Shown here: piece after piece, positions 1 through 64,000 of the stretch
Numbering within the stretch: the first letter of the stretch is position 1
Layout: each line of letters begins with the position of its first letter
Virus record (IMG/VR): IMGVR_UViG_2522125155_000001
Coordinates: 36,650 to 100,649 of that record
Source of the DNA: a virus
Taxonomy: Duplodnaviria; Caudoviricetes
Length of the DNA stretch: 64,000 bases
Reading direction: 5' to 3' (one strand)
Position numbers and translations under genes: made by a program
Notes under the pieces: model-generated
Database searches by the model: none
What the model saw: the letters and a program-made list of their open reading frames with translations, nothing else
Told to the model about the DNA's origin: nothing

Positions 1-297
1 GCCACCCGCGCGTTCGTGACGTACTACTCCGTCACGGGCCCGAACTGGGCCATCGGCGACACCATGGACCTCGCCGGGATGCTCATCGAGCAGGCAGTCA
101 AGGCAGGCACCTACTTCGACGGCCTGAGCGGAGCCGACTACCTCTTCGAGCAGGGCGGCGCTGCCCCGGGCGCGCGGTCCTACTACTACGAGGACTACGC
201 CGTTCGGTCTTACCTTCTGAAGCAGGTACTGGCGGAGAATTGCCCTCTGGGAGTCATTCCCGCTGTGCCGCAGTTCGCGGTTCAGCCGCGTTTCTGA
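1..297 (+). CDS. C-terminal fragment of a hypothetical protein, possibly a virion/tail protein
   Basis: Frame open from window start to TGA at 295-297; phage-typical codon use; no diagnostic motif. Confidence 0.55.
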   Translation, partial: ATRAFVTYYSVTGPNWAIGDTMDLAGMLIEQAVKAGTYFDGLSGADYLFEQGGAAPGARSYYYEDYAVRSYLLKQVLAENCPLGVIPAVPQFAVQPRF

Positions 298-309
298 AAG
301 CAGGCCCGA

Positions 310-552
310 ATGCTCGCTGAGTACCTTCAGTCCGTCATCCGTTCCGTCGTCCCGGTCGCAGTCGCCGCTGTGGTCTCCTTCGGCCTCCGCTACGGGGTCC
401 ACCTCGACGAGGGTGCCACGGCCGACCTCCTCGGTGCCCTCGTGGGTAGCGGCTACTACGCGCTCGTGCGCTGGGCCGAGGAGAAGTTCCCCAACCTCGG
501 CTGGCTCCTCGGCAAGCCGGGCACGCCGTCGTACGGGAGTGCCGGGGACTGA
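310..552 (+). CDS. Small membrane protein, holin-like
   Basis: Two hydrophobic segments; C-terminal YYALVRWAE..PNLGWLLG..P.Y pattern typical of actinophage holin-like proteins. Confidence 0.6.
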   Translation: MLAEYLQSVIRSVVPVAVAAVVSFGLRYGVHLDEGATADLLGALVGSGYYALVRWAEEKFPNLGWLLGKPGTPSYGSAGD

Positions 553-788
553 TGTTCCACTTCGCGCTGCTCGCCCTCTCGGTCTTCCTCGTCTACGAGA
601 TCGGGAGGGCGAGCCTGCCCGACCGCGTGCCGGGCATCGTCCACGCTCTGGGCCTCCCGGTGATCGCCCTGCTGCTCAACCGGTACGCCTCCGAGGAGAT
701 CCTCATGGCGGTCGCCGCCGCCTCCGTCGCTGCCGTCATCGACCGCATCATCGTCGGCAGTTCGCGCACCATTTCGCGCGTCAGGTAG
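552..788 (+). CDS. Small membrane protein
   Basis: TGATG-coupled to previous gene; 2-3 hydrophobic segments. Confidence 0.65.
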   Translation: MFHFALLALSVFLVYEIGRASLPDRVPGIVHALGLPVIALLLNRYASEEILMAVAAASVAAVIDRIIVGSSRTISRVR

Positions 789-797
789 CAACTACTT
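785..797. promoter_or_regulatory. GTAGCAACTACTT operator-like site, copy 1
   Basis: Exact 13-mer recurs at 15401-15413 and inverted at 28684-28696; core GTAG-CAA-CTAC has dyad symmetry. Confidence 0.55.
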
Positions 798-870
798 GAG
801 CCGATCCGATTGACAGGCTATGCTTGTCGAGGAGCGAAACCCGCTCCAAAATCGACCAAGGAGCATTGAT

Positions 871-2121
871 TTGAGCAAGAAGACCATCGCCATCGCGTTC
901 GTCGGCAGCGCCCCGGTGCGACCCCTCGCCATCCGCTCGGCCCTGAACGACTGGCTCGGCTTCGGCGAGCCCGACGCGGACGGCCTCTTCGAGGAGTCGG
1001 CGAAGTACGACGTCAGCCTGCTCTTCCCCGCCGGTCCGGACCACTGGAACCCGGCGCTGGAGGAGGTCTGGAAGTGGTCCGCCATGGCGAACCTCGAATA
1101 CGACCTCGTCCTCGACAAGCACGGCAAGGACGACGACTCGCTGGAGTTCGTCGTCGAGGACGCCGAGCAGGTCATCGAGGTGACCAACGTCAGCAAGGCG
1201 CTCGTCGACAACCTCGACAAGACCGACGCGGACGAGAAGTTCATCGTCGCGCTGTGGGGCGAGGAGGGCGACGACGAGGCCGACTCCGTCCTGACCTTCT
1301 CCGAGGCAGCCGGGATCCCCGCCAAGGACCTGTCCGCCGCGCTCGACGACCTCGTCTACGGCGACCCCGAGGAGGACGAGCCCGAGGTTCAGCCCGAGCC
1401 GGACCCGGAGCCCGTGCCGGAGGAGCGCCCTCGCCGAGGTCGTCGCGGTGCCAAGGCCGAGGAGAAGGCCGAGGAGCCCGCCGCTGAGGAGGCTCCGCGC
1501 CGTCGCCGTGGTGCCAAGCCGGAGCCGGTCGCCGAGGAGCAGGCGCTCGACGAGGACGAGGAGACCCTCGACGACGAGCCCGTGGCTGCCCCGGAGCCGG
1601 TCAAGGAGGAGAAGCCCAAGACCACGCGCAAGGCCAAGGAGAAGGCTCCCGAGCCGGAGCCCGTCAAGGACGAGCCGGTGGCCGAGGAGAAGTCGTGGGG
1701 CGAGGCCGGTGCCGGTCACGTCGCCAAGGCCGACATCCCGCCGGTCGTCTGGGAGGCGCTGCAGAAGGCGCGTCGCTACATCGACCACATCGACGTCGGC
1801 ACCGCGATCAAGAACGACGCGGCCGAGACGATCTCCTCGCCCCTCGCACTGCTCCTCGGCAAGGCGCTGTCCGCGCTGGAGAACATCCAGAACGGCGAGC
1901 CCACCACCACGGAGCCGGTCAGCGTCGAGGAGAACGCCGAGGAGCCCAAGCGCCGGGGTCGCCCGCGCACCAAGGCCGAGGTGTTCCCCTACCTGCACAA
2001 CGAGGCGGAGGGCACCTACCGCAAGGCCGGTCGTGGCCGTCCCCGCCGTGGCGAGACCCGCGTCGAGTTGACGCAGGAGCAGGTCGACGATCTCACCAAG
2101 CAGGAACTCATCGAGGACTGA
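871..2121 (+). CDS. Acidic low-complexity protein with C-terminal AT-hook-like motifs
   Basis: AAGGAG at 858-863 before TTG 871; E/P/K-rich linker; KRRGRPR and GRGRPRR motifs. Confidence 0.8.
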   Translation: MSKKTIAIAFVGSAPVRPLAIRSALNDWLGFGEPDADGLFEESAKYDVSLLFPAGPDHWNPALEEVWKWSAMANLEYDLVLDKHGKDDDSLEFVVEDAEQVIEVTNVSKALVDNLDKTDADEKFIVALWGEEGDDEADSVLTFSEAAGIPAKDLSAALDDLVYGDPEEDEPEVQPEPDPEPVPEERPRRGRRGAKAEEKAEEPAAEEAPRRRRGAKPEPVAEEQALDEDEETLDDEPVAAPEPVKEEKPKTTRKAKEKAPEPEPVKDEPVAEEKSWGEAGAGHVAKADIPPVVWEALQKARRYIDHIDVGTAIKNDAAETISSPLALLLGKALSALENIQNGEPTTTEPVSVEENAEEPKRRGRPRTKAEVFPYLHNEAEGTYRKAGRGRPRRGETRVELTQEQVDDLTKQELIED

Positions 2122-2136
2122 CCTCCAGATGACGCA

Positions 2137-2293
2137 GCAGGAGCCCCGGACTGGGAGGCAACGCCTTCAACCAAGTACCGGGGCTCCTGCGCGGGACGTT
2201 CTCGCCGGTGCGGGGACCAACCGCTGCCACGGGGACCAGACCGTGTCCGGGAAGAACGTGAGCACCAACCCGGCCGGAAAGGGACAACCGGTT
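2137..2293 (+). ncRNA. Candidate structured RNA/leader upstream of the initiator-like gene
   Basis: 13-bp stem 2137-2149/2178-2190, then a multibranch fold with two hairpins sharing a GGACCA loop. Confidence 0.4.
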
Positions 2294-2355
2294 GTGCAGC
2301 ATCAGATTACACGAATCGTTACCGAAACGCTACACAGAATGGACCAGTGACACCC

Positions 2356-2802
2356 ATGTCCGATCTCGGCACCCGCCGAACCCCCTACTCGATCCCCGAC
2401 AACACCGAGCCCTTCCCCGAGGACCGGATGTCGTGGGCCATCGAGCAGATCCCTCATCTCTCGCCGCAGGAGTTCGTCGTCCTGCTTCATCTCTCCCGCC
2501 ACTCGTGGGGCCGTTACACCAAGCAGGGTGATGACCTCATCGGCTTCGTGCGCTCCGAGTGGTCCAGCGTCCGCCGCACGGCCGAGCAGATGAGCAAGTC
2601 CCGCTCGTCGATCCAGCGCGCCATGGCGGGGCTGCGCGAGAAGGGGTACATCACCATCTCGCCGACGACCACCTCGCGCGGGAGCGGCCCCAGCGACATC
2701 AAGATCTGGTGGTTCGAGAGCGACGACATCATGCGCGAGGAAGTCCGCAACGACCCCGCAGCCCTGCCGGAGATCTTCCGCTCCGGTGAGCCCTCCGAGT
2801 AG
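2356..2802 (+). CDS. Winged-HTH DNA-binding protein, replication-initiator N-terminal-like
   Basis: LSPQEFVVLLHL...SVRRTAEQMSKSRSSIQRAMAGLREKGYI HTH pattern; upstream of DnaB and primase. Confidence 0.75.
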   Translation: MSDLGTRRTPYSIPDNTEPFPEDRMSWAIEQIPHLSPQEFVVLLHLSRHSWGRYTKQGDDLIGFVRSEWSSVRRTAEQMSKSRSSIQRAMAGLREKGYITISPTTTSRGSGPSDIKIWWFESDDIMREEVRNDPAALPEIFRSGEPSE

Positions 2803-2806
2803 TCGG

Positions 2807-2922
2807 GGGTGTCCCACCAGTGGGTCACATGGGTGTCCCACTGGTGGGTCGGGGGTGTCCCATTCGTGGGTCACTCTTATAAGGAAGAGCACTGGCTTTT
2901 AGAGCACTGGCAGAGCGCTGGC
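2807..2922. repeat. Iteron-like repeats, candidate replication origin
   Basis: 3x GGGTGTCCCAnnnGTGGGTC (2807, 2831, 2853) and 3x AGAGC(A/G)CTGGC (2886, 2901, 2912). Confidence 0.7.
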
Positions 2923-2953
2923 GGCAGCCGCTGCCGGAGAAGGAAGGACAACC

Positions 2954-3679
2954 ATGACCCGCTACGCGGACAACGACCCCCGAGCGCTCCTCGGTGATGA
3001 GCCCTCGGGCGACCGGTACGGCTCGAAGAAGCCGCCTGCGGCCCCTCGTGGCAAGCCCCGCTCCACCGGCGGCACCGGAAGCACCCGCCAGACGCGCGCC
3101 ACGGCCCGCAGGAGCGACGAGGAGACCGTCCGGCAGGTTCGGGACGGCAAGCCTCAGAACAAGGCCTCCAGCGGCCTCTACGACACCCTCGCCGAGCAGT
3201 TCCTCTCGCAGGACTGGATCGCCACGCACCGAGGCAACACCGCGACGGTCCCGACCATCGAGGTGGGCGACACCGGCCGACCACTCATCGCCAAGATCCT
3301 CCGCGACAAGGTCGCCTCGGAGAAGCGCTTCGAGGGTCGCGACGACGAGAAGATCGCCGAGGTCGTGGAGTACGCGATGAAGCACTTCTTCGACCGGCTC
3401 GACAACGACCTTCGCCGGGGGCGGCTTGTCAACCAGTTCGTCAGTTCCGATTGGTGGGATACGCTTATCCCTGAAGCCATCGACCACTGGCACGCCGTCC
3501 GCATCCCGCCCGAGGTGTTCGAGCGCGGACGACAGGAGGCCGAGGCCTTCTACGCGGCGTGGCCCACGCGTGACGCCCGCCCAGCACGACCGACCAACCC
3601 GCGTGAGGCTGCCGAGCGCTTCGAGCAGATCCTCGCCGCCAACCGACCGAACTACGACGATTGCGAGCCGCTTACGTGA
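2954..3679 (+). CDS. Hypothetical replication-associated protein
   Basis: AAGGA SD, ATG start; stop overlaps the dnaB start. Confidence 0.75.
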   Translation: MTRYADNDPRALLGDEPSGDRYGSKKPPAAPRGKPRSTGGTGSTRQTRATARRSDEETVRQVRDGKPQNKASSGLYDTLAEQFLSQDWIATHRGNTATVPTIEVGDTGRPLIAKILRDKVASEKRFEGRDDEKIAEVVEYAMKHFFDRLDNDLRRGRLVNQFVSSDWWDTLIPEAIDHWHAVRIPPEVFERGRQEAEAFYAAWPTRDARPARPTNPREAAERFEQILAANRPNYDDCEPLT

Positions 3680-4908
3680 GTGCCAACGGCAGGTACCTCC
3701 TCTCGAAGGTCGTTGAGACCCAGCGCCTTCAACCCCTGCTCGCTGCGGGCATCGGCCCCCAGCACTTCCCCGTGGAGATCGACCGCGAGGTCTTCGAGAC
3801 CCTCCACGACAGTCATACGCGGCACGGGTCGCTCCTGAGCGTGAAGACGCTGAAGATGGACTTCCCGGAGTACAAGTTCATCAAGGTCCCCGACGACATC
3901 GAGATCCTCGTCGAGCGCGTCCAGCGGGACTACCTCGGCTCGATGCTCTCGCTGACGATCAACGCGGCAGCCGAGTCGTGGGACGGCGGGGACTTCGACG
4001 CCGCGCGCCTGTCCATGGAGATCGGCCTGAAGCAGATGCAGGCCAACAAGACCAACGGCCTGCGCACCCTCGACATCCGGTCCCTCGCCGAGAAGTGGGA
4101 GAACGACCGACTCAACACCGAGAAGGGCATCCCGTTCGGCATCAAGGAGATCGACGACGAGACCGGTGGCGTCTTCTCCGACCAGTTCGTCGTCGTCATC
4201 GGCCCTCCCGGCTCGGGTAAGTCCGCCCACCTGCTGTCGTACGCCGACGCCGCTGCCAAGGCGGGCCACCGCGCGCTCTTCATCACCATCGAGATGAGCG
4301 ACGAGCACCAGATGGCCCGCCTCGCGGCCAAGCACTCGGGCGTGCCCTACAAGACCATCCGTCGTGGCACCCCCGACCAGCGCCAGAAGCAGAAGATCGC
4401 CGCCGCGCTGGAGAAGATCGCCGACGGGGAGCGCCTGATCATTCAGGAGGTGCCCGCCGAACTGGCGTCGATGGAGACGGTCAACGACCTCGTCGCGAAG
4501 TTCGCCCCGGACGCGATCTACATCGACGGTGCCTACCTGATGCAACTGCCCAACGTCCGCGCGAACGCGGCCCAGTGGGAGAAACTCAGCGAACTCACGC
4601 GCTCGATGAAGAACCTCATCCTGAAGCATCATCGCCCGATCTTCATCAGCACGCAGGTGCTGCTCTCGAAGATGGTCGGCGGCGAGGTGACGCAGGGCAG
4701 CGTCGGCTACTCGTCCTCGTTCCTGCAGGACGCCGACATCATGATCGGTGTTCAACCCGACGGGGAACTCCCGGACCGCCAGATGGTCAAGGTGCTGAAG
4801 TTCCGAGACGGCAACAAGCCGAACGTCCACGTCCAGTGGGACTGGCAGACGTACAACATGACGTCGGCTGCAGAGGCCTCGGGCGATCAACCGCAGGCGC
4901 AGTTCTGA
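3676..4908 (+). CDS. dnaB: DnaB-like replicative helicase
   Basis: Walker A GPPGSGKS, TIEMS, YIDGAYLM, STQ, YSSSFLQDAD, KFRDG. Confidence 0.92.
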   Translation: MSANGRYLLSKVVETQRLQPLLAAGIGPQHFPVEIDREVFETLHDSHTRHGSLLSVKTLKMDFPEYKFIKVPDDIEILVERVQRDYLGSMLSLTINAAAESWDGGDFDAARLSMEIGLKQMQANKTNGLRTLDIRSLAEKWENDRLNTEKGIPFGIKEIDDETGGVFSDQFVVVIGPPGSGKSAHLLSYADAAAKAGHRALFITIEMSDEHQMARLAAKHSGVPYKTIRRGTPDQRQKQKIAAALEKIADGERLIIQEVPAELASMETVNDLVAKFAPDAIYIDGAYLMQLPNVRANAAQWEKLSELTRSMKNLILKHHRPIFISTQVLLSKMVGGEVTQGSVGYSSSFLQDADIMIGVQPDGELPDRQMVKVLKFRDGNKPNVHVQWDWQTYNMTSAAEASGDQPQAQF

Positions 4909-5357
4909 TGCAGGGCGGCGACATCTCCAACGAGGTCACGGCCCGGTTCCTCCTCGTCTTCGAGGGGCTCATCGGGATCCTGCCGGACAAGCGCGCGGAG
5001 GCGAAGTTCTCTCGCAGCGTCCGCTTCAAGCGCTGGGAGGCAGCGGTCGGCCAGTTCCACCTCAACGAGATGGCCTCGAAGGTGGTCTGGGACACGGTCT
5101 GGCGGCGCAACTACTCGGTCGACGTCGTCACCTTCCTCGGCGACGACATGGTCGACCACGTCCGCAACCGGATCGAGCACTGGGGCCTGCCCGTCGGCAA
5201 GGTCTGGACCGAGGACAAGTACCTGCTCGCCCGCACCCTCAACTACCGGCCCGACGTCATCGGCGTCTACCACACCAACCCGGCCGACTTCGCTGTCTTC
5301 GGCAGCAAGGGACGGGTCGTCGACCCCGCCATGCCCACACTCATCGGAGGCTACTGA
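4908..5357 (+). CDS. Hypothetical protein (possible degenerate HAD-like fold)
   Basis: TGATG coupling on both sides; good codon bias. Confidence 0.7.
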   Translation: MQGGDISNEVTARFLLVFEGLIGILPDKRAEAKFSRSVRFKRWEAAVGQFHLNEMASKVVWDTVWRRNYSVDVVTFLGDDMVDHVRNRIEHWGLPVGKVWTEDKYLLARTLNYRPDVIGVYHTNPADFAVFGSKGRVVDPAMPTLIGGY

Positions 5358-6412
5358 TGCGCCGCGCGAAGCACCGCACCCGACCGGCAGCGACCGGCTG
5401 GGAGGCCATGTCGCTCATGGTCTCCAACCCCATCCCCGGGGACATCCCGGCGTGCCTCGACGAGTTGGGCGTCGACTTCCGGCTCGTGCTCGAAGAGGCC
5501 CACATGAAGTGCCCCGCGCACTTCCGTCGGCTGGGCAAGGAGGACCGCCACCCCTCCTTCTCGGTCAACATCGAGGACGGCCTCTACAACTGCTTCTCGT
5601 GTGGCTTCACAGGCAAGTTCTGGGAACTGGTCAAGGAACTGACCGACATGACCCAAGAGCAGGCCGTGGCGTGGTGCCAGAAGCGCGGGGGAGTGGAGCG
5701 CGCGAAGCGCATCGTCAGCGAGGAGGGCGGTCTGAGGTTCGGGGCTGTCGACACCACCACGGTGATCAACGAGGCCAGCCTCGCGCTCTACGTCGAGGTC
5801 CCCGAGAAGGCCTGCGCCACCCGCAACATCGCCCCCGACTCCGCCGACCACTACGGCGTGCTCTGGGACAAGGACGAGGAGCGCTGGATCGTACCCATCC
5901 GCGACCCCAACACCGGCAAGTTGTGGGGCTGGCAGGAGAAGAACGCCCGGTACTTCCGGAACAAGCCCTTCAACGTCCGCAAGCAGGACACCCTCTTCGG
6001 CATCCACCAGATCGACCCGGAGGAGCGCACCGTAATCGTCGTCGAGTCTCCGCTCGACGTGCCCCGAGGTCATACGGCTGGCTACGACAACTTCGTGGCC
6101 ACCTTCGGCGCGGAGATCACCAACGAGCAGTTGGCGTTCCTCTTCGAGCGCTTCGACATCATCATCTGGGCCCTCGACAACGACCGCGCCGGAGCGAAGG
6201 CGCTGAAGGCCATCCTCACGCTCTACAAGGGCTACCCGAACATCCAGCGCGTCTTCAAATACGCCGTGCCGTGGGACCGCGCCCTCGACGACGCGAAGAA
6301 GGACCAGCCCGAGGGCTACGTCAAGGACATCGGCGACATGACCGACGGCGAGATCCACACCGGCGTCACCGGTGCCGTCTCCGCGCTCACCTACGGGAGG
6401 ACCTTCAAGTGA
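5357..6412 (+). CDS. dnaG: DNA primase (Zn finger + TOPRIM); start may be 5408
   Basis: CPAH...PSFSVN...YNCFSC zinc finger; VVESPLD, ALDND, KDIGD TOPRIM motifs. Confidence 0.92.
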   Translation: MRRAKHRTRPAATGWEAMSLMVSNPIPGDIPACLDELGVDFRLVLEEAHMKCPAHFRRLGKEDRHPSFSVNIEDGLYNCFSCGFTGKFWELVKELTDMTQEQAVAWCQKRGGVERAKRIVSEEGGLRFGAVDTTTVINEASLALYVEVPEKACATRNIAPDSADHYGVLWDKDEERWIVPIRDPNTGKLWGWQEKNARYFRNKPFNVRKQDTLFGIHQIDPEERTVIVVESPLDVPRGHTAGYDNFVATFGAEITNEQLAFLFERFDIIIWALDNDRAGAKALKAILTLYKGYPNIQRVFKYAVPWDRALDDAKKDQPEGYVKDIGDMTDGEIHTGVTGAVSALTYGRTFK

Positions 6413-8067
6413 TGCTCACCGGGCTGCGGCCCTATCAGGAGGAGGCCGTCGACATGGCCACCGAGCGCGGCTCCGCGCTCATCGCCTACGAGATGGGGCT
6501 CGGCAAGACCATCTGCGCCCTCGCGATCTGCGAGGAGATCATGGGCCGCGACAGCGAGACCGTCGCCGCCATCGTCGTGCCCGCCAACCTGAAGTGGCAG
6601 TGGGCGCAGGAGATCGCCAAGCACACCGACGTCGACACCACGACGAAGAAGATCCGGCTCAACGGGGAGTCCCACGACATCACCATCCCCAAGGAGCACC
6701 ACGGCCTCGTCATCGACGGCGACCGGGAGAAGCGCCGCAAGCAACTGCGCTACGCCATGGAGCAGCGCCCGCCGTACGTCATCCTCGGCTACGAGAACGT
6801 CGTCAACGACTGGCGGCTCGTGTCCCGGCTGCGCCCCGACGTCATCGTGCTCGACGAGGCCACGGCCATCAAGACGTTCAAGGCCAACCGCACCAAGCAG
6901 ATCAAGCGGTGGACCGCCGACGTGCGCGTCGCGCTGACCGGCTCGCCCATCGAGAACGGCAAGCCGGAGGAGATCTTCTCGATCATGGAGTGGGTCGACG
7001 CCAAGGTGCTCGGCCGCTACGACCTGTTCGACAAGGCCTTCATCACCCGCAACTCCTACGGCGCGGTCGTGCGCTACAAGAACATGCCGGTGCTCAACCG
7101 CAAACTGCAGGGCGTCATGTCCCGCAAGCGCCGCACCGACCCCGACGTCGCGCCCTACCTGCCGGAGGTCACCGAGACGACCGAGTGGGTGGCCATCGAC
7201 AAGCCCACCCGGGACGCCTACAAGGTCATCGGGCAGGACCTGCTGGAGGCCCTCGCCAAGGCAGCGGAGAAGACGGTCAACGACTTCGACCTCTTCAACC
7301 ACTACCACGGTGGCGGGGACTCCGGCGGCACCAAGGAGGCGGGCGACATCATGGCGCGGATGCTCGCGACCGAGATGCTGCTGAATCATCCCGACCTCGT
7401 GCGCCAGTCCGCGCGCGAGTACTTGGAGAGCGTCCGTCGCCGGAAGGAGGGGGAGGAGCGCGCCACGTGGCCCGGGTCGAAGTACGCGGCCCAGATCGTC
7501 CGCAACGGAGCGCTCGACGCCGTCAAGAGCAGCCCCAAGATGGATCACCTCATCACCCGCATCGGAGAGATCACCGAGGGCAACCCCGCCAGCAAGATCA
7601 TCGTCTTCTCGTTCCACCGCCGGGCCTGCGCGATCATCGAGCAGCGGCTCGCCGAGGTCGGCATCGGCTCGGTCTCCTACCACGGCGAGATGTCCGCCAG
7701 CCAGAAGGTCGGCGCGGTGGCCAAGTTCCGCAACGAGGAGCAGACCCGCGTCATCATCTGCTCCCACGCGGCAGCCTTCGGCACCGACCTGAACATGGCC
7801 GACTACCTGATCAACTTCGACCTGCCGTGGTCGGCTGGGACGATGGACCAGATCAACGCCCGCCACGTCCGCGCGTCCTCGAAGTTCAAGAGCGTCTACA
7901 TCATCAACATGCTCTGCGAGAACACCATCGAGGCCCGCAAGCCCGAGGTGCTGGCCCACAAGCGCCGCACCGCCTCGGCCGTGGTCGACGGCAAGGGAGC
8001 AGACGGACGGGGCCGCGTCGAGAACAGCGTGGCGACCCTAACCGAGTTCCTGAAGCGCACCCTATGA
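6412..8067 (+). CDS. SNF2-family (SF2) helicase
   Basis: EMGLGKT, LDEAT, ALTGSP, VFS, GTDLN, QINARHVR motifs. Confidence 0.92.
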   Translation: MLTGLRPYQEEAVDMATERGSALIAYEMGLGKTICALAICEEIMGRDSETVAAIVVPANLKWQWAQEIAKHTDVDTTTKKIRLNGESHDITIPKEHHGLVIDGDREKRRKQLRYAMEQRPPYVILGYENVVNDWRLVSRLRPDVIVLDEATAIKTFKANRTKQIKRWTADVRVALTGSPIENGKPEEIFSIMEWVDAKVLGRYDLFDKAFITRNSYGAVVRYKNMPVLNRKLQGVMSRKRRTDPDVAPYLPEVTETTEWVAIDKPTRDAYKVIGQDLLEALAKAAEKTVNDFDLFNHYHGGGDSGGTKEAGDIMARMLATEMLLNHPDLVRQSAREYLESVRRRKEGEERATWPGSKYAAQIVRNGALDAVKSSPKMDHLITRIGEITEGNPASKIIVFSFHRRACAIIEQRLAEVGIGSVSYHGEMSASQKVGAVAKFRNEEQTRVIICSHAAAFGTDLNMADYLINFDLPWSAGTMDQINARHVRASSKFKSVYIINMLCENTIEARKPEVLAHKRRTASAVVDGKGADGRGRVENSVATLTEFLKRTL

Positions 8068-8190
8068 CGTCAATCGGAACGCGCTGCCCGGTTGACTCAT
8101 AGTTACTCCTCCGGTACCTTTGTCTCGTGGCCGCATCACTGCGGCGACTGACAATCGAACCGACCACACCGATTGACGAAAGGTGAGCCT

Positions 8191-8637
8191 ATGCCGCGTG
8201 TTGTCCAGCGCCGATCCGGACTGAGCCAGTTCGAGCGCAAGGCCCTGCAGTTCCTCGCGCTGCGCGACGAGGAGAAGCAGATCAAGATCCGCAAGGAGGC
8301 CCTGCAGAAGGTCCTTCAACCTCAGGTCGCCAAGGACGGTGACCTCGACGACATCGGCGGTCATCGCGCGCTGACGTTCCGCGAGCCCATCGAGATGGGC
8401 GGCAAGACCTACACCGGTCTGAAGCAGGAGCGTCGCGTCAGCAAGGTCTTCGACGAGGAGAAGGCCGAGGAGATCCTGAAGGCCAAGGGCCTCTGGGAAG
8501 ACGCCATCGAGACCATCGAGGTCATCGACCAAGACAAGGTCTACGCCCTCCACATGGACGACAAGATCACCGAGGCCGAGATGGACCTGATCCTCGCGGA
8601 CAAGGAGACGTTCGCGTTCGTGACGGTGGCCGCGTGA
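8191..8637 (+). CDS. Hypothetical phage protein (coiled-coil N-terminus)
   Basis: AAAGGTGA SD, ATG start; operon head after intergenic gap. Confidence 0.75.
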   Translation: MPRVVQRRSGLSQFERKALQFLALRDEEKQIKIRKEALQKVLQPQVAKDGDLDDIGGHRALTFREPIEMGGKTYTGLKQERRVSKVFDEEKAEEILKAKGLWEDAIETIEVIDQDKVYALHMDDKITEAEMDLILADKETFAFVTVAA

Positions 8638-9089
8638 GCACCCAGATGGTCGACGCTGCCTTCGAGCAGTTGGGGTTCTACCCCGGGTCGAGCCGCCCGA
8701 TCATCCGGCACCCGAACCGGCACGTCGAGGACCGCCCCCGTCGCCACCAGTACGCCATCGACGACTCGTGGGACGAGAAGCCCCGCAAGTACGTGACCAA
8801 CGGCGTCGAGACCGAGTTCTTCACCGTCGGCCAGTTGGCCCGGGCCCTCGGTCGTGAGGCGGTCACCATCCGCAAGTGGGAGCGCGAGGGCACGATCCCC
8901 GTCGCGATCTTCCAAGTCCCCGGCAAGGAGGGGGACGCCCGAGGCCGACGCCGCCTCTACACGAGGGCTCAGGTCGAGGGGATCGTCCGCATCGCCCACG
9001 AGGAGGGCGTGCTCCACGAGCGCCGCCGCTCCTTCGCCACCACGGAGTTCAAGGCACGCGTCCTCGAACTCTTCAAGAAGACCACCTGA
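8634..9089 (+). CDS. MerR-like HTH DNA-binding protein
   Basis: FTVGQLARALGREAVTIRKWEREGTIP...RRLYTRAQV. Confidence 0.85.
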   Translation: MSTQMVDAAFEQLGFYPGSSRPIIRHPNRHVEDRPRRHQYAIDDSWDEKPRKYVTNGVETEFFTVGQLARALGREAVTIRKWEREGTIPVAIFQVPGKEGDARGRRRLYTRAQVEGIVRIAHEEGVLHERRRSFATTEFKARVLELFKKTT

Positions 9090-9102
9090 CAAGGAGATCC
9101 AC

Positions 9103-9312
9103 ATGTTCAACCCCACCCAGAGCGCTCAGGACAAGTTGCTCAGCGAGCAGGCGTCCGCCGAGATGTTCGGCCGCAACGTCGCCGCCCTCGTCGAGAAGGG
9201 CTCGGACCTGAGCAGCGTGCTCGTCACCGTCGCGGAGTACGTCGCCGAGGCCGACGAGCCGACCATCGGAGAGGCGAACCGCTACCTCTACCGCTGGCTT
9301 CGCGGCGAGTGA
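9103..9312 (+). CDS. Hypothetical protein
   Basis: AAGGAG SD; stop overlaps next start. Confidence 0.7.
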   Translation: MFNPTQSAQDKLLSEQASAEMFGRNVAALVEKGSDLSSVLVTVAEYVAEADEPTIGEANRYLYRWLRGE

Positions 9313-9560
9313 GCATCCGCGTCACCCGAGCCCGCAAGGTCGTCGTCAACCCGGTCATCAACGGCTACGAGTCCATCGAGATGTTCGCGTCAGTCGCGGA
9401 CGAGTTCGACGTTCTGCCGAAGGACCTCGACGAGTGGGCGCAGGGCTATGACGGCCTGATCGACCGGCTGCTACAGGGCGAGATGGACGCCGCCGCAGCC
9501 GTGACCAGCAACGAGCACTCCATCGTGCACGACTACCGATTCACCGAGAAAGAGGACTGA
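9309..9560 (+). CDS. Hypothetical protein
   Basis: GTGA coupling in operon. Confidence 0.7.
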   Translation: MSIRVTRARKVVVNPVINGYESIEMFASVADEFDVLPKDLDEWAQGYDGLIDRLLQGEMDAAAAVTSNEHSIVHDYRFTEKED

Positions 9561-10397
9561 ATGCCCCGCACCGTACGCCGTACCACCCGCTCGCGCGACG
9601 AGATCGACGAGCAGGACGAGGACCGCCCCACCCGTCGCGGCAGTCATCGCGAGGAGCGACCCGCCCGCCGTGGCCGCTCCCGTGACGAGGACACCGACAA
9701 CGGCTTCGACGACGATGACGACGACGAGCCCGAGGAGAAGCCCCGCGCCCGTCGCGCCAGCCGCGTCAAGGACGAGCCGAAGCGCAAGTCCGGCCGTGCC
9801 GCCGCATCCGGCTGGGGAGCCGCCGAGGAGGTCCGCGAGGCCATCCCGTCGACCGGCAACTTCGCCGAGGACCTGAAGTTGCCCGAGAAGGGCAAGATCA
9901 TCATCAAGTTCGTCGAGGACGAGCCGTTCGACTCCTACGCGGAGCACTGGGTCCCGCAGAAGGGCAAGCAGTCCTTCACCTGCGCCGGTGAGGACTGCCC
10001 GCTCTGCGAGGTCGGCAACCGCCCGAACGCCAAGATCTGCTTCAACGTGATCTCGCTCGCGGACCCGGCCAAGCCGGAACTGAAGCGCTGGCGCACCGGC
10101 GTCCAGATCGCCGAGACCATCAAGGAGTTCACGGTCAAGGGCGAGAAGACCGCCCCGCTGAGCCGCGAGGACTACTACTACGAGGTCAAGCGCGCGAAGA
10201 CGGCCAACGACAAGACGGTCACGACGGTCACGCCGATCAAGGCCCGCGACCTCGACAGCGACTACGACATCGAGCCGCTGACGGACGACGACATCGACGA
10301 GGCCATCGAGAAGGCCGGTGGCCTCTACGACTGGGAGTCCACCGAGGACACCCCCATGTCGGTGCTGGAGCAGCAGGCCGACAAGGCCGCTGCCTGA
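9561..10397 (+). CDS. Single-stranded DNA-binding protein (gp32-like, Zn-binding)
   Basis: EHWV...FTC...CPLC Zn motif, acidic tail, position before DNA polymerase. Confidence 0.75.
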   Translation: MPRTVRRTTRSRDEIDEQDEDRPTRRGSHREERPARRGRSRDEDTDNGFDDDDDDEPEEKPRARRASRVKDEPKRKSGRAAASGWGAAEEVREAIPSTGNFAEDLKLPEKGKIIIKFVEDEPFDSYAEHWVPQKGKQSFTCAGEDCPLCEVGNRPNAKICFNVISLADPAKPELKRWRTGVQIAETIKEFTVKGEKTAPLSREDYYYEVKRAKTANDKTVTTVTPIKARDLDSDYDIEPLTDDDIDEAIEKAGGLYDWESTEDTPMSVLEQQADKAAA

Positions 10398-10415
10398 CGG
10401 CAGCCCGCAACACCC

Positions 10416-10455
10416 GCCGACGCCCCATCTCTCAGCCGAGGGGTGGGGCGTCGGC
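10416..10455 (+). terminator. Long hairpin between ssb and polymerase
   Basis: GCCGACGCCCCATCTCTC-agcc-GAGGGGTGGGGCGTCGGC, 18-bp stem with G.U pairs; no U-tract. Confidence 0.55.
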
Positions 10456-10481
10456 ATCCTCGGACCACGAAAGGACCACGC

Positions 10482-12422
10482 ATGGCCCGCTTCTCCAGCA
10501 ACACGATCCTGACGCCTGACCGGCTCGTCGAGGTCGTCGACTACTTCAAGCAGTTCCCCGACATGGTGGTCGACTTCGAGACCACCGGACCCAACCGAGG
10601 GACCCCTCATCTCGCGCCCGTCGTGTGGACGATCCTCTCCACGCACGGGCGCACGGTCACCATCCCGACGGGTCATCCGAACGGCAACGTCCTCATCTCC
10701 CGGGCGACGAAGAAGAAGGACCCGGAGACGAAGAAGTTCCGCAACATCCCGGCCGTCTACGACGCCCCGCCGCCCCAGATGCGCCCCTCGGTCGCGTGGG
10801 AGATCATGGCCCCGCTCTTCACGAACGAGAACCGGATCCTCTACGCGCACAACGCGACCTTCGACTTCCCGACCGCCGCCAAGTACCTCGACGGCAACCT
10901 CCCGGCTGGCTCGCTGCGAGACACCATCGTCATCCAGTGGCTGCTCGACGAGAACCGCAACCAGTACGGCCTGAAGCCGCTCGTCGAGCACTACTTCGGG
11001 CACAAGTACGACTCCGAGGGCGTCGGCAAGTGCGTCGAGGCTCACCCCTTCTGGAAGGTCCACCGCTACGGCTACCTCGACGGGGCCTACACGTGGCACC
11101 TGAAGCAGGGGCTGGAGCCCCGGCTGGCCAAGTTCAACCTCCAGCGCGTCTACGAACTGGAGAACGAGGTCACCCGGATCGTCAGCCAGATGCGCCTCGA
11201 CGGCGTGCGGGTCAACGAGCCCGAACTCGACCGCCTTCATGCCCAGTACTCCGACGAACTCGTCGACCTCGAAGCCAACTGCTACCGCGCCGCTGGCAAG
11301 GAGTTCAACCTCAACAGCGTGCCCCAGAAGCAGGCCATCCTCTTCGACCCGAAGAAGAAGGGCGGGCAGGGGCTGAAGGTCATGAAGAAGACCAAGACCG
11401 GGGGCGCGTCCACCGACGCCGAGGCGCTGGACCACCACGCCGCCAACCCAGTGGTCAAGGCGCTCACGGAGTACACCGACGTGCAGAAACTCCAGAGCAC
11501 CTACATCGAGGGCTACACCGGCGTCGAGGGCGACCCGAAGAAGCCCCGCCAGATCTTCGACGGCCGGGTGCACGCCGAGTTGCTCCAGTACGGCACCGTC
11601 ACCGGCCGCTTCTCCTGCCGTGCCCCCAACCTGCAGAACATCCCCCGCCCGTCGACCGAGAAGGGCAAGCAGATCCGTGGCCTCTTCATGTCCGACCCGG
11701 GCGAGAAGTTGGTCGTCGCCGACTACGGCCAGATCGAACTCGTCGTCCTCGCGCACTACGCCCGGGCCTACGCCTTCGACGGTCGCGGCGCGCTGGTCGA
11801 CGGCTTCGAGGCAGGCATCGACGCCCACACCCTGACTGCGAGCAAGGTCTACGCCGTGCCGTTCGACGAGGTCGTGCCGCCGATGCGCCAGACCAGCAAG
11901 GGCATCAACTTCGCCGTCGTCTACGGCGCGGGCCCGGACAAGGTCGCCGCCATGGCCGACACCTCGGTCGAGAAGGCCAAGGGCTTCCTGAAGATCCACC
12001 AGCAGGAGTTCCCCGAGGTCTACGTCTTCAAGGACGCCGTGCTGGAGTTGGCACGCTCGCGCAAGCCGGTGCCCTACATCACCACGCTGGCTGGCCGACG
12101 TCGCCGCCTGCCGGGCCTGAACTACTCGGACAAGAGCCTGCGCGGTCTGGCCGAGCGACAGGCCATCAACAGCCTCATTCAAGGCTCGGCAGCCGACCTC
12201 ATCAAGACCGCCATGGTGCGCCTGACGAAGACGCTGCCGTCGCACTCCTCGCTCATCCTCAGCGTCCACGACGAACTCGTGGTCCGCACCCCCGAGTCGG
12301 AGGCCGAGGCGACGCAGGAGATCATGCGCGAGGCCATGCTGGGTGAGGGCATCGCCAAGATGCTCTCCGTCCCGATGACCTCCGACAGCAAGATCGTGGA
12401 CGTCTGGGCGGAGGCGAAGTGA
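10482..12422 (+). CDS. polA: Family A DNA polymerase with 3'-5' exonuclease
   Basis: DFETTG, HNATFD, YGYLD exo motifs; TGRFS..PNLQNIP, ADYGQIEL, KGINFAVVYG, SVHDEL. Confidence 0.96.
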   Translation: MARFSSNTILTPDRLVEVVDYFKQFPDMVVDFETTGPNRGTPHLAPVVWTILSTHGRTVTIPTGHPNGNVLISRATKKKDPETKKFRNIPAVYDAPPPQMRPSVAWEIMAPLFTNENRILYAHNATFDFPTAAKYLDGNLPAGSLRDTIVIQWLLDENRNQYGLKPLVEHYFGHKYDSEGVGKCVEAHPFWKVHRYGYLDGAYTWHLKQGLEPRLAKFNLQRVYELENEVTRIVSQMRLDGVRVNEPELDRLHAQYSDELVDLEANCYRAAGKEFNLNSVPQKQAILFDPKKKGGQGLKVMKKTKTGGASTDAEALDHHAANPVVKALTEYTDVQKLQSTYIEGYTGVEGDPKKPRQIFDGRVHAELLQYGTVTGRFSCRAPNLQNIPRPSTEKGKQIRGLFMSDPGEKLVVADYGQIELVVLAHYARAYAFDGRGALVDGFEAGIDAHTLTASKVYAVPFDEVVPPMRQTSKGINFAVVYGAGPDKVAAMADTSVEKAKGFLKIHQQEFPEVYVFKDAVLELARSRKPVPYITTLAGRRRRLPGLNYSDKSLRGLAERQAINSLIQGSAADLIKTAMVRLTKTLPSHSSLILSVHDELVVRTPESEAEATQEIMREAMLGEGIAKMLSVPMTSDSKIVDVWAEAK

Positions 12423-12823
12423 GCCACCACGACGACGTCGACCCGGCACACGCCGACGGCTGGCAGTACGCCCCGGGGATGCGCTACGAGAGCAGCGAGA
12501 CGATCCGCCACCGGGTCATCACCGACATCATCCCGCCGGAGCGGCTGGCGAACCCTCGCGTCGCAGAGGGGCTCGGGTACGTCCACCCGAGCCCCGACGT
12601 GCAGGCCCTCGACCTAATCCGTCTCGTCGAGCGGAAGAAGGTCATCAGGGAGATCCTCCCGGCCATGGGTCTCCTCATCGCCGAATCGCTTCAGGTAACC
12701 GAACAGGCTATTCTGATTGACGGCAACCTTGGTATGACGGACCGCGAGAAGCAGATCGCGTCGACCGTAACCGTCGCCGTCGTCAGCAGCCTGCTCGACA
12801 TGGGCATCGTCACTCGCAGATAG
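12419..12823 (+). CDS. Hypothetical protein
   Basis: GTGA coupling to polymerase. Confidence 0.65.
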   Translation: MSHHDDVDPAHADGWQYAPGMRYESSETIRHRVITDIIPPERLANPRVAEGLGYVHPSPDVQALDLIRLVERKKVIREILPAMGLLIAESLQVTEQAILIDGNLGMTDREKQIASTVTVAVVSSLLDMGIVTRR

Positions 12824-12830
12824 GAACCAC

Positions 12831-13316
12831 ATGACCAACTTCTGGGCCCAGCGGCTGGGCGTGCAGCCCGCCCCGCAGCAGGTTCAACCGGCAGCCCCCG
12901 TGGCCACTCCCGGAGCCCCGTGGTGGGCCCCGGCACCGGTGCCCCAGCCCGTCCCGATGCCGCAGGCTCCGGGCATCCCCGGGTACCCGCCGGTGCCCAT
13001 GCCGCAGGTTCCCGCGCCGGAGCCCGAGCACCACGGGTGGGGCAGCGTCAAGGGATCGCTGGCCAAGGCGAAGAGCGCCAAACTCACCTCCGTCTGCGGC
13101 AACTGCGGCTCCGGCAACGTCTTCCGTCCGACGCCCAACGCCATGGAGCAGTGCTACGACTGCGGCGAGAACCCCCGCTTCAGCCAGACCGGCGGCGAGG
13201 GAGGGCTCCCCTCCGAGGCCTCCGGCCCGACCCAGCAGGCCCGCCAGATCAGTGGCGGTGGCGGTGCCGGTGGGCGCAGCAACTTCAACCCCGGCGAGAT
13301 CGTCGCCCGCCTCTAG
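12831..13316 (+). CDS. Pro-rich protein with Zn ribbon
   Basis: CGNCGSGN...CYDCG. Confidence 0.75.
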   Translation: MTNFWAQRLGVQPAPQQVQPAAPVATPGAPWWAPAPVPQPVPMPQAPGIPGYPPVPMPQVPAPEPEHHGWGSVKGSLAKAKSAKLTSVCGNCGSGNVFRPTPNAMEQCYDCGENPRFSQTGGEGGLPSEASGPTQQARQISGGGGAGGRSNFNPGEIVARL

Positions 13317-13319
13317 TAC

Positions 13320-15401
13320 GTGACCAACCCCAACAGGAAGAAGAGCATGACCACCTACGCACGACCGCACTACCTCTCGTTCGGCCTCTCGGACGAGTTC
13401 GTCGACCGGTACACCGACCGCCCGGTCCCCTTCGGGTTCGAACTCCCCGGTGGCAGCAGCCTCGGCGAGATCACCTTCATCACCAAGTACTCGCGCAAGC
13501 GTGAGGACGGCACCAAGGAGCGCTGGCACGAGGCCTGCCGCCGCGTCATCGAGGGCATGTACTCGCTGCAGAAGGACTACGTCAAGGACAACCGTCTGCC
13601 GTGGAACGACCGCAAGGCTCAGGCCTCGGCGCAGGAGGCCTACGACCGCCTCTTCCACCTGAAGTGGACCCCGCCGGGCCGTGGCATGTGGATCATGGGC
13701 ACCCCGCTGGTCAACGAGCAGAAGAACAGCGCCCCGCTGCAGAACTGCGCCTTCATCTCGACCGACGACATGACGGTCAACGACCCGTCGATGCCGTTCA
13801 CCTTCCTCATGGAGGCCTCGATGCTCGGCGTCGGCGTCGGCTTCGACACTCGCGGCGCGGACAAGGGCTTCAAGATCCACGAGCCGTCACCCATGCACGA
13901 CCCCGTGGTGATCCCCGACAGCCGCGAGGGCTGGGTGAACTCCGTCCGGCTCGTGCTGGAGGCCTACCTGAAGCCGAACCAGCACCTGCCGGAGTTCGAC
14001 TACAGCCTCATCCGCCCTGCCGGTGAGCCCATCAAGACCTTCGGGGGAACGGCAGCCGGGCCCGGGTCGCTCGTCGAACTTCATGTGACCCTCCGCCGCC
14101 TGCTTGGCGGACGTGACGGCCAGCCGCTGACCTCCACCGACATCGCTGACATCGGCAACCTCATCGGCAAGTGCGTCGTCGCGGGCAACGTCCGCCGCTC
14201 GGCCGAGATCCTCCTCGGCGACATCGAGGATGAGGCCTTCCTCGACCTGAAGAACTGGGAGGTCAATCCCGAGCGCATGGCCTACCCGACCGGCTGGGGC
14301 CAACTCAGCAACAACTCCGTCGTCGTCGGCGTCGACACCCCTCTCGACGCCATTGTGGAGAAGATCGCGATCAACGGCGAGCCCGGGGTCATCTGGCTCG
14401 ACACCGCGCGCAACTTCGGGCGACTGAAGGACCCCGCCGACTACAAGGACTACCGGGTCATGGGCTTCAACCCCTGCGCCGAGCAGCCGCTGGAGTCCGG
14501 CGAGATGTGCACTCTCGTGGAGACCTACCTGCACAACCACGAGACCAAGGAGGACTTCCACCGCACCCTGAAGTTCGCCTACCTCTACGCCAAGACGGTC
14601 ACCCTCATCCCGACCCACTGGCCCAAGACGAACGCGATCATGCAGCGCAACCGCCGCATCGGGACGTCGGCCTCGGCCATCGCCAACTTCGCCGACGACA
14701 AGGGCCTCAGCGTCCTGCGTGAGTGGCTCGACACGGGCTACGGCATCGTCGACCAGTACGACCGGATCTACTCCGAGTGGCTCTGCGTCCGCGAGTCGAT
14801 CCGCACCACGACGGTCAAGCCCTCCGGCACCGTCTCGCTCATGGCCGGGGCGTCCCCGGGCGTGCACTGGCAGCCGGGCGGCAAGTACTTCGACCGCGCC
14901 ATGCGCTTCGGCAAGGACGACCCCATCGTCGTGCTCGCCGGTGACGCCGGGTACCGCGTCGAGCAGGCCAAGGAGAACCCCGACAACGTCGTGGTCTTCT
15001 TCCCGGTCAAGTCGAAGGCGTCACGCTCGGAGAAGCAGGTCTCGATCTACGAGAAGGCCAACCTCGCCGTCGAGGCCCAGCGTTGGTGGAGCGACAACGC
15101 CGTCAGCGTCACGGTCTCCTTCGACGCCGAGAAGGAAGCCGACGACGTCAAGCGGGTGCTGGCCATGCACGCGGGCCACCTGAAGACGATCTCGTTCCTG
15201 CCCATGGGCAACGCGGTGTACCCGCAGATGCCCTACACCGAGATCACCGAGGCTGACTACATCGCGGCCGAGGAGAGCATCTTCGGCATCGACTTCGAGC
15301 CCCTCTACAACGGGGACATGAAGGCCATCGACGCCATCGGTGAGGCCTTCTGCAGCACCGACGCGTGCGAGGTCAAGGATCTCCTGAAGTACGCCGCGTA
15401 G
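13320..15401 (+). CDS. nrdJ: Class II (B12-dependent, RTPR-type) ribonucleotide reductase; start may be 13347
   Basis: PPGRG, LQNCAF, GNVRRSA, GEPG, NPCAEQPL, TVKPSGT, C-terminal CSTDAC. Confidence 0.95.
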   Translation: MTNPNRKKSMTTYARPHYLSFGLSDEFVDRYTDRPVPFGFELPGGSSLGEITFITKYSRKREDGTKERWHEACRRVIEGMYSLQKDYVKDNRLPWNDRKAQASAQEAYDRLFHLKWTPPGRGMWIMGTPLVNEQKNSAPLQNCAFISTDDMTVNDPSMPFTFLMEASMLGVGVGFDTRGADKGFKIHEPSPMHDPVVIPDSREGWVNSVRLVLEAYLKPNQHLPEFDYSLIRPAGEPIKTFGGTAAGPGSLVELHVTLRRLLGGRDGQPLTSTDIADIGNLIGKCVVAGNVRRSAEILLGDIEDEAFLDLKNWEVNPERMAYPTGWGQLSNNSVVVGVDTPLDAIVEKIAINGEPGVIWLDTARNFGRLKDPADYKDYRVMGFNPCAEQPLESGEMCTLVETYLHNHETKEDFHRTLKFAYLYAKTVTLIPTHWPKTNAIMQRNRRIGTSASAIANFADDKGLSVLREWLDTGYGIVDQYDRIYSEWLCVRESIRTTTVKPSGTVSLMAGASPGVHWQPGGKYFDRAMRFGKDDPIVVLAGDAGYRVEQAKENPDNVVVFFPVKSKASRSEKQVSIYEKANLAVEAQRWWSDNAVSVTVSFDAEKEADDVKRVLAMHAGHLKTISFLPMGNAVYPQMPYTEITEADYIAAEESIFGIDFEPLYNGDMKAIDAIGEAFCSTDACEVKDLLKYAA

Positions 15402-15413
15402 TAGCAACTACTT
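15401..15413. promoter_or_regulatory. GTAGCAACTACTT operator-like site, copy 2
   Basis: Identical to 785-797; at the nrdJ stop, upstream of recA operon. Confidence 0.55.
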
Positions 15414-15489
15414 AACTGGACGGCCCGGGTCGTCAGCGCATACCCTAGGTAACTGGATCAGTCGCACCGATTGACCAGAAGGGAACACT

Positions 15490-15684
15490 ATGGCTGGCAA
15501 CCCGGGCCTTCATGTCACGGTCACGCGCACCGTGACCTACACCTACGTCGAGCCGTTCGTCGATGAGGACAGCATCCACGACCTCGAAGCCACGCTGACC
15601 GAGACCGTCCGCTTCCGCGACCCGCAGTACTGCGACGCCTACGACACGACGACGAGCGTCCTCGTGACCGAGGCCACCCAGTGA
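15490..15684 (+). CDS. Hypothetical protein
   Basis: AAGGG SD; stop overlaps recA start. Confidence 0.65.
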   Translation: MAGNPGLHVTVTRTVTYTYVEPFVDEDSIHDLEATLTETVRFRDPQYCDAYDTTTSVLVTEATQ

Positions 15685-16841
15685 GCACCTTCACCCCGGA
15701 GGCGCTGGCCGTCATGGCCAAGATCAACAAGGACTACGGCACCGGAGCGCTGGTGCTGGCCAAGGACATTCAGGTCCACAAGCGCTACACGACCGGCCAC
15801 CTCGGCCTCGACGTCGCCCTCGGTGGCGGCTGGCCCGCGAACCAGCCCATCGAGGTCCTCGGCCGAGAGAGCAACGGCAAGACCGCCGTCGTCCTGAAGA
15901 CCCTCGCGGCCAACATGGACATCGACCCCGAGTTCACCGCCCTGTGGGTCGCCGCCGAGCACTTCGACGTCGATCAGGCCGAGGCCCTCGGCGTGGACTG
16001 CAGCCGCGTCATCGTGCACAACACGCAGGCGATGGAAGAGGCCTTTCAGGTCATGCTCGCCTTCGGTGCCGAGCGCGCCGTCGATGCCATCATCCTCGAC
16101 TCCTACCCGGCCCTCGTGCCGGACGAGGAAGCGGCCAAGGACATGGACGAGCACTCCATGGCCATCGGGGCCCGGCTCTTCGGCAAGTTCTTCCGCAAGT
16201 GGGGACGCCAGTGCCGCATCGACATCACCGACCCCGACGTCAAGCCGATGCTCGGCCCGATCATCATCAACCAGTTCCGCGACAAGATCGGCGCGTGGAG
16301 CCCGCACGGCACCCCGAAGACGAGTCCCGGCGGCAACGCGAAGAACTACGCCTTCTACGTCCGCGTCGAGGTCCAGCGTGACGAGTTCATCAAGATCACC
16401 GAGAACGGCCTGAAGGTCCCCGTCGGCCAGACGATCAAGGTCACCACGACCAAGAACAAGTCCAACAGCCCGGGGCAGGTCGCGGTCCTCGACTTCTACT
16501 TCCGTGACGCCGACAGCCTCGACAAGAAGCGCGGCGACTACGACCTCAGCAAGGACATCGCCCTGTGCGCGCTGCTCTTCGGGGTCATCGAGCGCCGTGG
16601 CTCGACCTTCGTCTTCGAGAACGGGGAACTCGACTCGAAGAAGAAGCCGCTTCATCGCTGGGCTGGCAAGGACGCGATGTACGCGGGCGTCATGGAGAGC
16701 CCCGACCTCTTCGCCCAGATCCGCGAGCGGGTCCTCGCCGTCGCCGCCGACCCGGCCGCAGAGCACGCGCTCACCGAGGAGGCCGTCACCGAGGCTGCAA
16801 GCGCCGGAGTGAAGGTCGTCGCACGGAAGGAAGCCGCGTGA
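15681..16841 (+). CDS. recA: RecA-like recombinase
   Basis: TGHLGLDVALGGGWP, GRESNGKT, ILDSYPAL, INQFRDKIG, PGGNAKNY, KNK. Confidence 0.95.
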   Translation: MSTFTPEALAVMAKINKDYGTGALVLAKDIQVHKRYTTGHLGLDVALGGGWPANQPIEVLGRESNGKTAVVLKTLAANMDIDPEFTALWVAAEHFDVDQAEALGVDCSRVIVHNTQAMEEAFQVMLAFGAERAVDAIILDSYPALVPDEEAAKDMDEHSMAIGARLFGKFFRKWGRQCRIDITDPDVKPMLGPIIINQFRDKIGAWSPHGTPKTSPGGNAKNYAFYVRVEVQRDEFIKITENGLKVPVGQTIKVTTTKNKSNSPGQVAVLDFYFRDADSLDKKRGDYDLSKDIALCALLFGVIERRGSTFVFENGELDSKKKPLHRWAGKDAMYAGVMESPDLFAQIRERVLAVAADPAAEHALTEEAVTEAASAGVKVVARKEAA

Positions 16842-17098
16842 CGTGGGGCACGGTCTCGGTCGCCCTCAACATCATCCTCGCGGCGCTCGTGCTCTTCCAG
16901 CGTCTGCACATCGCACGCCTGACCCGAGTCCTCGCGGAGCGCTCGACCTTCATCACCAACATCCTCGGAAGGACTCATGAAGACCTCGCTGAAGAAGTCG
17001 CAGCAGCAGGAAAAGCGCTTGGCCGGACGGTACGGCGGCTCGATATCGGCCGGTTCCGGAAACGGGTGGGTCAGGAAGAACGACGTGCGCAGCGCTGA
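16838..17098 (+). CDS. Possible membrane protein overlapping the resolvase
   Basis: GTGA coupling to recA; N-terminal hydrophobic helix; 122-nt overlap with next gene. Confidence 0.45.
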   Translation: MTWGTVSVALNIILAALVLFQRLHIARLTRVLAERSTFITNILGRTHEDLAEEVAAAGKALGRTVRRLDIGRFRKRVGQEERRAQR

Positions 17099-17303
17099 GG
17101 TCAGCATCGAGGCCAAGTACACCGACGCCAAGCAGTTCACCCTGAAGCAGGCCGACCTGCACAAGGGGGAGCGGTACGCGCTGGTCGACGGTCGCGAGTT
17201 CGCCTTCGTCATCTCGTTCTCCGGCGAGGAGTGGGTCGTCGTCCGCGAGGCCGACTACAAGGATCTGCGAGAGCGCGCCGACTCGCTGGATACGGCCCTC
17301 TGA
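16977..17303 (+). CDS. PD-(D/E)xK nuclease, Holliday-junction-resolvase-like
   Basis: QEKRLA..YGG...GSG....KNDV....IEAKYT. Confidence 0.8.
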   Translation: MKTSLKKSQQQEKRLAGRYGGSISAGSGNGWVRKNDVRSAEVSIEAKYTDAKQFTLKQADLHKGERYALVDGREFAFVISFSGEEWVVVREADYKDLRERADSLDTAL

Positions 17304-17713
17304 TGGTCATGAAGTTGCGCATCCCGCAGCCGGACTGGACCGGGGCCAAGTGCCTCGACTTCGTCCCGACGAGGGAGTACGACGCCTTCGTCGATGACGA
17401 CATGGACGAGGCCGTGGCCGTCTGCAACGGCGACATCGACGGCAAGGTCTGCCCGAAGCGCCACGACTGCCTCATCTTCGCGCTCATCAACAACGAGCAC
17501 TACGGCGTCTTCGGCGGTCTCTACCCCGAGCAGCGCCACGATCTCCGGCAGCGGTTCAAGCGCCGCAAGGGAAAGCCCGCACCTATCGAATGGGAGTTCG
17601 ACAATGCCACGCCCCAGCAAGACCTCCTCGACGCGGCGGCGGCGCGCGAAGCCGACAGGGAGGCTCTTCGATCTCGCGCAAGCGACGAAGCCGAACTACG
17701 TCCTGCTGGGTGA
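17303..17713 (+). CDS. whiB: WhiB-family transcription factor
   Basis: W..AKC...AVAVC...CPKRHDCL..AL...YGVFGGL....R. Confidence 0.9.
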   Translation: MVMKLRIPQPDWTGAKCLDFVPTREYDAFVDDDMDEAVAVCNGDIDGKVCPKRHDCLIFALINNEHYGVFGGLYPEQRHDLRQRFKRRKGKPAPIEWEFDNATPQQDLLDAAAAREADREALRSRASDEAELRPAG

Positions 17714-18707
17714 CATCCGCAAGCACCTGCTGAGGCAGATCGACGCTCCCTCCGACCGGCGTCAGGACATCCTTCATCCGAGCGAGATGGCCAAGTCGGA
17801 CTGGTGCCCTCGACAGTCGTGGTATCGGCTGTCGGGGGTGCCGGAGTCGGACCCCCAGAAGAAGCACGGCTACCAGTTGGAGAACATCTTCGACGAGGGC
17901 CACACGATCCACGACAAGTGGCAGCGCCGCCTCTGGGACATGGGGATCCTCGACGGCATGTGGGGCTGCCTCGTGTGCGAGCACAAGTGGTGGGATACCG
18001 CACCGCAGGAGTGCCCCCAGTGCAGTGCTCCCAAGCGCGTGCTGCAGTACCGCGAGGTCCCGGTCGACGGCGAGGAGCGCTACCTCATCGTCGGCCACGA
18101 GGACGGCCTCGTGCGCAAGAGCCTCGTCGAGGTCAAGAGCATCGGTCAGGGGACCCTGCGGATGGACGCACCGGACCTGCTCCGGGCCAACTCCGTGGAG
18201 GGCCCCAAGGGCCGCAAGATCTACGACCTCGACGGAATCTGGCGCGACCTGAAGAGCCCCCTCGGGAGCCACCTGCGCCAGACGAACATCTACGCCGCCA
18301 TCCTCATCGAGAACGGCGTCGAGATCGACGAGATCGTCTTCCTCTACGAGTACAAGTCGAATCAGGACGTGAAGGAGTTCCGGGTCAAGCCGAGCGCCCG
18401 GATCGCGAAGCCCATGCTCGACACCGCGCTCGACATCAAGTACGCGCTGGAGAAGAACCGCGAGGTCCCCCGACCCGGGGACCGCGAGAAGACCACCAAG
18501 GGCTGCAAAGAGTGCCCGTGGCAGACCACCTGCTGGACCGACAAGGAGAGCAATGCCAAGGACCGTTCGCCGTCAGACAACGCGGCAGAAGCCGGAGAAC
18601 ACGTGGAGCACCGTCCCCGCCGCGTCATACGCGCAGGGGCGTCTGCAGCAGCGGCAGATCGAACTGCCGGAGCACCCCGGCGGCGACGTTCCAAGGTTGC
18701 CCCCTGA
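17604..18707 (+). CDS. Cas4-like (RecB-type) exonuclease with inserted Zn ribbon
   Basis: HPSE..CPRQ, G.TIH, GHEDG, EVKS, QTNIY, CKECPWQTTC; extra CLVC/CPQC. Confidence 0.85.
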   Translation: MPRPSKTSSTRRRRAKPTGRLFDLAQATKPNYVLLGDIRKHLLRQIDAPSDRRQDILHPSEMAKSDWCPRQSWYRLSGVPESDPQKKHGYQLENIFDEGHTIHDKWQRRLWDMGILDGMWGCLVCEHKWWDTAPQECPQCSAPKRVLQYREVPVDGEERYLIVGHEDGLVRKSLVEVKSIGQGTLRMDAPDLLRANSVEGPKGRKIYDLDGIWRDLKSPLGSHLRQTNIYAAILIENGVEIDEIVFLYEYKSNQDVKEFRVKPSARIAKPMLDTALDIKYALEKNREVPRPGDREKTTKGCKECPWQTTCWTDKESNAKDRSPSDNAAEAGEHVEHRPRRVIRAGASAAAADRTAGAPRRRRSKVAP

Positions 18708-19083
18708 CCCGACCGACCTGACCGACCCGGAGTTGATGACCCTCTTCCGGGAGTTCACCGAGTGGGTGGCGTATCAGGGCGCTCAGTTGGCCGTCGCCGA
18801 CGTCGAGGAGCAGAGCACGGCGGAGGACGTCAAGCGCATGGAGACGATGTCGGCCGCGCGCAACTCCGGCGCGAAGACGGTTACCGCCGCCAAGGCTGCC
18901 ATCTGGGAGGACAGTGCCTACATCGACGCCCGGGACGCCCACTTCAAGGCGCAGGCCTACCAGAAGATGCTCCGGGGCATCTACGAGGCTACCGAGAAGA
19001 AGCAGGTCCTGCTGTCCCGAGAACTGACCCGCCGCGTCGGCCGCGAGCCGCGCGACAGCCGGAACGGGAAGTGGAATGCGTAG
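18553..19083 (+). CDS. Hypothetical helical protein, possible recombination mediator
   Basis: AAGGAG SD; C-terminal LSRELTRR; recombination-gene context. Confidence 0.65.
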   Translation: MPRTVRRQTTRQKPENTWSTVPAASYAQGRLQQRQIELPEHPGGDVPRLPPDPTDLTDPELMTLFREFTEWVAYQGAQLAVADVEEQSTAEDVKRMETMSAARNSGAKTVTAAKAAIWEDSAYIDARDAHFKAQAYQKMLRGIYEATEKKQVLLSRELTRRVGREPRDSRNGKWNA

Positions 19084-19489
19084 GGTCGCTCGCCGCCGAC
19101 GTCGGATGATCAAGGCCCCGTGGGAGCAGCGGGGGACCGACGCCAAGGGCCGCACGCTCCTGACCAACGTCAAGGACGCCGTCTACGTCCAGAACCCCGA
19201 CGGCGACCACGTGGAACTCGGGCTATTCGACCGCATGTACCGGATCTACCGGCACTCCGGCGTGACACCTAATCAGGTCGCGGCCGAGGAGGGTATCCGC
19301 TACTTCCGGCACGAGTGGGAGTTCCTCCGCGACAACCAGTGCCTGTGGATCGAGTTCGTCCACCCGTCAACCGGATCAGTCATGCGGATTGACTTCGATT
19401 CGGCATCCCGATACGGTTCCGCAGTGACCAACCAGTGGGGGCAGATGTGGTCTGTCCCCGAAACCCGATACGAAGGGAACACCCTGTGA
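19076..19489 (+). CDS. Hypothetical protein
   Basis: Operon-packed ORF. Confidence 0.6.
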   Translation: MRRVARRRRRMIKAPWEQRGTDAKGRTLLTNVKDAVYVQNPDGDHVELGLFDRMYRIYRHSGVTPNQVAAEEGIRYFRHEWEFLRDNQCLWIEFVHPSTGSVMRIDFDSASRYGSAVTNQWGQMWSVPETRYEGNTL

Positions 19490-19716
19490 CCAGTCATCCC
19501 GAGTCGCTCCCCGGAGCGACCGCCTTCCGCACCGTCATCGTCGTCCTGACCGTGCTCCTGTGGCTCCTGATGGTGGCCTGCCTCGGCAGCACCGTCCGCG
19601 CCGCATGGACCGGCGACCTGAACGCCGCCCGGGCCCTCGCCCTCGGCTGGGGGTTCTTCGTCGTCTACACCCTGTGGGACATGGCCAAGTACATCCGCGA
19701 GCAGGTGCGCCGGTGA
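19486..19716 (+). CDS. Membrane protein (2 TM)
   Basis: Two hydrophobic segments; GTGA coupling. Confidence 0.65.
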   Translation: MTSHPESLPGATAFRTVIVVLTVLLWLLMVACLGSTVRAAWTGDLNAARALALGWGFFVVYTLWDMAKYIREQVRR

Positions 19717-20339
19717 CCCCGACCATGATGTACGAGGAGGACGTCTACTCCCCGCTCGACCGCCGCACCCGGCTCGTCGGCCTGCACGGCCACGCGCAGA
19801 CGGGCAAGAACACCTCCGCCGACATCCTCACCGAGGAACTCGGCTACTCGCAGATCTCGTTCGCCGAGCCCCTGAAGCGCCTCGCGCTCTTCGTCAACCC
19901 CGTCGTCCAGACGGACTCGCACGGTCGCGTGTTCACCCTGCAGGACATCTTCGACGACCTCGCGCACGAGGACATCCGTGGCGACGCGGCGTGGGAGGAG
20001 GCCAAGAAGGTCGGCACCACCCGAGTGTTCCTCCAGAAGTTGGGGGAGGGCGTGCGTGAGATCCTCGGGGAGAACACGTGGGTCGACTACGCCATGGCGA
20101 AGGTCAAGGACGGCGGCAAGTACGCCTTCCCCGACACCCGCTTCCGCAACGAGGCGCAGGCCATCCTCGACCGCAGCGGCGTCGTCGTCGAGATCAAGCG
20201 CCCCGGCGTCGGCCCGGTCAACGACCACGTGTCCGACCGCCGCCTGCCCGACGAGATGATCAACCTCACGATCATCAACGACGGCGAGATCAACGACCTG
20301 CGTGGCGAGGTCCTCCACGCCGAGCGGTTCGCCGCGTGA
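19713..20339 (+). CDS. Deoxynucleoside monophosphate kinase
   Basis: GLHGHAQTGKNT, FAEPLK, R.FLQKLG, DTRFRNEA, HVSD. Confidence 0.88.
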   Translation: MTPTMMYEEDVYSPLDRRTRLVGLHGHAQTGKNTSADILTEELGYSQISFAEPLKRLALFVNPVVQTDSHGRVFTLQDIFDDLAHEDIRGDAAWEEAKKVGTTRVFLQKLGEGVREILGENTWVDYAMAKVKDGGKYAFPDTRFRNEAQAILDRSGVVVEIKRPGVGPVNDHVSDRRLPDEMINLTIINDGEINDLRGEVLHAERFAA

Positions 20340-20869
20340 CGCTCTACCTCGGCATCGACCAGTCCTACGGCGGCTTCGCGACGACCTTCTTCGACTCGGA
20401 GACGGGCACCCACGACACCCTCGTGCGCTCGTTCGAGGCAGGTCGCTACATCTCGCAGGGATCCCGGCTCGCCGCTGTGGAGACGCACGTCGCGGACCTC
20501 CTGAGCGACCGGGCCCCCATGTGCACCGCCATGGAGGGCTACTCCATGGGCTCGAAGTTCGGCCGCGAGAAGTTGGGCGAACTGGGTGGCGTCACGAAGG
20601 CGACCCTGCACAAGCACGGGCGGCTGCCGTACATCGTCCAGCCCTCCACGCTGAAGAAGTTCGTCCTTGGCGCGGGGGCGGGCAAGACGAAGAACCTCAT
20701 GCTCCTCGGGGTCTTCAAGAAGTGGGACGCCGAGTTCAACGACGACAACGCCGCCGACTCCTACGCCCTCGCCCGGCTCGCCCACCTCATCAGCAACCCC
20801 GGGCTGGTCGAGCACAAGTACGAGCAGGAAGTCATCAAGACCGTTCTGAAGGAAGCAGGCACCAAGTGA
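20336..20869 (+). CDS. ruvC: RuvC-like Holliday junction resolvase
   Basis: YLGIDQS, AMEGY, LGELGG, PSTLKKF, DNAADSYALA. Confidence 0.88.
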   Translation: MTLYLGIDQSYGGFATTFFDSETGTHDTLVRSFEAGRYISQGSRLAAVETHVADLLSDRAPMCTAMEGYSMGSKFGREKLGELGGVTKATLHKHGRLPYIVQPSTLKKFVLGAGAGKTKNLMLLGVFKKWDAEFNDDNAADSYALARLAHLISNPGLVEHKYEQEVIKTVLKEAGTK

Positions 20870-21222
20870 ACCTCACCCACACCGACTACACCCTCATCGG
20901 GCTCGGCATCCTCGCCGCCCTGCTCTTCGTCACCACGGCGGTCTTCTGGCGCAAGTCGGAGGACCTGCAGGAAGACCTCGCCTTCGAGAGGTTCGAGCAC
21001 GAGAACACCAAGGAGGACCTGCAGGCCGCTGAGGCGCGCACCGAGCGGGTCGTCCTCGACGTCGCACCAGTCCTCGTCCGCACGGCGTGGTCCTTCGGGA
21101 TGTCGACTGCCCAGATGCGCGCGGCCGAGGTGCAGCGCAACGAGCAGATCGACCGGGTCAAGGCGGCGATCAAGGTCACCGAGACCGGCAAGAAGTTGCT
21201 GGACTCGAAGATCGTCTTCTAG
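20866..21222 (+). CDS. Membrane-anchored coiled-coil protein
   Basis: N-terminal TM followed by heptads. Confidence 0.65.
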   Translation: MNLTHTDYTLIGLGILAALLFVTTAVFWRKSEDLQEDLAFERFEHENTKEDLQAAEARTERVVLDVAPVLVRTAWSFGMSTAQMRAAEVQRNEQIDRVKAAIKVTETGKKLLDSKIVF

Positions 21223-21309
21223 CCGATCAGGCGCTCGTTGTCAACCGGCTCGTCCGAACTCATAACCTAGAGGGACACGCAGCATTTCTCGGAACCCTCT
21301 GGAGTACTC

Positions 21310-21606
21310 ATGAGTGACATCTCGATCTCGGACGGGCCGGTTGACGACATCATCCGGGTCGCAGGCAAGACCCCCGCCAGCAAGTTGGCCAGCGCGATCA
21401 CCCACGCGGTGCTCGACAAGGGCCACGTGACGCTCCGGGCCATCGGCGCGGGCCCGGTGAATCAGGCCGTCAAGGCCATCGCCATCGCCCAGTCGTTCGT
21501 CGGCTCGCAGGCCCTCACCCTCAGCACGCGCATCGGCTTCGCCACCGTGCGGCTGCCGGACCAGAGCGAGGTCTCGGCCATGGTCTTCAAGGTGGAGGCC
21601 AAGTAA
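21310..21606 (+). CDS. spoVS: SpoVS-family (Alba-like fold) protein
   Basis: IRVAGKT...LASAI...LRAIGAGPVNQAVKAIAIA signature. Confidence 0.9.
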   Translation: MSDISISDGPVDDIIRVAGKTPASKLASAITHAVLDKGHVTLRAIGAGPVNQAVKAIAIAQSFVGSQALTLSTRIGFATVRLPDQSEVSAMVFKVEAK

Positions 21607-21701
21607 GACACGCAGGGTAAATCGGCTCGTCGGCTCTAGTTGACGGGCCGATTCGCCATACACTGGGGAACGTCCTAATCCTGTGCCTGAGGAGCCACCT
21701 A

Positions 21702-21992
21702 ATGAGCCTTCAACCCGGCGGTCGCACGTCGTCGTTCTCGGACGGTGCTCTGGCCCAGTCCCCGGCGTCTCGGATCCACTCCATTCAGGAGGGTGCGGGC
21801 CGCGAGGGGTTCAAGCCGTCGTCGACTCTGGACGAGAACCAGATCTTCACGACGGCCAACGGACAGTCCGAGGCCGACCGATCCCGGCAGCCCCTGAAGG
21901 GCCCCGGCTTCAGCACCAACGGCCTCTCCGATTCCACCTTCCAGTCGCGTCTGTGGCTGGGCTCGGCTCCCCGCACATTCGGCGGAAAGTGA
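21702..21992 (+). CDS. Hypothetical protein
   Basis: GAGGAG SD. Confidence 0.65.
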   Translation: MSLQPGGRTSSFSDGALAQSPASRIHSIQEGAGREGFKPSSTLDENQIFTTANGQSEADRSRQPLKGPGFSTNGLSDSTFQSRLWLGSAPRTFGGK

Positions 21993-22003
21993 AAGAGAAC
22001 CTC

Positions 22004-22321
22004 ATGGCCAACAGCACCGCTCCCAAGTCCGCCTTCGCCACGCAGGGCAAGATCGCCGCCCCCGTCAACGCGTCCGCCGCCCCCTCCGCCAACACCTCGC
22101 CGGTCGCCAAGCACGGCAGCGCCGGTGGCATGCTCGACGGCGCGACGGCGAACCACCGTCAGGGCGTCATGGAGCCCCACGGCGCGGCCTTCAAGATCAC
22201 CGCGACCCTCTACAAGCAGAACGCGGCCGAGGCCAGCGCGACGCAGCGCAACGTGCGACTCGTCCCCTCCGCCATCGGCAACCGCGACTTCTGGGCCTCG
22301 CGCGACCGCTCACGCGTCTGA
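22004..22321 (+). CDS. Hypothetical protein
   Basis: ATG after purine-rich SD; good codon bias. Confidence 0.7.
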   Translation: MANSTAPKSAFATQGKIAAPVNASAAPSANTSPVAKHGSAGGMLDGATANHRQGVMEPHGAAFKITATLYKQNAAEASATQRNVRLVPSAIGNRDFWASRDRSRV

Positions 22322-22474
22322 GGACGCCTTCGGGGTCGTGATCTCGCGGTGGTTCAGCACTGCCCAGTCCGCGTCGACCTCGTCGACAAAGGGCCCCTCG
22401 CGGAAGAGGCAGTCCGAGCAGTGCGCCCAGAACTCTCCGTAGCCGTCGATGACGGTCCCAATCGTGTGTGCCAC
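22310..22474 (-). CDS. Small antisense-oriented protein with CxxC
   Basis: Fills the gap between + genes; CATACT -10 lies 6 nt before GTG; HCSDC motif. Confidence 0.5.
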   Translation of the reverse strand: MAHTIGTVIDGYGEFWAHCSDCLFREGPFVDEVDADWAVLNHREITTPKASSDA

Positions 22475-22488
22475 CCAAGGAGTATGAC

Positions 22489-23040
22489 ATGAGCGACGAG
22501 AAGCGCTTCGACAACAGCATGGCCAAGGACGCTTCAACGTTCGCTGGAATGGTCAACAACCCCGACATCGGCGGGTCCTCGTACCACGTCCTGAGCCGCC
22601 AGTTCCTCAACGTCGGCGTCGACCGGGCGCACATGGTCGGGGGCCACGAGTTCGCGGGAACCAACACCCGCATCCCCGAGTCCTTCCACGACGCACCGCT
22701 CGGCAGCCACGAGGCCCACGCGCACTTCGTCCGCACGGCGGTCAACACCGGCGGCGACGTCAAGGCCTACGCCGGAGGCTGGGCCGAGGACGGGAAGGCC
22801 GTGCTCGACGCGTCCACCCGCTACGCCAGCAAGAAGGACGCCGTCCCCGTCGCCAAGCAGCGCGGGGAGCGGGAGATCTTCGACTCCAAGAAGATCGAGT
22901 CCTACAAGACGCCGGGCGTCCCCGAGGGGAACACCAACACCGCCCCGGCCCCGGACGTCGCGGCCCCCAAGCCGACGGTCTCGAAGACCCCGCGCGGCTC
23001 CACGAAGATCCAGAGCAACCTGCGGGCCGTGAAGGCCTGA
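22489..23040 (+). CDS. Hypothetical protein
   Basis: AAGGAG SD. Confidence 0.75.
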   Translation: MSDEKRFDNSMAKDASTFAGMVNNPDIGGSSYHVLSRQFLNVGVDRAHMVGGHEFAGTNTRIPESFHDAPLGSHEAHAHFVRTAVNTGGDVKAYAGGWAEDGKAVLDASTRYASKKDAVPVAKQRGEREIFDSKKIESYKTPGVPEGNTNTAPAPDVAAPKPTVSKTPRGSTKIQSNLRAVKA

Positions 23041-23041
23041 C

Positions 23042-23566
23042 ATGTCCTTCCAGTTCCTGCCGCCCGTCGACCAGTCGGGCTCCGTCGTCCGCGCCAACGG
23101 TGGGGGCGGCACGCAGGTCGTTGGCTACCGCAGCGTCCTCGACGCCCAGCGCTCTCTCGGGCAGGGTGCACGCACCCCGAGCGCGGAGTACCCCGACGGC
23201 TACCTCGGCACGATCAACTCCCGGCGAGGCGACCGGCTGCTGAAGAACCTGCAGAGCCGCCTCACCCAGCGCTCGTACCAGCGCGGCGTCCACAAGGGCG
23301 ACAAGATCGACCCCGGCGACTACGCGTGGCCCGCAGGCAACGTCCACCCCATGGCAGGCATCGAGGCTCAGTCTCGTGGCCAGCGGTGGACCCAGCAGGG
23401 CAGCGCGGTCGAGAAGTTGGCGCACGGAGGCAAGGTCCCCGCGCTCTCGCCCGAGGAGATGCTCGCCGTCCAGCAGCAGTACGGCGTCGCCGACAACAAC
23501 CACACCCAGATGGTCAACCCGCAGCGCCGAGCCCAGATGGCTTCAGCGCTGCCTCGATGGAAGTAG
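23042..23566 (+). CDS. Hypothetical protein
   Basis: Packed ORF with good codon bias. Confidence 0.75.
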   Translation: MSFQFLPPVDQSGSVVRANGGGGTQVVGYRSVLDAQRSLGQGARTPSAEYPDGYLGTINSRRGDRLLKNLQSRLTQRSYQRGVHKGDKIDPGDYAWPAGNVHPMAGIEAQSRGQRWTQQGSAVEKLAHGGKVPALSPEEMLAVQQQYGVADNNHTQMVNPQRRAQMASALPRWK

Positions 23567-23570
23567 AACG

Positions 23571-25202
23571 ATGGCTGCCAAGAAGAGCCCCGCCCAGAAG
23601 GCGGCAGAGACCCGGGCACGCCGCAACCCCCTGACGGGTGGCGAGCCGAACACCTACAGCGCTGTCGGAGAGGGCCGTTCGCTGCCCGCCCCGACGAACG
23701 TGCGCGCATGGAAGGGCGACGGCCGAGAGGCCTCCCGTCTCCGTGCCCAGCACGTCGAGGCCACCAAGCCCGGGGGCCTCCCGGACGCACAGGTGGGCTA
23801 CCGCAAGCCCGAGGGCATGTCGGACCGGCACTTCACGTGGCTCTCCGGTGGCCACCACATGTTCCCCAACGAGGGAGCCGAGCGTGGCAACGCCGCCATC
23901 AACGAGCCCCACGCCCACCACCCCGAGGTGACGGTTCAGCGCCGAGCAGAGGACCTCTCCGGCGGCGAGTACCGCAAGGGCACCGCCGTGCTCGCGCACT
24001 TCGGCCACGACCCGAAGGACCCCGTCGGCTCGCTCGCCGACCTCCACTCGCGCACCCTGCACCGCGTCATGGCCGAGCACAATCAGGCCGGAGTCGAGGA
24101 GTCGTCCTCCCAGAAGTTCTACGGGGGCCGCACGCAGACCGAGATCCCCTCGCACCCCGACATGGACGCCAAGCACTACGACGGCGTCAACGCTGCCCAG
24201 ACGCGGCTGCGTCAGGCCACCCAGACGGTCTCCAACCACCCCCAGTTCGCCTCCCAGACGGCAGGGCTGGAGCGCAGCGACCGGCAGGCTGCAGCCCGGG
24301 CCCTCGTGCATCAGGCAGCGGCCGACACGAGCCCCAACAACAAGTGGCGCGACGGCGAGCACCGCTGGCCCAACATCGAGCAGGCCGAGGAGGCCGTCAA
24401 GTCCGGCATCACCGGTGAGGCCCCGAAGTTCATCGGCGGGCGGATCCAGAACAACGACAAGGCCGCTGGCCGCGCTGCCGACATGATCCAGTCCGGCCAG
24501 TTCGACACCCACGGCTACGGCAACCCGAAGCAGGCGGCGAAGACCGTCGCCTTCCGTGGCGCGCTGGCCGACGTCAACCACGCCGACGCCTACAAGGTCA
24601 GCGACGTGCACGAGGCCTCGGTCGTGGCCCCGGGCCTGTCGACGTCGAAGTCCAAGGTCTACGTGGGTGGCGGCAAGAGCGGGAACACCTACATCCACCC
24701 CGACCACCCCAAGAGCGCCACCAAGGGGCTCACGCAGGTCTTCGTGCCCAACAACAGCCGTGAGGGCACCCTGAAGCCCAAGGTCGGCCTCGCCCGCACC
24801 GAGGAGATGCTCGCCAAGGGTGACTCGTACGTGCACGCGCTCAACGATCACGCCACGCGCCGCGCGCTGGCAGACAACGGGCTGTCCCGGAGCGTCAACC
24901 ACGCCGACAACGTCCACCCGGCTCAGGCGGCGGCGTGGGGCTCACAGCAGATGATCCGCAAGGACGTCATGGTCAGCCACGCCGACCAGTACCCCGTCGT
25001 CCGCGACTGGGGCCACGAGGGCATCAACGTCCCGAACCACGGCGACGTGCTGGGCGCGCTCTCGCGTGGGGAGACGCACACCCACATGGGTCCGCAGTTC
25101 CGCAGCAACCCGAACACCACGGGCATCTCGAAGAGCCCGGAGACGGCGCACTTGGTGAACCCGACGAAGAGCAAGCCCTACCCGGTCATGCCGGGGGAGT
25201 GA
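23571..25202 (+). CDS. Large His-rich hypothetical protein, possibly DUF7178-like
   Basis: AADTSPNNKW..NIEQA, KTVAF, SDVHE, AQAAAW motif series (recalled similarity, unverified). Confidence 0.65.
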   Translation: MAAKKSPAQKAAETRARRNPLTGGEPNTYSAVGEGRSLPAPTNVRAWKGDGREASRLRAQHVEATKPGGLPDAQVGYRKPEGMSDRHFTWLSGGHHMFPNEGAERGNAAINEPHAHHPEVTVQRRAEDLSGGEYRKGTAVLAHFGHDPKDPVGSLADLHSRTLHRVMAEHNQAGVEESSSQKFYGGRTQTEIPSHPDMDAKHYDGVNAAQTRLRQATQTVSNHPQFASQTAGLERSDRQAAARALVHQAAADTSPNNKWRDGEHRWPNIEQAEEAVKSGITGEAPKFIGGRIQNNDKAAGRAADMIQSGQFDTHGYGNPKQAAKTVAFRGALADVNHADAYKVSDVHEASVVAPGLSTSKSKVYVGGGKSGNTYIHPDHPKSATKGLTQVFVPNNSREGTLKPKVGLARTEEMLAKGDSYVHALNDHATRRALADNGLSRSVNHADNVHPAQAAAWGSQQMIRKDVMVSHADQYPVVRDWGHEGINVPNHGDVLGALSRGETHTHMGPQFRSNPNTTGISKSPETAHLVNPTKSKPYPVMPGE

Positions 25203-25341
25203 GGTCCTCGTCCGGCGGGAAGTAGATGTCCGCGAGGTGTTCTTGGTCCGGGTAGACGGCTAGGAACGCCTCGCGGCTCTCGAAGTCGTCCTTCTCCGGC
25301 ATCGCGCCGGGGGAGTCATATACAGGTCCGTTGGTCGTCAT
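25186..25341 (-). CDS. Small acidic antisense-oriented protein
   Basis: TAGACT -10 on - strand just before ATG; fills gap. Confidence 0.5.
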   Translation of the reverse strand: MTTNGPVYDSPGAMPEKDDFESREAFLAVYPDQEHLADIYFPPDEDLTPPA

Positions 25342-25371
25342 GCAAGCCAGTCTACCGTGTAAAGCCATTCG

Positions 25372-25683
25372 ATGGGAGAGATTGACATGCTGAACGCCGA
25401 CGGTGTCTACGACCGCACCAAGCCGTGGAACTCGCTGCCCGAGGCGCGGCTGACCGCCACTCTCGGTGCCCTCGCCGGTGCCTCGGCCGAGCAGATCCAA
25501 GCCCTGCGCCCGCCCCTGCCGAACACCGTGCTCTTCCCGGCTCGCTTCGGCTTCGAGAAGGTCGAGCCCTCCGTCGAGGACTGCTTCCGCCAGCGCACCC
25601 AGTACCCCACCGCCCAGAACGACTACACCCGCGTGCAGCCCGGCTACAGCGGGTCGTCAGTACAGTCTCTCGGCTCGATGTAA
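25372..25683 (+). CDS. Hypothetical protein
   Basis: ORF with good codon bias; start uncertain. Confidence 0.65.
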   Translation: MGEIDMLNADGVYDRTKPWNSLPEARLTATLGALAGASAEQIQALRPPLPNTVLFPARFGFEKVEPSVEDCFRQRTQYPTAQNDYTRVQPGYSGSSVQSLGSM

Positions 25684-25696
25684 GTACCCTAGAACC

Positions 25697-25846
25697 ATGT
25701 CTCGTAAGCCGCTTCGCGCCACCGACCGCCGTAAGGGCAAGGTCAGGGATCCTCAGAAGGACTCCTCGACCGGTTCGGCGAACCCGCTTGCGTCCCTGTT
25801 CAACGACCGCCGCCACGCGAATGGCGCGGGGAAGCGAGCCCACTGA
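25697..25846 (+). CDS. Small basic protein, probably leaderless
   Basis: TACCCT at 25685-25690, ATG at +7; TGATG coupling. Confidence 0.55.
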   Translation: MSRKPLRATDRRKGKVRDPQKDSSTGSANPLASLFNDRRHANGAGKRAH

Positions 25847-26079
25847 TGACCTACGGTCCCACCCGCAGCATGAACGCCGACCTCCACATCGGTGCCACCG
25901 AGGGCTCCTTCAAGAAGGTCATCCGCAACCGTGGCGGCTTCGTCGAGGCCACCACGACCGCCGCGCGCCAGCCCCTCAACGACACGTGGTACGGCATCCA
26001 CGAGACCCCGAACCAGATGTCCGGCGACGGTGTCGTCCTCCCGCCCCGTGACTACGTGGAGACCCCGCCGGTTCGCTGA
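25846..26079 (+). CDS. Hypothetical protein
   Basis: TGATG coupling. Confidence 0.65.
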   Translation: MTYGPTRSMNADLHIGATEGSFKKVIRNRGGFVEATTTAARQPLNDTWYGIHETPNQMSGDGVVLPPRDYVETPPVR

Positions 26080-26155
26080 CTTGCGCCGCGTCAAGCGGAG
26101 CACCTAATCTGATTTACGCACCTGTACCTAATTCGCTGAACGAAAAGGATCACAC

Positions 26156-26635
26156 ATGTCGGACCACGTCCGCCTACTGCTCTGCCACGAGGACAAGACG
26201 CTGGAGCAGGTCGAGGACTACGAGGGCGACCCGCACAACGACTGGGCCCTGAAGTACGTGCTGGAGAAGCACCGCTACCCCTCCGGTGACCCTCATCTCG
26301 GCCAGATGCTCCGCGTCGAGAAGAAGCACTGGGACCTCCCGTCGACCCGCGAGGCCATCGAGAAGCAGATCCGCGACAGCGCGGGCCACACCGGTCTCGA
26401 CCAGTCCTTCTACGACACCAAGGACACCCTCGGCGAGGACGCCCTGAAGTGCTTCGAGAAGCACGGTCGCAACCCCGGCTGCAGCAACTACCGGGACGAG
26501 GACAAGCGCCTGAGCGCTGGCACCGACCGAGAGCGCAAGAGCCTCGGTCTCCAGCCGCTTCGCTCGAACCACTTCCTCTGCGACCACTGCCCTGTCCACT
26601 CCATGGTCATGGCCCACAAGAACCGGAACCTCTGA
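26156..26635 (+). CDS. Cys/His-rich hypothetical protein
   Basis: AAGGA SD; C...H...C and CDHCPVHS. Confidence 0.75.
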   Translation: MSDHVRLLLCHEDKTLEQVEDYEGDPHNDWALKYVLEKHRYPSGDPHLGQMLRVEKKHWDLPSTREAIEKQIRDSAGHTGLDQSFYDTKDTLGEDALKCFEKHGRNPGCSNYRDEDKRLSAGTDRERKSLGLQPLRSNHFLCDHCPVHSMVMAHKNRNL

Positions 26636-26643
26636 GGAGCATC

Positions 26644-26862
26644 ATGATCGACCCCGCTGACCTGCAGAACCGCTTCGACTTCCACCCCGCCACCGACGAG
26701 GAGAAGCGCAACGCCCACACGAGCGTCCGCGTCGCTGCCTACGAACTCGCGCAGTTCGTCAACGTCAAGGTGCCGGATGGCCGGGAGAAGGCCACCGCCA
26801 TCACCAAGATCGAGGAGGCCATGTTCTGGGCGAACGCGGCTCTCGCGCGGAGCAACGGCTGA
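26644..26862 (+). CDS. Acb2/Tad1-like anti-defence nucleotide-sponge protein
   Basis: NRFDFHP...GREKATAITKIEEAMFWANAALAR signature; 72 aa. Confidence 0.75.
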   Translation: MIDPADLQNRFDFHPATDEEKRNAHTSVRVAAYELAQFVNVKVPDGREKATAITKIEEAMFWANAALARSNG

Positions 26863-27254
26863 TGGGCGACATCATCATCCCGGCCGGAGCGAAGACCGCT
26901 CCCATGCCCGACCTCAACTCCCTCCCCGAGGCTGACCTCGACGCCCTCGCCGCCAAGGTGAACGACGAGGAGACCTACCCGCAGGTCCGCACGGCCTTCG
27001 CCGTCGTCATCGGCCTCGACGGGCAGATCAGCCTCGACCCGTCGCTCGTCAAGAACGTGCGCGTCATGCGCGAGCCCCACAACGACGACGTCATCGGCGC
27101 GCTGGCCGCTCTGCAGACCGACGTCCAGACCTCCCTCGCGGCGGTCAAGACGGCCCAGATCATGCAGCAGCAGGCCATGGCGATGCAGGAGCAGATGCGC
27201 GAGCAGCAGATGCACTCACGCGTCCAGCAAGCCTTGTCGAGCGGCAAGAGGTAA
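26862..27254 (+). CDS. Hypothetical protein with Gln/Met-rich tail
   Basis: TGATG coupling. Confidence 0.7.
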   Translation: MGDIIIPAGAKTAPMPDLNSLPEADLDALAAKVNDEETYPQVRTAFAVVIGLDGQISLDPSLVKNVRVMREPHNDDVIGALAALQTDVQTSLAAVKTAQIMQQQAMAMQEQMREQQMHSRVQQALSSGKR

Positions 27255-27286
27255 ACCGGACCACTCGAACCCGTTACCCTATATAG

Positions 27287-27739
27287 ATGCTGGTCATGGC
27301 CATTGACGGGGTCCTAAGGGATCCCGGCACACGTGAGGTAATTCCGTCAGGACGCACGCTCTACCGCGCCCTGACGTCCATCCATGGTCTCGCGCTCGTC
27401 TCTGACGACAGCGCCCAGCGGGACGGCATGTGGCTCGCCTCCCACGGCTTCACGGAGCACGCCTTCGTGGCCGAGGGGGGCAGCCCCCGCCCCGACCAAC
27501 TGACCCGTCTGCGCACCCGGGGCTCCATCGACTTCATCGTCGAGGCCGACCCCGACATCGCGGCCGACGTCGTCGCCGCTGGCACGCCGGTGCTCTTCTT
27601 CGCCGTGCCGTCCTACCGCAGCCCCGATGACCTCCCCGGGGCCAGACGCGTACCCACCGCTTGGGGCGTCCTGCAGGCCGAAGTCGAACGCCAGCGGGAG
27701 ACCAAGAGCACCGACAGCCGCATCGGCGAAGTGCTGTGA
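27287..27739 (+). CDS. HAD-like protein, probably leaderless
   Basis: AIDGVL motif-I-like; TACCCT at 27275-27280, ATG at +7. Confidence 0.65.
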   Translation: MLVMAIDGVLRDPGTREVIPSGRTLYRALTSIHGLALVSDDSAQRDGMWLASHGFTEHAFVAEGGSPRPDQLTRLRTRGSIDFIVEADPDIAADVVAAGTPVLFFAVPSYRSPDDLPGARRVPTAWGVLQAEVERQRETKSTDSRIGEVL

Positions 27740-27852
27740 TCCCACGGGACGTCATGGACGTCTTCTACGGCTCCGTGTGGCTCATCGTGGTCCTCGTCTG
27801 CGCGGCAGCCGTGGGGGTCCTGATCACCAAGCACAGGAGAAAGAACCGATGA
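27736..27852 (+). CDS. Tiny membrane protein
   Basis: Single TM plus basic tail; 4-nt overlaps both sides. Confidence 0.55.
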   Translation: MIPRDVMDVFYGSVWLIVVLVCAAAVGVLITKHRRKNR

Positions 27853-29378
27853 CTGCCCTCTACTTCGGCGGAGCCGAAGTGTCCTCGTGGCGCAAGATGC
27901 TCAGCGAGTCCGACGTCAGCCACGTCGCCCTCTCGTACATGGGCCTGCGCCGCAAGGTGAAGTTCGCACGCCCGTGGCTGCTGGACGACAAGTTCCCGGC
28001 CGAGCAGAAGATCTTCCTCGACTCGGGGGCCTTCACGGTCAATCAGGACACGGCGGGGGAGAAGTACTCCCAGCGCGACCTGAAGGAGATCGGCGAGGCC
28101 TACATGGGCTTCGTGCTCCAGAACATCGACCGCGTCGAGATGGTGTCCGAGTTCGACTCGCTCGCCCTCGGCCTGTCGTGGATCCGCGACCAGCGCGAGG
28201 ACTTCTACGACTCCCTGCCCGAGGGTAAGTTCCTGCCCGTCTGGCACGCCGACTGGGGCCTATCCGAACTGGAGTCCCTCGCCGAGCGCTACAAGCGCGT
28301 GGGCATCATGCAGACGGCCATGGACGGACGTAATCTCGTCCCCACCCTCAACGGGCTCGTGCGCAAGTACGGGACTCATCTGCACGGCGTGGCCATGACC
28401 CGCCCGGAACTCATGTCCGAGGTCCAGTGGGGCTCGGTGGCCAGCACGTCGTGGATCTCGCCTGCCCAGTACGGCGACACCATCATCTGGACCGGCCGCG
28501 AGTTGAAGCGCTACCCGAAGAAGATGAAGGATCAGGCGCGCATGCGCCACCGCACCTACCTGCGCGACCACGGCTTCGACACCGAGAAGATCGAGGGCGA
28601 CGACACCAACGAGGTGCTCCGCCTCAGCCTCTGGTCGTGGCAGCGGCTCGTCGAATCCGTCGACCAGACCACTGCAGCCCCTGAAGTAGTTGCTACAAGC
28701 GCCGAACCGTCTGACAGCGGTTTCGCGGAAACCGAGGACCCCCTAGTTGTTACCAGCCCCTCGGAAATGCGGAAGTCCGTAGCAACTACCCGGAAGGTCC
28801 GTCAGACCACGCTGCTGCCCATCATGGGCGTCAACGTGACCACCGAGAAGGTCCTCGGCGACGACGGTCAACCGGCCGAGGTGACGCGCAACCTCCTCAC
28901 CGTCAGGTCCCAGAGCCAGCGCCTCTGCGCCTCGTGCTTCCTCGCCGACAAGTGCCCGATGTTCGAGGACGGGGCCAACTGCGCGTACGAGATCCCGGTC
29001 GAGGTGAAGACCAAGGACCAGATGCAGTCCCTGCAGAACGGCCTCATCGAGATGCAGACCCAGCGCGTGCTCTTCGCACGAATGAGCGAGGAAATCACCG
29101 GTGGCTACCCCGATCCGAACCTCTCCAGCGAGATGGACCGGCTCCAGAAGATGATCAAGACGAAGACCGAACTGGAGCAGGACGGCTTCACCTTCAAGAT
29201 GGAGGCGAAGGGTCGCGGAGGCTCCGATGGCGGGGGCATCCTGCAGCGGATGTTCGGTGCCCAGCCCGAGCAGACGGCCCGCGCTCTGCCCGCCCCGGTC
29301 AAGGCCGACGCCATCGCGGCCAGCCAGTTCAGCGACATCATCGACGTCGAAGTCATCGAAGCAAGGAGTAACTCGTAA
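27849..29378 (+). CDS. Queuine/archaeosine tRNA-ribosyltransferase (TGT)-fold protein fused to a Cys4 C-terminal domain
   Basis: IFLDSGAFT, EFD, LPVWH, HLHGVAMT, SVASTSW; C-terminal CASC....CP......C. Confidence 0.78.
   Translation: MTALYFGGAEVSSWRKMLSESDVSHVALSYMGLRRKVKFARPWLLDDKFPAEQKIFLDSGAFTVNQDTAGEKYSQRDLKEIGEAYMGFVLQNIDRVEMVSEFDSLALGLSWIRDQREDFYDSLPEGKFLPVWHADWGLSELESLAERYKRVGIMQTAMDGRNLVPTLNGLVRKYGTHLHGVAMTRPELMSEVQWGSVASTSWISPAQYGDTIIWTGRELKRYPKKMKDQARMRHRTYLRDHGFDTEKIEGDDTNEVLRLSLWSWQRLVESVDQTTAAPEVVATSAEPSDSGFAETEDPLVVTSPSEMRKSVATTRKVRQTTLLPIMGVNVTTEKVLGDDGQPAEVTRNLLTVRSQSQRLCASCFLADKCPMFEDGANCAYEIPVEVKTKDQMQSLQNGLIEMQTQRVLFARMSEEITGGYPDPNLSSEMDRLQKMIKTKTELEQDGFTFKMEAKGRGGSDGGGILQRMFGAQPEQTARALPAPVKADAIAASQFSDIIDVEVIEARSNS
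28684..28789. promoter_or_regulatory. Cluster of GTAGCAACTAC sites inside the TGT-like gene linker
   Basis: AAGTAGTTGCTAC 28684-28696, CTAGTTGTTAC 28743-28753, GTAGCAACTAC 28779-28789. Confidence 0.5.
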
Positions 29379-29554
29379 TGGCCAGCACACTGGTGGAAGA
29401 GACATGGTCGCTCGTTCTGGACGACACAGCCGCCGAGGAGGCACCGTGCACGGCCTGTCACGGGCGCTGCACCGACCGCTACGGCGACGACTGCGCCTTC
29501 TGTGGCGGGCTCGGCGTGGACTGGTCTGTCAACCGACGTGGCGGACACGGTTGA
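29378..29554 (+). CDS. Small protein with DnaJ-like Zn-finger repeats (not in ORF track)
   Basis: 58 aa; CTACHG...CAFCGGLG; AAGGAG SD, TAATG coupling. Confidence 0.65.
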   Translation: MASTLVEETWSLVLDDTAAEEAPCTACHGRCTDRYGDDCAFCGGLGVDWSVNRRGGHG

Positions 29555-29585
29555 CAACAACCGTCTCGTCCGTCACCCTTGTCAC

Positions 29586-29882
29586 ATGATGATCCTCGCT
29601 GACGGCCCCGACATGCAGACCTCCCTCCCCGACGCGCTTCAGTACCTCGCCTTGGGCGCGGTCCTCGTCATCACCTTCTACGTCCTGAAGTGGATGGCCC
29701 GGCGGAAGGTGCGGGGTCACGTCAGCGGCGTCGTCTTCCGCAGCCCGTGGGCCCCGGTCGTCACGGTGCACGACGGCGACGTCTGGTTCGACGGTGGCGA
29801 GCACTGGGTCTGGGAGCACGACCGCTGGGTGGCTGCGACCTTCGAGCAGATCGTCGCCATCGACCAGCGCATCGCAGCCTGA
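29586..29882 (+). CDS. Membrane protein, probably leaderless
   Basis: TTGACA-17-CACCCT then ATG at +7; TM helix. Confidence 0.6.
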   Translation: MMILADGPDMQTSLPDALQYLALGAVLVITFYVLKWMARRKVRGHVSGVVFRSPWAPVVTVHDGDVWFDGGEHWVWEHDRWVAATFEQIVAIDQRIAA

Positions 29883-29945
29883 TCTCACCACCCCGCCCCG
29901 CTGGGGTAACCTGAATCAGACGAACCGCTTACCACAGGAGCCCAG

Positions 29946-30161
29946 ATGTCCTTCATCGCCCCCATGCTCGCCCGAGCAGCCGGATCCGCCGTCGGCGGCG
30001 AGGCGGTCGAGGCAGCCGCCGGTCGCAGCGCCTCGTTCACCGCAGGGATGCAGGGCCTCAGCGCTCACGACCTGCCCATCGTCGGCCCGAGCAAGGCTCC
30101 CATCGACGACGTCGAGGGCACGGCCAAGCGGACGCAGAACCCCAACAGCGTCCTGCGCTGA
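29946..30161 (+). CDS. Hypothetical protein
   Basis: AGGAG SD; followed by hairpin at about 30174-30207. Confidence 0.65.
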   Translation: MSFIAPMLARAAGSAVGGEAVEAAAGRSASFTAGMQGLSAHDLPIVGPSKAPIDDVEGTAKRTQNPNSVLR

Positions 30162-30278
30162 CGCAGCACCACCGAACGGCCTCCAGCATCGCGCTGGGGG
30201 CCGTTCTGCGTTCCCACCCCTCTCAGGTCAATCGGTACCGTTGAACTCGTTACCAATGACTCTGGAGAGGACACACCC

Positions 30279-31298
30279 ATGGGTGGAATGACGCAGCCGC
30301 GCTGCGAGACGGTCATCTGGCGCGGTATCCGCGTCTGCAAGCACTCGGTGCCGAAGTTGGTCGCGTGGGCCAAGCGCACCGGCCGCGTCTACCTGAAGGG
30401 CATTCAGGGCTGCTACTCGACGGCCATCGTGGCCTCGGGCAACACGCACGCCGGTGGCGGCGTCTACGACGTCGAGATGGACGGCTACAGCCGCTCCGAG
30501 GCCATCATGAGCACCAACGAAGGACGGCAGGAGTTCCTCATCACCGAGGACCGTCCGTGGGGCTCGGCGGACAAGCCCAACCACCACATCCACCTCATCG
30601 ACCCCGAGTGCCCTAATCTCTCGGACGCCGCCATGAAGCAGGTCGAGGAATACCGCCGGGGAGAGACGGGGCTAGTTGGCTACGACCCCGACACCTACTA
30701 CCGGGGCAACAAGGTCGAGATGCTCCGCCGCTACGACAACCGACTCGACGTCAAGGCTCCGAGCACCGGCGCGCACCGGACGTACACGATCCCCAAGGGC
30801 GGGACGCTCGGCAAGGCCGCAGCCGCTCTCGGCGTCACGGTGGCGGTCCTCGCGGGCTTCAACCACATCTCCAACCCCGACGTCGTCCGGCCCGGCACCG
30901 TGGTCACCGCGCCGCCCTCGACGTACACCGTCCCGGCCGTCACGCCCACCGCGAAGCCCACGCTGAAGCCCACGCCGTCGCCGGTGGTCAAGGCCAAGCC
31001 GAAGCCGGTCGTGAAGCCCAAGCCGAAGCCCGTGGTCGTCGTCAAGCCGGTCTCCCGAGCCGCGCTGAAGGCAGGCAAGACCAACGCCTCGGTCAAGGCC
31101 TACGAGGTCGCGCTGAACAAGCGGGGCTTCCTCGCCAAGCGCTACGTGGACGGCTACTACGGCACGGCCACGAGCGCGGGCACCAAGGCGCTCTACCGGA
31201 GCCTCGCCAAGAAGCAGCCGAACGCGGGCTGGACGAAGAACGCCACGGTTCCCGGACCTAGTTTGCTGAAGGTCCTGAAGGTCAAGTCGACCCGCTGA
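30279..31298 (+). CDS. Endolysin: Zn-peptidase-like domain, LysM, peptidoglycan-binding domain
   Basis: QG.Y...S.NTHAGGGVYD...HHIH; YTIPKGGTL..AA..LGVTV..LA.FN.ISNPDVVRPG LysM; VDGYYGTAT. Confidence 0.85.
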   Translation: MGGMTQPRCETVIWRGIRVCKHSVPKLVAWAKRTGRVYLKGIQGCYSTAIVASGNTHAGGGVYDVEMDGYSRSEAIMSTNEGRQEFLITEDRPWGSADKPNHHIHLIDPECPNLSDAAMKQVEEYRRGETGLVGYDPDTYYRGNKVEMLRRYDNRLDVKAPSTGAHRTYTIPKGGTLGKAAAALGVTVAVLAGFNHISNPDVVRPGTVVTAPPSTYTVPAVTPTAKPTLKPTPSPVVKAKPKPVVKPKPKPVVVVKPVSRAALKAGKTNASVKAYEVALNKRGFLAKRYVDGYYGTATSAGTKALYRSLAKKQPNAGWTKNATVPGPSLLKVLKVKSTR

Positions 31299-31323
31299 GC
31301 CGCCCTTAGGATGGGCTAACAGA

Positions 31324-31360
31324 GAGGCCCCCAACCGATGCGCTACCGGTTGGGGGCCTC
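31324..31360. terminator. Bidirectional terminator between convergent genes
   Basis: GAGGCCCCCAACCG...CGGTTGGGGGCCTC perfect stem. Confidence 0.75.
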
Positions 31361-31366
31361 ACCTAT

Positions 31367-32278
31367 TCAGCCGACGAGCCGCCGGAGGAGACTGCGTCGC
31401 TGCTGCTGTACCGGGATCGGCTGGGTCGGGAGGGACCCGGGCACCCTCGCGTCCGGACGGGGGATCTCCGGGGTCCAGAAGGCCTGCATCTGCACCGGCC
31501 GGTCACCCACCGTCGCGGCGTACGCCCGGCCCTTGATCGGTGCTCCGTCCTCGCCCGTGGGGAGCGGCTCCAGACGGGTGCGCCGACCGAACATCATGCC
31601 GAGCCCGTCGTCGTCCATGTTGCCGAGCGCGACGCGCATGCCGAGGTTCTGGCGGGCCTCCGTCGAGAGCCACGAGGCATCCGCCTGCTGGGAGATGAGG
31701 ACGACGCTGACCTTCGCCTCACCACCGAGCCGGAGGATGGACCTAATCTGCTCGATGCACGGGTGCTCCGTGCCGACCGGCCGCACCGGTGACTTCACGG
31801 CCTTCGCCCGGGCTAGTTCCCGGGGCTTCACGACCGTATTCCAGTGCGTCTTGGTCAGTTCGTAGAGCAGTCGACCCTCATCGACCACGAGCACGAGCCG
31901 GTTGAGGTCCTCGGCACGAGCGCCCTGCTCCAGCGCGTCGTAGCGCTCCATCATGCGGCGCTCGACCCAGCCGATCTTGTGGGAGACGTCGTCGAGGTCA
32001 CGCGAGGTGGCCCGGCCGAGCACGCCCGGGAGGCTCGCCACGTCGACCAGCGCGCTGCGCTTGGGGTCGATGAGGACGATGTCCGCACCCCGCTCGCTCA
32101 GGCCCTTGATGACCGTGCGGACGAGCGAGGTCTTGCCCGTGCGCGTGCGGCCCGTGAGGAGCATGTGCGGCTCGACGTCGGGGTTCCACAGCAGCATGCC
32201 GGTCTCGGTCAGCCCCAGCGGGATGGACGTGTGGACGAAGCCCGCCGGGATCTCGGCGAAGGTGGGGATCCTGCTCAT
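31367..32278 (-). CDS. FtsK/SpoIIIE-family ATPase without membrane anchor
   Basis: PHMLLTGRTRTGKTS, LIDPK, LVVDEG, ISQQ, RQNLGMRVALG, KGRA. Confidence 0.88.
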   Translation of the reverse strand: MSRIPTFAEIPAGFVHTSIPLGLTETGMLLWNPDVEPHMLLTGRTRTGKTSLVRTVIKGLSERGADIVLIDPKRSALVDVASLPGVLGRATSRDLDDVSHKIGWVERRMMERYDALEQGARAEDLNRLVLVVDEGRLLYELTKTHWNTVVKPRELARAKAVKSPVRPVGTEHPCIEQIRSILRLGGEAKVSVVLISQQADASWLSTEARQNLGMRVALGNMDDDGLGMMFGRRTRLEPLPTGEDGAPIKGRAYAATVGDRPVQMQAFWTPEIPRPDARVPGSLPTQPIPVQQQRRSLLRRLVG

Positions 32279-32595
32279 GCCCACACCCCCGGGAAGAGCG
32301 CGTTGATCGCGTCAACGAGGGCCTCGTCGGTGATCGTGTAGGCGGCGGTGAAGCGCGAGCCCCGACCGTTGGAGAAGACCGGGAAGCCGTTCTTCCGGAA
32401 CACCGAGTCGGCGATCCAGTGCGGCTCGTCGTCCCAGCGCGACAGGTGCAGCACCGTGCCGTCCTTGTCGACGACGGCGACCTCGGAGATGGGCTGGATG
32501 TCCGTGGCGAAGACGCCTCGGTTGTCCGTGCCGCGCTTCGCGTCGCGGAGGGTGAAGACTCCGCCGTTCGTGGCGGTGACGATGACCGGGTCCAT
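32275..32595 (-). CDS. Hypothetical protein
   Basis: CCAACCGACCCAACAAGGAG leader on - strand; ATGA coupling to FtsK-like gene. Confidence 0.75.
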   Translation of the reverse strand: MDPVIVTATNGGVFTLRDAKRGTDNRGVFATDIQPISEVAVVDKDGTVLHLSRWDDEPHWIADSVFRKNGFPVFSNGRGSRFTAAYTITDEALVDAINALFPGVWA

Positions 32596-32658
32596 GGTGA
32601 CTCCTTGTTGGGTCGGTTGGTGGAGACACCAGTGTGGGGCATGGATCCGAATGTCGCA

Positions 32659-32713
32659 AGTCAAGTACTTCAGCGGTTCGGCTTGACAGAGGCTCAGAAG
32701 GTCTGCGCATACT
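32659..32713 (+). promoter_or_regulatory. Cassette promoter P1 (degenerate box), back-to-back with a leftward promoter
   Basis: TTGACA 32683, 19-nt spacer ending GTCTGCG, CATACT. Confidence 0.75.
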
Positions 32714-32751
32714 GTGGGGACACACCGACCGGCTCCCCGAAAGGACCACCC

Positions 32752-32928
32752 ATGACCACTGCTCAGATCTCCCGCATGACGCCCCGCCAGAAGCGCGTGG
32801 TTCGCCACTCGCTCGACGTCTTCGTCGTCGCGATGCTGGGCCTCGGCATCTGGCTCGCCTCCGGCGTCCACGAGGTCCGTCCCGTCCCGGCCCACTCGAC
32901 CACCGTGGACTCCGGCGTCCACGTCTGA
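32752..32928 (+). CDS. Small membrane protein
   Basis: AAAGGA SD; TM helix. Confidence 0.65.
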   Translation: MTTAQISRMTPRQKRVVRHSLDVFVVAMLGLGIWLASGVHEVRPVPAHSTTVDSGVHV

Positions 32929-32968
32929 CCCGCACCCCAACCCAACCGACCCACGAAGGAGTCCCACC

Positions 32969-33283
32969 ATGGCCATCCGCACCACTGACGCCCCCGCCCT
33001 CGTCGCCTACTTCAACGTCTTCGTCCCCTACCGCTCGGCCGACAGCGCCGAGGACGCGCAGCGCATCGTCAACCGGTACCTGTACACCGGCTTCATGACC
33101 ACGACGGTCGTGCAGTCCGAGTCCGACCTCGACGAGCCCTTCGACTCCTACAAGGTGCACGTCCGCTACGCCGACCACATCAGCACCGGCGAGGGCCGCA
33201 TCCAGCAGCAGCGCGACCGCCTCTCCTCCGGGCTGTACGCCTCGTCGGAGCCCGTCCTCTTCCGCCGGGACGACAACGCCTGA
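32969..33283 (+). CDS. Hypothetical protein
   Basis: Conserved leader plus GAAGGAG. Confidence 0.75.
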   Translation: MAIRTTDAPALVAYFNVFVPYRSADSAEDAQRIVNRYLYTGFMTTTVVQSESDLDEPFDSYKVHVRYADHISTGEGRIQQQRDRLSSGLYASSEPVLFRRDDNA

Positions 33284-33334
33284 CAAGCACTTCGGCGGGT
33301 CGGGTTGACAGCCCGGCCCGCCATGCCCCACACT
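33281..33334 (+). promoter_or_regulatory. Cassette promoter P2
   Basis: TGACAAGCACTTCG; TTGACA 33305 in hairpin loop; 18 nt; CACACT. Confidence 0.85.
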
Positions 33335-33372
33335 GAAGCCTCAACCCCACCCGACCCACGAAGGAGTCACAC

Positions 33373-33636
33373 ATGGCACAGCGAGTCCCCACCACGGCAG
33401 CCGACCCCGAGGGCCCCGCCGGTCGCTTCATCGAGCGCCACGGCATCGAGAAGTACCGCCGCGACTACGAGCGCGGCTGGCGCGCGGCCTACGGGCTCGA
33501 CGCGGCTGACAACGACGGGCGCTCCGGCTCGGACGCGTGGATGGACGGCTACCTCGACCGCGCGTCGCGGGAGAAGTGGCACCTGCTCCGCTGCGCGAAC
33601 CACGGCAACGAGACCGGCGGCTGCGGAGTCGCCTGA
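33373..33636 (+). CDS. Hypothetical protein
   Basis: GAAGGAG SD; YERGW / WMDGY repeats. Confidence 0.75.
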   Translation: MAQRVPTTAADPEGPAGRFIERHGIEKYRRDYERGWRAAYGLDAADNDGRSGSDAWMDGYLDRASREKWHLLRCANHGNETGGCGVA

Positions 33637-33688
33637 CAAGCAGTTCGGCGGACGGGCTTGACACACCCGTCCGTCGTCTGCGCATAAT
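33634..33688 (+). promoter_or_regulatory. Cassette promoter P3
   Basis: TGACAAGCAGTTCG; TTGACA 33658 in hairpin loop; 19 nt; CATAAT. Confidence 0.85.
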
Positions 33689-33725
33689 GGTGTCGCACCC
33701 CCACCCGGCCCATGAAGGAGCCCCC

Positions 33726-34193
33726 ATGATCACCGCTTTCGGCAAGACGTACGCAGACACCCTCGCGGCTACCGCCCGGATCGCTGTTCTCCACTCGCTG
33801 AACGAGACGTGGGGCGAGAGTGACGACCGCGTCACCGAGATCAACGCGCTCCGCGAGGGCATCGCCATCTGGGAGGCCGCGCAGGCCGAGGGCATGACCG
33901 AGGAGCCCGCCGAGGTGTGGACCGTCGCGAAGAACGAGTACGAGGTCCCCTGCGAGCACCCGCTCTGCGAGCAACTGCACCAGCGCTTCATGGTCGAGGA
34001 GAAGTGCTCCGGCCTCATCCAGACCGCGAACGTGTCGGTCTGGCGCGAGTGGACGGAGCGCTACCACAACCGCACGGTCTCCGAGTGGGTCATCCTCCAC
34101 AACGGTGAGCGCGACGACCTCGCCGGGCGGTTCGACGCCTTCGACACCAAGCGTGACGCCCTCGCCGCCCTCACCCGTGCGGGGCTGCTGTGA
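33726..34193 (+). CDS. Hypothetical protein
   Basis: GAAGGAG SD. Confidence 0.75.
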   Translation: MITAFGKTYADTLAATARIAVLHSLNETWGESDDRVTEINALREGIAIWEAAQAEGMTEEPAEVWTVAKNEYEVPCEHPLCEQLHQRFMVEEKCSGLIQTANVSVWREWTERYHNRTVSEWVILHNGERDDLAGRFDAFDTKRDALAALTRAGLL

Positions 34194-34654
34194 ACGTCAC
34201 GGTGTCCGAGAAGGCCTTCTACGCCATGGAGCGCCGGGTGGACCGCTGGCTGGAGCAGGAGGGTCCTGTGCGGACGTTCGGGGCGGAGTGGTACCCGGAG
34301 CCGCTCGTGCGTTTCTCTGACGTCCCCGAAGTCCAGCCGTACGTCGACAAGGTGCTGGCCCTCGTAGGCTGTGACAGGCCCATCCGGGTGCGTCGTCGCC
34401 GGGGGAGCGCAGCCGCTCACTACGACGACGGCGTCATCGCCATCCCCTCGCGGCACAACGGCGGCGCGTACTTCCTGCGGGAAGACACCGCGCTGCACGA
34501 GATCGCCCACCACCTCACCCGGGGCGACGGACACGGTGCCCGCTTCGCCCGCGCATACGTCGACCTGCTCGCTGCCACCGGTCACCCGGTGCTCGCGCGC
34601 ATGACGGAGATCGCCTGCTTCGAGGCGGGGCTCCCCGTCGCCAAGAACCGCTGA
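34190..34654 (+). CDS. HEXXH metallopeptidase-like protein (TIGR04338/Rv0185-like)
   Basis: VRRRRGSAAAHY, LHEIAHHL....HG.RF...Y. Confidence 0.8.
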   Translation: MNVTVSEKAFYAMERRVDRWLEQEGPVRTFGAEWYPEPLVRFSDVPEVQPYVDKVLALVGCDRPIRVRRRRGSAAAHYDDGVIAIPSRHNGGAYFLREDTALHEIAHHLTRGDGHGARFARAYVDLLAATGHPVLARMTEIACFEAGLPVAKNR

Positions 34655-34706
34655 CAACCACTTCGCCGTTTCGACTTGACAGCCCCCGAGCGCGTCTGCG
34701 CATAAT
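34652..34706 (+). promoter_or_regulatory. Cassette promoter P4
   Basis: TGACAACCACTTCG; TTGACA 34676; 19 nt; CATAAT. Confidence 0.85.
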
Positions 34707-34743
34707 GGGGGCACACACCAACCGACCCTTGAAGGAGTCACCT

Positions 34744-35679
34744 GTGTCTGACCACCTCGACCTCATCGCCAAGATCCTCGCCAAGGCGGAGCGCACCAAC
34801 CACGAGTCCGAGCGCGACATGCTCTTCTCCCGGGCCCAGACGCTCGCCTCGCGCCACAGCATCGACCTCGCCCTCGCCCGCCAGCACACGGCCAAGGCCG
34901 AGCAGCGCGAGCAGCCGGAGGAGCGCACCGTCGTCATCGGTGCCTCCCGGACCAAGGGCCTCGCCCGGCTCGTGCGCCTCTTCGTCAACATCGCGGACAT
35001 CAACGACGTCAAGTGCCTCATCGCGGGCGACAGCACCGTGGTGTACGCCTACGGCTTCCCGTCCGACATCGAGGTCGTCGAGGCCCTCTACGCCTCGCTC
35101 TCGGTCCAGATGGTCCACGCCGCAGACCGCTACATCCGCTCCGGTGAGCACAAGTCCGAGATGGTCAGGAAGCCCGGCCACTACAAGTGGGTCACCTGCT
35201 CCGAGGATGACCTCTACGGCGTGGAGCGGTTTAACCCCACGACCGGCGGGTGGACCTACCGCAAGCAGGTCTGGGTCGACGGTGAGGAGAAGCCCATCAG
35301 CGGCCACACCGCCCGCCAGAACTTCTACGTCGGCTTCGTCAACCGGATCACCGCGCGCCTGCGTGCGGCCCACAACGAGGCCGTGAAGGACGCTGAGACC
35401 GAGGAGCGCGGCCCGGTGGCAGAGATCGCCGCTGCGCCCCTCCAGAGCGCCCCTGAGACGCCCAACCTGCCCACCTCCGTGGCCCTCGCCCTCGTCGAGA
35501 AGCAGACCGCTGTCGACGAGTTCTACGAGGCCGAGAAGAAGCGCCAGAAGGTCCGTGGCTCGTGGGGTGGAGAGCGCCGCTCGAACCGCAACAGCACCGT
35601 GTCCCACGGAGCCCGCAAGGCCGGTGACCGTGCCGGTGCCAACGCCCACCTGTCCTCCTCCAAGCAGATCGGAAACTGA
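34744..35679 (+). CDS. DUF2786-domain protein
   Basis: LDLIAKILAKAERT..E.E......AQTL..RHSID; GFPSDIE.VE.LY.SL..QM; F..GF. Confidence 0.82.
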   Translation: MSDHLDLIAKILAKAERTNHESERDMLFSRAQTLASRHSIDLALARQHTAKAEQREQPEERTVVIGASRTKGLARLVRLFVNIADINDVKCLIAGDSTVVYAYGFPSDIEVVEALYASLSVQMVHAADRYIRSGEHKSEMVRKPGHYKWVTCSEDDLYGVERFNPTTGGWTYRKQVWVDGEEKPISGHTARQNFYVGFVNRITARLRAAHNEAVKDAETEERGPVAEIAAAPLQSAPETPNLPTSVALALVEKQTAVDEFYEAEKKRQKVRGSWGGERRSNRNSTVSHGARKAGDRAGANAHLSSSKQIGN

Positions 35680-35681
35680 CC

Positions 35682-35936
35682 ATGATGAACCGAGCCGAGT
35701 ACGAGGCCGTCGCCTCCGGGATCAACGAGGCCGAGGGGGACCGGGAGACCAAGGTCACCATCGCGCTGGAGATCGCCACCAACCTCTGCGCCACGAACGA
35801 CCGCTTCGACCCCGTGCGCTTCCTGCAGCAGACCGGGCTGGCGCTCTCGGCCGACGAGATCGCCGAGTACAGCCACACGCTGCTGCTCCGCACCCGCACG
35901 GGCGTCGGTGCCGTCCGGGCCGACAGGAGAGGATGA
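35682..35936 (+). CDS. Hypothetical protein
   Basis: YEAVA...N.RFD..RFL pattern common in small phage proteins. Confidence 0.7.
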   Translation: MMNRAEYEAVASGINEAEGDRETKVTIALEIATNLCATNDRFDPVRFLQQTGLALSADEIAEYSHTLLLRTRTGVGAVRADRRG

Positions 35937-36187
35937 CCCACATGGACATCAGGACCACCACCACCATCACGCTCGACAAGGCCGAGCAGGTCACCTACGA
36001 GCGCGACAACGTGACGTTCGCGGTCAAGGTCATCATGCTGCACGACGGCGACGTCGAGCGCCCCCGGATCCTCTGTATCCGCGTGTACCGCAACGGCACC
36101 CGGACGGGGAACGCTCTGCCCCGCTCGTTCGGTGAACTGCCCGCAGAGGCCGCAGAGGCGGTGCGCGCGATCATCCGAGCGGTCTGA
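35933..36187 (+). CDS. Hypothetical protein
   Basis: AGGAG SD, ATGA coupling. Confidence 0.7.
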   Translation: MTHMDIRTTTTITLDKAEQVTYERDNVTFAVKVIMLHDGDVERPRILCIRVYRNGTRTGNALPRSFGELPAEAAEAVRAIIRAV

Positions 36188-36238
36188 CAAGCGGTCCGGC
36201 GTATCGACTTGACACGCCGGTACGCCGGGCCTCACACT
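36185..36238 (+). promoter_or_regulatory. Cassette promoter P5
   Basis: TGACAAGCGGTCCG; TTGACA 36209 in hairpin loop; 18 nt; CACACT. Confidence 0.82.
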
Positions 36239-36278
36239 GGCCTCACCGCACCAACCGACCCCCGAAGGAGTCAGCAGC

Positions 36279-36572
36279 ATGAGCGAGATCTACGTCGACA
36301 AGGACGGCCAGAAGTGGCGCACCCCGACCAAGGAGGAACTGGCCAAGGGCCACGCCGTCCGAGAGGCCGTGGAGAGCCTGCTGGAGTCGTGGGCCCCCAA
36401 CTACATGGAGTCCGGCCGCGTCTCCTCCTACGACGAGTGGATCGAGCGGGTCGAGGGGCTGGAGTTTCCGACCGAGCCCGACACCAAGATCGAACTCGGC
36501 TCGGACACGAGCGAGCACCCGTACACCACCATCAAGCGCATCGCCAAGGCCGTCGCGGCCGACCTCCGCTGA
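36279..36572 (+). CDS. Hypothetical acidic protein
   Basis: GAAGGAG SD. Confidence 0.75.
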   Translation: MSEIYVDKDGQKWRTPTKEELAKGHAVREAVESLLESWAPNYMESGRVSSYDEWIERVEGLEFPTEPDTKIELGSDTSEHPYTTIKRIAKAVAADLR

Positions 36573-36607
36573 ACCCCCACCCATCCCAGCCCGAGAAGGA
36601 GCCCCCC

Positions 36608-36841
36608 ATGGCCAAGCACATCGAGTACACGAAGACCATCGAGAAGGTCGAGCGCTTGCGCTCGTCGACCAACGGCAACCCCCGCTGGCTCGTGACGTTC
36701 ACGGACGGCGCGACGGCGAAGACCCAGCGCGACTCGTCGGTCGGCTACAGCATCGACAACCGGACCAACCTCGGCGTCCCGGTGCTCGTGAAGGCGACAC
36801 CCGCCGGAGAGATCTGGGGCGTCGAGCCCGTCGAGCCGTGA
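36608..36841 (+). CDS. Hypothetical protein (OB-fold-like)
   Basis: GAAGGAG SD; RLRSSTNGNPRW. Confidence 0.72.
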   Translation: MAKHIEYTKTIEKVERLRSSTNGNPRWLVTFTDGATAKTQRDSSVGYSIDNRTNLGVPVLVKATPAGEIWGVEPVEP

Positions 36842-37014
36842 GCGACACCTGCCCGCACGTCTGGCGCGTGTCGGACTGGACCCGCAGCCCCTCCACGGGG
36901 CTGTGGGTTCATGCCGACCCCGGCTGCATGCGACCGTCGCCGTACGCCGTCCCTCGCGAGCCCACGGAGCGCCCTCGTCGCCGCGTGGTGAGGGAGTCCT
37001 CCGGCGCTAGGTGA
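36838..37014 (+). CDS. Small hypothetical protein (not in ORF track)
   Basis: GTGA coupling; 58 codons. Confidence 0.4.
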   Translation: MSDTCPHVWRVSDWTRSPSTGLWVHADPGCMRPSPYAVPREPTERPRRRVVRESSGAR

Positions 37015-37077
37015 TTCCCTCCTCGCGCGTGTCAACCGGGACAATGAGACCGATTGACACGACGAGAGGAACACCTC

Positions 37078-37488
37078 ATGAGCCGCTTCATCCACACCCT
37101 CCCAGCCCTCGGCCTCGTCGGCGCTGTCGCCGCCGGTCTCACGGGCGTCCCGCACGACGCTGGAGCCCCAGACGCCGACCCGAGGTCCCACGCGCCCTAC
37201 ACCCAGCAGGAGGCGCTCACGCGGACGTACAAGGCCGCTGACGACATGCTGAGCGCGCAGGTGCACGGCTTCGAGAAGAGCGACGGGCTGAAGTGCTACC
37301 CGCCCCTGAAGGGCCCCAAGGACGCGAACTACACCACGATGCTCGTGCGGAACCGGAAGACCACCGGTGACGGCAAGCGCCAGTTCAACACCGGCGTGGT
37401 GCGCAAGACCTCGTTCCAGCAGGGCTGGGGAGACGTGCTGGAGCGCAAGGTCGCCGACCCCGTCGCATGGTGCACACCCAAGGGGTGA
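37078..37488 (+). CDS. Secreted/membrane-anchored hypothetical protein
   Basis: GAGGA SD; signal-peptide-like N-terminus; two Cys. Confidence 0.7.
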   Translation: MSRFIHTLPALGLVGAVAAGLTGVPHDAGAPDADPRSHAPYTQQEALTRTYKAADDMLSAQVHGFEKSDGLKCYPPLKGPKDANYTTMLVRNRKTTGDGKRQFNTGVVRKTSFQQGWGDVLERKVADPVAWCTPKG

Positions 37489-37540
37489 CAACCAATTCGG
37501 CGGATGGACTTGACACCCCCATCCGCCGTCTGCGCATAAT
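37486..37540 (+). promoter_or_regulatory. Cassette promoter P6
   Basis: TGACAACCAATTCG; TTGACA 37510 within perfect 10-bp hairpin; 19 nt; CATAAT. Confidence 0.85.
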
Positions 37541-37578
37541 GGTGCCTCGCCCCCAACCGACCCATGAAGGAGTCCACC

Positions 37579-38253
37579 GTGACCGAGCAGCAGACCTACC
37601 CCACGCCCCTCGCCGACGCCGCCCGCGCCCTGCGCGAAGAGCACGACGCCAAGCGTGCCGAGTTCAAGGCCGAGCGCATCGCGGCCCTCTCCCGGAGCAT
37701 GACCAAGGAGGCGGCTGTCGACCTCGCCGTCGAGAAGTACATCGACGCCCCGCGCTCGTCGGTGTCGAAGGCCATGGCCATCGAGGAGATCGCTGACGGC
37801 GACTGGGAGGACACCCCGCTCGCGAAGCAGATGCGCAAGGCGAACGACGAGGCCCACCGCGAGTCCAAGGTCATCAGCCGCGTCGAGAACCGCGACCAGT
37901 CCGTGGAGTTCCGCCAGAAGCAGATGATGGAGGTCATGGCCAAGCCGACCCTCCGCTACAACAGCCGTGGAATCGTCGAGGCCGCGCTCGACCTGCAGAC
38001 CGCGTTCCTCGCCTCGCTGTGGTGGGAGAAGGTCGGCAACTGGATGACGCCCGAGGGTGAGGCCGAGCCGCTCAGCCCGCTGGACGCCGTTGCCCGGGTC
38101 CGTGAGGAGGCGACGACGTTCGCCCTCAACCCGCACCACAACCGCCTGCTCAGCCGCTCCACGAGCCTCGTGGCCAACATGACCGAGGACCTGCAGCGCA
38201 TCGCCGCCACGGACTTCCTCGAAGAGACCGACAGGATCGTCCGGGGCTGGTAG
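37579..38253 (+). CDS. Hypothetical helical protein
   Basis: GAAGGAG SD before GTG. Confidence 0.75.
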   Translation: MTEQQTYPTPLADAARALREEHDAKRAEFKAERIAALSRSMTKEAAVDLAVEKYIDAPRSSVSKAMAIEEIADGDWEDTPLAKQMRKANDEAHRESKVISRVENRDQSVEFRQKQMMEVMAKPTLRYNSRGIVEAALDLQTAFLASLWWEKVGNWMTPEGEAEPLSPLDAVARVREEATTFALNPHHNRLLSRSTSLVANMTEDLQRIAATDFLEETDRIVRGW

Positions 38254-38260
38254 CCCTCAG

Positions 38261-38307
38261 CCCTCGCCCCGACGTAGGTCGGCACCGGTGTCACGGCCGA
38301 GCGAGGG
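38261..38307 (+). ncRNA. Three-way-junction structured element, copy 1
   Basis: 39-nt core identical at 40567-40605; closing stem shows compensatory change. Confidence 0.6.
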
Positions 38308-38347
38308 TACGCAGACCCAACAACCCGACCCGAGAAGGAGTCTCACC

Positions 38348-38716
38348 ATGTCCGCCAAGAACCTCACCGACCAGCAGGCCCTCGACAACGCCCGCACCCT
38401 CGTCGACAACCTCCGCACCATCCGGCGGGACATGCTCCGCCGTCTCGACGACTTCACCCTCTACGTCGAGATGATCGCGGAGGACGTGGAGAAGGCTCAG
38501 CAGGGCGCAGAGGACGCGCGGAACATGCGCGTCTACTCCGCCACCAACTTCATCCGCCGGACCATGGAGAAGGTCGACGACATCACCAACATGCCCACCG
38601 GTGGCACCGACGCGATGCACGTGCGGGAGTTCCGCCACAACGCCTACGAGGCGCTCTCCGGCGAGGCCCTCGAACTGCCCTTCCGCCTCACCCGCGCTGG
38701 TGGCCACGAGGGCTGA
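38348..38716 (+). CDS. Hypothetical protein
   Basis: GAAGGAG SD. Confidence 0.75.
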   Translation: MSAKNLTDQQALDNARTLVDNLRTIRRDMLRRLDDFTLYVEMIAEDVEKAQQGAEDARNMRVYSATNFIRRTMEKVDDITNMPTGGTDAMHVREFRHNAYEALSGEALELPFRLTRAGGHEG

Positions 38717-38768
38717 CAACCACTTCGCGCGTTCGACTTGACGCGAGCCCCCAGCGTCTGCGCATAAT
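38714..38768 (+). promoter_or_regulatory. Cassette promoter P7
   Basis: TGACAACCACTTCG; TTGACG 38738; 19 nt; CATAAT. Confidence 0.85.
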
Positions 38769-38806
38769 GGGGGCACACACCGACCCGGCCCACGAAGGAG
38801 CCCCGC

Positions 38807-39724
38807 ATGAACCTCACCACCGCCACCCCCGTCGAGATCGACACCGAGATCGCCCGCATCTGGGACGCGCGGGCCACCCTCGGCGCGACGGTCGCCCACC
38901 TCACCAACTCGCTGCACCGCGCGGCCAAGGACGAGCAGGTGCGCGTCCACACCGGCCGCTGGGGCTCCTACAAGACGCGCTGGGGCATGGACCTCGACGC
39001 CGCCATCGAGCGCGTCGAGGAGATCGCTGCGGGCGACGGCGAGGTCTGGGAGGTCCGCGCTGCTGTCAAGGCCCTCGACGAGTGGAACGCCGCCATGGCG
39101 CAGGCGACAGCGCTGAAGGCCGAGGAGGCCCCGCTGCACGCCGAGTTCAAGCGCCGTGGCGGCTGGACCCGCGCCTTCCTCGCGACGTCGTCCAACGGCC
39201 ACATCCACTCCAGCCGCGAGTGCTCGACCTGCTACGAGACCACCCAGTTCTTCTGGTTCGTCGACCTCTCGGGCCACGACGAGGCCGAGATCGTCACCAA
39301 GGCTGGCAGCGACGCTTGCACGGTCTGCTACCCGTCCGCCCCGGTCAACGACCTGAAGCGCCCCCGCTCGATCTTCAGCGACGACGAGAAGGCCGCGCAG
39401 GCTGCTCGCGAGGAGCGCGCTGCTGCCAAGGCTGCCAAGGACGCCCTGAAGGTGACGGTCGAGGGCATGGGCCAGAACTACCGGGACGGCGTCCACCGCC
39501 CGAAGACCTACAACACCGAGCGCGCCGTCGAACTGGAGATCAGCAGCAACCTCACGTCGCTCACGCGCTCCCCGAACCACCCGTGGGCTGCCCAGTGGAA
39601 GACCAACGTCCAGAACTGCGCGCAGGCCCTCGCAGACCGCCGTGGGACGACCGTGGAGGCCATCGTGGAGCCGATCAAGGCCCGCGTCGAGAAGAAGGTC
39701 GCCAAGGAGAACAGCGGCTGGTGA
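38807..39724 (+). CDS. Hypothetical protein with Zn-binding motif
   Basis: GWTRAFL...GHIHSS.ECSTC...ACTVCYPSAP. Confidence 0.8.
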   Translation: MNLTTATPVEIDTEIARIWDARATLGATVAHLTNSLHRAAKDEQVRVHTGRWGSYKTRWGMDLDAAIERVEEIAAGDGEVWEVRAAVKALDEWNAAMAQATALKAEEAPLHAEFKRRGGWTRAFLATSSNGHIHSSRECSTCYETTQFFWFVDLSGHDEAEIVTKAGSDACTVCYPSAPVNDLKRPRSIFSDDEKAAQAAREERAAAKAAKDALKVTVEGMGQNYRDGVHRPKTYNTERAVELEISSNLTSLTRSPNHPWAAQWKTNVQNCAQALADRRGTTVEAIVEPIKARVEKKVAKENSGW

Positions 39725-39775
39725 CAAGCACTTCGGTGGGGCGGCTTGACGGTCGCCCCACCGAGGCCTCATACT
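39722..39775 (+). promoter_or_regulatory. Cassette promoter P8
   Basis: TGACAAGCACTTCG; TTGACG 39746 is the loop of a 13-bp stem; 18 nt; CATACT. Confidence 0.85.
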
Positions 39776-39809
39776 CGGAGCACCCACCCGGCCCACGAAG
39801 GAGCCTCCA

Positions 39810-40088
39810 GTGCGACCCAGCAGCATGAAGAACCACGTCGGCGAGACCAGCGCCTTCCGCGCCACGAAGCGCACCACGCGCATCCACGAGGCCCACGCCC
39901 TCATCGCCGAGCGCACGGCCGAGATCGAGGCCCTGCTGGCCGCTCTGGACGTCGAGCCGGACCGGAAGGCCCGCCGGGTGCTGACGCTCCGTCTGCAGGG
40001 CACACGCCGCAACCTCGCGTCGTGGGAGGCCTACGTGGCCAAGGGCAGCGAGCGCGAGGGTCGGGCGGTCATGGGCAGGGCTGCCTGA
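39810..40088 (+). CDS. Hypothetical basic protein
   Basis: GAAGGAG SD before GTG. Confidence 0.7.
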   Translation: MRPSSMKNHVGETSAFRATKRTTRIHEAHALIAERTAEIEALLAALDVEPDRKARRVLTLRLQGTRRNLASWEAYVAKGSEREGRAVMGRAA

Positions 40089-40096
40089 CGACACGC

Positions 40097-40151
40097 CGAC
40101 AACCACTTCGGCTGAATGAGTTGACAGCCCCCCACATCGTCTGCGCATAAT
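40097..40151 (+). promoter_or_regulatory. Cassette promoter P9
   Basis: CGACAACCACTTCG; TTGACA 40121; 19 nt; CATAAT. Confidence 0.85.
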
Positions 40152-40190
40152 GGACCCACACCAACCGACCGGCCCACGAAGGAGCCCCAC

Positions 40191-40553
40191 ATGAACCACA
40201 ACTACGCCACCCACACCACCGCCCTCCCGCGCGCTGCCGCTGACGACGCCCCCCAGTACAACGCGGTCTCGTGGGCCTTCGCCAAGGGCCGCAAGGAGAT
40301 CACCAAGGCGGGCCTCCCCATCACGGCCGGGCTCGTGCTCGTCGCCTTCGCCCAGCACGCCGAGGCCGCGCTCGCCTCGCCTGAGGGCTACGACCAGACG
40401 CAGTTCACCGACATGACGGCCCTCACCGGCCTGAGCATCTCGACGATCCGCACCCACGCGAAGTCGCTCGCCCGGCTCGGTCTCCTGCGCGAGCGGTCCT
40501 TCGGCTACCGCCTCCCGGAGGTCGCCTTCAACGCGGAGTGGCTCGCTTCCTGA
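40191..40553 (+). CDS. Winged-HTH DNA-binding protein
   Basis: FTDMTALTGLSISTIRTHAKSLARLGLL. Confidence 0.75.
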   Translation: MNHNYATHTTALPRAAADDAPQYNAVSWAFAKGRKEITKAGLPITAGLVLVAFAQHAEAALASPEGYDQTQFTDMTALTGLSISTIRTHAKSLARLGLLRERSFGYRLPEVAFNAEWLAS

Positions 40554-40561
40554 GCCCCACC

Positions 40562-40611
40562 GCCCCCGCCCCGACGTAGGTCGGCACCGGTGTCACGGCC
40601 GAGCGGGAGGC
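40562..40611 (+). ncRNA. Three-way-junction structured element, copy 2
   Basis: Matches 38261-38307. Confidence 0.6.
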
Positions 40612-40651
40612 ACTCAGTCCCAACCAAACCCGACCCATGAAGGAGTCACAC

Positions 40652-40969
40652 ATGTTCCTCTCCGTCCCCGCCATCTCCGCCCCCACTGCCGCCGGTCGCA
40701 ACGAGCGCCGTATGGCCGAGGTCCGCCAGAGCATCGACGACGCGCTGGCTCAGGCCAACGCCCTCGCCGACATCATCCGGGATGTGCGCCTCGACCTCGC
40801 GGCCAACGCGGACGCTCTCGTCGCCGACATGGACGAGCGTCGTGGCCCGGTCAACATGACCCAGCACTTCGCCAACAAGGCCGACGACGTGAACCGGCAG
40901 ATTCTGAAGGTTCAGGAGGACATGCTCCGCGTCCTCGCCCTCGCCGCTGGCTTCGAGGTCACGGCCTGA
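40652..40969 (+). CDS. Hypothetical coiled-coil protein
   Basis: GAAGGAG SD. Confidence 0.72.
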   Translation: MFLSVPAISAPTAAGRNERRMAEVRQSIDDALAQANALADIIRDVRLDLAANADALVADMDERRGPVNMTQHFANKADDVNRQILKVQEDMLRVLALAAGFEVTA

Positions 40970-41226
40970 TGGGCGCGTTCCGGATCACCTTCAACGTCAT
41001 GGTCGACGACCGCGAGAAGGCCCGTGACGCCGCCACGCACGCCATGCACGAGGCGGGCGAGGAGATCGAGATCGTCCGCTTCGGAACCCCGCGTCTGGCC
41101 CCCTCGGTCTACGGCGTGACCCTCTGGTTCCGCGCAGCCGACGCCAACGTCGCGGCCGACTACCTGAAGCGCCTCCAGCGCCTCCCCGGGCAGCCCCCGA
41201 GCGACGCCTACACCCTGCACCTCTGA
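40969..41226 (+). CDS. Hypothetical protein
   Basis: TGATG coupling. Confidence 0.7.
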   Translation: MGAFRITFNVMVDDREKARDAATHAMHEAGEEIEIVRFGTPRLAPSVYGVTLWFRAADANVAADYLKRLQRLPGQPPSDAYTLHL

Positions 41227-41375
41227 GCCACCCCGACGCCCGTTTGGACCACGGCACAACGGCCTACAGGGCCACCTCGCACGACACACCGGCTACCGAG
41301 CACCAAGAGGATCTCGGGCAGGTGGGAGGGCGTCACAGACCCGCACACACAACCGACCCCCAGAAGGAGATCACC

Positions 41376-41783
41376 ATGTCCCAGTTCCCCACCCAGCACT
41401 TCACCCCGACGAGCACGCAGGACAGCGCGAACGCGTGGGACCGCCTCGCCGACGGCGTCATCGGCCACGTCGGCACCACCACGACGCCGGAGCGCGCGCG
41501 TGCGGCCTTCTCCGCCCTCGACGAGGACGACAAGCGCCTGCTGCTCCACATCCTCAACAACGTGCCCGCGATGAAGACCCAGCACCTCAGCACGGCCCTC
41601 AGGTCGACCATGCAGCACACCTCCCGGCCCCACGCCGTCGCGTGGAAGGACGAGGTCGCCATCGCTGCCCAGCGGCTGCAGGACGCCCTCACGCTGGTGC
41701 CGAGCAACGTGGCCCACTACGCCGTCGAGCAGGCCCGCCCGCTGCTCCGTGTGCTCGCCAAGATCAACCTCCCGGGAGCCTGA
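41376..41783 (+). CDS. Hypothetical protein
   Basis: GAAGGAG SD. Confidence 0.72.
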   Translation: MSQFPTQHFTPTSTQDSANAWDRLADGVIGHVGTTTTPERARAAFSALDEDDKRLLLHILNNVPAMKTQHLSTALRSTMQHTSRPHAVAWKDEVAIAAQRLQDALTLVPSNVAHYAVEQARPLLRVLAKINLPGA

Positions 41784-41972
41784 GTGGAGACGCCCACCTT
41801 CCGCACCTCGTGCAAGGGCTGCTCGGCAGCAGCGTCCGGGCTCTTCGAGCAGACCGTCCCATGGTGGGTCGAGAACCACGCCGCCGTCGCTCACCCGCAC
41901 TGGGACCCCCGGGTCGTCGAGCGCAACGTGACGGTCGAGCGCGACACGCTGACAACCAGTTCGCGCGTTTGA
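41784..41972 (+). CDS. Small CxxC/His protein
   Basis: GGAG SD; CKGC...H....H. Confidence 0.55.
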   Translation: METPTFRTSCKGCSAAASGLFEQTVPWWVENHAAVAHPHWDPRVVERNVTVERDTLTTSSRV

Positions 41973-42003
41973 GTTGACGGGTGGTGGGGCCAGACCCCAT
42001 ACT
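41950..42003 (+). promoter_or_regulatory. Cassette promoter P10
   Basis: TGACAACCAGTTCG; TTGACG 41974; 18 nt; CATACT overlapping loop of 15-bp stem. Confidence 0.85.
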
Positions 42004-42041
42004 GGTCTCACCACCCCAACCGGCCCACGAAGGAGCCCCAG

Positions 42042-43193
42042 ATGAGCATTCGCCTCACGCACGCAGAGTTCGCCGCCACGCAGGACAAGGTCGCCAAGAT
42101 CAACACCCGCGCCGCCAAGCGTGGCTTCACCGGCCGCTTCGAGGTCGTCGGCACGCCCGTCACGGTCACGAAGGTCGACGAGTCCACCGGCTTCGAGATC
42201 CGCCTCGCCTACATGGAGACCACCATCACGGGCGAGGCCCCCAAGTACAACGGCTGGACCTTCCTCGCCACGCTCGACTGGGACAGCGTCGCCGACGGCC
42301 TCATCGTCCGCGCCTTCTCGGAGGACGTGCAGGTCGACCGCGACGCGCTCGTCAAGGGCCACTGCGACCACTGTGGCGTCCAGCGCTACCGGAAGAACAC
42401 CTACGTCGTCGTCAACGAGGCGGGCGAGCAGAAGCAGGTCGGCTCCTCGTGCATCAAGGACTTCCTCGGCCACGACGCCACCGTCGTCTTCATCACCTCC
42501 AGCGAGGTCTCCGAGGACGCCATGGGCGGCGGCTCGTTCGGTGACCCGGTCGCCGACACGCTGAACGTCCTCGCCATCGCGTGGGCAGCCACCCGCGCCT
42601 TCGGCTACGTCCCCGCCTCGGCCTTCTCCGGCTCCACCAAGGAGGTCGTCTCCGGCATCCTCTGGGGTCGCTCGAAGATGGACAACGAGGCCCGTGCCGC
42701 CATCACGGAGTACGTCGAGGGCTCGGACGCCGCTGCCGTCGAGGTGCGCGACTTCATCCTCTCCGACGCCTTCTCCGGCACCAGCGACTACGTCCTCAAC
42801 CTGAAGGCCATCGTGGGCTCCGAGACGGTCACGCCGAAGAACATCGGCTTCCTCGTCTCCGCTCCGCAGGCCTTCGCCCGGGCCATGGAGAAGACGCTCA
42901 TCCGCGAGCGCGAGAAGGACGCCACGGCTGACAGCGTCCACGTCGGCACGGTCGGCGACAAGGTCGAGATCGAGGCCACCATCACGCGCATCAACTTCAT
43001 CGAGTCCAACTGGGGCGTCACGGTGCTCTACACCCTCCTCGCCACGGACGGGAACGTCTACAAGTGGTTCGCCTCCCGCGAGGCCCTCGGCGAGAAGCAG
43101 GGCGTCGAGGTGAAGGTCAAGGGCACGATCAAGGACCACGACGAGTACAACGGCACCAAGAGCACGGTGCTCACCCGCTGCAAGGCCCTCTGA
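42042..43193 (+). CDS. Hypothetical protein with Zn motif and C-terminal OB-fold-like domain
   Basis: CDHCG..RYR..TYVV...QVGSSCIKDF; HVGTVGDK...KGTIK.H.EY.G.K.TVLTRCK. Confidence 0.8.
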   Translation: MSIRLTHAEFAATQDKVAKINTRAAKRGFTGRFEVVGTPVTVTKVDESTGFEIRLAYMETTITGEAPKYNGWTFLATLDWDSVADGLIVRAFSEDVQVDRDALVKGHCDHCGVQRYRKNTYVVVNEAGEQKQVGSSCIKDFLGHDATVVFITSSEVSEDAMGGGSFGDPVADTLNVLAIAWAATRAFGYVPASAFSGSTKEVVSGILWGRSKMDNEARAAITEYVEGSDAAAVEVRDFILSDAFSGTSDYVLNLKAIVGSETVTPKNIGFLVSAPQAFARAMEKTLIREREKDATADSVHVGTVGDKVEIEATITRINFIESNWGVTVLYTLLATDGNVYKWFASREALGEKQGVEVKVKGTIKDHDEYNGTKSTVLTRCKAL

Positions 43194-43207
43194 GCCCACA
43201 GAACGAC

Positions 43208-43233
43208 CCGGGAGGGGCTCCGGCCCCTCCCGG
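43208..43233 (+). terminator. GC-rich hairpin
   Basis: CCGGGAGGGGC-tccg-GCCCCTCCCGG perfect 11-bp stem after stop. Confidence 0.6.
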
Positions 43234-43276
43234 CCTCTCACAGCCCCGTACACAGCCCACGAAGGAGCACACAGCC

Positions 43277-43531
43277 ATGAACGAGCACCTCACCGAGCAG
43301 ACCGTGAAGACCCTGCTGGCCAAGCGCCTCCTGCGCCACAGCAAGCGCTGCGACGAGACGCGCGAGAGCCTGAAGCACGCCTACAGCCCCGAGGACATCT
43401 ACCAGCACAGCCGCCGTCTCTCCGAACGCCTCTCGGCCATCGACGAACTGCAGGAGGTGTGGGAGCGCCTCTTCGGCAACACCCCCACCCTCGCCGAGGT
43501 CCACCAGCACGCCACCCACGAGGAGAACTGA
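43277..43531 (+). CDS. Hypothetical protein
   Basis: CCCACGAAGGAG leader. Confidence 0.72.
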   Translation: MNEHLTEQTVKTLLAKRLLRHSKRCDETRESLKHAYSPEDIYQHSRRLSERLSAIDELQEVWERLFGNTPTLAEVHQHATHEEN

Positions 43532-43532
43532 C

Positions 43533-43817
43533 ATGCAGCCCCACGAGATCGCCGACGCCGCTGACAAGGCCCGCGTCTACCCCGGACCCAAGGACCGCGA
43601 GGCGATGGCCGCGTACCGCCAGCAGGGGTACGACATCCGCGACCAGTTCTCGGCCGACCTCTCCCGCGAGTACCTGCCGAACGAAGCCCGCCACGCCGCC
43701 ACGAAGATCTTCGACAAGGCGTGGAGCGACGGCCACAGCGAGGGCTACCACCGGGTCGAGGAGATCTACGAGGAGATCGCGGACATCGTCCGTGTCGTGG
43801 TCGACGGGCTGCGCTGA
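43533..43817 (+). CDS. Hypothetical protein
   Basis: GAGGAG SD; AW..GHS.GY pattern. Confidence 0.72.
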   Translation: MQPHEIADAADKARVYPGPKDREAMAAYRQQGYDIRDQFSADLSREYLPNEARHAATKIFDKAWSDGHSEGYHRVEEIYEEIADIVRVVVDGLR

Positions 43818-43868
43818 CAACCACTTCGGCGGTTCGGCTTGACGCGCCATGGGTCTAGGCCCCACACT
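43815..43868 (+). promoter_or_regulatory. Cassette promoter P11 (drives leaderless gene)
   Basis: TGACAACCACTTCG; TTGACG 43839; 18 nt; CACACT; ATG at +7 within 13-bp stem. Confidence 0.85.
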
Positions 43869-43874
43869 GGACCC

Positions 43875-44105
43875 ATGGCCACCAACAGCACCCACTCCGT
43901 CCGCATCTCCCGCATGAGCATCGAGCCCGGCATGAAGATCAGCCTCCCCGAGTACGACGTCCGCCCGTACGTCGTCACCGTCGGAAGCGTCGAGCACACC
44001 GCCGACAGCACCCGGATCGTCGCGGCCCGGTCCGGCGTCATCATCAACCTCAAGCCCGGCGAGCCCGTCGAGGTGTTCCCGAAGCCCGGCGAGATCTGGG
44101 CCTGA
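43875..44105 (+). CDS. Hypothetical beta-rich protein, leaderless
   Basis: ATG at predicted TSS of P11. Confidence 0.7.
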   Translation: MATNSTHSVRISRMSIEPGMKISLPEYDVRPYVVTVGSVEHTADSTRIVAARSGVIINLKPGEPVEVFPKPGEIWA

Positions 44106-44155
44106 ACGCCACCACTCCCACCACCCACCAACCCGCCCGAGAAGGAGCACACACC

Positions 44156-44533
44156 ATGGGACACAGCACCGCATCCGACGCCGCCAACCTCGCCCGCGTC
44201 GGCGACATCAGCCTCCAGCGCGCTGTCGCGATGAACCTGCAGAGCAACCACTACCCGCCCATCCCGACCGCCTACGTCGAACCGGTCACCGAGGCCATCG
44301 CAGCCGCGCAGGACGACGACGCTGACCGGCTCATCTGCATCAACGGCGTCGAGAGCACGGGCATGCTGCCCCGGCAGGCGGAGACGGACGAGGACGGCAT
44401 CATCACCGTCCCGGCGCGCGTGCTGCTGGACATCACGCACTCGTGGGTCTTCGTCGAGCAGGACGACGAGCCCTACGGCGACGAGGACGAGGACTGGGAC
44501 CTCGACGGCCCGGCGCACGTGCGGGAGGCCTGA
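44156..44533 (+). CDS. Hypothetical acidic protein
   Basis: GAAGGAG SD; LQSNHYPPIP motif. Confidence 0.75.
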   Translation: MGHSTASDAANLARVGDISLQRAVAMNLQSNHYPPIPTAYVEPVTEAIAAAQDDDADRLICINGVESTGMLPRQAETDEDGIITVPARVLLDITHSWVFVEQDDEPYGDEDEDWDLDGPAHVREA

Positions 44534-44534
44534 G

Positions 44535-44855
44535 ATGACGCGCATGGTGATCGGCGACGACCTCTCCCCCCACTTCATCGACGACGGCCCTCAGCGTGAC
44601 CGCTGCGACTTCTGTGGCCGCGTCGCCGTCGACCACGACTACGGCATGGTCATCGAGGGCCCCACCGGCCGCAGCAGCGAGGACGACGAGGGGCAGGACG
44701 GCTGGGGCCACGTCCACTGCATCGAGCAGGCCGGGCTCACCGTCGTCCACACCGACGACTGGTCCGGCAAGGACGATGGGATCCACTACGAGGATGTCCG
44801 CGAGGTCGAGCCCGACTTCGACTACGACGAGTTCTACGGCCGGAAGGGGCGCTGA
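44535..44855 (+). CDS. Hypothetical acidic protein with CxxC
   Basis: GGAGG SD; CDFCG...HVHC. Confidence 0.7.
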   Translation: MTRMVIGDDLSPHFIDDGPQRDRCDFCGRVAVDHDYGMVIEGPTGRSSEDDEGQDGWGHVHCIEQAGLTVVHTDDWSGKDDGIHYEDVREVEPDFDYDEFYGRKGR

Positions 44856-44857
44856 CC

Positions 44858-45097
44858 ATGGCACTGCGCGAGTGGGGCATCTGGACCGAGAACGACGGCG
44901 GCTTCATCGAGGCCCAGATCTACAGCACCGAGCAGGGCGAGGCCCGCCTCGTCGAGTACTTCGAGGAGGACCCCGACAACGTGGGTGACCTCTCGCTCGT
45001 CGAGATCTGCCCCGACCACGAGCAGCAGCCCAAGGACGCGTGTGAGGAGTGCGCAGCCGAAGAGACCGACGACGACGACGAGGAAGAGGAGGACTGA
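44858..45097 (+). CDS. Small acidic Zn-binding protein
   Basis: CPDHE......CEEC; acidic tail. Confidence 0.7.
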   Translation: MALREWGIWTENDGGFIEAQIYSTEQGEARLVEYFEEDPDNVGDLSLVEICPDHEQQPKDACEECAAEETDDDDEEEED

Positions 45098-45099
45098 GC

Positions 45100-45282
45100 A
45101 TGCTGGTCTGGACCGCCCTGAGCATGGCCCACGGCATCGCGAGCAACCCCGAGCACCACAACTACCCGCTCGACGACATGGTGGCCGCACACGAGCGTCT
45201 GGAGCGCTCGGAGAAGAACGACCACTACCAAGAGGAGATCGAGACCCTCGCCCGCGCCATCCGACTGACCGAGGAGGTCTGA
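45100..45282 (+). CDS. Hypothetical protein
   Basis: GGAGG SD. Confidence 0.6.
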   Translation: MLVWTALSMAHGIASNPEHHNYPLDDMVAAHERLERSEKNDHYQEEIETLARAIRLTEEV

Positions 45283-45284
45283 CC

Positions 45285-45470
45285 ATGGCTGAGACCACCA
45301 CCTGCCGCAAATGCGGGAAGCGCATCAGGTTCGAGAGCCCACACACGGGCTGGGTGGAGACGCTCTCCGGCGATGAGGGCGGCAACTACGACCTCTGCAT
45401 GAGCAACCAGCCGGACCTCGTCCACGTGCCCAAGCGCGCGACTCACGAGTTCGCCGCATACGACGACTGA
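45285..45470 (+). CDS. Small Zn-ribbon-like protein
   Basis: GGAGG SD; CRKCG...C......H. Confidence 0.65.
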   Translation: MAETTTCRKCGKRIRFESPHTGWVETLSGDEGGNYDLCMSNQPDLVHVPKRATHEFAAYDD

Positions 45471-45480
45471 CCACCACACA

Positions 45481-45518
45481 GCGAGAGCCCCCAGCCGAAT
45501 TGGCTAGGGGCTCTTCGC
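45481..45518 (+). terminator. Hairpin ending the small-gene array
   Basis: GAGCCCC(C)AGCC-gaatt-GGCTAGGGGCTC. Confidence 0.65.
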
Positions 45519-45742
45519 GTTATCGAGCGGGGATCTCGGCGGAGGAGAATGGTCCCAGCAGCACCAGCACACAGGGGGCCACCATGGCGCACATCCCAGA
45601 CGAGTCCGACTTCACCAGCCGCGCATTGCGCGACCGCCTCATTCAGGCACCTGCGTGGCCCGCTGAGCGCCCTTTGCCCCCTCCGACGACCACGGACACC
45701 CAGCAGCCCGTTTAATCGCCGTAAATGGGCGCACAGCGCTGA

Positions 45743-46030
45743 TTATCGGGGAATACGCACGGGCTTGTGGTGCGCGCGAAGAGGAGCGTTCAGGATCTCC
45801 ACTCCAGCACCCTCGTCCGCGAGCATGTAGACCCACACCCGCGCGTGCCCTGCAGCCCTCACGATGTGGGTCGAGATCTCGTCCGGCAGGGCCATGACCT
45901 GCGCGTAGTCGAGCGGCTGCCGCTGGTCCCCACGGGCCGCACGCTGTGGGTAGCGCGACTTCGCGTAGGGCGCTGAGACGAGCACGTCCACGGTGTCCCG
46001 TAGGCGTGGCTTCTCCTCGGTCGCGTTCAT
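45743..46030 (-). CDS. Hypothetical protein
   Basis: Follows lsr2 on - strand. Confidence 0.6.
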   Translation of the reverse strand: MNATEEKPRLRDTVDVLVSAPYAKSRYPQRAARGDQRQPLDYAQVMALPDEISTHIVRAAGHARVWVYMLADEGAGVEILNAPLRAHHKPVRIPR

Positions 46031-46038
46031 CGTGCGGC

Positions 46039-46380
46039 TCAGGCCGTCGCCTTCTCGAATTGCGCGCGGACGTCCTCTGGGATACGCCCCTTGGCACCGA
46101 CCGTCACACCCTCCTTGGCAGCCCACTCGCGAATTGCCGCCGCGTTGCCGTCGCTCTTCTTCGAGCCGCTCGGCTTGCTCGTCGACTTGCTCGCCTGCCT
46201 GATCGAGCCCGCCTTTCGAGCGTGCCCCACGAACGACGCCAAGGCCGCACGGAGCGCCTTAGCGTTCTTGTCGTTCAGGTCGATCTCGTAGGCCTTGCCG
46301 TCGAGCCCGAACGTCACGGTCTCGGTGGCGTCCGAGCCGTCGATGTCGTCGACCAGCAGGACTTCGATTTTCTGTGCCAT
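46039..46380 (-). CDS. lsr2: Lsr2 nucleoid-associated protein
   Basis: MAQK..V.LVDDIDG..A.ETVTFGLDG..YEIDL...NA; IREWA...G..V..KGRIP. Confidence 0.95.
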   Translation of the reverse strand: MAQKIEVLLVDDIDGSDATETVTFGLDGKAYEIDLNDKNAKALRAALASFVGHARKAGSIRQASKSTSKPSGSKKSDGNAAAIREWAAKEGVTVGAKGRIPEDVRAQFEKATA

Positions 46381-46473
46381 GGGATAACGCTCCTCTGCGC
46401 TGCGAATTGGGTCGCGACGAGATTACCCACATGCGCCTGATAAAGCACGCTCAGGGCGTCAGCAGCCCGCGTG

Positions 46474-46713
46474 TCACGCGTACGCGAGCACGACACGGAG
46501 CGATTTCGGGCGGGATGAGAGGTCCTCCAGTTGCGGCACCACCCACACCCCCATACGGTCGACGAGCAACCGGTCGGCCTGCAGCCCCCGGCCCACGCGC
46601 TGACCCCCTTCCCAGCCGCGCGGTCCGGGGGTTGCCGTCGTCACCAGTCGCTGTCCTCGGCCCACGCGCTGACCCCCTTCCCAGCCGCGCGGTCCGGGGG
46701 TTGCCGTCGTCAC
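46474..46713 (-). CDS. Possible small protein carrying a 23-aa duplication
   Basis: GTGA-coupled to upstream ORF; atypical codon use. Confidence 0.35.
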   Translation of the reverse strand: MTTATPGPRGWEGGQRVGRGQRLVTTATPGPRGWEGGQRVGRGLQADRLLVDRMGVWVVPQLEDLSSRPKSLRVVLAYA

Positions 46714-46729
46714 CAGTCGCTGTCCTCGG
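46589..46729. repeat. Perfect 69-bp tandem duplication
   Basis: Unit starts at 46589 and 46658. Confidence 0.9.
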
Positions 46730-46868
46730 GCACCCGGTCGTGCACCTCGCGCTGGTAGGTCCAGAACATCGAGGCCCACACGGTGCGCCCCTCGTGCTCC
46801 CGGAACCACCGGTACGAGTCCCACCAGAACGACGCCCGCAGGCTGACCTCACGCCACCTCTTGCCCAT
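46710..46868 (-). CDS. Small Trp-rich protein
   Basis: MGKRWREVSLRASFWW...; 52 aa. Confidence 0.45.
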   Translation of the reverse strand: MGKRWREVSLRASFWWDSYRWFREHEGRTVWASMFWTYQREVHDRVPEDSDW

Positions 46869-47019
46869 GCTGCACAGCGTAGGGCGAGGAGCCCCCCGAA
46901 CAGATTTCGGGCGAGGCTGAGAGGTCCTCCAGCACCACCACTCCCATACAGCACACCACCGAGCGCCATGGCACCGACAGCCCTCCCGGCCACTGGCTGC
47001 ACGCTCAGCGTGCGCTGTG

Positions 47020-47465
47020 CATTTACATGCGATTAATGCGTGAATACATTCATGAGTTGCTACTGACAATTCGAATATGTGTAGGATCAGGGCACAATCG
47101 CGGAGTCTCAATAATCGGAATATGTGCAGTGGTCGATTTACTCGATAATCGCGATAACTCACATATGAGATAATGGCGATAACTCACAATTGGTATGGCC
47201 GAAAGCCTTGACACGCGGCGATAAGCATGCGTCCCCCCTGCGAATGTGCTGATAAGGTTCATTATGTTCGATTGCTCGGCGGTTGCATCCACATCCGATG
47301 TGTGCATCATGGGATCTGGGCTTGACAACCACATCGTCGGTGTGCCTTGCAAGCGTGGGCTCATACCAGATATGAGTTGCGGCTATCGAAGAAATGCACC
47401 TGAAATGCATTTAAATATACCCGAGGGGGGTACCCTTAAACGCGCCGCGCTGGGGGGAGGGGCCT
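47020..47465. other. AT-rich non-coding island at a transcription divergence point, candidate origin or packaging/terminus region
   Basis: Sharp GC drop; 20-mer direct repeats at 47144 and 47169; GGGGGGTACCC and G-runs at right edge. Confidence 0.55.
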
Positions 47466-47609
47466 GATGACTCGCGAGACTCGAACCCATACGCGTACGG
47501 GACAGTGGTCGGAAGGGGCTGGCGCACAGGGAAATCGGGGGAATTGGGGGAGTCGGGGCACTGGGGAGCACGAGGGCCGACAAGTGGTTCGCGTGATACG
47601 GTTGCGGGC

Positions 47610-47879
47610 ATGACCAAGACGAAGCACTGCTCGCGCTGCGACACGACCAAGCCCATCGACGAGTTCTACGCGAACAAGGCCACAGCCGACGGCGTTCAGA
47701 CGTACTGCAAGGCGTGCTGGAAGACCTACCGGAGCAAGCGCTGGCACGCGGGCGAGCGGGAGTCGCAGTACGCGTGGCGTCGGGCAAACATCGAGAAGGT
47801 GTGTGAGTACAACCGACGCGCTGGCATCAAGTACCGCGCGAAGAAGCGCGCGGCTGCCACTGCAAAGCACATCGACTGA
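47610..47879 (+). CDS. Zn-finger protein (type seen N-terminal in HNH/EndoVII nucleases), no nuclease domain
   Basis: KHCSRC.TTKP.DEFY......DG.QTYCKAC. Confidence 0.75.
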   Translation: MTKTKHCSRCDTTKPIDEFYANKATADGVQTYCKACWKTYRSKRWHAGERESQYAWRRANIEKVCEYNRRAGIKYRAKKRAAATAKHID

Positions 47880-47919
47880 ACGACTTGACGGCCCATAAAT
47901 CACCTGTCACCATAGGAAT

Positions 47920-48231
47920 ATGAGCGATTTTGAGCCGGGCGTGGCGCAGCCCACGACGACAGACCGGGCGGATGCCTACAAGGAACTGATCCTGCGGCAC
48001 TTCGGGCCCAAGCACGGCACGTGGCGCATCAGCATGGGGACGCTGCTCCCGGAACTGCTGAAGGCGGTGGACGTCGAGCGGGCTGAGGCGCTGGAGGATT
48101 TCGCGGCTGGCGAGAACACCGGCGACTACGGCTACGGCGATCAGGGCAGCGGCTGGTACGAGCGCTCGGCCGAGTCGGTGCTCGACGCGGCACGCAGCAT
48201 GGCCGACACGATCCGGGAGGGGAAGAAGTGA
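47920..48231 (+). CDS. Hypothetical protein, probably leaderless
   Basis: TTGACG-17-CACCAT, ATG at +7. Confidence 0.7.
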   Translation: MSDFEPGVAQPTTTDRADAYKELILRHFGPKHGTWRISMGTLLPELLKAVDVERAEALEDFAAGENTGDYGYGDQGSGWYERSAESVLDAARSMADTIREGKK

Positions 48232-48608
48232 GCGACGACAGGATGAGCGCGGAGATCCAAGAGGCCATCGAGCAGGAGCGGGAGGCTGAGGCGCTGGAGA
48301 CGGCGCTGCTCGGCAAGACGACCCCGCCGGAGAAGCACGTGCACCCCGACCCGCTGACGGCGCTGCGGGACCGGTTCCTCGAACTGAGTGACGAGGTCGA
48401 GGGGGTGTTCGACCGGACGTTCGCGCTGCTGCACGAGGCCAAGCCGAAGTACGAGTACGCCCACCTGTACATCCTGAGTCGGGAGGTGCTCGACGACGAG
48501 CGCTACGAGACGCCGGAGCAGGCCACGCGCGCGTTGTCGGCATGGACGAAGCCCCACCACTACAGGGTCGTGCGCCGACCGAAGCCGCAGGAATGGGAGG
48601 AGATCTGA
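48228..48608 (+). CDS. Hypothetical protein
   Basis: GTGA coupling. Confidence 0.7.
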   Translation: MSDDRMSAEIQEAIEQEREAEALETALLGKTTPPEKHVHPDPLTALRDRFLELSDEVEGVFDRTFALLHEAKPKYEYAHLYILSREVLDDERYETPEQATRALSAWTKPHHYRVVRRPKPQEWEEI

Positions 48609-49198
48609 TGGGCATCGGAGACAAGCAGCGCATGGAGGACGAGCGTTACCTGAAGTACTCCGAGGCGATCCACAAGGACGACAGGGTCCGGAGCGCCGTC
48701 GACCGGGTGCTGGCGCTGGTGGATGCTGAGACCGAGCCGCTGCAGGAGCAGATCGAGGCCGACGGCATGCGGATCGCGAGCCTGATGGGGCAGTCGCAGG
48801 CGCTGCGTGACCTGCGGGAGGGCGTCGCGGCGCTGTCGAGCCGGTTCGAGCGCGAGGGCATCACATGCGAGTGCGGGCACTTCGTGGGCAGCGACCACAA
48901 CGGGCTCGGCTGCTACGCGAGGCTGTCGTACCAGCCGGTGCTCGTGACGTGCCCCTGCAAACTGACCGACGACCAAGACGAGTCCGAGATCGTCGCGAAG
49001 GCCATCCGGGCCCTCCTCGACGAGACCCCCGAGCCGGAGTACGACTACACCTTCGTGAGCACCGACGGCTACGTGTCTGGCATGCGCTACGACACGGTCG
49101 AGGCGGCTCAGAAGGCGCTGGACGACCTGAAGCGCCCGCACGACTGGCAGATCGCGCGCCGCCGCAAGGCCGGACCGTGGGAGGTCGTCGGTGCCTAA
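48608..49198 (+). CDS. Hypothetical protein with Cys/His module
   Basis: CECGH....H....C...CPC; TGATG coupling. Confidence 0.72.
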   Translation: MGIGDKQRMEDERYLKYSEAIHKDDRVRSAVDRVLALVDAETEPLQEQIEADGMRIASLMGQSQALRDLREGVAALSSRFEREGITCECGHFVGSDHNGLGCYARLSYQPVLVTCPCKLTDDQDESEIVAKAIRALLDETPEPEYDYTFVSTDGYVSGMRYDTVEAAQKALDDLKRPHDWQIARRRKAGPWEVVGA

Positions 49199-49382
49199 CG
49201 TGCGACACACGCCCAAGCGGCGTCGCGCAGCGTGCCCGGGCTGCGGCCGGGACGTCGCCTACACGACCCCGTACTTCCGGGACACCGAGAGCGTGGCCGC
49301 GAGGGTCTACGGGGACAAGAAGATCTTCGTGCGCCACAACACCCCGGATGGTCAGCCGTGCTCGGGGAAGGAGACCAAGTGA
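49191..49382 (+). CDS. Small Zn-binding protein
   Basis: CPGCGR...RH....G.PCSG. Confidence 0.65.
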   Translation: MPNVRHTPKRRRAACPGCGRDVAYTTPYFRDTESVAARVYGDKKIFVRHNTPDGQPCSGKETK

Positions 49383-49531
49383 GCGCGTTCATCGACACCA
49401 AGCGCCTCATCGTGGACTGGCACCGCCGCCCGCGTCCGGACGGTCGCCGATTCAGGGTTCGCCGCAACCGCCGAGCCGGGTCGGTCTATGTGCAGGTGCT
49501 CCGGCTGGAGATCGTGGTGTGGTACCGATGA
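49379..49531 (+). CDS. Small basic protein
   Basis: AAGGAG SD; coupling both sides. Confidence 0.55.
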   Translation: MSAFIDTKRLIVDWHRRPRPDGRRFRVRRNRRAGSVYVQVLRLEIVVWYR

Positions 49532-49725
49532 GCGGCGTACGCATGCGCGCGGACCACTGCAAGTGCGAGCACTGCGAGGGCAGCGGGTACATCGACGTCG
49601 TGGAGGTCCGCAAGGTCGACCAAGGCTACGGCCACAAGTCGAAGCACGCCTTCAAGGAGTCGTACCCGTGCGGTCATTGCGACGGGCTTGGGTACACGTT
49701 CTGCTACCACACGGATACCACCTGA
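49528..49725 (+). CDS. Small protein with DnaJ-like Zn-finger repeats
   Basis: CEHCEGSG...CGHCDGLG. Confidence 0.65.
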   Translation: MSGVRMRADHCKCEHCEGSGYIDVVEVRKVDQGYGHKSKHAFKESYPCGHCDGLGYTFCYHTDTT

Positions 49726-49791
49726 CAAGCAGTACAATCGCTCCGGTTGCTCACGGGACACTAGGGAGAGCATTCAGCCCTAGGAGTCACC

Positions 49792-50034
49792 GTGAGCAAC
49801 CGCCGATCACACAGCCGCTACACCGCGCCCACCGGGCTGCCACAGGTCAGTCGAGAGGACTCCGGGCAGACGTACTCGGGGCAGGACCACACCGGCGCGG
49901 CGTTCAAGCCGCTGCTGCCGGACGCGTGGCGGAACCAGTTGCGCGGCCCCAGTCAGTCGGTCGCCGTGTCGGGCAAGGATCGCGGCCCGGTCGGCCGGGT
50001 GCTGTCGCGGCTGCAGTTCGGGGGTGCCGCATGA
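49792..50034 (+). CDS. Hypothetical protein
   Basis: AGGAG SD before GTG. Confidence 0.6.
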   Translation: MSNRRSHSRYTAPTGLPQVSREDSGQTYSGQDHTGAAFKPLLPDAWRNQLRGPSQSVAVSGKDRGPVGRVLSRLQFGGAA

Positions 50035-50645
50035 GCAACCTGAGCCCCCAGCAGTTTCGGTACGAGCCCGAGGCGACGAAGATCGACCTCGGAACGCACC
50101 ACCTGAACGCGTCGTTCGACCGTCAGGAGCGCACCAAGTCTGAGCGCGCGCACCGGGTCGGCGTGGAGCCCGCTCCGGACGGCTACTACCACCAGCCGCC
50201 GAGCGGCCTCCGCCAGCAGGCGCTCCCGGGCATGGAGATGTCGGTGCAGGACCACCTCGACGCCCTGAGCAAGGCCTCCGGCCACGAGGCGCGGATCGAC
50301 AGCGGCAAGGTCAGCCACCGCCTGTCGCTGTACGACGTCTCCGAAGGGGCCCGCTACGGCGGCACGGAGAAGGCGCACCTCTCCTACAGCAACGAGCGCC
50401 CCGAGGAGGGCGTCCGCGACAACAACGACACCATCGGCGTCGGCCACGTGAACGCCTACCACGCGGGCGAGATCCGGATGGTCAAGTCCCACGTGCCCAA
50501 CGGCGCAGGCATGATGCTGGAGACGGCAGAGCGCCTCGCGTCCGAGCACGGCATGGCCTACCCGAAGCACTCGTGGGACCGTTCCGTGCAGGGCGTCCAG
50601 TGGTCGCAGGGGCAGATGCGCAAACGCGGCGAAAAGGTCTGGTAG
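50031..50645 (+). CDS. Hypothetical protein, possible degenerate GNAT-like C-terminal domain
   Basis: GEIRMV...G..M...A...PKHS.DRS.QG..W pattern. Confidence 0.6.
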   Translation: MSNLSPQQFRYEPEATKIDLGTHHLNASFDRQERTKSERAHRVGVEPAPDGYYHQPPSGLRQQALPGMEMSVQDHLDALSKASGHEARIDSGKVSHRLSLYDVSEGARYGGTEKAHLSYSNERPEEGVRDNNDTIGVGHVNAYHAGEIRMVKSHVPNGAGMMLETAERLASEHGMAYPKHSWDRSVQGVQWSQGQMRKRGEKVW

Positions 50646-50661
50646 CACGTACACTCCCTCC

Positions 50662-50877
50662 ATGGACACAGGGGTGCGTGCAGTGGCGGGCGTGTTGACG
50701 GTGATCGGTCTGGCAGCGGGCATGGTGTCCTGCAACGCCGACCGGCCGGAGGCCCCGAAGCCGGGCTACCAAGAGCGCTGCGAGTCGTGGGGCGGGACCT
50801 ACGTGCAGGCACCCATGAACGGGGGAGCCGGGCGGTGCCTGAACCCCGACGGGCAGGAGATGGGTTTCGCGCTGTAG
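50662..50877 (+). CDS. Putative lipoprotein, leaderless
   Basis: TACACT -10, ATG at +7; hydrophobic signal ending VSC. Confidence 0.6.
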   Translation: MDTGVRAVAGVLTVIGLAAGMVSCNADRPEAPKPGYQERCESWGGTYVQAPMNGGAGRCLNPDGQEMGFAL

Positions 50878-50916
50878 TCGCTGGACGGCAACCGGATCGA
50901 CTGGTACGGTTGTCAC

Positions 50917-51588
50917 ATGCAACGACCGACTGAAGACCCGACCACCGACGCTGACGGCTGGGAGCACCACCCGGCCTTCGGCTCGATCACCGCCCACCGG
51001 ATCAGCACGACCCCGGGCGCGGTGCTCTTCGACTCCGAGATCCGCCACACGTACTTCGTGCGGGTGACCATCTCCCCGATGCAGCGCAAGCGCGACCTCA
51101 ACCGCGACTGGCTTCACACCGGCAACCGGCCGCTGATGGAGGTCGACATGTCCGAGGCCCAGTGGGCGTCGTTCGTGTCCTCGATGAACACCTCCGGGGT
51201 GCCGTGCACGATCCGCACCAAGGAGAACGACCACAACATCCCCAACCTGCCGTTCGACGCCCGGCTGGCCCTGAGCGCCAAGGAGACGCAGGACGCTGCT
51301 CAGCACGCGTTCGAGGGCATCAAGGAGGCGATGGACGCGCTGGAGGCCCTCCCGAGCAACGCCGGTGTCAAGGCCCGCCGCGAGGCCATGCGTCGACTGC
51401 ACTTCGCCATCGAGAACGCCCCGAAGAACGTCGAGTTCGCCGCGAAGTCCCTGACCGAGCACACCGAGAACGTCGTCCAGAAGGCCCGGGCCGACATCGA
51501 GGCCATGGTCGTGTCCCGCGCGCAGGCGCTGGGCGTCGAGCCCTCGCAGATCGTCCGGGAGATCACGGCCGGAGGCGAGGATGCCTGA
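50917..51588 (+). CDS. Hypothetical phage protein
   Basis: HPAFG...LFDSEI.H...EVDMSEAQWASFVSSMN.SGVPCTI. Confidence 0.8.
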   Translation: MQRPTEDPTTDADGWEHHPAFGSITAHRISTTPGAVLFDSEIRHTYFVRVTISPMQRKRDLNRDWLHTGNRPLMEVDMSEAQWASFVSSMNTSGVPCTIRTKENDHNIPNLPFDARLALSAKETQDAAQHAFEGIKEAMDALEALPSNAGVKARREAMRRLHFAIENAPKNVEFAAKSLTEHTENVVQKARADIEAMVVSRAQALGVEPSQIVREITAGGEDA

Positions 51589-51931
51589 CTACACCGACAC
51601 CGAACTGAAGGTCGCGCGGCTCTACGCCGAGGAGCGCTGGATGAACCTCGACGCATCGTTCAGTGTCCGCTACGGCGCGGGAGTGCACCACGCGCGCCAG
51701 TACGGGAAGCAGGACATCCTCGACAACATCAGGAAGGCGCGAGAGGCCCTGAAGCCCGAGCCCAAGACGCTCCTGTTCCACCCGCGTCACGCCGAGCAGT
51801 TCGCCCTCTACGGCTCGCTCCTGAGGGAGTTGGGCTACACGGTGTCGACGAGCCCCGCCTGCCCCGAGGACACCGCCTACACCTTCCCCACCCGACTGAC
51901 CGAACTGCCGAAGGAGGAGACCGATGCCTGA
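51581..51931 (+). CDS. Hypothetical protein
   Basis: GGAGG SD; operon packing. Confidence 0.68.
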   Translation: MPDYTDTELKVARLYAEERWMNLDASFSVRYGAGVHHARQYGKQDILDNIRKAREALKPEPKTLLFHPRHAEQFALYGSLLRELGYTVSTSPACPEDTAYTFPTRLTELPKEETDA

Positions 51932-52220
51932 GAGCCACCCCAACAGCCCGCTCGGGCCGGGGGAGAAGTCGCTGCTCGCCGACCTCTACGCCGCAGACCA
52001 GCGTGTGCAGACACTCCGAGCCCAGATCCTCGCGACCCGGGACCTCGTCGAGGCGCAGCACCCCGTGCTGACCAACGTCACGAAGGGCTGCTGCGCGCCG
52101 CCCAAACTGTGCAACGGCCACGCCGACGAGTGCGGGGGGTCCCACGACTTTCTGAACCGTCCGCCGTGGCCCTGCCGGGACCTCCGCGCGCTGCGCGAGG
52201 CGCTGAAGGAGATCCCGTGA
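51924..52220 (+). CDS. Hypothetical Cys-rich protein
   Basis: H...C..C....WPC pattern. Confidence 0.68.
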   Translation: MPESHPNSPLGPGEKSLLADLYAADQRVQTLRAQILATRDLVEAQHPVLTNVTKGCCAPPKLCNGHADECGGSHDFLNRPPWPCRDLRALREALKEIP

Positions 52221-52717
52221 AGCCCCTGCTGTTCCTCGACGTGGACGGCGTGCTCAACATCCTCCCGGGGGTGCTGAAGGCCAAGAAGGCCCCGCCCACG
52301 GGCTTCCACGAGGCGCGCGTCGACCTGCGCAACGGGGACCTGCGCACCGTGCTCATCAACGAGGAAATCGGCGAAGGGCTCCGGTCGCTCAGCGACGACG
52401 TCGAGATCCGCTGGGTGTCGCACTGGAACAGCCGGGCCAACCTCCTCGGCAAGATGCTCGGCCTGCCCCGGTGCACCTTCGTGGCCATCAGTCCGTGGAT
52501 GGGTGGGTCCAAGGCACCAACGATCTTCTACGAGATCGGAACGCGGAGCCCCAAGCGCCCGGCCATCTGGGTCGACGACGAGTGCACCTCCGACGACGTC
52601 TTCCAGATGCAGATCCGGATCTCCAGCCCGTTCTCGGCGCTCCGGACCGATCCGGCCGTCGGTCTGCGGCTGCAGGACATCGAACTCATCCGTTCCGAGT
52701 TCGCGCTTTTGGGCTAA
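52217..52717 (+). CDS. HAD-domain protein (Swiss-army-knife RNA-repair-type HAD)
   Basis: KPLLFLDVDGVLN, WVSHW, K, IWVDD, DP.VGL. Confidence 0.8.
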   Translation: MKPLLFLDVDGVLNILPGVLKAKKAPPTGFHEARVDLRNGDLRTVLINEEIGEGLRSLSDDVEIRWVSHWNSRANLLGKMLGLPRCTFVAISPWMGGSKAPTIFYEIGTRSPKRPAIWVDDECTSDDVFQMQIRISSPFSALRTDPAVGLRLQDIELIRSEFALLG

Positions 52718-52790
52718 TTTTGCCCCCGCGCGTGAAGTACAACAACCCAACCACTTGACAACGCCGACACGAGGAAGCGACAATTTCTGC

Positions 52791-53159
52791 ATGACCGACC
52801 CGACCATCCTCCCGCGACCGATCCAGCAGGCTGATCTCGCGCGCACCGACCACGTCCACGACGACATGGGCGTGTGCATCAAGAACCGCTACGCCGAGCG
52901 CTGCGCGCCCTTCTACTGCGAGAAGTGCCACCACCCGAGCGGCTACCACGACCCTGAGCGTGGCTGCACGATGCCGATCAACCACCGGGGGCTGCCCGCC
53001 AACGCCGGGGATCCCTCGCGCCCGTGCGCGTGCGGTCGGCCGCGCGACCTGCTCGTCGAGGACATCATCAACTTCGCCGAGGAGCGTCTCGGGATCGACC
53101 TGCTCCCGTGGCAGAAGACCCTCATGCGGGCCGTGCTCGGCGAGATGGAGGAGATCTGA
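52791..53159 (+). CDS. Cys/His-rich protein, leaderless
   Basis: TTGACA-18-GACAAT, ATG at +7. Confidence 0.7.
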   Translation: MTDPTILPRPIQQADLARTDHVHDDMGVCIKNRYAERCAPFYCEKCHHPSGYHDPERGCTMPINHRGLPANAGDPSRPCACGRPRDLLVEDIINFAEERLGIDLLPWQKTLMRAVLGEMEEI

Positions 53160-53308
53160 TGTTCCCCCGGATCAAGCGCCAGCACCGGCGCTACTGCCCC
53201 CGCTACCGCAGCATCTTCCGACGCTGCATCTGCAACAAGACCCCCGCTCGCCCCTTCGAGATCCACCCGAACTGGCACGAGCGGCTACCCATCGAGGAGG
53301 ACCGGTGA
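53159..53308 (+). CDS. Small basic Cys protein
   Basis: TGATG coupling; H..YCP...CIC. Confidence 0.55.
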   Translation: MFPRIKRQHRRYCPRYRSIFRRCICNKTPARPFEIHPNWHERLPIEEDR

Positions 53309-53556
53309 AGCGCATGCTCGCCATCGACTTCGGCATCCCCAAGCCCGCCCCCGCGCGGGAGGAGGAGTTCGACGTGACCCTGTTCTACGACGGCTTCCAC
53401 CTGAAGCGCCGGGTCACCGCCAAGACCCACTTCGACGCGCTCGACGTCGCCCACGCGGCCGAGAGGGCTGGCGACCCCGCCGTCCCCCGGCTCTACCGTG
53501 CGGGCAACGCCTCGCGCGTTCATGGCAAGGCCGCGCGGCAGGAGGCCTTCGCGTGA
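53305..53556 (+). CDS. Hypothetical protein
   Basis: GGAGG SD; GTGA coupling. Confidence 0.62.
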   Translation: MKRMLAIDFGIPKPAPAREEEFDVTLFYDGFHLKRRVTAKTHFDALDVAHAAERAGDPAVPRLYRAGNASRVHGKAARQEAFA

Positions 53557-53807
53557 AGATCCACGCCACCTTCATCAGCCGCAAGGACGCACCGAAGGTC
53601 CCGGAACTCGTGGTCGCGTGGGACGAGTACGCCATCGACGAGGCCCCCGACGCCTACGCCAAGGACGTGGAGACCTCGATCCGGGTCTGCGGCGACGACG
53701 TGCACGCCCACGCGACCGTGGTGATCGTCATCCCCGAGTCGCAGGTCGTCGAGATCCTCAACCGGCGCGTCGTCCTCTACTCAGGCGACATCAAGGAGGC
53801 CTCGTGA
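53553..53807 (+). CDS. Hypothetical protein
   Basis: GGAGG SD; PELV.AWDEY motif. Confidence 0.7.
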   Translation: MKIHATFISRKDAPKVPELVVAWDEYAIDEAPDAYAKDVETSIRVCGDDVHAHATVVIVIPESQVVEILNRRVVLYSGDIKEAS

Positions 53808-54067
53808 GCCGGGACATCGTACGCGCGCTCACCGTCGACCGGGGACACCTCTACATGCACAGCCCCTACTTCAAGACGGCCATCGACACGCTGGCCACCA
53901 TGCTGCCGCTGTGGGTCGAGGGGATCGCCGCCCAAGCGACCGAGCAGGACCGCCAGTACCACCGGGCGATGGAGTCCATCCGTCTCGACATGCAGCCACG
54001 CGTCTTCGTCGACCTGACCAAGGACGCACGCCGCGACATGGGCTTCCCGGGCGTACGGGACCTGTAG
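53804..54067 (+). CDS. Hypothetical protein
   Basis: GGAGG SD; GTGA coupling. Confidence 0.65.
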   Translation: MSRDIVRALTVDRGHLYMHSPYFKTAIDTLATMLPLWVEGIAAQATEQDRQYHRAMESIRLDMQPRVFVDLTKDARRDMGFPGVRDL

Positions 54068-54252
54068 TGGCCCGGGTCATCCGTAGCAGCGCCTCGGCAA
54101 GGGAGACACCCCCGTGCACGGTCTGTGGGATGCCCTCCACCTCGCGCTGGAAGGCGCGTGCAGCCTCAGACATTCATCTGTGCGACGAGCATCTGGAGCG
54201 CCACAGAGACGCCTTGAAGAAGGCGGAGTACAGCCGGGTCGAGCCAGACTGA
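54067..54252 (+). CDS. Small Zn-finger protein
   Basis: CTVCG...LCDEH. Confidence 0.55.
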   Translation: MARVIRSSASARETPPCTVCGMPSTSRWKARAASDIHLCDEHLERHRDALKKAEYSRVEPD

Positions 54253-54261
54253 CCCGTCGGC

Positions 54262-54304
54262 GGGAGCCGTGGTTCCGGAGGGGGAGCCACGGCTCCTTCA
54301 TTTT
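54262..54304 (+). terminator. Intrinsic terminator
   Basis: GGAGCCGTGGTTCC...GGAGCCACGGCTCC followed by TTCATTTT. Confidence 0.75.
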
Positions 54305-54373
54305 GGCCAGATGAAGCAATCGGATCAACTGAACGAGTTGACAGAACCGGATCGAGACCCCATCATTGATGAC

Positions 54374-54754
54374 ATGACCACAGCACTTCAGGTCGCCGAG
54401 AAGGCGATTCAACTCGCAGACCAGAACCCGCACTTCGTCTACAAGTCCCCGCTCACCGGACCCGTCAAGGACTGCCTCTACGTCCACGAGGGCAAGGGCT
54501 CCTGCATCTTCGGTCAGGCGCTGCTGGCCCTCGGGGTCGCCGACGCCGAGTACCTCGACAAGAACAAGGACCTCCGCATCGGCACACTCCTCCGGCGCAT
54601 GGCGGACGCTCGACTCATCGCGCCCATCCCCACCATCGACGATCAGGTGCTGCTCACTCGGATGGGGAGCGCTCAGCGCGCACAGGACGACGGGATGGAG
54701 TGGGGCGACGCGGTCGCGACCCTCCGCGAGCACGTGGGGAAGCAGGCGGCGTGA
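54374..54754 (+). CDS. Hypothetical protein
   Basis: TTGACA-17-CATCAT upstream; P.FVY...CLY.....SCIFGQAL...Q..QD.G..WG.A. Confidence 0.75.
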   Translation: MTTALQVAEKAIQLADQNPHFVYKSPLTGPVKDCLYVHEGKGSCIFGQALLALGVADAEYLDKNKDLRIGTLLRRMADARLIAPIPTIDDQVLLTRMGSAQRAQDDGMEWGDAVATLREHVGKQAA

Positions 54755-55401
54755 AGGCCCTCCTCTTCGCGATGCACCACGCGCAGGCCATGCACTTCAT
54801 GCGTGAGATCTCGCCGGAGCAGCGACGCGAGTTCATCGTCCTGACCGGCGACGCGTCCCTTCACCGCGCGCAGGGCTTCCGGGTAAACCGAGCGCTCTTC
54901 CTCGACGACTGGTTCCGAGGTTGGAAGCCACAGGTGGCGCAGGACATCCACGCGATGCTCTACGTCATGGGCGTCACCGACGTTTGGGAGCGCCTCGACA
55001 CCCTCCGCCAGAATCGCGCCCGCGAGGCGTTCGACCTCGGATTGACGGGCGAGAGCGAGTGGGTCTGCTTCCACATCCCGAGCATCGACCCGCCCGTGGA
55101 GCGGTACTGGTCGACGGCGAGATCCCGCAAGTTCCACGGCATGCTGCAGGCCGATAAGGGTCGCGCAGCGCTCAACGCCCTGCCCGGGCTGGACGACAAG
55201 AAGGGCAGCAAGAACCCCGTCGGCGGAATCGTCTTCAAGGAGATCCTCGACATCGACAGCCCGGACAGCACCTTCGCGTTCTACGCCGACTGGTACATCC
55301 GCCGCAACATCCGCACCCCCGAGCCCTACCTGAAGGAGATCAAGCGTGACAACATCAGCGCAGCCCTCGACTGGTTCCGACCGGCCCCTTCATCCCTCTG
55401 A
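54751..55401 (+). CDS. Hypothetical protein
   Basis: GTGA coupling. Confidence 0.65.
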   Translation: MKALLFAMHHAQAMHFMREISPEQRREFIVLTGDASLHRAQGFRVNRALFLDDWFRGWKPQVAQDIHAMLYVMGVTDVWERLDTLRQNRAREAFDLGLTGESEWVCFHIPSIDPPVERYWSTARSRKFHGMLQADKGRAALNALPGLDDKKGSKNPVGGIVFKEILDIDSPDSTFAFYADWYIRRNIRTPEPYLKEIKRDNISAALDWFRPAPSSL

Positions 55402-55594
55402 GGTCCCCGCGCTCGTCGAGCGTCTGGAGGCCAAGATCGCGGCCGAGCCGCGCTCGGAGCGCAACCTCGCCCTCGACGAGGCGGTCTTCGTCCTCGACGA
55501 CATGCGCCTGAAGTGGGACGGCGCGACGTGGGCGGGCATCCGCGCCCTCTTCGACGAGGCCATCAACCGCATCAACGCCCTCCGGGAGGCCTGA
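55346..55594 (+). CDS. Hypothetical protein
   Basis: AAGGAG SD before GTG. Confidence 0.6.
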   Translation: MTTSAQPSTGSDRPLHPSEVPALVERLEAKIAAEPRSERNLALDEAVFVLDDMRLKWDGATWAGIRALFDEAINRINALREA

Positions 55595-55595
55595 G

Positions 55596-55775
55596 ATGGC
55601 TCAGACCATGGACGGTATCCGCGCCAGCGTTCATAGCGCCGCCAAGGTGGGCTGGAACGGGGCCATCAACCGGGTCGTCGAGCGCCTCCGGGCCGAGGCA
55701 GCAGCCCGTTCCGACGAGAAGGAGCGCGCGGCCTTCGTGACCGCCTCCGTGCTGGTCGAGGGGATGGCGAAGTGA
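55596..55775 (+). CDS. Small hypothetical protein (not in ORF track)
   Basis: GGAGG SD; 59 aa; stop overlaps next start. Confidence 0.6.
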   Translation: MAQTMDGIRASVHSAAKVGWNGAINRVVERLRAEAAARSDEKERAAFVTASVLVEGMAK

Positions 55776-55981
55776 GGGTCGCAGGCCTCATCCCGACCGT
55801 CGCAGAGACCGAGCGGGTGACCATCACGGCCCCCGACGGCCTCCAGTACGCCGTCGAGGTGGTTCAGGAGCGCAAGGGGTACTACCTGAGGGTCTCCACC
55901 CTCGACGGAACGCCTCTGTCGTCGCACCATCCGGCCTCCTACCCCTTCCAGAGTGTGCTTCTGGTCGGTCCGAGGTCCTGA
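55772..55981 (+). CDS. Hypothetical protein
   Basis: Coupled both sides. Confidence 0.6.
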   Translation: MRVAGLIPTVAETERVTITAPDGLQYAVEVVQERKGYYLRVSTLDGTPLSSHHPASYPFQSVLLVGPRS

Positions 55982-56235
55982 TGACGAACGAAAACGCGAT
56001 TTCGTTCGATGTGGACGCCGAAACGGCCTCCCTCTGGCTCACTGAGCACGCCATCAGCGCCGGATTCCGCCCCTACGTGGGCTTCCAGCACTCCGTGACC
56101 GTCCAGATCGGCGAGAACGAGCGTGCGTGGAACCCCGACGGCCCCTACTTCAAGGGCCCGGACACCATCACGTACATCAAGAACACCACGACGGGCGTCG
56201 TCAGAGCCCGAGTCGCGGCCGAACTCTTCGAGTGA
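55981..56235 (+). CDS. Hypothetical protein
   Basis: TGATG coupling. Confidence 0.62.
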   Translation: MTNENAISFDVDAETASLWLTEHAISAGFRPYVGFQHSVTVQIGENERAWNPDGPYFKGPDTITYIKNTTTGVVRARVAAELFE

Positions 56236-56283
56236 GTGTCAACCGGCACGCTCGAACCGCATGACCAGAACCGAAAGGCAACC

Positions 56284-56964
56284 ATGACCGCTGCAATGCT
56301 CGAACCGCCCGCCCAGCACCCGGAACTGCCGGTCCTGCTGGAGGAGCCGGAGTACGACCTCTCCCACCTCGCCCCCAACATCACCCGACCGCTCGCGCTG
56401 GCCGTCGACATCGACGACGTCATTCATCCGTGGTACGCCCTCGCGCACAAGGCCTGCGTGGCGGCGAACCTCGGCAAGGCACGGAGCGTCATGCCCACCT
56501 CGTGGACCATGCACGAGGCCTACGAGGTCCCCCTCGACGAGTGGGTCAAGGTCATCAACGAGGCCACCCTCGGCGGCGACCTCTACACCGCCCCGCCGCT
56601 GCCGAACGTCGGCTACTGGCTCGACCTCCTGCGCGAGGTCGGTCACGAGGTCCACTTCGTCACGGCGCGCGGCCTTCATCAGGGCGAGGGCGTCATCGGC
56701 GACCTGCGCGACATCATCCGCAAGAAGACCGTCGACTACGTCTTCGAGAACGACCTCGCGCACGACTCGCTGACGTTCCTGAAGGACAAGCGCCGCTTCC
56801 TCGCCGACATCTACGTGGACGACGGCGTGCACAACATCAAGGCCCTCTCGGAGGCTGGCCGGGTCGCGTACCTCGTGGACGCTCCGCACAACCAGCGCTT
56901 CGACTACGCCCCTCGCGTGCCGTCCTTCGCGGCCTTCGCCAAGATGATCGTCGAGGCAACGTGA
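56284..56964 (+). CDS. 5'(3')-deoxyribonucleotidase-like HAD phosphatase
   Basis: AVDIDDVI, FVTAR, DK, YVDD..HN, PHN. Confidence 0.85.
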   Translation: MTAAMLEPPAQHPELPVLLEEPEYDLSHLAPNITRPLALAVDIDDVIHPWYALAHKACVAANLGKARSVMPTSWTMHEAYEVPLDEWVKVINEATLGGDLYTAPPLPNVGYWLDLLREVGHEVHFVTARGLHQGEGVIGDLRDIIRKKTVDYVFENDLAHDSLTFLKDKRRFLADIYVDDGVHNIKALSEAGRVAYLVDAPHNQRFDYAPRVPSFAAFAKMIVEAT

Positions 56965-57251
56965 CGGCCGTCGCCCGGGCTACCGACCCGGAGACCAGCC
57001 ACGAGGCAGCCGCGTCCGTCGGCGACGTGCGTGAGTCCCAGCGGTTCGTCCACAGCCTGCTGAAGGCCTCCGGCGGCGCGACCGACGAAGCGCTCGTCAA
57101 CACCACCCAGAACCTCGGGTTCCCGATCAGCCCGTCGGGGCTGCGCACCCGTCGCTCAGAACTCGTGCGGCTCGGGCTCGTGGAGGACTCGGGGGAGCGA
57201 GAGCGCCTCGCCAGCGGACGCCGAGCCATCGTCTGGCGGGTGCGCCGATGA
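56961..57251 (+). CDS. Winged-HTH DNA-binding protein
   Basis: ARATDPETSHEAA...TDEAL...SGLRTRRSELV..GLV.DSG...SGR.AIVW. Confidence 0.75.
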   Translation: MTAVARATDPETSHEAAASVGDVRESQRFVHSLLKASGGATDEALVNTTQNLGFPISPSGLRTRRSELVRLGLVEDSGERERLASGRRAIVWRVRR

Positions 57252-57544
57252 GCGCCCACGCCATCCTGCGTCGCGACCTGATGGGGCTCAACCTCATCGT
57301 CAGCCCGGCACCGGGTCAGGTCATCCACTGGAACGCCCTCGGATACACGCTGGCAGAGGGGACTCGCCCGGGGCCGGAAGCGGACCTGCGGCTGTCCGAG
57401 GAGACCGCACGGGCCATCTACGAGGCCCTCGCCGAGCACTTCGGTCTGGCGGGCTCCACGGCCCTCCTGAAGGCCCACACGGAGGCCCTGCAGATCGAGC
57501 GGCAGCGCGTCGACAAGTTCATCAACCACCACCTCGACACCTGA
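57248..57544 (+). CDS. Hypothetical protein
   Basis: ATGA coupling. Confidence 0.68.
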   Translation: MSAHAILRRDLMGLNLIVSPAPGQVIHWNALGYTLAEGTRPGPEADLRLSEETARAIYEALAEHFGLAGSTALLKAHTEALQIERQRVDKFINHHLDT

Positions 57545-57552
57545 GGAACGCC

Positions 57553-57717
57553 ATGAGTGACAAGCCTCTCGGAGCGAACTGCTCCTCCGGCTGCAAGACG
57601 AAGAACCATGCGTCGTACGGCGAGTGCCTGCGGCAGAAGAACACCGGCGCACAGGGGATGTCATCCGCCCCCAGCGTCTTCTCGAAGAACACCCCGACTC
57701 CCAAGGAGAGCAAGTGA
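57553..57717 (+). CDS. Small Cys/His protein (not in ORF track)
   Basis: GAGGA SD; CSSGCKTKNHASYGECLR; 54 aa. Confidence 0.65.
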   Translation: MSDKPLGANCSSGCKTKNHASYGECLRQKNTGAQGMSSAPSVFSKNTPTPKESK

Positions 57718-57938
57718 GCACGACCGTGAAGACCGTCACCGAGATCGAGTACGACGCCGCAGGCCGGGTCGTCAAGGAGACCAAGACGACGACCGAGACC
57801 CCGACCTACAACCCCGGGGGAACCGTCTGGGTCGACCCGCCCTACGGACACGGGCTCGGTCTCGGCGGTCATATCCGCCGCGTGACGCCGCCGTACACCG
57901 CCACCTTCGTCAACGACAAGACGGCGGGGGACAAGTGA
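57714..57938 (+). CDS. Hypothetical protein
   Basis: AAGGAG SD; EYDAAGRVVKET. Confidence 0.65.
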   Translation: MSTTVKTVTEIEYDAAGRVVKETKTTTETPTYNPGGTVWVDPPYGHGLGLGGHIRRVTPPYTATFVNDKTAGDK

Positions 57939-58216
57939 ACCGCAAGCGCAGGGTCACCCTCGCCGTCGGAGCCGCCATCCTCGCCTTCTTCACGCTGACC
58001 GCTGAGGGCTGTGACAAGGCCGTCGAGCAGTATCAGGACGCGCCCATCGGCCAGCGCATCAACAAGGACGTCACCATCGTCGAGATGCCGGACGGCTACG
58101 CCAACATCGCCACGGTCTGCAAGGCAGGCGTCCGCTACTCGTCGGCGACCGTCGGCGGGCAGACCGAGGCCCGGGCCATTCAGGTCACCCTCGACCCGGC
58201 CTGCGACGGGAAGTGA
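57935..58216 (+). CDS. Putative lipoprotein
   Basis: Basic N-terminus, hydrophobic stretch, AEGC; MPDGY.NIATVC. Confidence 0.7.
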   Translation: MNRKRRVTLAVGAAILAFFTLTAEGCDKAVEQYQDAPIGQRINKDVTIVEMPDGYANIATVCKAGVRYSSATVGGQTEARAIQVTLDPACDGK

Positions 58217-58217
58217 C

Positions 58218-58466
58218 ATGAGCCGCCAGACCAAGGAGAACGCCACAGCGGCCTTCCGCGCGGTCGTCATGACCCACTACCCCGCCTCCGATGGGCGAGA
58301 GGCTTCCGTCGTCATCAACGTCTACGGCCCGTACCAGAACATCGGTGCTGCCCGGGCTGCCGCCAAGCGTGAGGGTCAGGTCTGGGGCTACTCCGTCCAG
58401 CGCGGCATCACGAAGACGTCGAAGATCCAGCGCTCCTCGCTCGCGTGGGAGGACATCGAGCCGTGA
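58218..58466 (+). CDS. Hypothetical protein
   Basis: YGPY....AARAA pattern. Confidence 0.65.
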   Translation: MSRQTKENATAAFRAVVMTHYPASDGREASVVINVYGPYQNIGAARAAAKREGQVWGYSVQRGITKTSKIQRSSLAWEDIEP

Positions 58467-58684
58467 GCGTCATGTGCCAGCAGGGCCTGAACCAGCGCAA
58501 CAAGGCCCGCTCGGACTACGGGGTTCTCGCCCGTGCAGCCCGCAAGGCGGCGAGCACGAGGAACCCCAAGCACGAGGCCGAGGCTCTCCGGCTGAAGGCA
58601 GAGATCCAAGAGACCAAGCGGCTGCTCGCCGATCACGTGAGCCGCTGCATCACCTGCTCCACCTCATCTGACAACACCATCTGA
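58463..58684 (+). CDS. Hypothetical protein
   Basis: GGAGG SD; C...H...C..C. Confidence 0.6.
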   Translation: MSVMCQQGLNQRNKARSDYGVLARAARKAASTRNPKHEAEALRLKAEIQETKRLLADHVSRCITCSTSSDNTI

Positions 58685-58779
58685 CGTTCGAGGCCCGGCA
58701 TCCACGTAGGGTGCCGGGTCTTGACGTAAACCGGAACACCTGTCACGATTGACGCAACCGATTCGGAGAAGGGATTCAC

Positions 58780-59211
58780 ATGACCACTGTGATGTACGAG
58801 ACCGACGCTGACCTTCATCGCGAGCAGGTCACCATCGACCGCTTCCTCGCCAAGTTCCCCGGAGCCACGGCCGAGAAGTTGGAGCGCCACTTCCACGCCG
58901 ACTTCGCGATCCTCAGCGCCAAGGGCAAGACCGTCCTCTACGTCGAGGTGAAGGAGCGCTTCTGCTCCCGCCGCCGCTACAGCACGTACTGGATCGGGGA
59001 GTCCCGCCTTCAGCGCCTCGCCCGCACCGCTCTCCGCGACGGCGTGGAGCCCCTCCTGCTCGTGCAGTGGACGGACGGGCTCGGCTACGTCGACCCCCGT
59101 GTCGCGCTGGAGAACTCGACCATCTCCATCGGCGGGCGCACCGACCGCAACGACGAGCGCGACGTCGAGCGCATGGCCTCGTTCCCCTTCAGCCTCTTCA
59201 CCTTCATCTGA
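58780..59211 (+). CDS. PD-(D/E)xK-type nuclease-like protein
   Basis: ADFAI.......YVEVKER; upstream TTGACG-17-CACGAT promoter. Confidence 0.7.
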   Translation: MTTVMYETDADLHREQVTIDRFLAKFPGATAEKLERHFHADFAILSAKGKTVLYVEVKERFCSRRRYSTYWIGESRLQRLARTALRDGVEPLLLVQWTDGLGYVDPRVALENSTISIGGRTDRNDERDVERMASFPFSLFTFI

Positions 59212-59225
59212 CCAAGGAGACCCTC

Positions 59226-60428
59226 TTGCTGCTTCGCTCACTCATCGAGCCCCTGCTGCTCCAGAACGAGATCGACGCGGGCTACATCACCGTCCGCAGT
59301 CATCCCGACGACGCGGACCTGAAGATCCTCAACTACACCGACAACGCCCAGTACGACGACCACTGGACGCCCGCCACGCTGCAGTGCCGGGGGCTCATCG
59401 TCCACGGCAAGACGTGGGAGACCGCCGTCGTCCGTGCACGCCCGTTCGACAAGTTCTTCAACCTCGGTCAGGCGTGGGCCCCGACCCTCTTCCCGGACAC
59501 GTGGGTGACCGCGTACGACAAGATGGACGGCTCGCTGGGCATCCTCTACGTCGCGCCCGACGGGCTGCTCTCCGTGGCCACCAGAGGCGCGTTCACGTCC
59601 GAGCAGGCCCTTCATGCCACCCGTGTCTACCGGGAGCGCTACGCGGGCAAGTGGCACGAGGAGTCGGCCAATCTGGGGATCCTCACGTACCTCTTCGAGA
59701 TCATCTACCCGGAGAACCGCGTCGTCCTCAACTACGGCGAGCAGGACGACCTCGTGCTCCTCGGCTGCCGGAAGATCAGCACCGGCCTGACCGACACCCC
59801 GAAGTTCGTCAGGGATGTCGACGGCTGGCCCGGGCCCATCACGGAGACGCTTCATCGCGGGTCCATGGCTGAGGTCATGGCGGCTCCGGACCGGAAGAAC
59901 GCCGAGGGGATGGTCCTCGTCCTGAACGGCTCCGAGGAGCGTGTGAAGGTCAAGCAGGAGGACTACGTCGCCCTGCACCGGATCATCTTCGGCCTCAACG
60001 AGCGTGTCATCTGGACGCACATGGCCGTCGCCGCGTGCAAGGACCTCATCACTGAGCCCAACCACTGGGGCTCGTACCTGCGCATGGACCCGGCCGACGC
60101 AGCCGCGTCCCTCGCTCTCGGCGACGACTGGCTCGCCGGGCTCGTCGCGGGCGGCAAGGTCCCCGACGAGGTGTTCCCGTGGATCGAGGCGACCACCCGC
60201 AGGATCGCGGCCGAGCGCCGCAACCTGTTCCGGCACGGGCTCGGACTGGCGGAGTCAGTACGGGACATGTCGCCCTTCGAGCAGCACGCCGCTCTGCGGC
60301 ACCACCCACTCGTCAAGGAGGTCCTGCACTACGTCCGCACGGGCGACCCCGACCGCCTCCGTATCCGTTCATGGGCGGAGAGCCAGCCCGAGGGCAACCG
60401 ACCCTTCACCTACACCGCAGCAGCCTGA
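59226..60428 (+). CDS. T4 Rnl1-like RNA ligase
   Basis: CRGLI, RPFDKFFN, KMDGSLG, ATRG.F, FEII, EGMV, KVKQEDY; AAGGAG before TTG. Confidence 0.92.
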   Translation: MLLRSLIEPLLLQNEIDAGYITVRSHPDDADLKILNYTDNAQYDDHWTPATLQCRGLIVHGKTWETAVVRARPFDKFFNLGQAWAPTLFPDTWVTAYDKMDGSLGILYVAPDGLLSVATRGAFTSEQALHATRVYRERYAGKWHEESANLGILTYLFEIIYPENRVVLNYGEQDDLVLLGCRKISTGLTDTPKFVRDVDGWPGPITETLHRGSMAEVMAAPDRKNAEGMVLVLNGSEERVKVKQEDYVALHRIIFGLNERVIWTHMAVAACKDLITEPNHWGSYLRMDPADAAASLALGDDWLAGLVAGGKVPDEVFPWIEATTRRIAAERRNLFRHGLGLAESVRDMSPFEQHAALRHHPLVKEVLHYVRTGDPDRLRIRSWAESQPEGNRPFTYTAAA

Positions 60429-60438
60429 AAGGACCACC

Positions 60439-61347
60439 ATGACCGACCTCATCATCACCCGGGGACTCCCCGGCTCGGGCAAGACCACCTTCGCCAAGAG
60501 CCTCGTCCAGTCGACGAATCATCCGATGCAGCGGGTCAACCGCGACGACCTGCGCGAGATGCGCTTCGGCAAGACCCACGGCCTGACCAAGGAGCAGGAG
60601 GAGCAGATCACCACCCTTGCCAAGGCGCAGGTCTCCGGGGCTCTGAAGGCGGGCATCAGCGTCGTCATCGACGACACCAACCTCAACAAGATGACCGTGA
60701 AGCAGTGGCAGCGCATGGCGTTCGACCACGACGCCGACTTCCGCTCGGTCGACTTCGAGATCCCCGTCGAGAAGTGCATCGCGTGGTCCATGCACCGCTG
60801 GTACGAGGGCGGGCGCAAGGTGCCGGAGGACGCCATCCGGAAGATGCACAAGCGCTACTTCAAGAACGGGGAGTTCCCGCTCCTGCCCGAGATCGAGACC
60901 CCGCCGGTCGAGCCGTACGTCGCGCCGAAGGGGAAGCCGGAGGCCTATGTCGTCGACATCGACGGGACGCTCACGCTGGGCCCGCACAACCGTGGTCCGT
61001 TCCAGTGGCACAAGGTCGAGCAGGACCTCCCGAACGCGGCAGTCATCGACGTCGTCAACAACCTGTGGTCGGGCGGCGACGAGATCATTTTCCTGTCCGG
61101 CCGCAGTGAGGAGGCCCGTGCGGGCACCAAGCGCTGGCTGGAGAAGCACACGCTGGTGTCGGCCCCCCTCTACATGCGCCCGGCGGGGGACTGGCGACGC
61201 GACGACATCGTCAAGCAGGAGTTGTTCGACCTGCACGTCCGCTACGACTACCACGTCCTCGGCGTCTTCGACGACCGTGCGCAGGTCGTCCGGCAGTGGC
61301 GTCGCATCGGGCTCCCGGTGTTTCAGGTCGCGGACGGTGACTTCTGA
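60439..61347 (+). CDS. pseT: Polynucleotide 5'-kinase/3'-phosphatase (T4 PseT-like)
   Basis: GLPGSGKTT, NRDDLR, DDTN; DIDGTL, LSGR, MR..GD.R.D.IVK, FDDR.QVV, QVA.GDF. Confidence 0.93.
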   Translation: MTDLIITRGLPGSGKTTFAKSLVQSTNHPMQRVNRDDLREMRFGKTHGLTKEQEEQITTLAKAQVSGALKAGISVVIDDTNLNKMTVKQWQRMAFDHDADFRSVDFEIPVEKCIAWSMHRWYEGGRKVPEDAIRKMHKRYFKNGEFPLLPEIETPPVEPYVAPKGKPEAYVVDIDGTLTLGPHNRGPFQWHKVEQDLPNAAVIDVVNNLWSGGDEIIFLSGRSEEARAGTKRWLEKHTLVSAPLYMRPAGDWRRDDIVKQELFDLHVRYDYHVLGVFDDRAQVVRQWRRIGLPVFQVADGDF

Positions 61348-61853
61348 TGGGCCCCGTCGACCGAGAGATCGCGGCCATCAAGAAGGTCATCGGCATGTTC
61401 CAGCCGGGCCTGCAGTACACCGCCGTGCAGATCCGCCAGATCGCCGGGTACGCCATCGCGGAGTACGAGCGAGAGGCCGAGAAGCAGGAGCGCCAGAAGG
61501 CGGCTCAGCAGGTCGTCAAGAACGCGCTGAAGGTCAAGGGCACCAAGGTCCACATCGGTGGCGTCACGCTCCACAACGTCCACCTGCCCTTCACCTGCCA
61601 CGGCGAGACGTGCTGGATCCACAAGCCCTCCGCGCACCACATGCGGAACTGGGACGTCTCGTGGCGCGCAGACCGCCACATGCTGGAGCGCCACTGCCCC
61701 GAGCACGGCGTCGGTCATCCGGACCCGGACCAGCCCCTCTGGGACTGGACCCACGGATGCTGCGGCTGCTGCCTCGGTACCCACTACGCCCCAATCTCGG
61801 ACATTTCATCCGAAAATGCGGCGTCAACCGTATCGGGTGAGCAGATTGCCTGA
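61347..61853 (+). CDS. Cys/His-rich hypothetical protein
   Basis: C....C.IH.PS.HHM...ERHC..HGVGHPDPD...HGCCGCC. Confidence 0.72.
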   Translation: MGPVDREIAAIKKVIGMFQPGLQYTAVQIRQIAGYAIAEYEREAEKQERQKAAQQVVKNALKVKGTKVHIGGVTLHNVHLPFTCHGETCWIHKPSAHHMRNWDVSWRADRHMLERHCPEHGVGHPDPDQPLWDWTHGCCGCCLGTHYAPISDISSENAASTVSGEQIA

Positions 61854-62121
61854 TACGATTGTCGAAGACGCCTCAGGGAGAGTCGCCACCCACGTGGGTC
61901 GGTTTCTCGCCCTTCCGGTGTCACGGACCAACCTCAGCAAGGACCTCGCGGGCTTCTTCACCGAAGTCCTCGACGACGAGGATCACGACCAGATCCACAA
62001 CCTCGTCAACTCGCTCATCGTGAACGTCCTCGACGCGCACCTCGACAACGCCTACTGGCAGGGTCGTAGGACCGGACACGGCGAGCACCACGGCACCATC
62101 CCCGGTGTCAGCACCACGTGA
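61837..62121 (+). CDS. Hypothetical protein
   Basis: Fills gap; start uncertain (61837 or 61846). Confidence 0.55.
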   Translation: MSRLPDTIVEDASGRVATHVGRFLALPVSRTNLSKDLAGFFTEVLDDEDHDQIHNLVNSLIVNVLDAHLDNAYWQGRRTGHGEHHGTIPGVSTT

Positions 62122-62501
62122 TTCACTCCCATCAGACATCATCAACAGACCCTTCAGGAGCCGTCTTGACCGTTCAGCCCGAGGCCACCACGTACTCGCA
62201 CTACTCGCCGTTCCCGTCCGAGCCGGAGAACCACTTCCGCGCCATCAAGGGAGAGGTCTTCACGGACAACCAGCAGTTCGTCACGCAGATCGACATCGCC
62301 TACCAGATCGGCTTCGCCGGACAGGTGACGAGCGTCCGCCTCAACGTGGCCGTGGACACCGACGAGCACGGCGTGCCGCTCTACGACGGCATGGACGAGG
62401 TCAACGCCGCCAAGGCCGATCTGGAGTTCATGCATCAGCACTGGATCGAGTTCTACGCGGCGGCGAAGTCGGCCCTCGAAGAGATCCCGTCAGCCGCCTG
62501 A
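62118..62501 (+). CDS. Hypothetical acidic protein
   Basis: Good codon bias; start uncertain. Confidence 0.65.
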   Translation: MIHSHQTSSTDPSGAVLTVQPEATTYSHYSPFPSEPENHFRAIKGEVFTDNQQFVTQIDIAYQIGFAGQVTSVRLNVAVDTDEHGVPLYDGMDEVNAAKADLEFMHQHWIEFYAAAKSALEEIPSAA

Positions 62502-62515
62502 CCAACAGCACCACC

Positions 62516-62558
62516 CGCGAAGCGCTCCAGACACAGTGGTTGTCTGGGGCGCTTCGTG
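62516..62558 (+). terminator. Hairpin terminator
   Basis: CGCGAAGCGCTCCAGACA...TGTCTGGGGCGCTTCGTG. Confidence 0.7.
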
Positions 62559-62701
62559 CGTTACGGACAGGTAACGGAATCCGCAAGCCAAGTGCAAGAT
62601 TCGTATGAAAGGGCTTACATATATCGGCGAGAATTGACATGACAAGCGGCTCCTGCCACGCTGTTTCCAACAGGGTCGACACACAAATTGGAAGAGGAGC
62701 C

Positions 62702-63097
62702 ATGGCAGACGAAGTCATCAAGCGTTGTGACTTGCTGGTCGGGCGGGGCCGGAACCGGAAGCCACACGGTGAGGTCATCGAGGACGGCCAGAGCACGAAG
62801 TTCCGAGTGAACGGCAGAGACTACGAGGCGGACCTGTGCACCGAGCACCGCGCCGCGCTGACCGAGGCGGTGTCCGACTTCATCGCGGTCTCCCGTCGAT
62901 CTGGCACCAGCCTCCCGAGGAACGCACGAGGCCGCGCAGTGATGCGGGCCAAGGGTGGGGTGATGTTCACGACCAAGGACGTCCGGCGCTGGCTGGAGGA
63001 CGAGGCCGCAGCAGGCAGAGGTGAAGCGCCCTCCCCCTCGGGGCGTATCCCGAACTCCGACATCGAGCGGTACAAGATGGCCAACGGCCTCGCCTGA
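62702..63097 (+). CDS. lsr2: Divergent Lsr2-family protein
   Basis: F.VNGRDYEADLC.EH..AL; VRRWL......SPSGRIP...IERY. Confidence 0.82.
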   Translation: MADEVIKRCDLLVGRGRNRKPHGEVIEDGQSTKFRVNGRDYEADLCTEHRAALTEAVSDFIAVSRRSGTSLPRNARGRAVMRAKGGVMFTTKDVRRWLEDEAAAGRGEAPSPSGRIPNSDIERYKMANGLA

Positions 63098-63108
63098 CCA
63101 CCCGACGA

Positions 63109-63143
63109 CAGAAGCCCCGATCCGAACCGGATCGGGGCTTCTG
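63109..63143. terminator. Bidirectional terminator
   Basis: CAGAAGCCCCGATCC-gaacc-GGATCGGGGCTTCTG perfect 15-bp stem between convergent genes. Confidence 0.78.
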
Positions 63144-63154
63144 CGTTACCTGCA

Positions 63155-64000
63155 TCAGGACGAAGAGACGACCGCCGTCACAGTGTCCACGACGGGGTCG
63201 ACGACCGGCGTGGTCACCTCGGGAACCGGAACCGCCGGAACCGGAACATCGACCGGAGGGAGGGACACCTCGGGGATAGGGACGACGGGGACCGACGGCA
63301 GCGTGACCGGCGGGTTGGTGATGACCTTGGTGACCGACTTCGTGATCTTCTTCGGGAGGCTCGTGACCTTGGCAACCGCCTGCTGCGCTGCCTGCGCGGG
63401 GAGGGTCTTGGCGGGCTTGCTGATGTTCTTGACGGCCTTGTACGTGAGACTGGACATCTTCTCGGTGTGGTGGGAGGCCTTGGGCTTCTCGCCGCTCGCT
63501 GGCAAGGAGACCAGCACCCACAGGGGAGTGGTGATGGCTTCGATCCCCGCGCTCACCGACGGCTTGCGCTCTTCAGCCTGCCGGAGGGTGGGGGTGCTCG
63601 TGATGGCCTCGGCCGTTCTCTTGGCCGCGCTGGCGCTCAGGTGACCGCTCGCCGCCGGGGCAACCGCGCCGCTCCGGTTGCTGGTCATTTGCTGCGCGGC
63701 GTACGCGGCCGAGCCGACGAGCATGCTGGCTGCCACAGGGAGGGCCGCGCGGCGAAGGCGCTGGGTGGTTCGACGGGGGGCGGCATGCCTCGGCGCATAG
63801 TGCGCGAAGTGGACCTCGTCCTCCTCGTCGACCTCTTCGTGCCCGCACGCGGCGGGGAGGAAGGCGATCTGACCTGTCTCATCTACGACCGTGTCGATGA
63901 GTCCGAACTCGGAGGCCCACAGGATGAACGCATCCGTGGTGTTGGCGAGCCGCGTGTTGCGGTCCTCGGTGCTTTCCTCGGGACGGTGGGTGAATGGCAT
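63155..64000 (-). CDS. Membrane-anchored/secreted Pro-Val-rich protein; start at window edge, may be truncated
   Basis: PRHAAPRR then hydrophobic helix; PxV repeats at C-terminus. Confidence 0.65.
   Translation of the reverse strand: MPFTHRPEESTEDRNTRLANTTDAFILWASEFGLIDTVVDETGQIAFLPAACGHEEVDEEDEVHFAHYAPRHAAPRRTTQRLRRAALPVAASMLVGSAAYAAQQMTSNRSGAVAPAASGHLSASAAKRTAEAITSTPTLRQAEERKPSVSAGIEAITTPLWVLVSLPASGEKPKASHHTEKMSSLTYKAVKNISKPAKTLPAQAAQQAVAKVTSLPKKITKSVTKVITNPPVTLPSVPVVPIPEVSLPPVDVPVPAVPVPEVTTPVVDPVVDTVTAVVSSS

Follow-up and report, generated by a model that had tools for sequence, protein, structure and literature searches.

Hairpins of unit-specific sequence overlap an array of candidate promoters at gene ends in a prophage-like region

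Repeated intergenic cassettes in a single orientation are known from the non-structural half of cluster K mycobacteriophages, in the form of ESAS and SAS elements (Pope et al. 2011, PMC3203893; Adephagia paper, PMC11373665). As far as these two sources describe them, they combine SigA-like −35 and −10 hexamers, an inverted repeat and a conserved RBS-containing sequence at the start codon, and some copies consist of the leader only; the ESAS was proposed by the authors of the latter source as a regulator-binding site (PMC11373665). The actinophage locus analysed here resembles them in each of these features of arrangement. In the host-takeover or early modules of large lytic phages such as SPO1 and T4, tandem strong early promoters are interspersed with terminators. 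Terminators without poly-U tails were reportedly described in the early region of phiC31 by Ingham, Hunter and Smith in 1995. The hairpin promoters of N4 are short hairpins of conserved sequence (a stem of approximately 5–7 bp and a 3-nt loop) that are read by the virion RNA polymerase. Termination by the U-less hairpins of actinobacteria is disputed (PMC3993855).

The window, the whole stretch of DNA that was analysed (64,000 nt), lies in a prophage-like region of approximately 100 kb (C1:830–932 kb) in a host genome of 4.9 Mb. A block of genes at 32.6–43.9 kb of the window, encoding small proteins of unassigned function and situated among non-structural genes, contained 11 near-identical copies of one intergenic cassette (P1 to P11), all on the + strand. 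The cassette consisted of TGACAASC with the upstream stop codon inside, N16, TTGAC(A/G), a spacer, the −10, a leader and the start codon. Both hexamers were present in 11/11 cassettes, separated by 18 nt when the −10 was CACACT or CATACT and by 19 nt when it was CATAAT, compared with the approximately 17 nt that separate the TTGACA-like −35 from the TATAAT-like −10 (A at position 2, T at position 6) of sigma-70-type promoters; a scan for the sigma-A consensus that allowed spacers of 16–18 nt picked up only P8 and P10. The leader was C-rich and terminated in a strong Shine-Dalgarno sequence, GAAGGAG, ahead of the start codon. By chance, 0.05 sites of the form TTGAC-N19/20-CAYAMT were expected and 11 were observed, all on the + strand; GACAASC was located exactly 16 nt upstream in 10 of them (0 expected).

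The leader consensus CCGRCCCAYGAAGGAG occurred 14 times in the window (0.39 expected). Thirteen copies were on the + strand (32946..43267), a short way ahead of start codons, and three of these had no promoter (32946, 40630 and 43252); the extra copy was on the − strand (32601–32616). The cassette motifs were not found elsewhere in the 4.9-Mb genome, which had 45 matches to sigma-70-family genes, none of them within C1:830–932 kb. The cassettes were paralogous and located at mosaic boundaries between the window phage and its close relative. We read them as candidate host sigma-A-type promoters with predicted activity, each provided with a standard leader.

Seven cassettes contained a strong hairpin. 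The stem surrounded the −35 in P2 (33281..33372; stem 33294–33304/33312–33322), where TTGAC at 33305 was in the loop and TGA at 33281 was the stop codon of the upstream ORF, and likewise in P3 (33634..33725; stem 33647–33656/33666–33675), P5 (36185..36278; stem 36196–36206/36218–36228), P6 (37486..37578; a perfect 10-bp stem, 37498–37507/37519–37528) and P8 (39722..39809; stem 39733–39745/39752–39764), the loop of which was exactly TTGACG. The pairing register about TTGAC was identical in 4/5 of these. In P10 (41950..42041) the stem 41979–41993/42002–42016 surrounded the −10. The true upstream stop codon of this cassette was TGA at 41970–41972, 6 nt ahead of the stem; stop codon and hairpin were displaced downstream in concert. 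P11 (43815..43879) had the stem 43846–43858/43867–43879 around its −10 (CACACT, 43863–43868); it lacked the GAAGGAG leader, and with an ATG at 43875, 7 nt past the −10, its mRNA is probably leaderless.

Short stems of GCCCCC and GGGGGC enclosed the −10 in P4 (34652..34743; 34682–34687/34707–34712, around CATAAT at 34701–34706) and P7 (38714..38806; 38747–38752/38769–38774). A cassette tended to hold one structure, at the −35 (five strong) or at the −10 (two strong, two short) and not at both, so the position relative to the promoter seems not to matter. P1 (32663..32752), with a degenerate upstream motif, TTGAC at 32683 and CATACT at 32708, had no hairpin. It shares a divergent intergenic region with a promoter-like site on the − strand (32596..32662), which has a CACACT −10 and a leader copy, serves a − strand ORF starting at 32596, is kept in the relative and has no hairpin either. 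P9 (40097..40190) had the promoter and leader only.

The strong stems comprised 10–16 bp, were GC-rich (dG −18 to −29 kcal/mol) and had loops of 6–11 nt. For each 75-nt unit, the longest contiguous + strand stem, counting Watson-Crick and G.T pairs, was compared with 1000 dinucleotide shuffles. Stems as long as those of P2 (13 bp), P5 (14 bp), P8 (16 bp), P10 (15 bp) and P11 (13 bp) were found in none of the shuffles, and those of P3 (11 bp) and P6 (10 bp) in 7 and 4, respectively. The RNAfold z-scores of the seven units were −2.0 to −3.0. Neither P4 (z = −1.42) nor P7 (z = −1.73) was significant individually, and the 7-bp stem of P7 was equalled by 196/1000 shuffles. The longest stem of P1 (7 bp) was reached by 432/1000; that of P9, a cassette that has an upstream gene yet lacks a hairpin, was matched by 282/1000, with a z-score of +0.91.

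The arms were specific to their own unit. When arms were swapped between cassettes, the fold was destroyed: no chimera attained the native energy for P2, P3, P5, P8, P10 and P11 (0 of 30–36 each; 0/36 for P10 and P11), and few did so for P6 (4/32), P4 (2/36) and P7 (5/36). The outer GGCGG/CCGCC pairs were common to P2, P3 and P6, because the 5' arm starts within the conserved cassette segment.

Among the 83 positions of the seven strong stems, seven were non-Watson-Crick, and all seven were G.T or T.G on the + strand. Read with C.A allowed, as viewed from the − strand, the stems of P2, P3, P5, P6, P8, P10 and P11 measured 6, 9, 10, 11, 11, 6 and 10 bp. In 6/7 units, all but P6, pairing on the + strand gave the longer stem, and both P5 and P6 folded equally well on both strands. 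When the entire window was scanned without preference for either strand, 11 mismatches of the G.T type, two of the C.A type and two others were obtained. Combined with the promoter stems, there were 16 G.T versus 2 C.A (P = 0.00066), and the excess of G.T had P = 2 × 10−5 once the richness of the strand in C and A was taken into account. The strand specificity is real, though not absolute.

An earlier note on this DNA had described these seven stems at the same positions, the TTGACG loop of P8 and the exclusive G.T mismatches, all of which were verified, and had named shuffled controls, which reproduced stems of this length in only 0–7 of 1000 cases. Three of its claims needed qualification: the strand specificity has an exception in P6; the shorter stems that it mentioned for P4 and P7 are present at the −10 and are not above chance singly; and the stem sequences it called unrelated have unit-specific arms, with the outer pairs of P2, P3 and P6 in common. 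Its proposal that structure rather than sequence is selected, and on the top strand, is supported by the matching of the arms, the G.T bias against composition and the compensatory changes in P8 described below.

Covariation was judged from one orthologous pair, since the only close relative was an IMG/VR contig. In the P8 orthologue, 3/14 pairs had changed on both sides and one G.U had become G-C. In the P5 orthologue one U-A pair had become U.G, which still pairs on the + strand only, and one pair was lost. The P2 hairpin was identical and the P4 stem was kept without covariation, P3 had no orthologue, the P10 stem was weakened and the P11 hairpin was lost. In two stand-alone hairpins the differences from the relative were confined to the loops. 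In a more distant relative (G401), promoters contained inverted repeats, including those of a divergent pair that read-through RNA would not be expected to reach, and one such repeat was located 10 nt past a canonical T-tailed terminator.

The strong hairpins lay close to gene ends. The stem started 6–10 nt past the upstream stop codon in 6/7 cases, and 28 nt past it in P11. Hairpins with the same G.T bias and unrelated loops also stood alone after other genes of the window, without a promoter. An 11-bp hairpin on the + strand (43208..43233), identical in the relative, lay 14 nt past the stop codon of the ORF at 42042–43193 and was followed by a leader-only cassette without a promoter. Another, also on the + strand (45484..45514), lay 13 nt past the last gene of the block with the 9-nt tail TCGCGTTAT, and differed from its counterpart in the relative in the loop only. 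Mean loop size was 7.7 nt in the promoter hairpins versus 5.4 nt in the stand-alone ones. P1 and the − strand promoter, which have no hairpin, are in a divergent region that read-through cannot reach; hairpins were present at 0/2 divergent versus 7/10 other promoters, numbers too small to test.

As GC-rich hairpins after a co-directional gene, the seven stems have one of the features by which canonical intrinsic (Rho-independent) terminators are recognised. Another, a U-tract of 7–9 nt directly after the stem, was lacking, as the 9 nt downstream held 0–3 T (mean 1.29). Only 1% of 244 strong hairpins in the host had at least 5 T in the 9-nt tail; host hairpins being mostly without a T tail, U-less hairpins are the local norm. 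The stems have the sequence properties of U-less actinobacterial gene-end hairpins (terminators or 3'-end stabilisers), being GC-rich, free of a U tail, placed after a stop codon and selected on the transcribed strand. According to Czyz et al. (2014, PMC3993855), intrinsic termination by mycobacterial RNA polymerase depends on a U-tract, and gene-end structures of this sort need not terminate.

We consider it probable that the stems form in RNA at gene ends, as hairpins without a U tail that serve to terminate, to insulate or to protect the 3' end, and that they have been compressed into the promoter. They would fold on transcripts arriving from the upstream gene, a few nucleotides past its stop codon. 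The hairpin may then halt the polymerase and so keep read-through away from the next promoter; alternatively, it may block 3' exonucleases, so that the upstream mRNA gains a defined and stable end. Action at the RNA level is itself deduced from sequence, and termination, insulation or stabilisation may each apply. Since the intergenic space is only approximately 90 nt, hairpin and promoter would have to share bases, with the arms in positions that the promoter does not fix (within N16, within the spacer and right after the −10). The hexamers cannot vary and would for that reason end up in the loop.

Among the functions offered by the earlier note, read-through mRNA that is terminated or stabilised fits best, given the post-stop position, the promoter-less hairpins and the hairpin-free divergent cassette. 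Its image of a cage, implying an action on the hexamer, is unsupported, as the hexamers are more likely in loops because they are invariable. Counted against the gene-end reading are the missing U-tract, the large loops, the weakened or lost hairpins of P10 and P11 in the relative, the hairpin-less P9, the stems of P4 and P7 that lack significance individually, the single orthologous pair behind the covariation and the promoter repeats of G401.

An unlikely alternative is that the hairpins are RNA recognition or processing sites, either cut by a double-strand-specific RNase to release monocistronic mRNAs or read by an antiterminator-like phage protein that recognises the constant UUGAC(A/G) loop on any stem. 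Selection on structure and on the top strand, and constant loops on variable stems, would be expected in that case, and the many small uncharacterised proteins of the block could include such a factor. However, the −35 hexamer itself accounts for the constancy of the loop, the four cassettes with their hairpin at the −10 have no loop in common, and the loops of the stand-alone hairpins are unrelated. A search of the hairpins against known RNA families gave no match, and stems of 10–16 bp fall below the usual length of an RNase III site.

It is improbable, too, that the hairpin lies within the promoter by design, so that polymerase releasing the upstream transcript re-initiates on the next −35/−10 without leaving the DNA; if true, the array of 11 cassettes would be a relay coupling the termination of one early gene to the firing of the next. 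Sliding after termination and re-initiation by bacterial RNA polymerase have been reported (PMC6978380, PMC10372574). As a variant of this relay, the promoter might be gated by a hairpin in the emerging RNA, or by one in the top DNA strand, with the timing set by transcription from upstream.

We find equally doubtful a switch at the DNA level, in which a cruciform or a top-strand hairpin removes the −35 or −10 from the duplex, perhaps triggered by supercoiling or by single-stranded intermediates of replication or injection. Promoter elements lie at the centres of the repeats, with one TTGAC register in 4/5 of the −35 hairpins, the folding of P5 and P6 is equal on both strands, and G401 has promoter repeats at a divergent pair beyond expected read-through. 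Yet 7/7 mismatches, G.T in the top strand, are C.A in the bottom one, which a cruciform requires as well; no single promoter mechanism explains a hairpin at either the −35 or the −10; the divergent promoters of the window have none; and hairpins of the same kind stand alone away from promoters. GC-rich stems with loops of 6–11 nt also extrude poorly.

That the inverted repeats have no function of their own and are by-products of cassette spread or repair (for example template switching that perfects quasi-palindromes, or remnants of small palindromic insertions) is very improbable. The evident paralogy of the cassettes, their location at mosaic boundaries of the two phages and the failure of the relative to retain the −10 hairpins would suit such an origin, and templated mutation can transfer a change from arm to arm without selection. 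However, seven independent arm pairs far exceed the shuffles, the strand bias of the mismatches opposes composition, placement right after stop codons is consistent, and the changes in two stand-alone hairpins are restricted to the loop.

Compared with known systems, N4 promoters and integron attC sites share with the window strand-specific folded inverted repeats in which structure ranks above sequence. Both analogies had been drawn in the earlier note and both fail: stems of 10–16 bp, loops of 6–11 nt and variable sequences do not suit an N4-type hairpin promoter, and the attC core sites RYYYAAC and GTTRRRY were absent from the stems and from the 10 nt flanking them on either side (0/7). attC sites also require an integron integrase, a tyrosine recombinase; the genome had five Phage_integrase matches, none within C1:830–932 kb. 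Like the SPO1 and T4 modules, the block holds many co-oriented small uncharacterised genes, with a strong RBS and a candidate host promoter of consensus type for each; unlike them, its promoters and hairpins overlap rather than alternate, and its role is a predicted one. The U-less ('I-shaped') actinobacterial gene-end hairpins are likewise GC-rich, without a U tail and right after stop codons, and those of phiC31 also belong to an actinophage non-structural block, here one of presumed early genes. The hairpins of the window differ in that they overlap the next promoter and have a promoter hexamer as the loop.

With the ESAS and SAS of cluster K, represented by phage Anaya, the likeness is one of arrangement rather than of detail. 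The 13-bp SAS consensus had two matches with at most 2 mismatches in the window (2.22 expected), which uses a different conserved leader in its place (14 copies versus 0.39 expected). All four ESAS copies found by a scan of Anaya (4/4) have the same core arm sequence, whereas the arms in the window are unit-specific. The mismatches of the Anaya ESAS (1 G.T, 3 C.A and 1 other) show no top-strand bias, in contrast to the promoter stems of the window, where all are G.T. In Anaya the −35 is within the 5' arm, and in the window the hexamers are in the loops. Finally, the ESAS of Anaya is often closely preceded by a separate GC hairpin, whereas in the window hairpin and promoter are fused.

The window corresponds to C1:865512–929511 of a 4.9-Mb genome (G000). 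It lies within a region of approximately 100 kb (~C1:830–932 kb) with a GC content of 65–68% (host: 72–73%) and with nearly all ORFs on the + strand. Phage-type functions encoded in the window included a DnaB-like helicase, DNA polymerase I, ribonucleotide reductase and a UvsX-like recombinase, and further a Cas4-like exonuclease, a queuine-tRNA-ribosyltransferase-like protein and a polynucleotide kinase. The best matches of the DNA polymerase were to Streptomyces phages of approximately 113–116 kb (45–46% identity), on the basis of which the region was treated as a putative large prophage-like element of an actinobacterium. Both the hairpins and the promoter cassettes (P1–P11) fell in a block of small genes (32.6–45.5 kb). 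In this block, 15 of the 21 tested protein segments had no family match in Pfam or PHROGs, and the remaining six matched families without assigned function, except for a weak HTH and an FtsK-like ATPase (− strand).

The cassettes consisted, in order, of TGACAASC, exactly 16 nt, TTGAC(A/G), a spacer and the −10, a C-rich leader (CCGRCCCAYGAAGGAG) and the start codon. P2, P5, P8, P10 and P11 had an 18-nt spacer and CACACT or CATACT, and P1, P3, P4, P6, P7 and P9 a 19-nt spacer and CATAAT or CATACT, with GTCTGCG just before. The pattern TTGAC-N19/20-CAYAMT occurred at 11 sites in the window, on the + strand only (expected: 0.05), with GACAASC at a fixed distance in 10 of them (expected: 0), and the leader occurred in 14 copies (expected: 0.39). 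None of the cassette motifs was found elsewhere in the 4.9-Mb genome. The TGA of the upstream motif was the stop codon of the preceding ORF in eight of the nine cassettes having it; the exception was P10, where this ORF stopped 20 nt further on (41970–41972). Matches to Phage_integrase and Sigma70_r2 were absent from C1 ~830–932 kb. As the prophage region has no sigma-70-family gene, we infer that the cassettes are putative promoters of the host sigma-A type, each followed by a standard leader, although their spacers (18–19 nt) are long. A generic consensus scan with spacers limited to 16–18 nt recovered only P8 and P10. In 10 cassettes (33281–43830), the asymmetric motif TGACAASCA(S)TTCG preceded TTGAC by 16 nt; it was intergenic, confined to the block and present in a single orientation. 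It may act as an operator or a stoperator-like site, or else as an element that lies upstream of the promoter and belongs to it.

The leader also preceded genes without a promoter (32946, 40630 and 43252; variants near 36590, 38325 and 44135) and thus behaves as an independent ‘start-associated sequence’. A structured element was present twice (38258–38312 and 40560–40614), each time between a stop codon and a leader-only cassette. Both copies had an outer stem around two small hairpins, and the outer stems differed by a T-A to C-G change. P11 (43863–43877) had no Shine-Dalgarno leader; an in-frame ATG at 43875 lay 7 nt 3′ of its −10, and the gene is therefore probably expressed from a leaderless mRNA.

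An earlier note had proposed strand-specific hairpins ‘caging’ the promoter hexamers, and all seven of its stems were recovered. They enclosed the −35 in P2 (33294–33304/33312–33322), P3 (33647–33656/33666–33675), P5 (36196–36206/36218–36228), P6 (37498–37507/37519–37528) and P8 (39733–39745/39752–39764), and the −10 in P10 (41979–41993/42002–42016) and P11 (43846–43858/43867–43879). The P8 loop was exactly TTGACG, and the seven non-Watson-Crick positions among the 83 stem positions were all G.T on the + strand, as the note had stated. Its shorter stems at P4 and P7 were also present, without being significant individually. When the longest contiguous stem of each 75-nt unit was compared with 1000 dinucleotide shuffles, the native length was reached in none of the shuffles for P2, P5, P8, P10 and P11, in 7 for P3 and in 4 for P6. 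The corresponding numbers for ordinary units were 432 (P1), 196 (P7) and 282 (P9). RNAfold z-scores of the seven strong units ranged from −2.0 to −3.0.

For the comparison of strands, z-scores and stem lengths were used instead of the raw MFE, which was always lower for the − strand because this strand is rich in G and T. In P2, P3, P5, P6, P8, P10 and P11, the stems measured 13, 11, 14, 10, 16, 15 and 13 bp on the + strand, and 6, 9, 10, 11, 11, 6 and 10 bp when the − strand was read. A strand-neutral scan with an equal penalty for all mismatches detected 23 hairpins in the window, with 11 G.T, 2 C.A and 2 other mismatches. Including promoter stems below the scan threshold, the total was 16 G.T versus 2 C.A (P = 0.00066; P = 2e-5 once the richness of the + strand in C and A was considered).

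Since the pairing of P8 is shifted by one column relative to the other paralogues, arm swaps took the place of formal covariation counts: the 5′ half of one cassette was joined to the 3′ half of another and the folding was compared with the native one. None of the 30–32 chimeras matched native folding for P2, P3, P5 and P8, or for P2, P5 and P8 of the relative, a single close IMG/VR contig with 80–87% identity across 26983–45603. For P6, 4 of 32 chimeras folded as well as the native unit, because the outer GGCGG/CCGCC pairs are common to P2, P3 and P6. Among the −10 hairpins, native folding was reached by 0 of 36 chimeras for P10 and for P11, by 2 of 36 for P4 and by 5 of 36 for P7. In the P8 stem, three of 14 pairs were changed on both sides in the relative (U-A to C-G, G-C to A-U and C-G to U-A), with an additional change of one G.U to G-C. 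P2 was identical in the relative, in P5 one U-A pair had become U.G and another pair was lost, and P3 and P6 had no counterpart there. As evidence against selection on structure, the counterparts of P10 and P11 combined a degenerate −35 with a hairpin that was weak or missing. In two stand-alone hairpins, the differences were confined to the loops. Together, the arm swaps, the changes in P8 of the relative and the strand bias of the mismatches support the proposal that structure is selected, on the top strand. The gene content of the window and the relative differed in two blocks (33377–34181 and 36838–38712), of which two of the four edges coincided with cassettes (P2 at its end, P7 at its start), so that the cassette repeats may be sites of recombination at which genes are shuffled.

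We consider it reasonably probable that the structures function as gene-end RNA hairpins nested in the promoter of the next gene, i.e. that they have an ordinary role in an unusually compact form. In six of the seven, the stem started 6–10 nt 3′ of the upstream stop codon, and in P10 the stop and the hairpin were both shifted downstream. Because each stem precedes the start site predicted for its own promoter, it can be present only in transcripts that come from the preceding gene. Neither P1 nor the − strand promoter opposite it had a hairpin; both are located in a divergent region, out of reach of upstream transcripts. Cassettes tended to have one strong hairpin or short stem, at the −35 in five cases and at the −10 in two strong and two short ones, and this speaks against any mechanism that depends on a single promoter element. 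Similar hairpins followed promoter-less genes at 10416, 30174, 31324, 43208, 45484, 54263, 62518 and 63109. Compared with these stand-alone hairpins, the embedded ones had larger loops (mean 7.7 vs 5.4 nt) and fewer T in the 9-nt tail (1.29 vs 3.25), which is what promoter overlap would predict. In the alignment, the arms occupied variable columns and the invariant hexamers lay in the loops. The two signals would share approximately 60 nt, with the invariable bases placed where no pairing partner is needed, and such sharing of the same bases is the simplest account of the ‘cage’. Inverted repeats with TGTCAA/TTGACA inside their arms were also located at 29527–29556, inside an ORF, and at 37028–37061; neither had a −10 at promoter spacing.

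Gene-end hairpins of this kind might act in termination, in insulation of the next promoter from read-through, or in 3′ end protection alone. The embedded hairpins had no U-tract. In the host, only 1% of 244 strong hairpins had five or more T in the 9-nt tail, and U-less hairpins are therefore the local norm. According to Czyz et al. 2014 (PMC3993855), intrinsic terminators must have a U-tract to work with mycobacterial polymerase, and the discussion of that paper raises the possibility that U-less gene-end structures instead stabilise RNAs or define processed ends; U-less terminators of the phiC31 early region are the subject of a 1995 paper cited therein. Two metatranscriptome runs contained the region as contigs, at an even depth of approximately 5x that also covered a − strand gene. 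Contig breaks at hairpins occurred in a DNA run as well, which identifies them as assembly effects.

A role of the hairpins at the DNA level is improbable in our estimation. It is kept alive by promoter-internal repeats in G401, an IMG/VR phage of 118 kb that has inverted terminal repeats and a 383-aa protein in common with the window (45% identity). G401 contained nine TTGAC-N18-20-TANNNT sites, versus two for a control pattern. Its promoter family (L058 and L072–L078) consisted of CTCTTGAC, a C-run/G-run inverted repeat and TANNNT, and at most sites the repeat lay within the promoter, around the −35 or in the spacer. Two repeats were part of a pair of divergent promoters, at which read-through RNA is not to be expected, and in L058 a caged −35 (12864–12903) followed 10 nt past a canonical terminator (12811–12853) that had an 18-bp stem and a tail rich in T. 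The G401 repeats are alike in sequence, which makes it plausible that a protein binds them there. It is similarly doubtful that RNA polymerase, on terminating within the promoter, is passed straight on to the gene that follows. The analogies with N4 hairpin promoters and integron attC sites offered by the earlier note failed on defining features.

Further relatives were sought. There was no megablast match among GenBank phages, distant blastn returned only short gene matches, and no relative was detected among 400 genomes of the family or, by protein or cassette pattern, among GTDB species genomes. The single metagenome match was an identical 1360-nt piece, and blastn with one cassette as the query gave no match. 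Run X4 contained pieces with 90–95% similarity. Single IMG/VR matches to the leader motif and the class-A −10 region were rejected: they came from unrelated lower-GC contigs in about the number expected by chance (a rough estimate). Three unrelated IMG/VR contigs with 55–58% GC (L052, L054 and L055) had one class-A promoter core match each (TTGACA, 12–13 nt, (G)TCTGCGCATAATGG); their number is again roughly that of chance, but the match extended past the searched pattern. Rfam gave no family matches, and an E-value scan of 30–50 kb yielded one sub-threshold match, outside the cassettes. Phage contigs reached via the 383-aa protein (L063, L060 and L069) had dense short repeats of their own, with one 9-mer present 20 times in 17 kb of L063 and a motif common to L060 and L069 repeated eight times.

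In high-GC Actinobacteria, it is still argued whether U-less hairpins terminate transcription or only stabilise RNA ends. The window provides a ready-made set of test cases, in which seven strong and two weak U-less hairpins stand beside two hairpin-less cassettes and better-tailed stand-alone hairpins. Because all of these share one block and one orientation, and the promoters and leaders are nearly the same, comparisons are unusually well controlled. Keeping the fixed hexamers in the loop and building the arms from free positions is a compact solution to two constraints on the same bases, and insulated promoter parts for actinobacteria could be built in this way. We found no description of promoter hexamers placed systematically in gene-end hairpin loops in the open-access literature searched.

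The closest described system is the ESAS and SAS cassette of cluster K mycobacteriophages, which combines an intergenic SigA-like promoter with an inverted repeat and a start-associated sequence that is conserved (PMC3203893, PMC11373665); the function of ESAS is not known to have been tested. The cluster K SAS consensus was absent from the window. In the cluster K phage Anaya, the ESAS arms had the same core sequence in all four copies found by the scan, the −35 was within the arm rather than the loop, and the mismatches had no top-strand bias (1 G.T, 3 C.A and 1 other). Shortly 5′ of four ESAS promoter repeats, Anaya had a separate GC-rich hairpin (38943–38976, 39277–39304, 31870–31899 and 9676–9709), with mismatches, where present, of T.G. 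Its hairpin, promoter and SAS are arranged in series, unfused. The window cassette, in contrast, behaves like a fused ‘hairpin + promoter + leader’ module and is not an ESAS family member, and the ESAS repeats of cluster K mycobacteriophages, which are still unexplained, can be contrasted with it.
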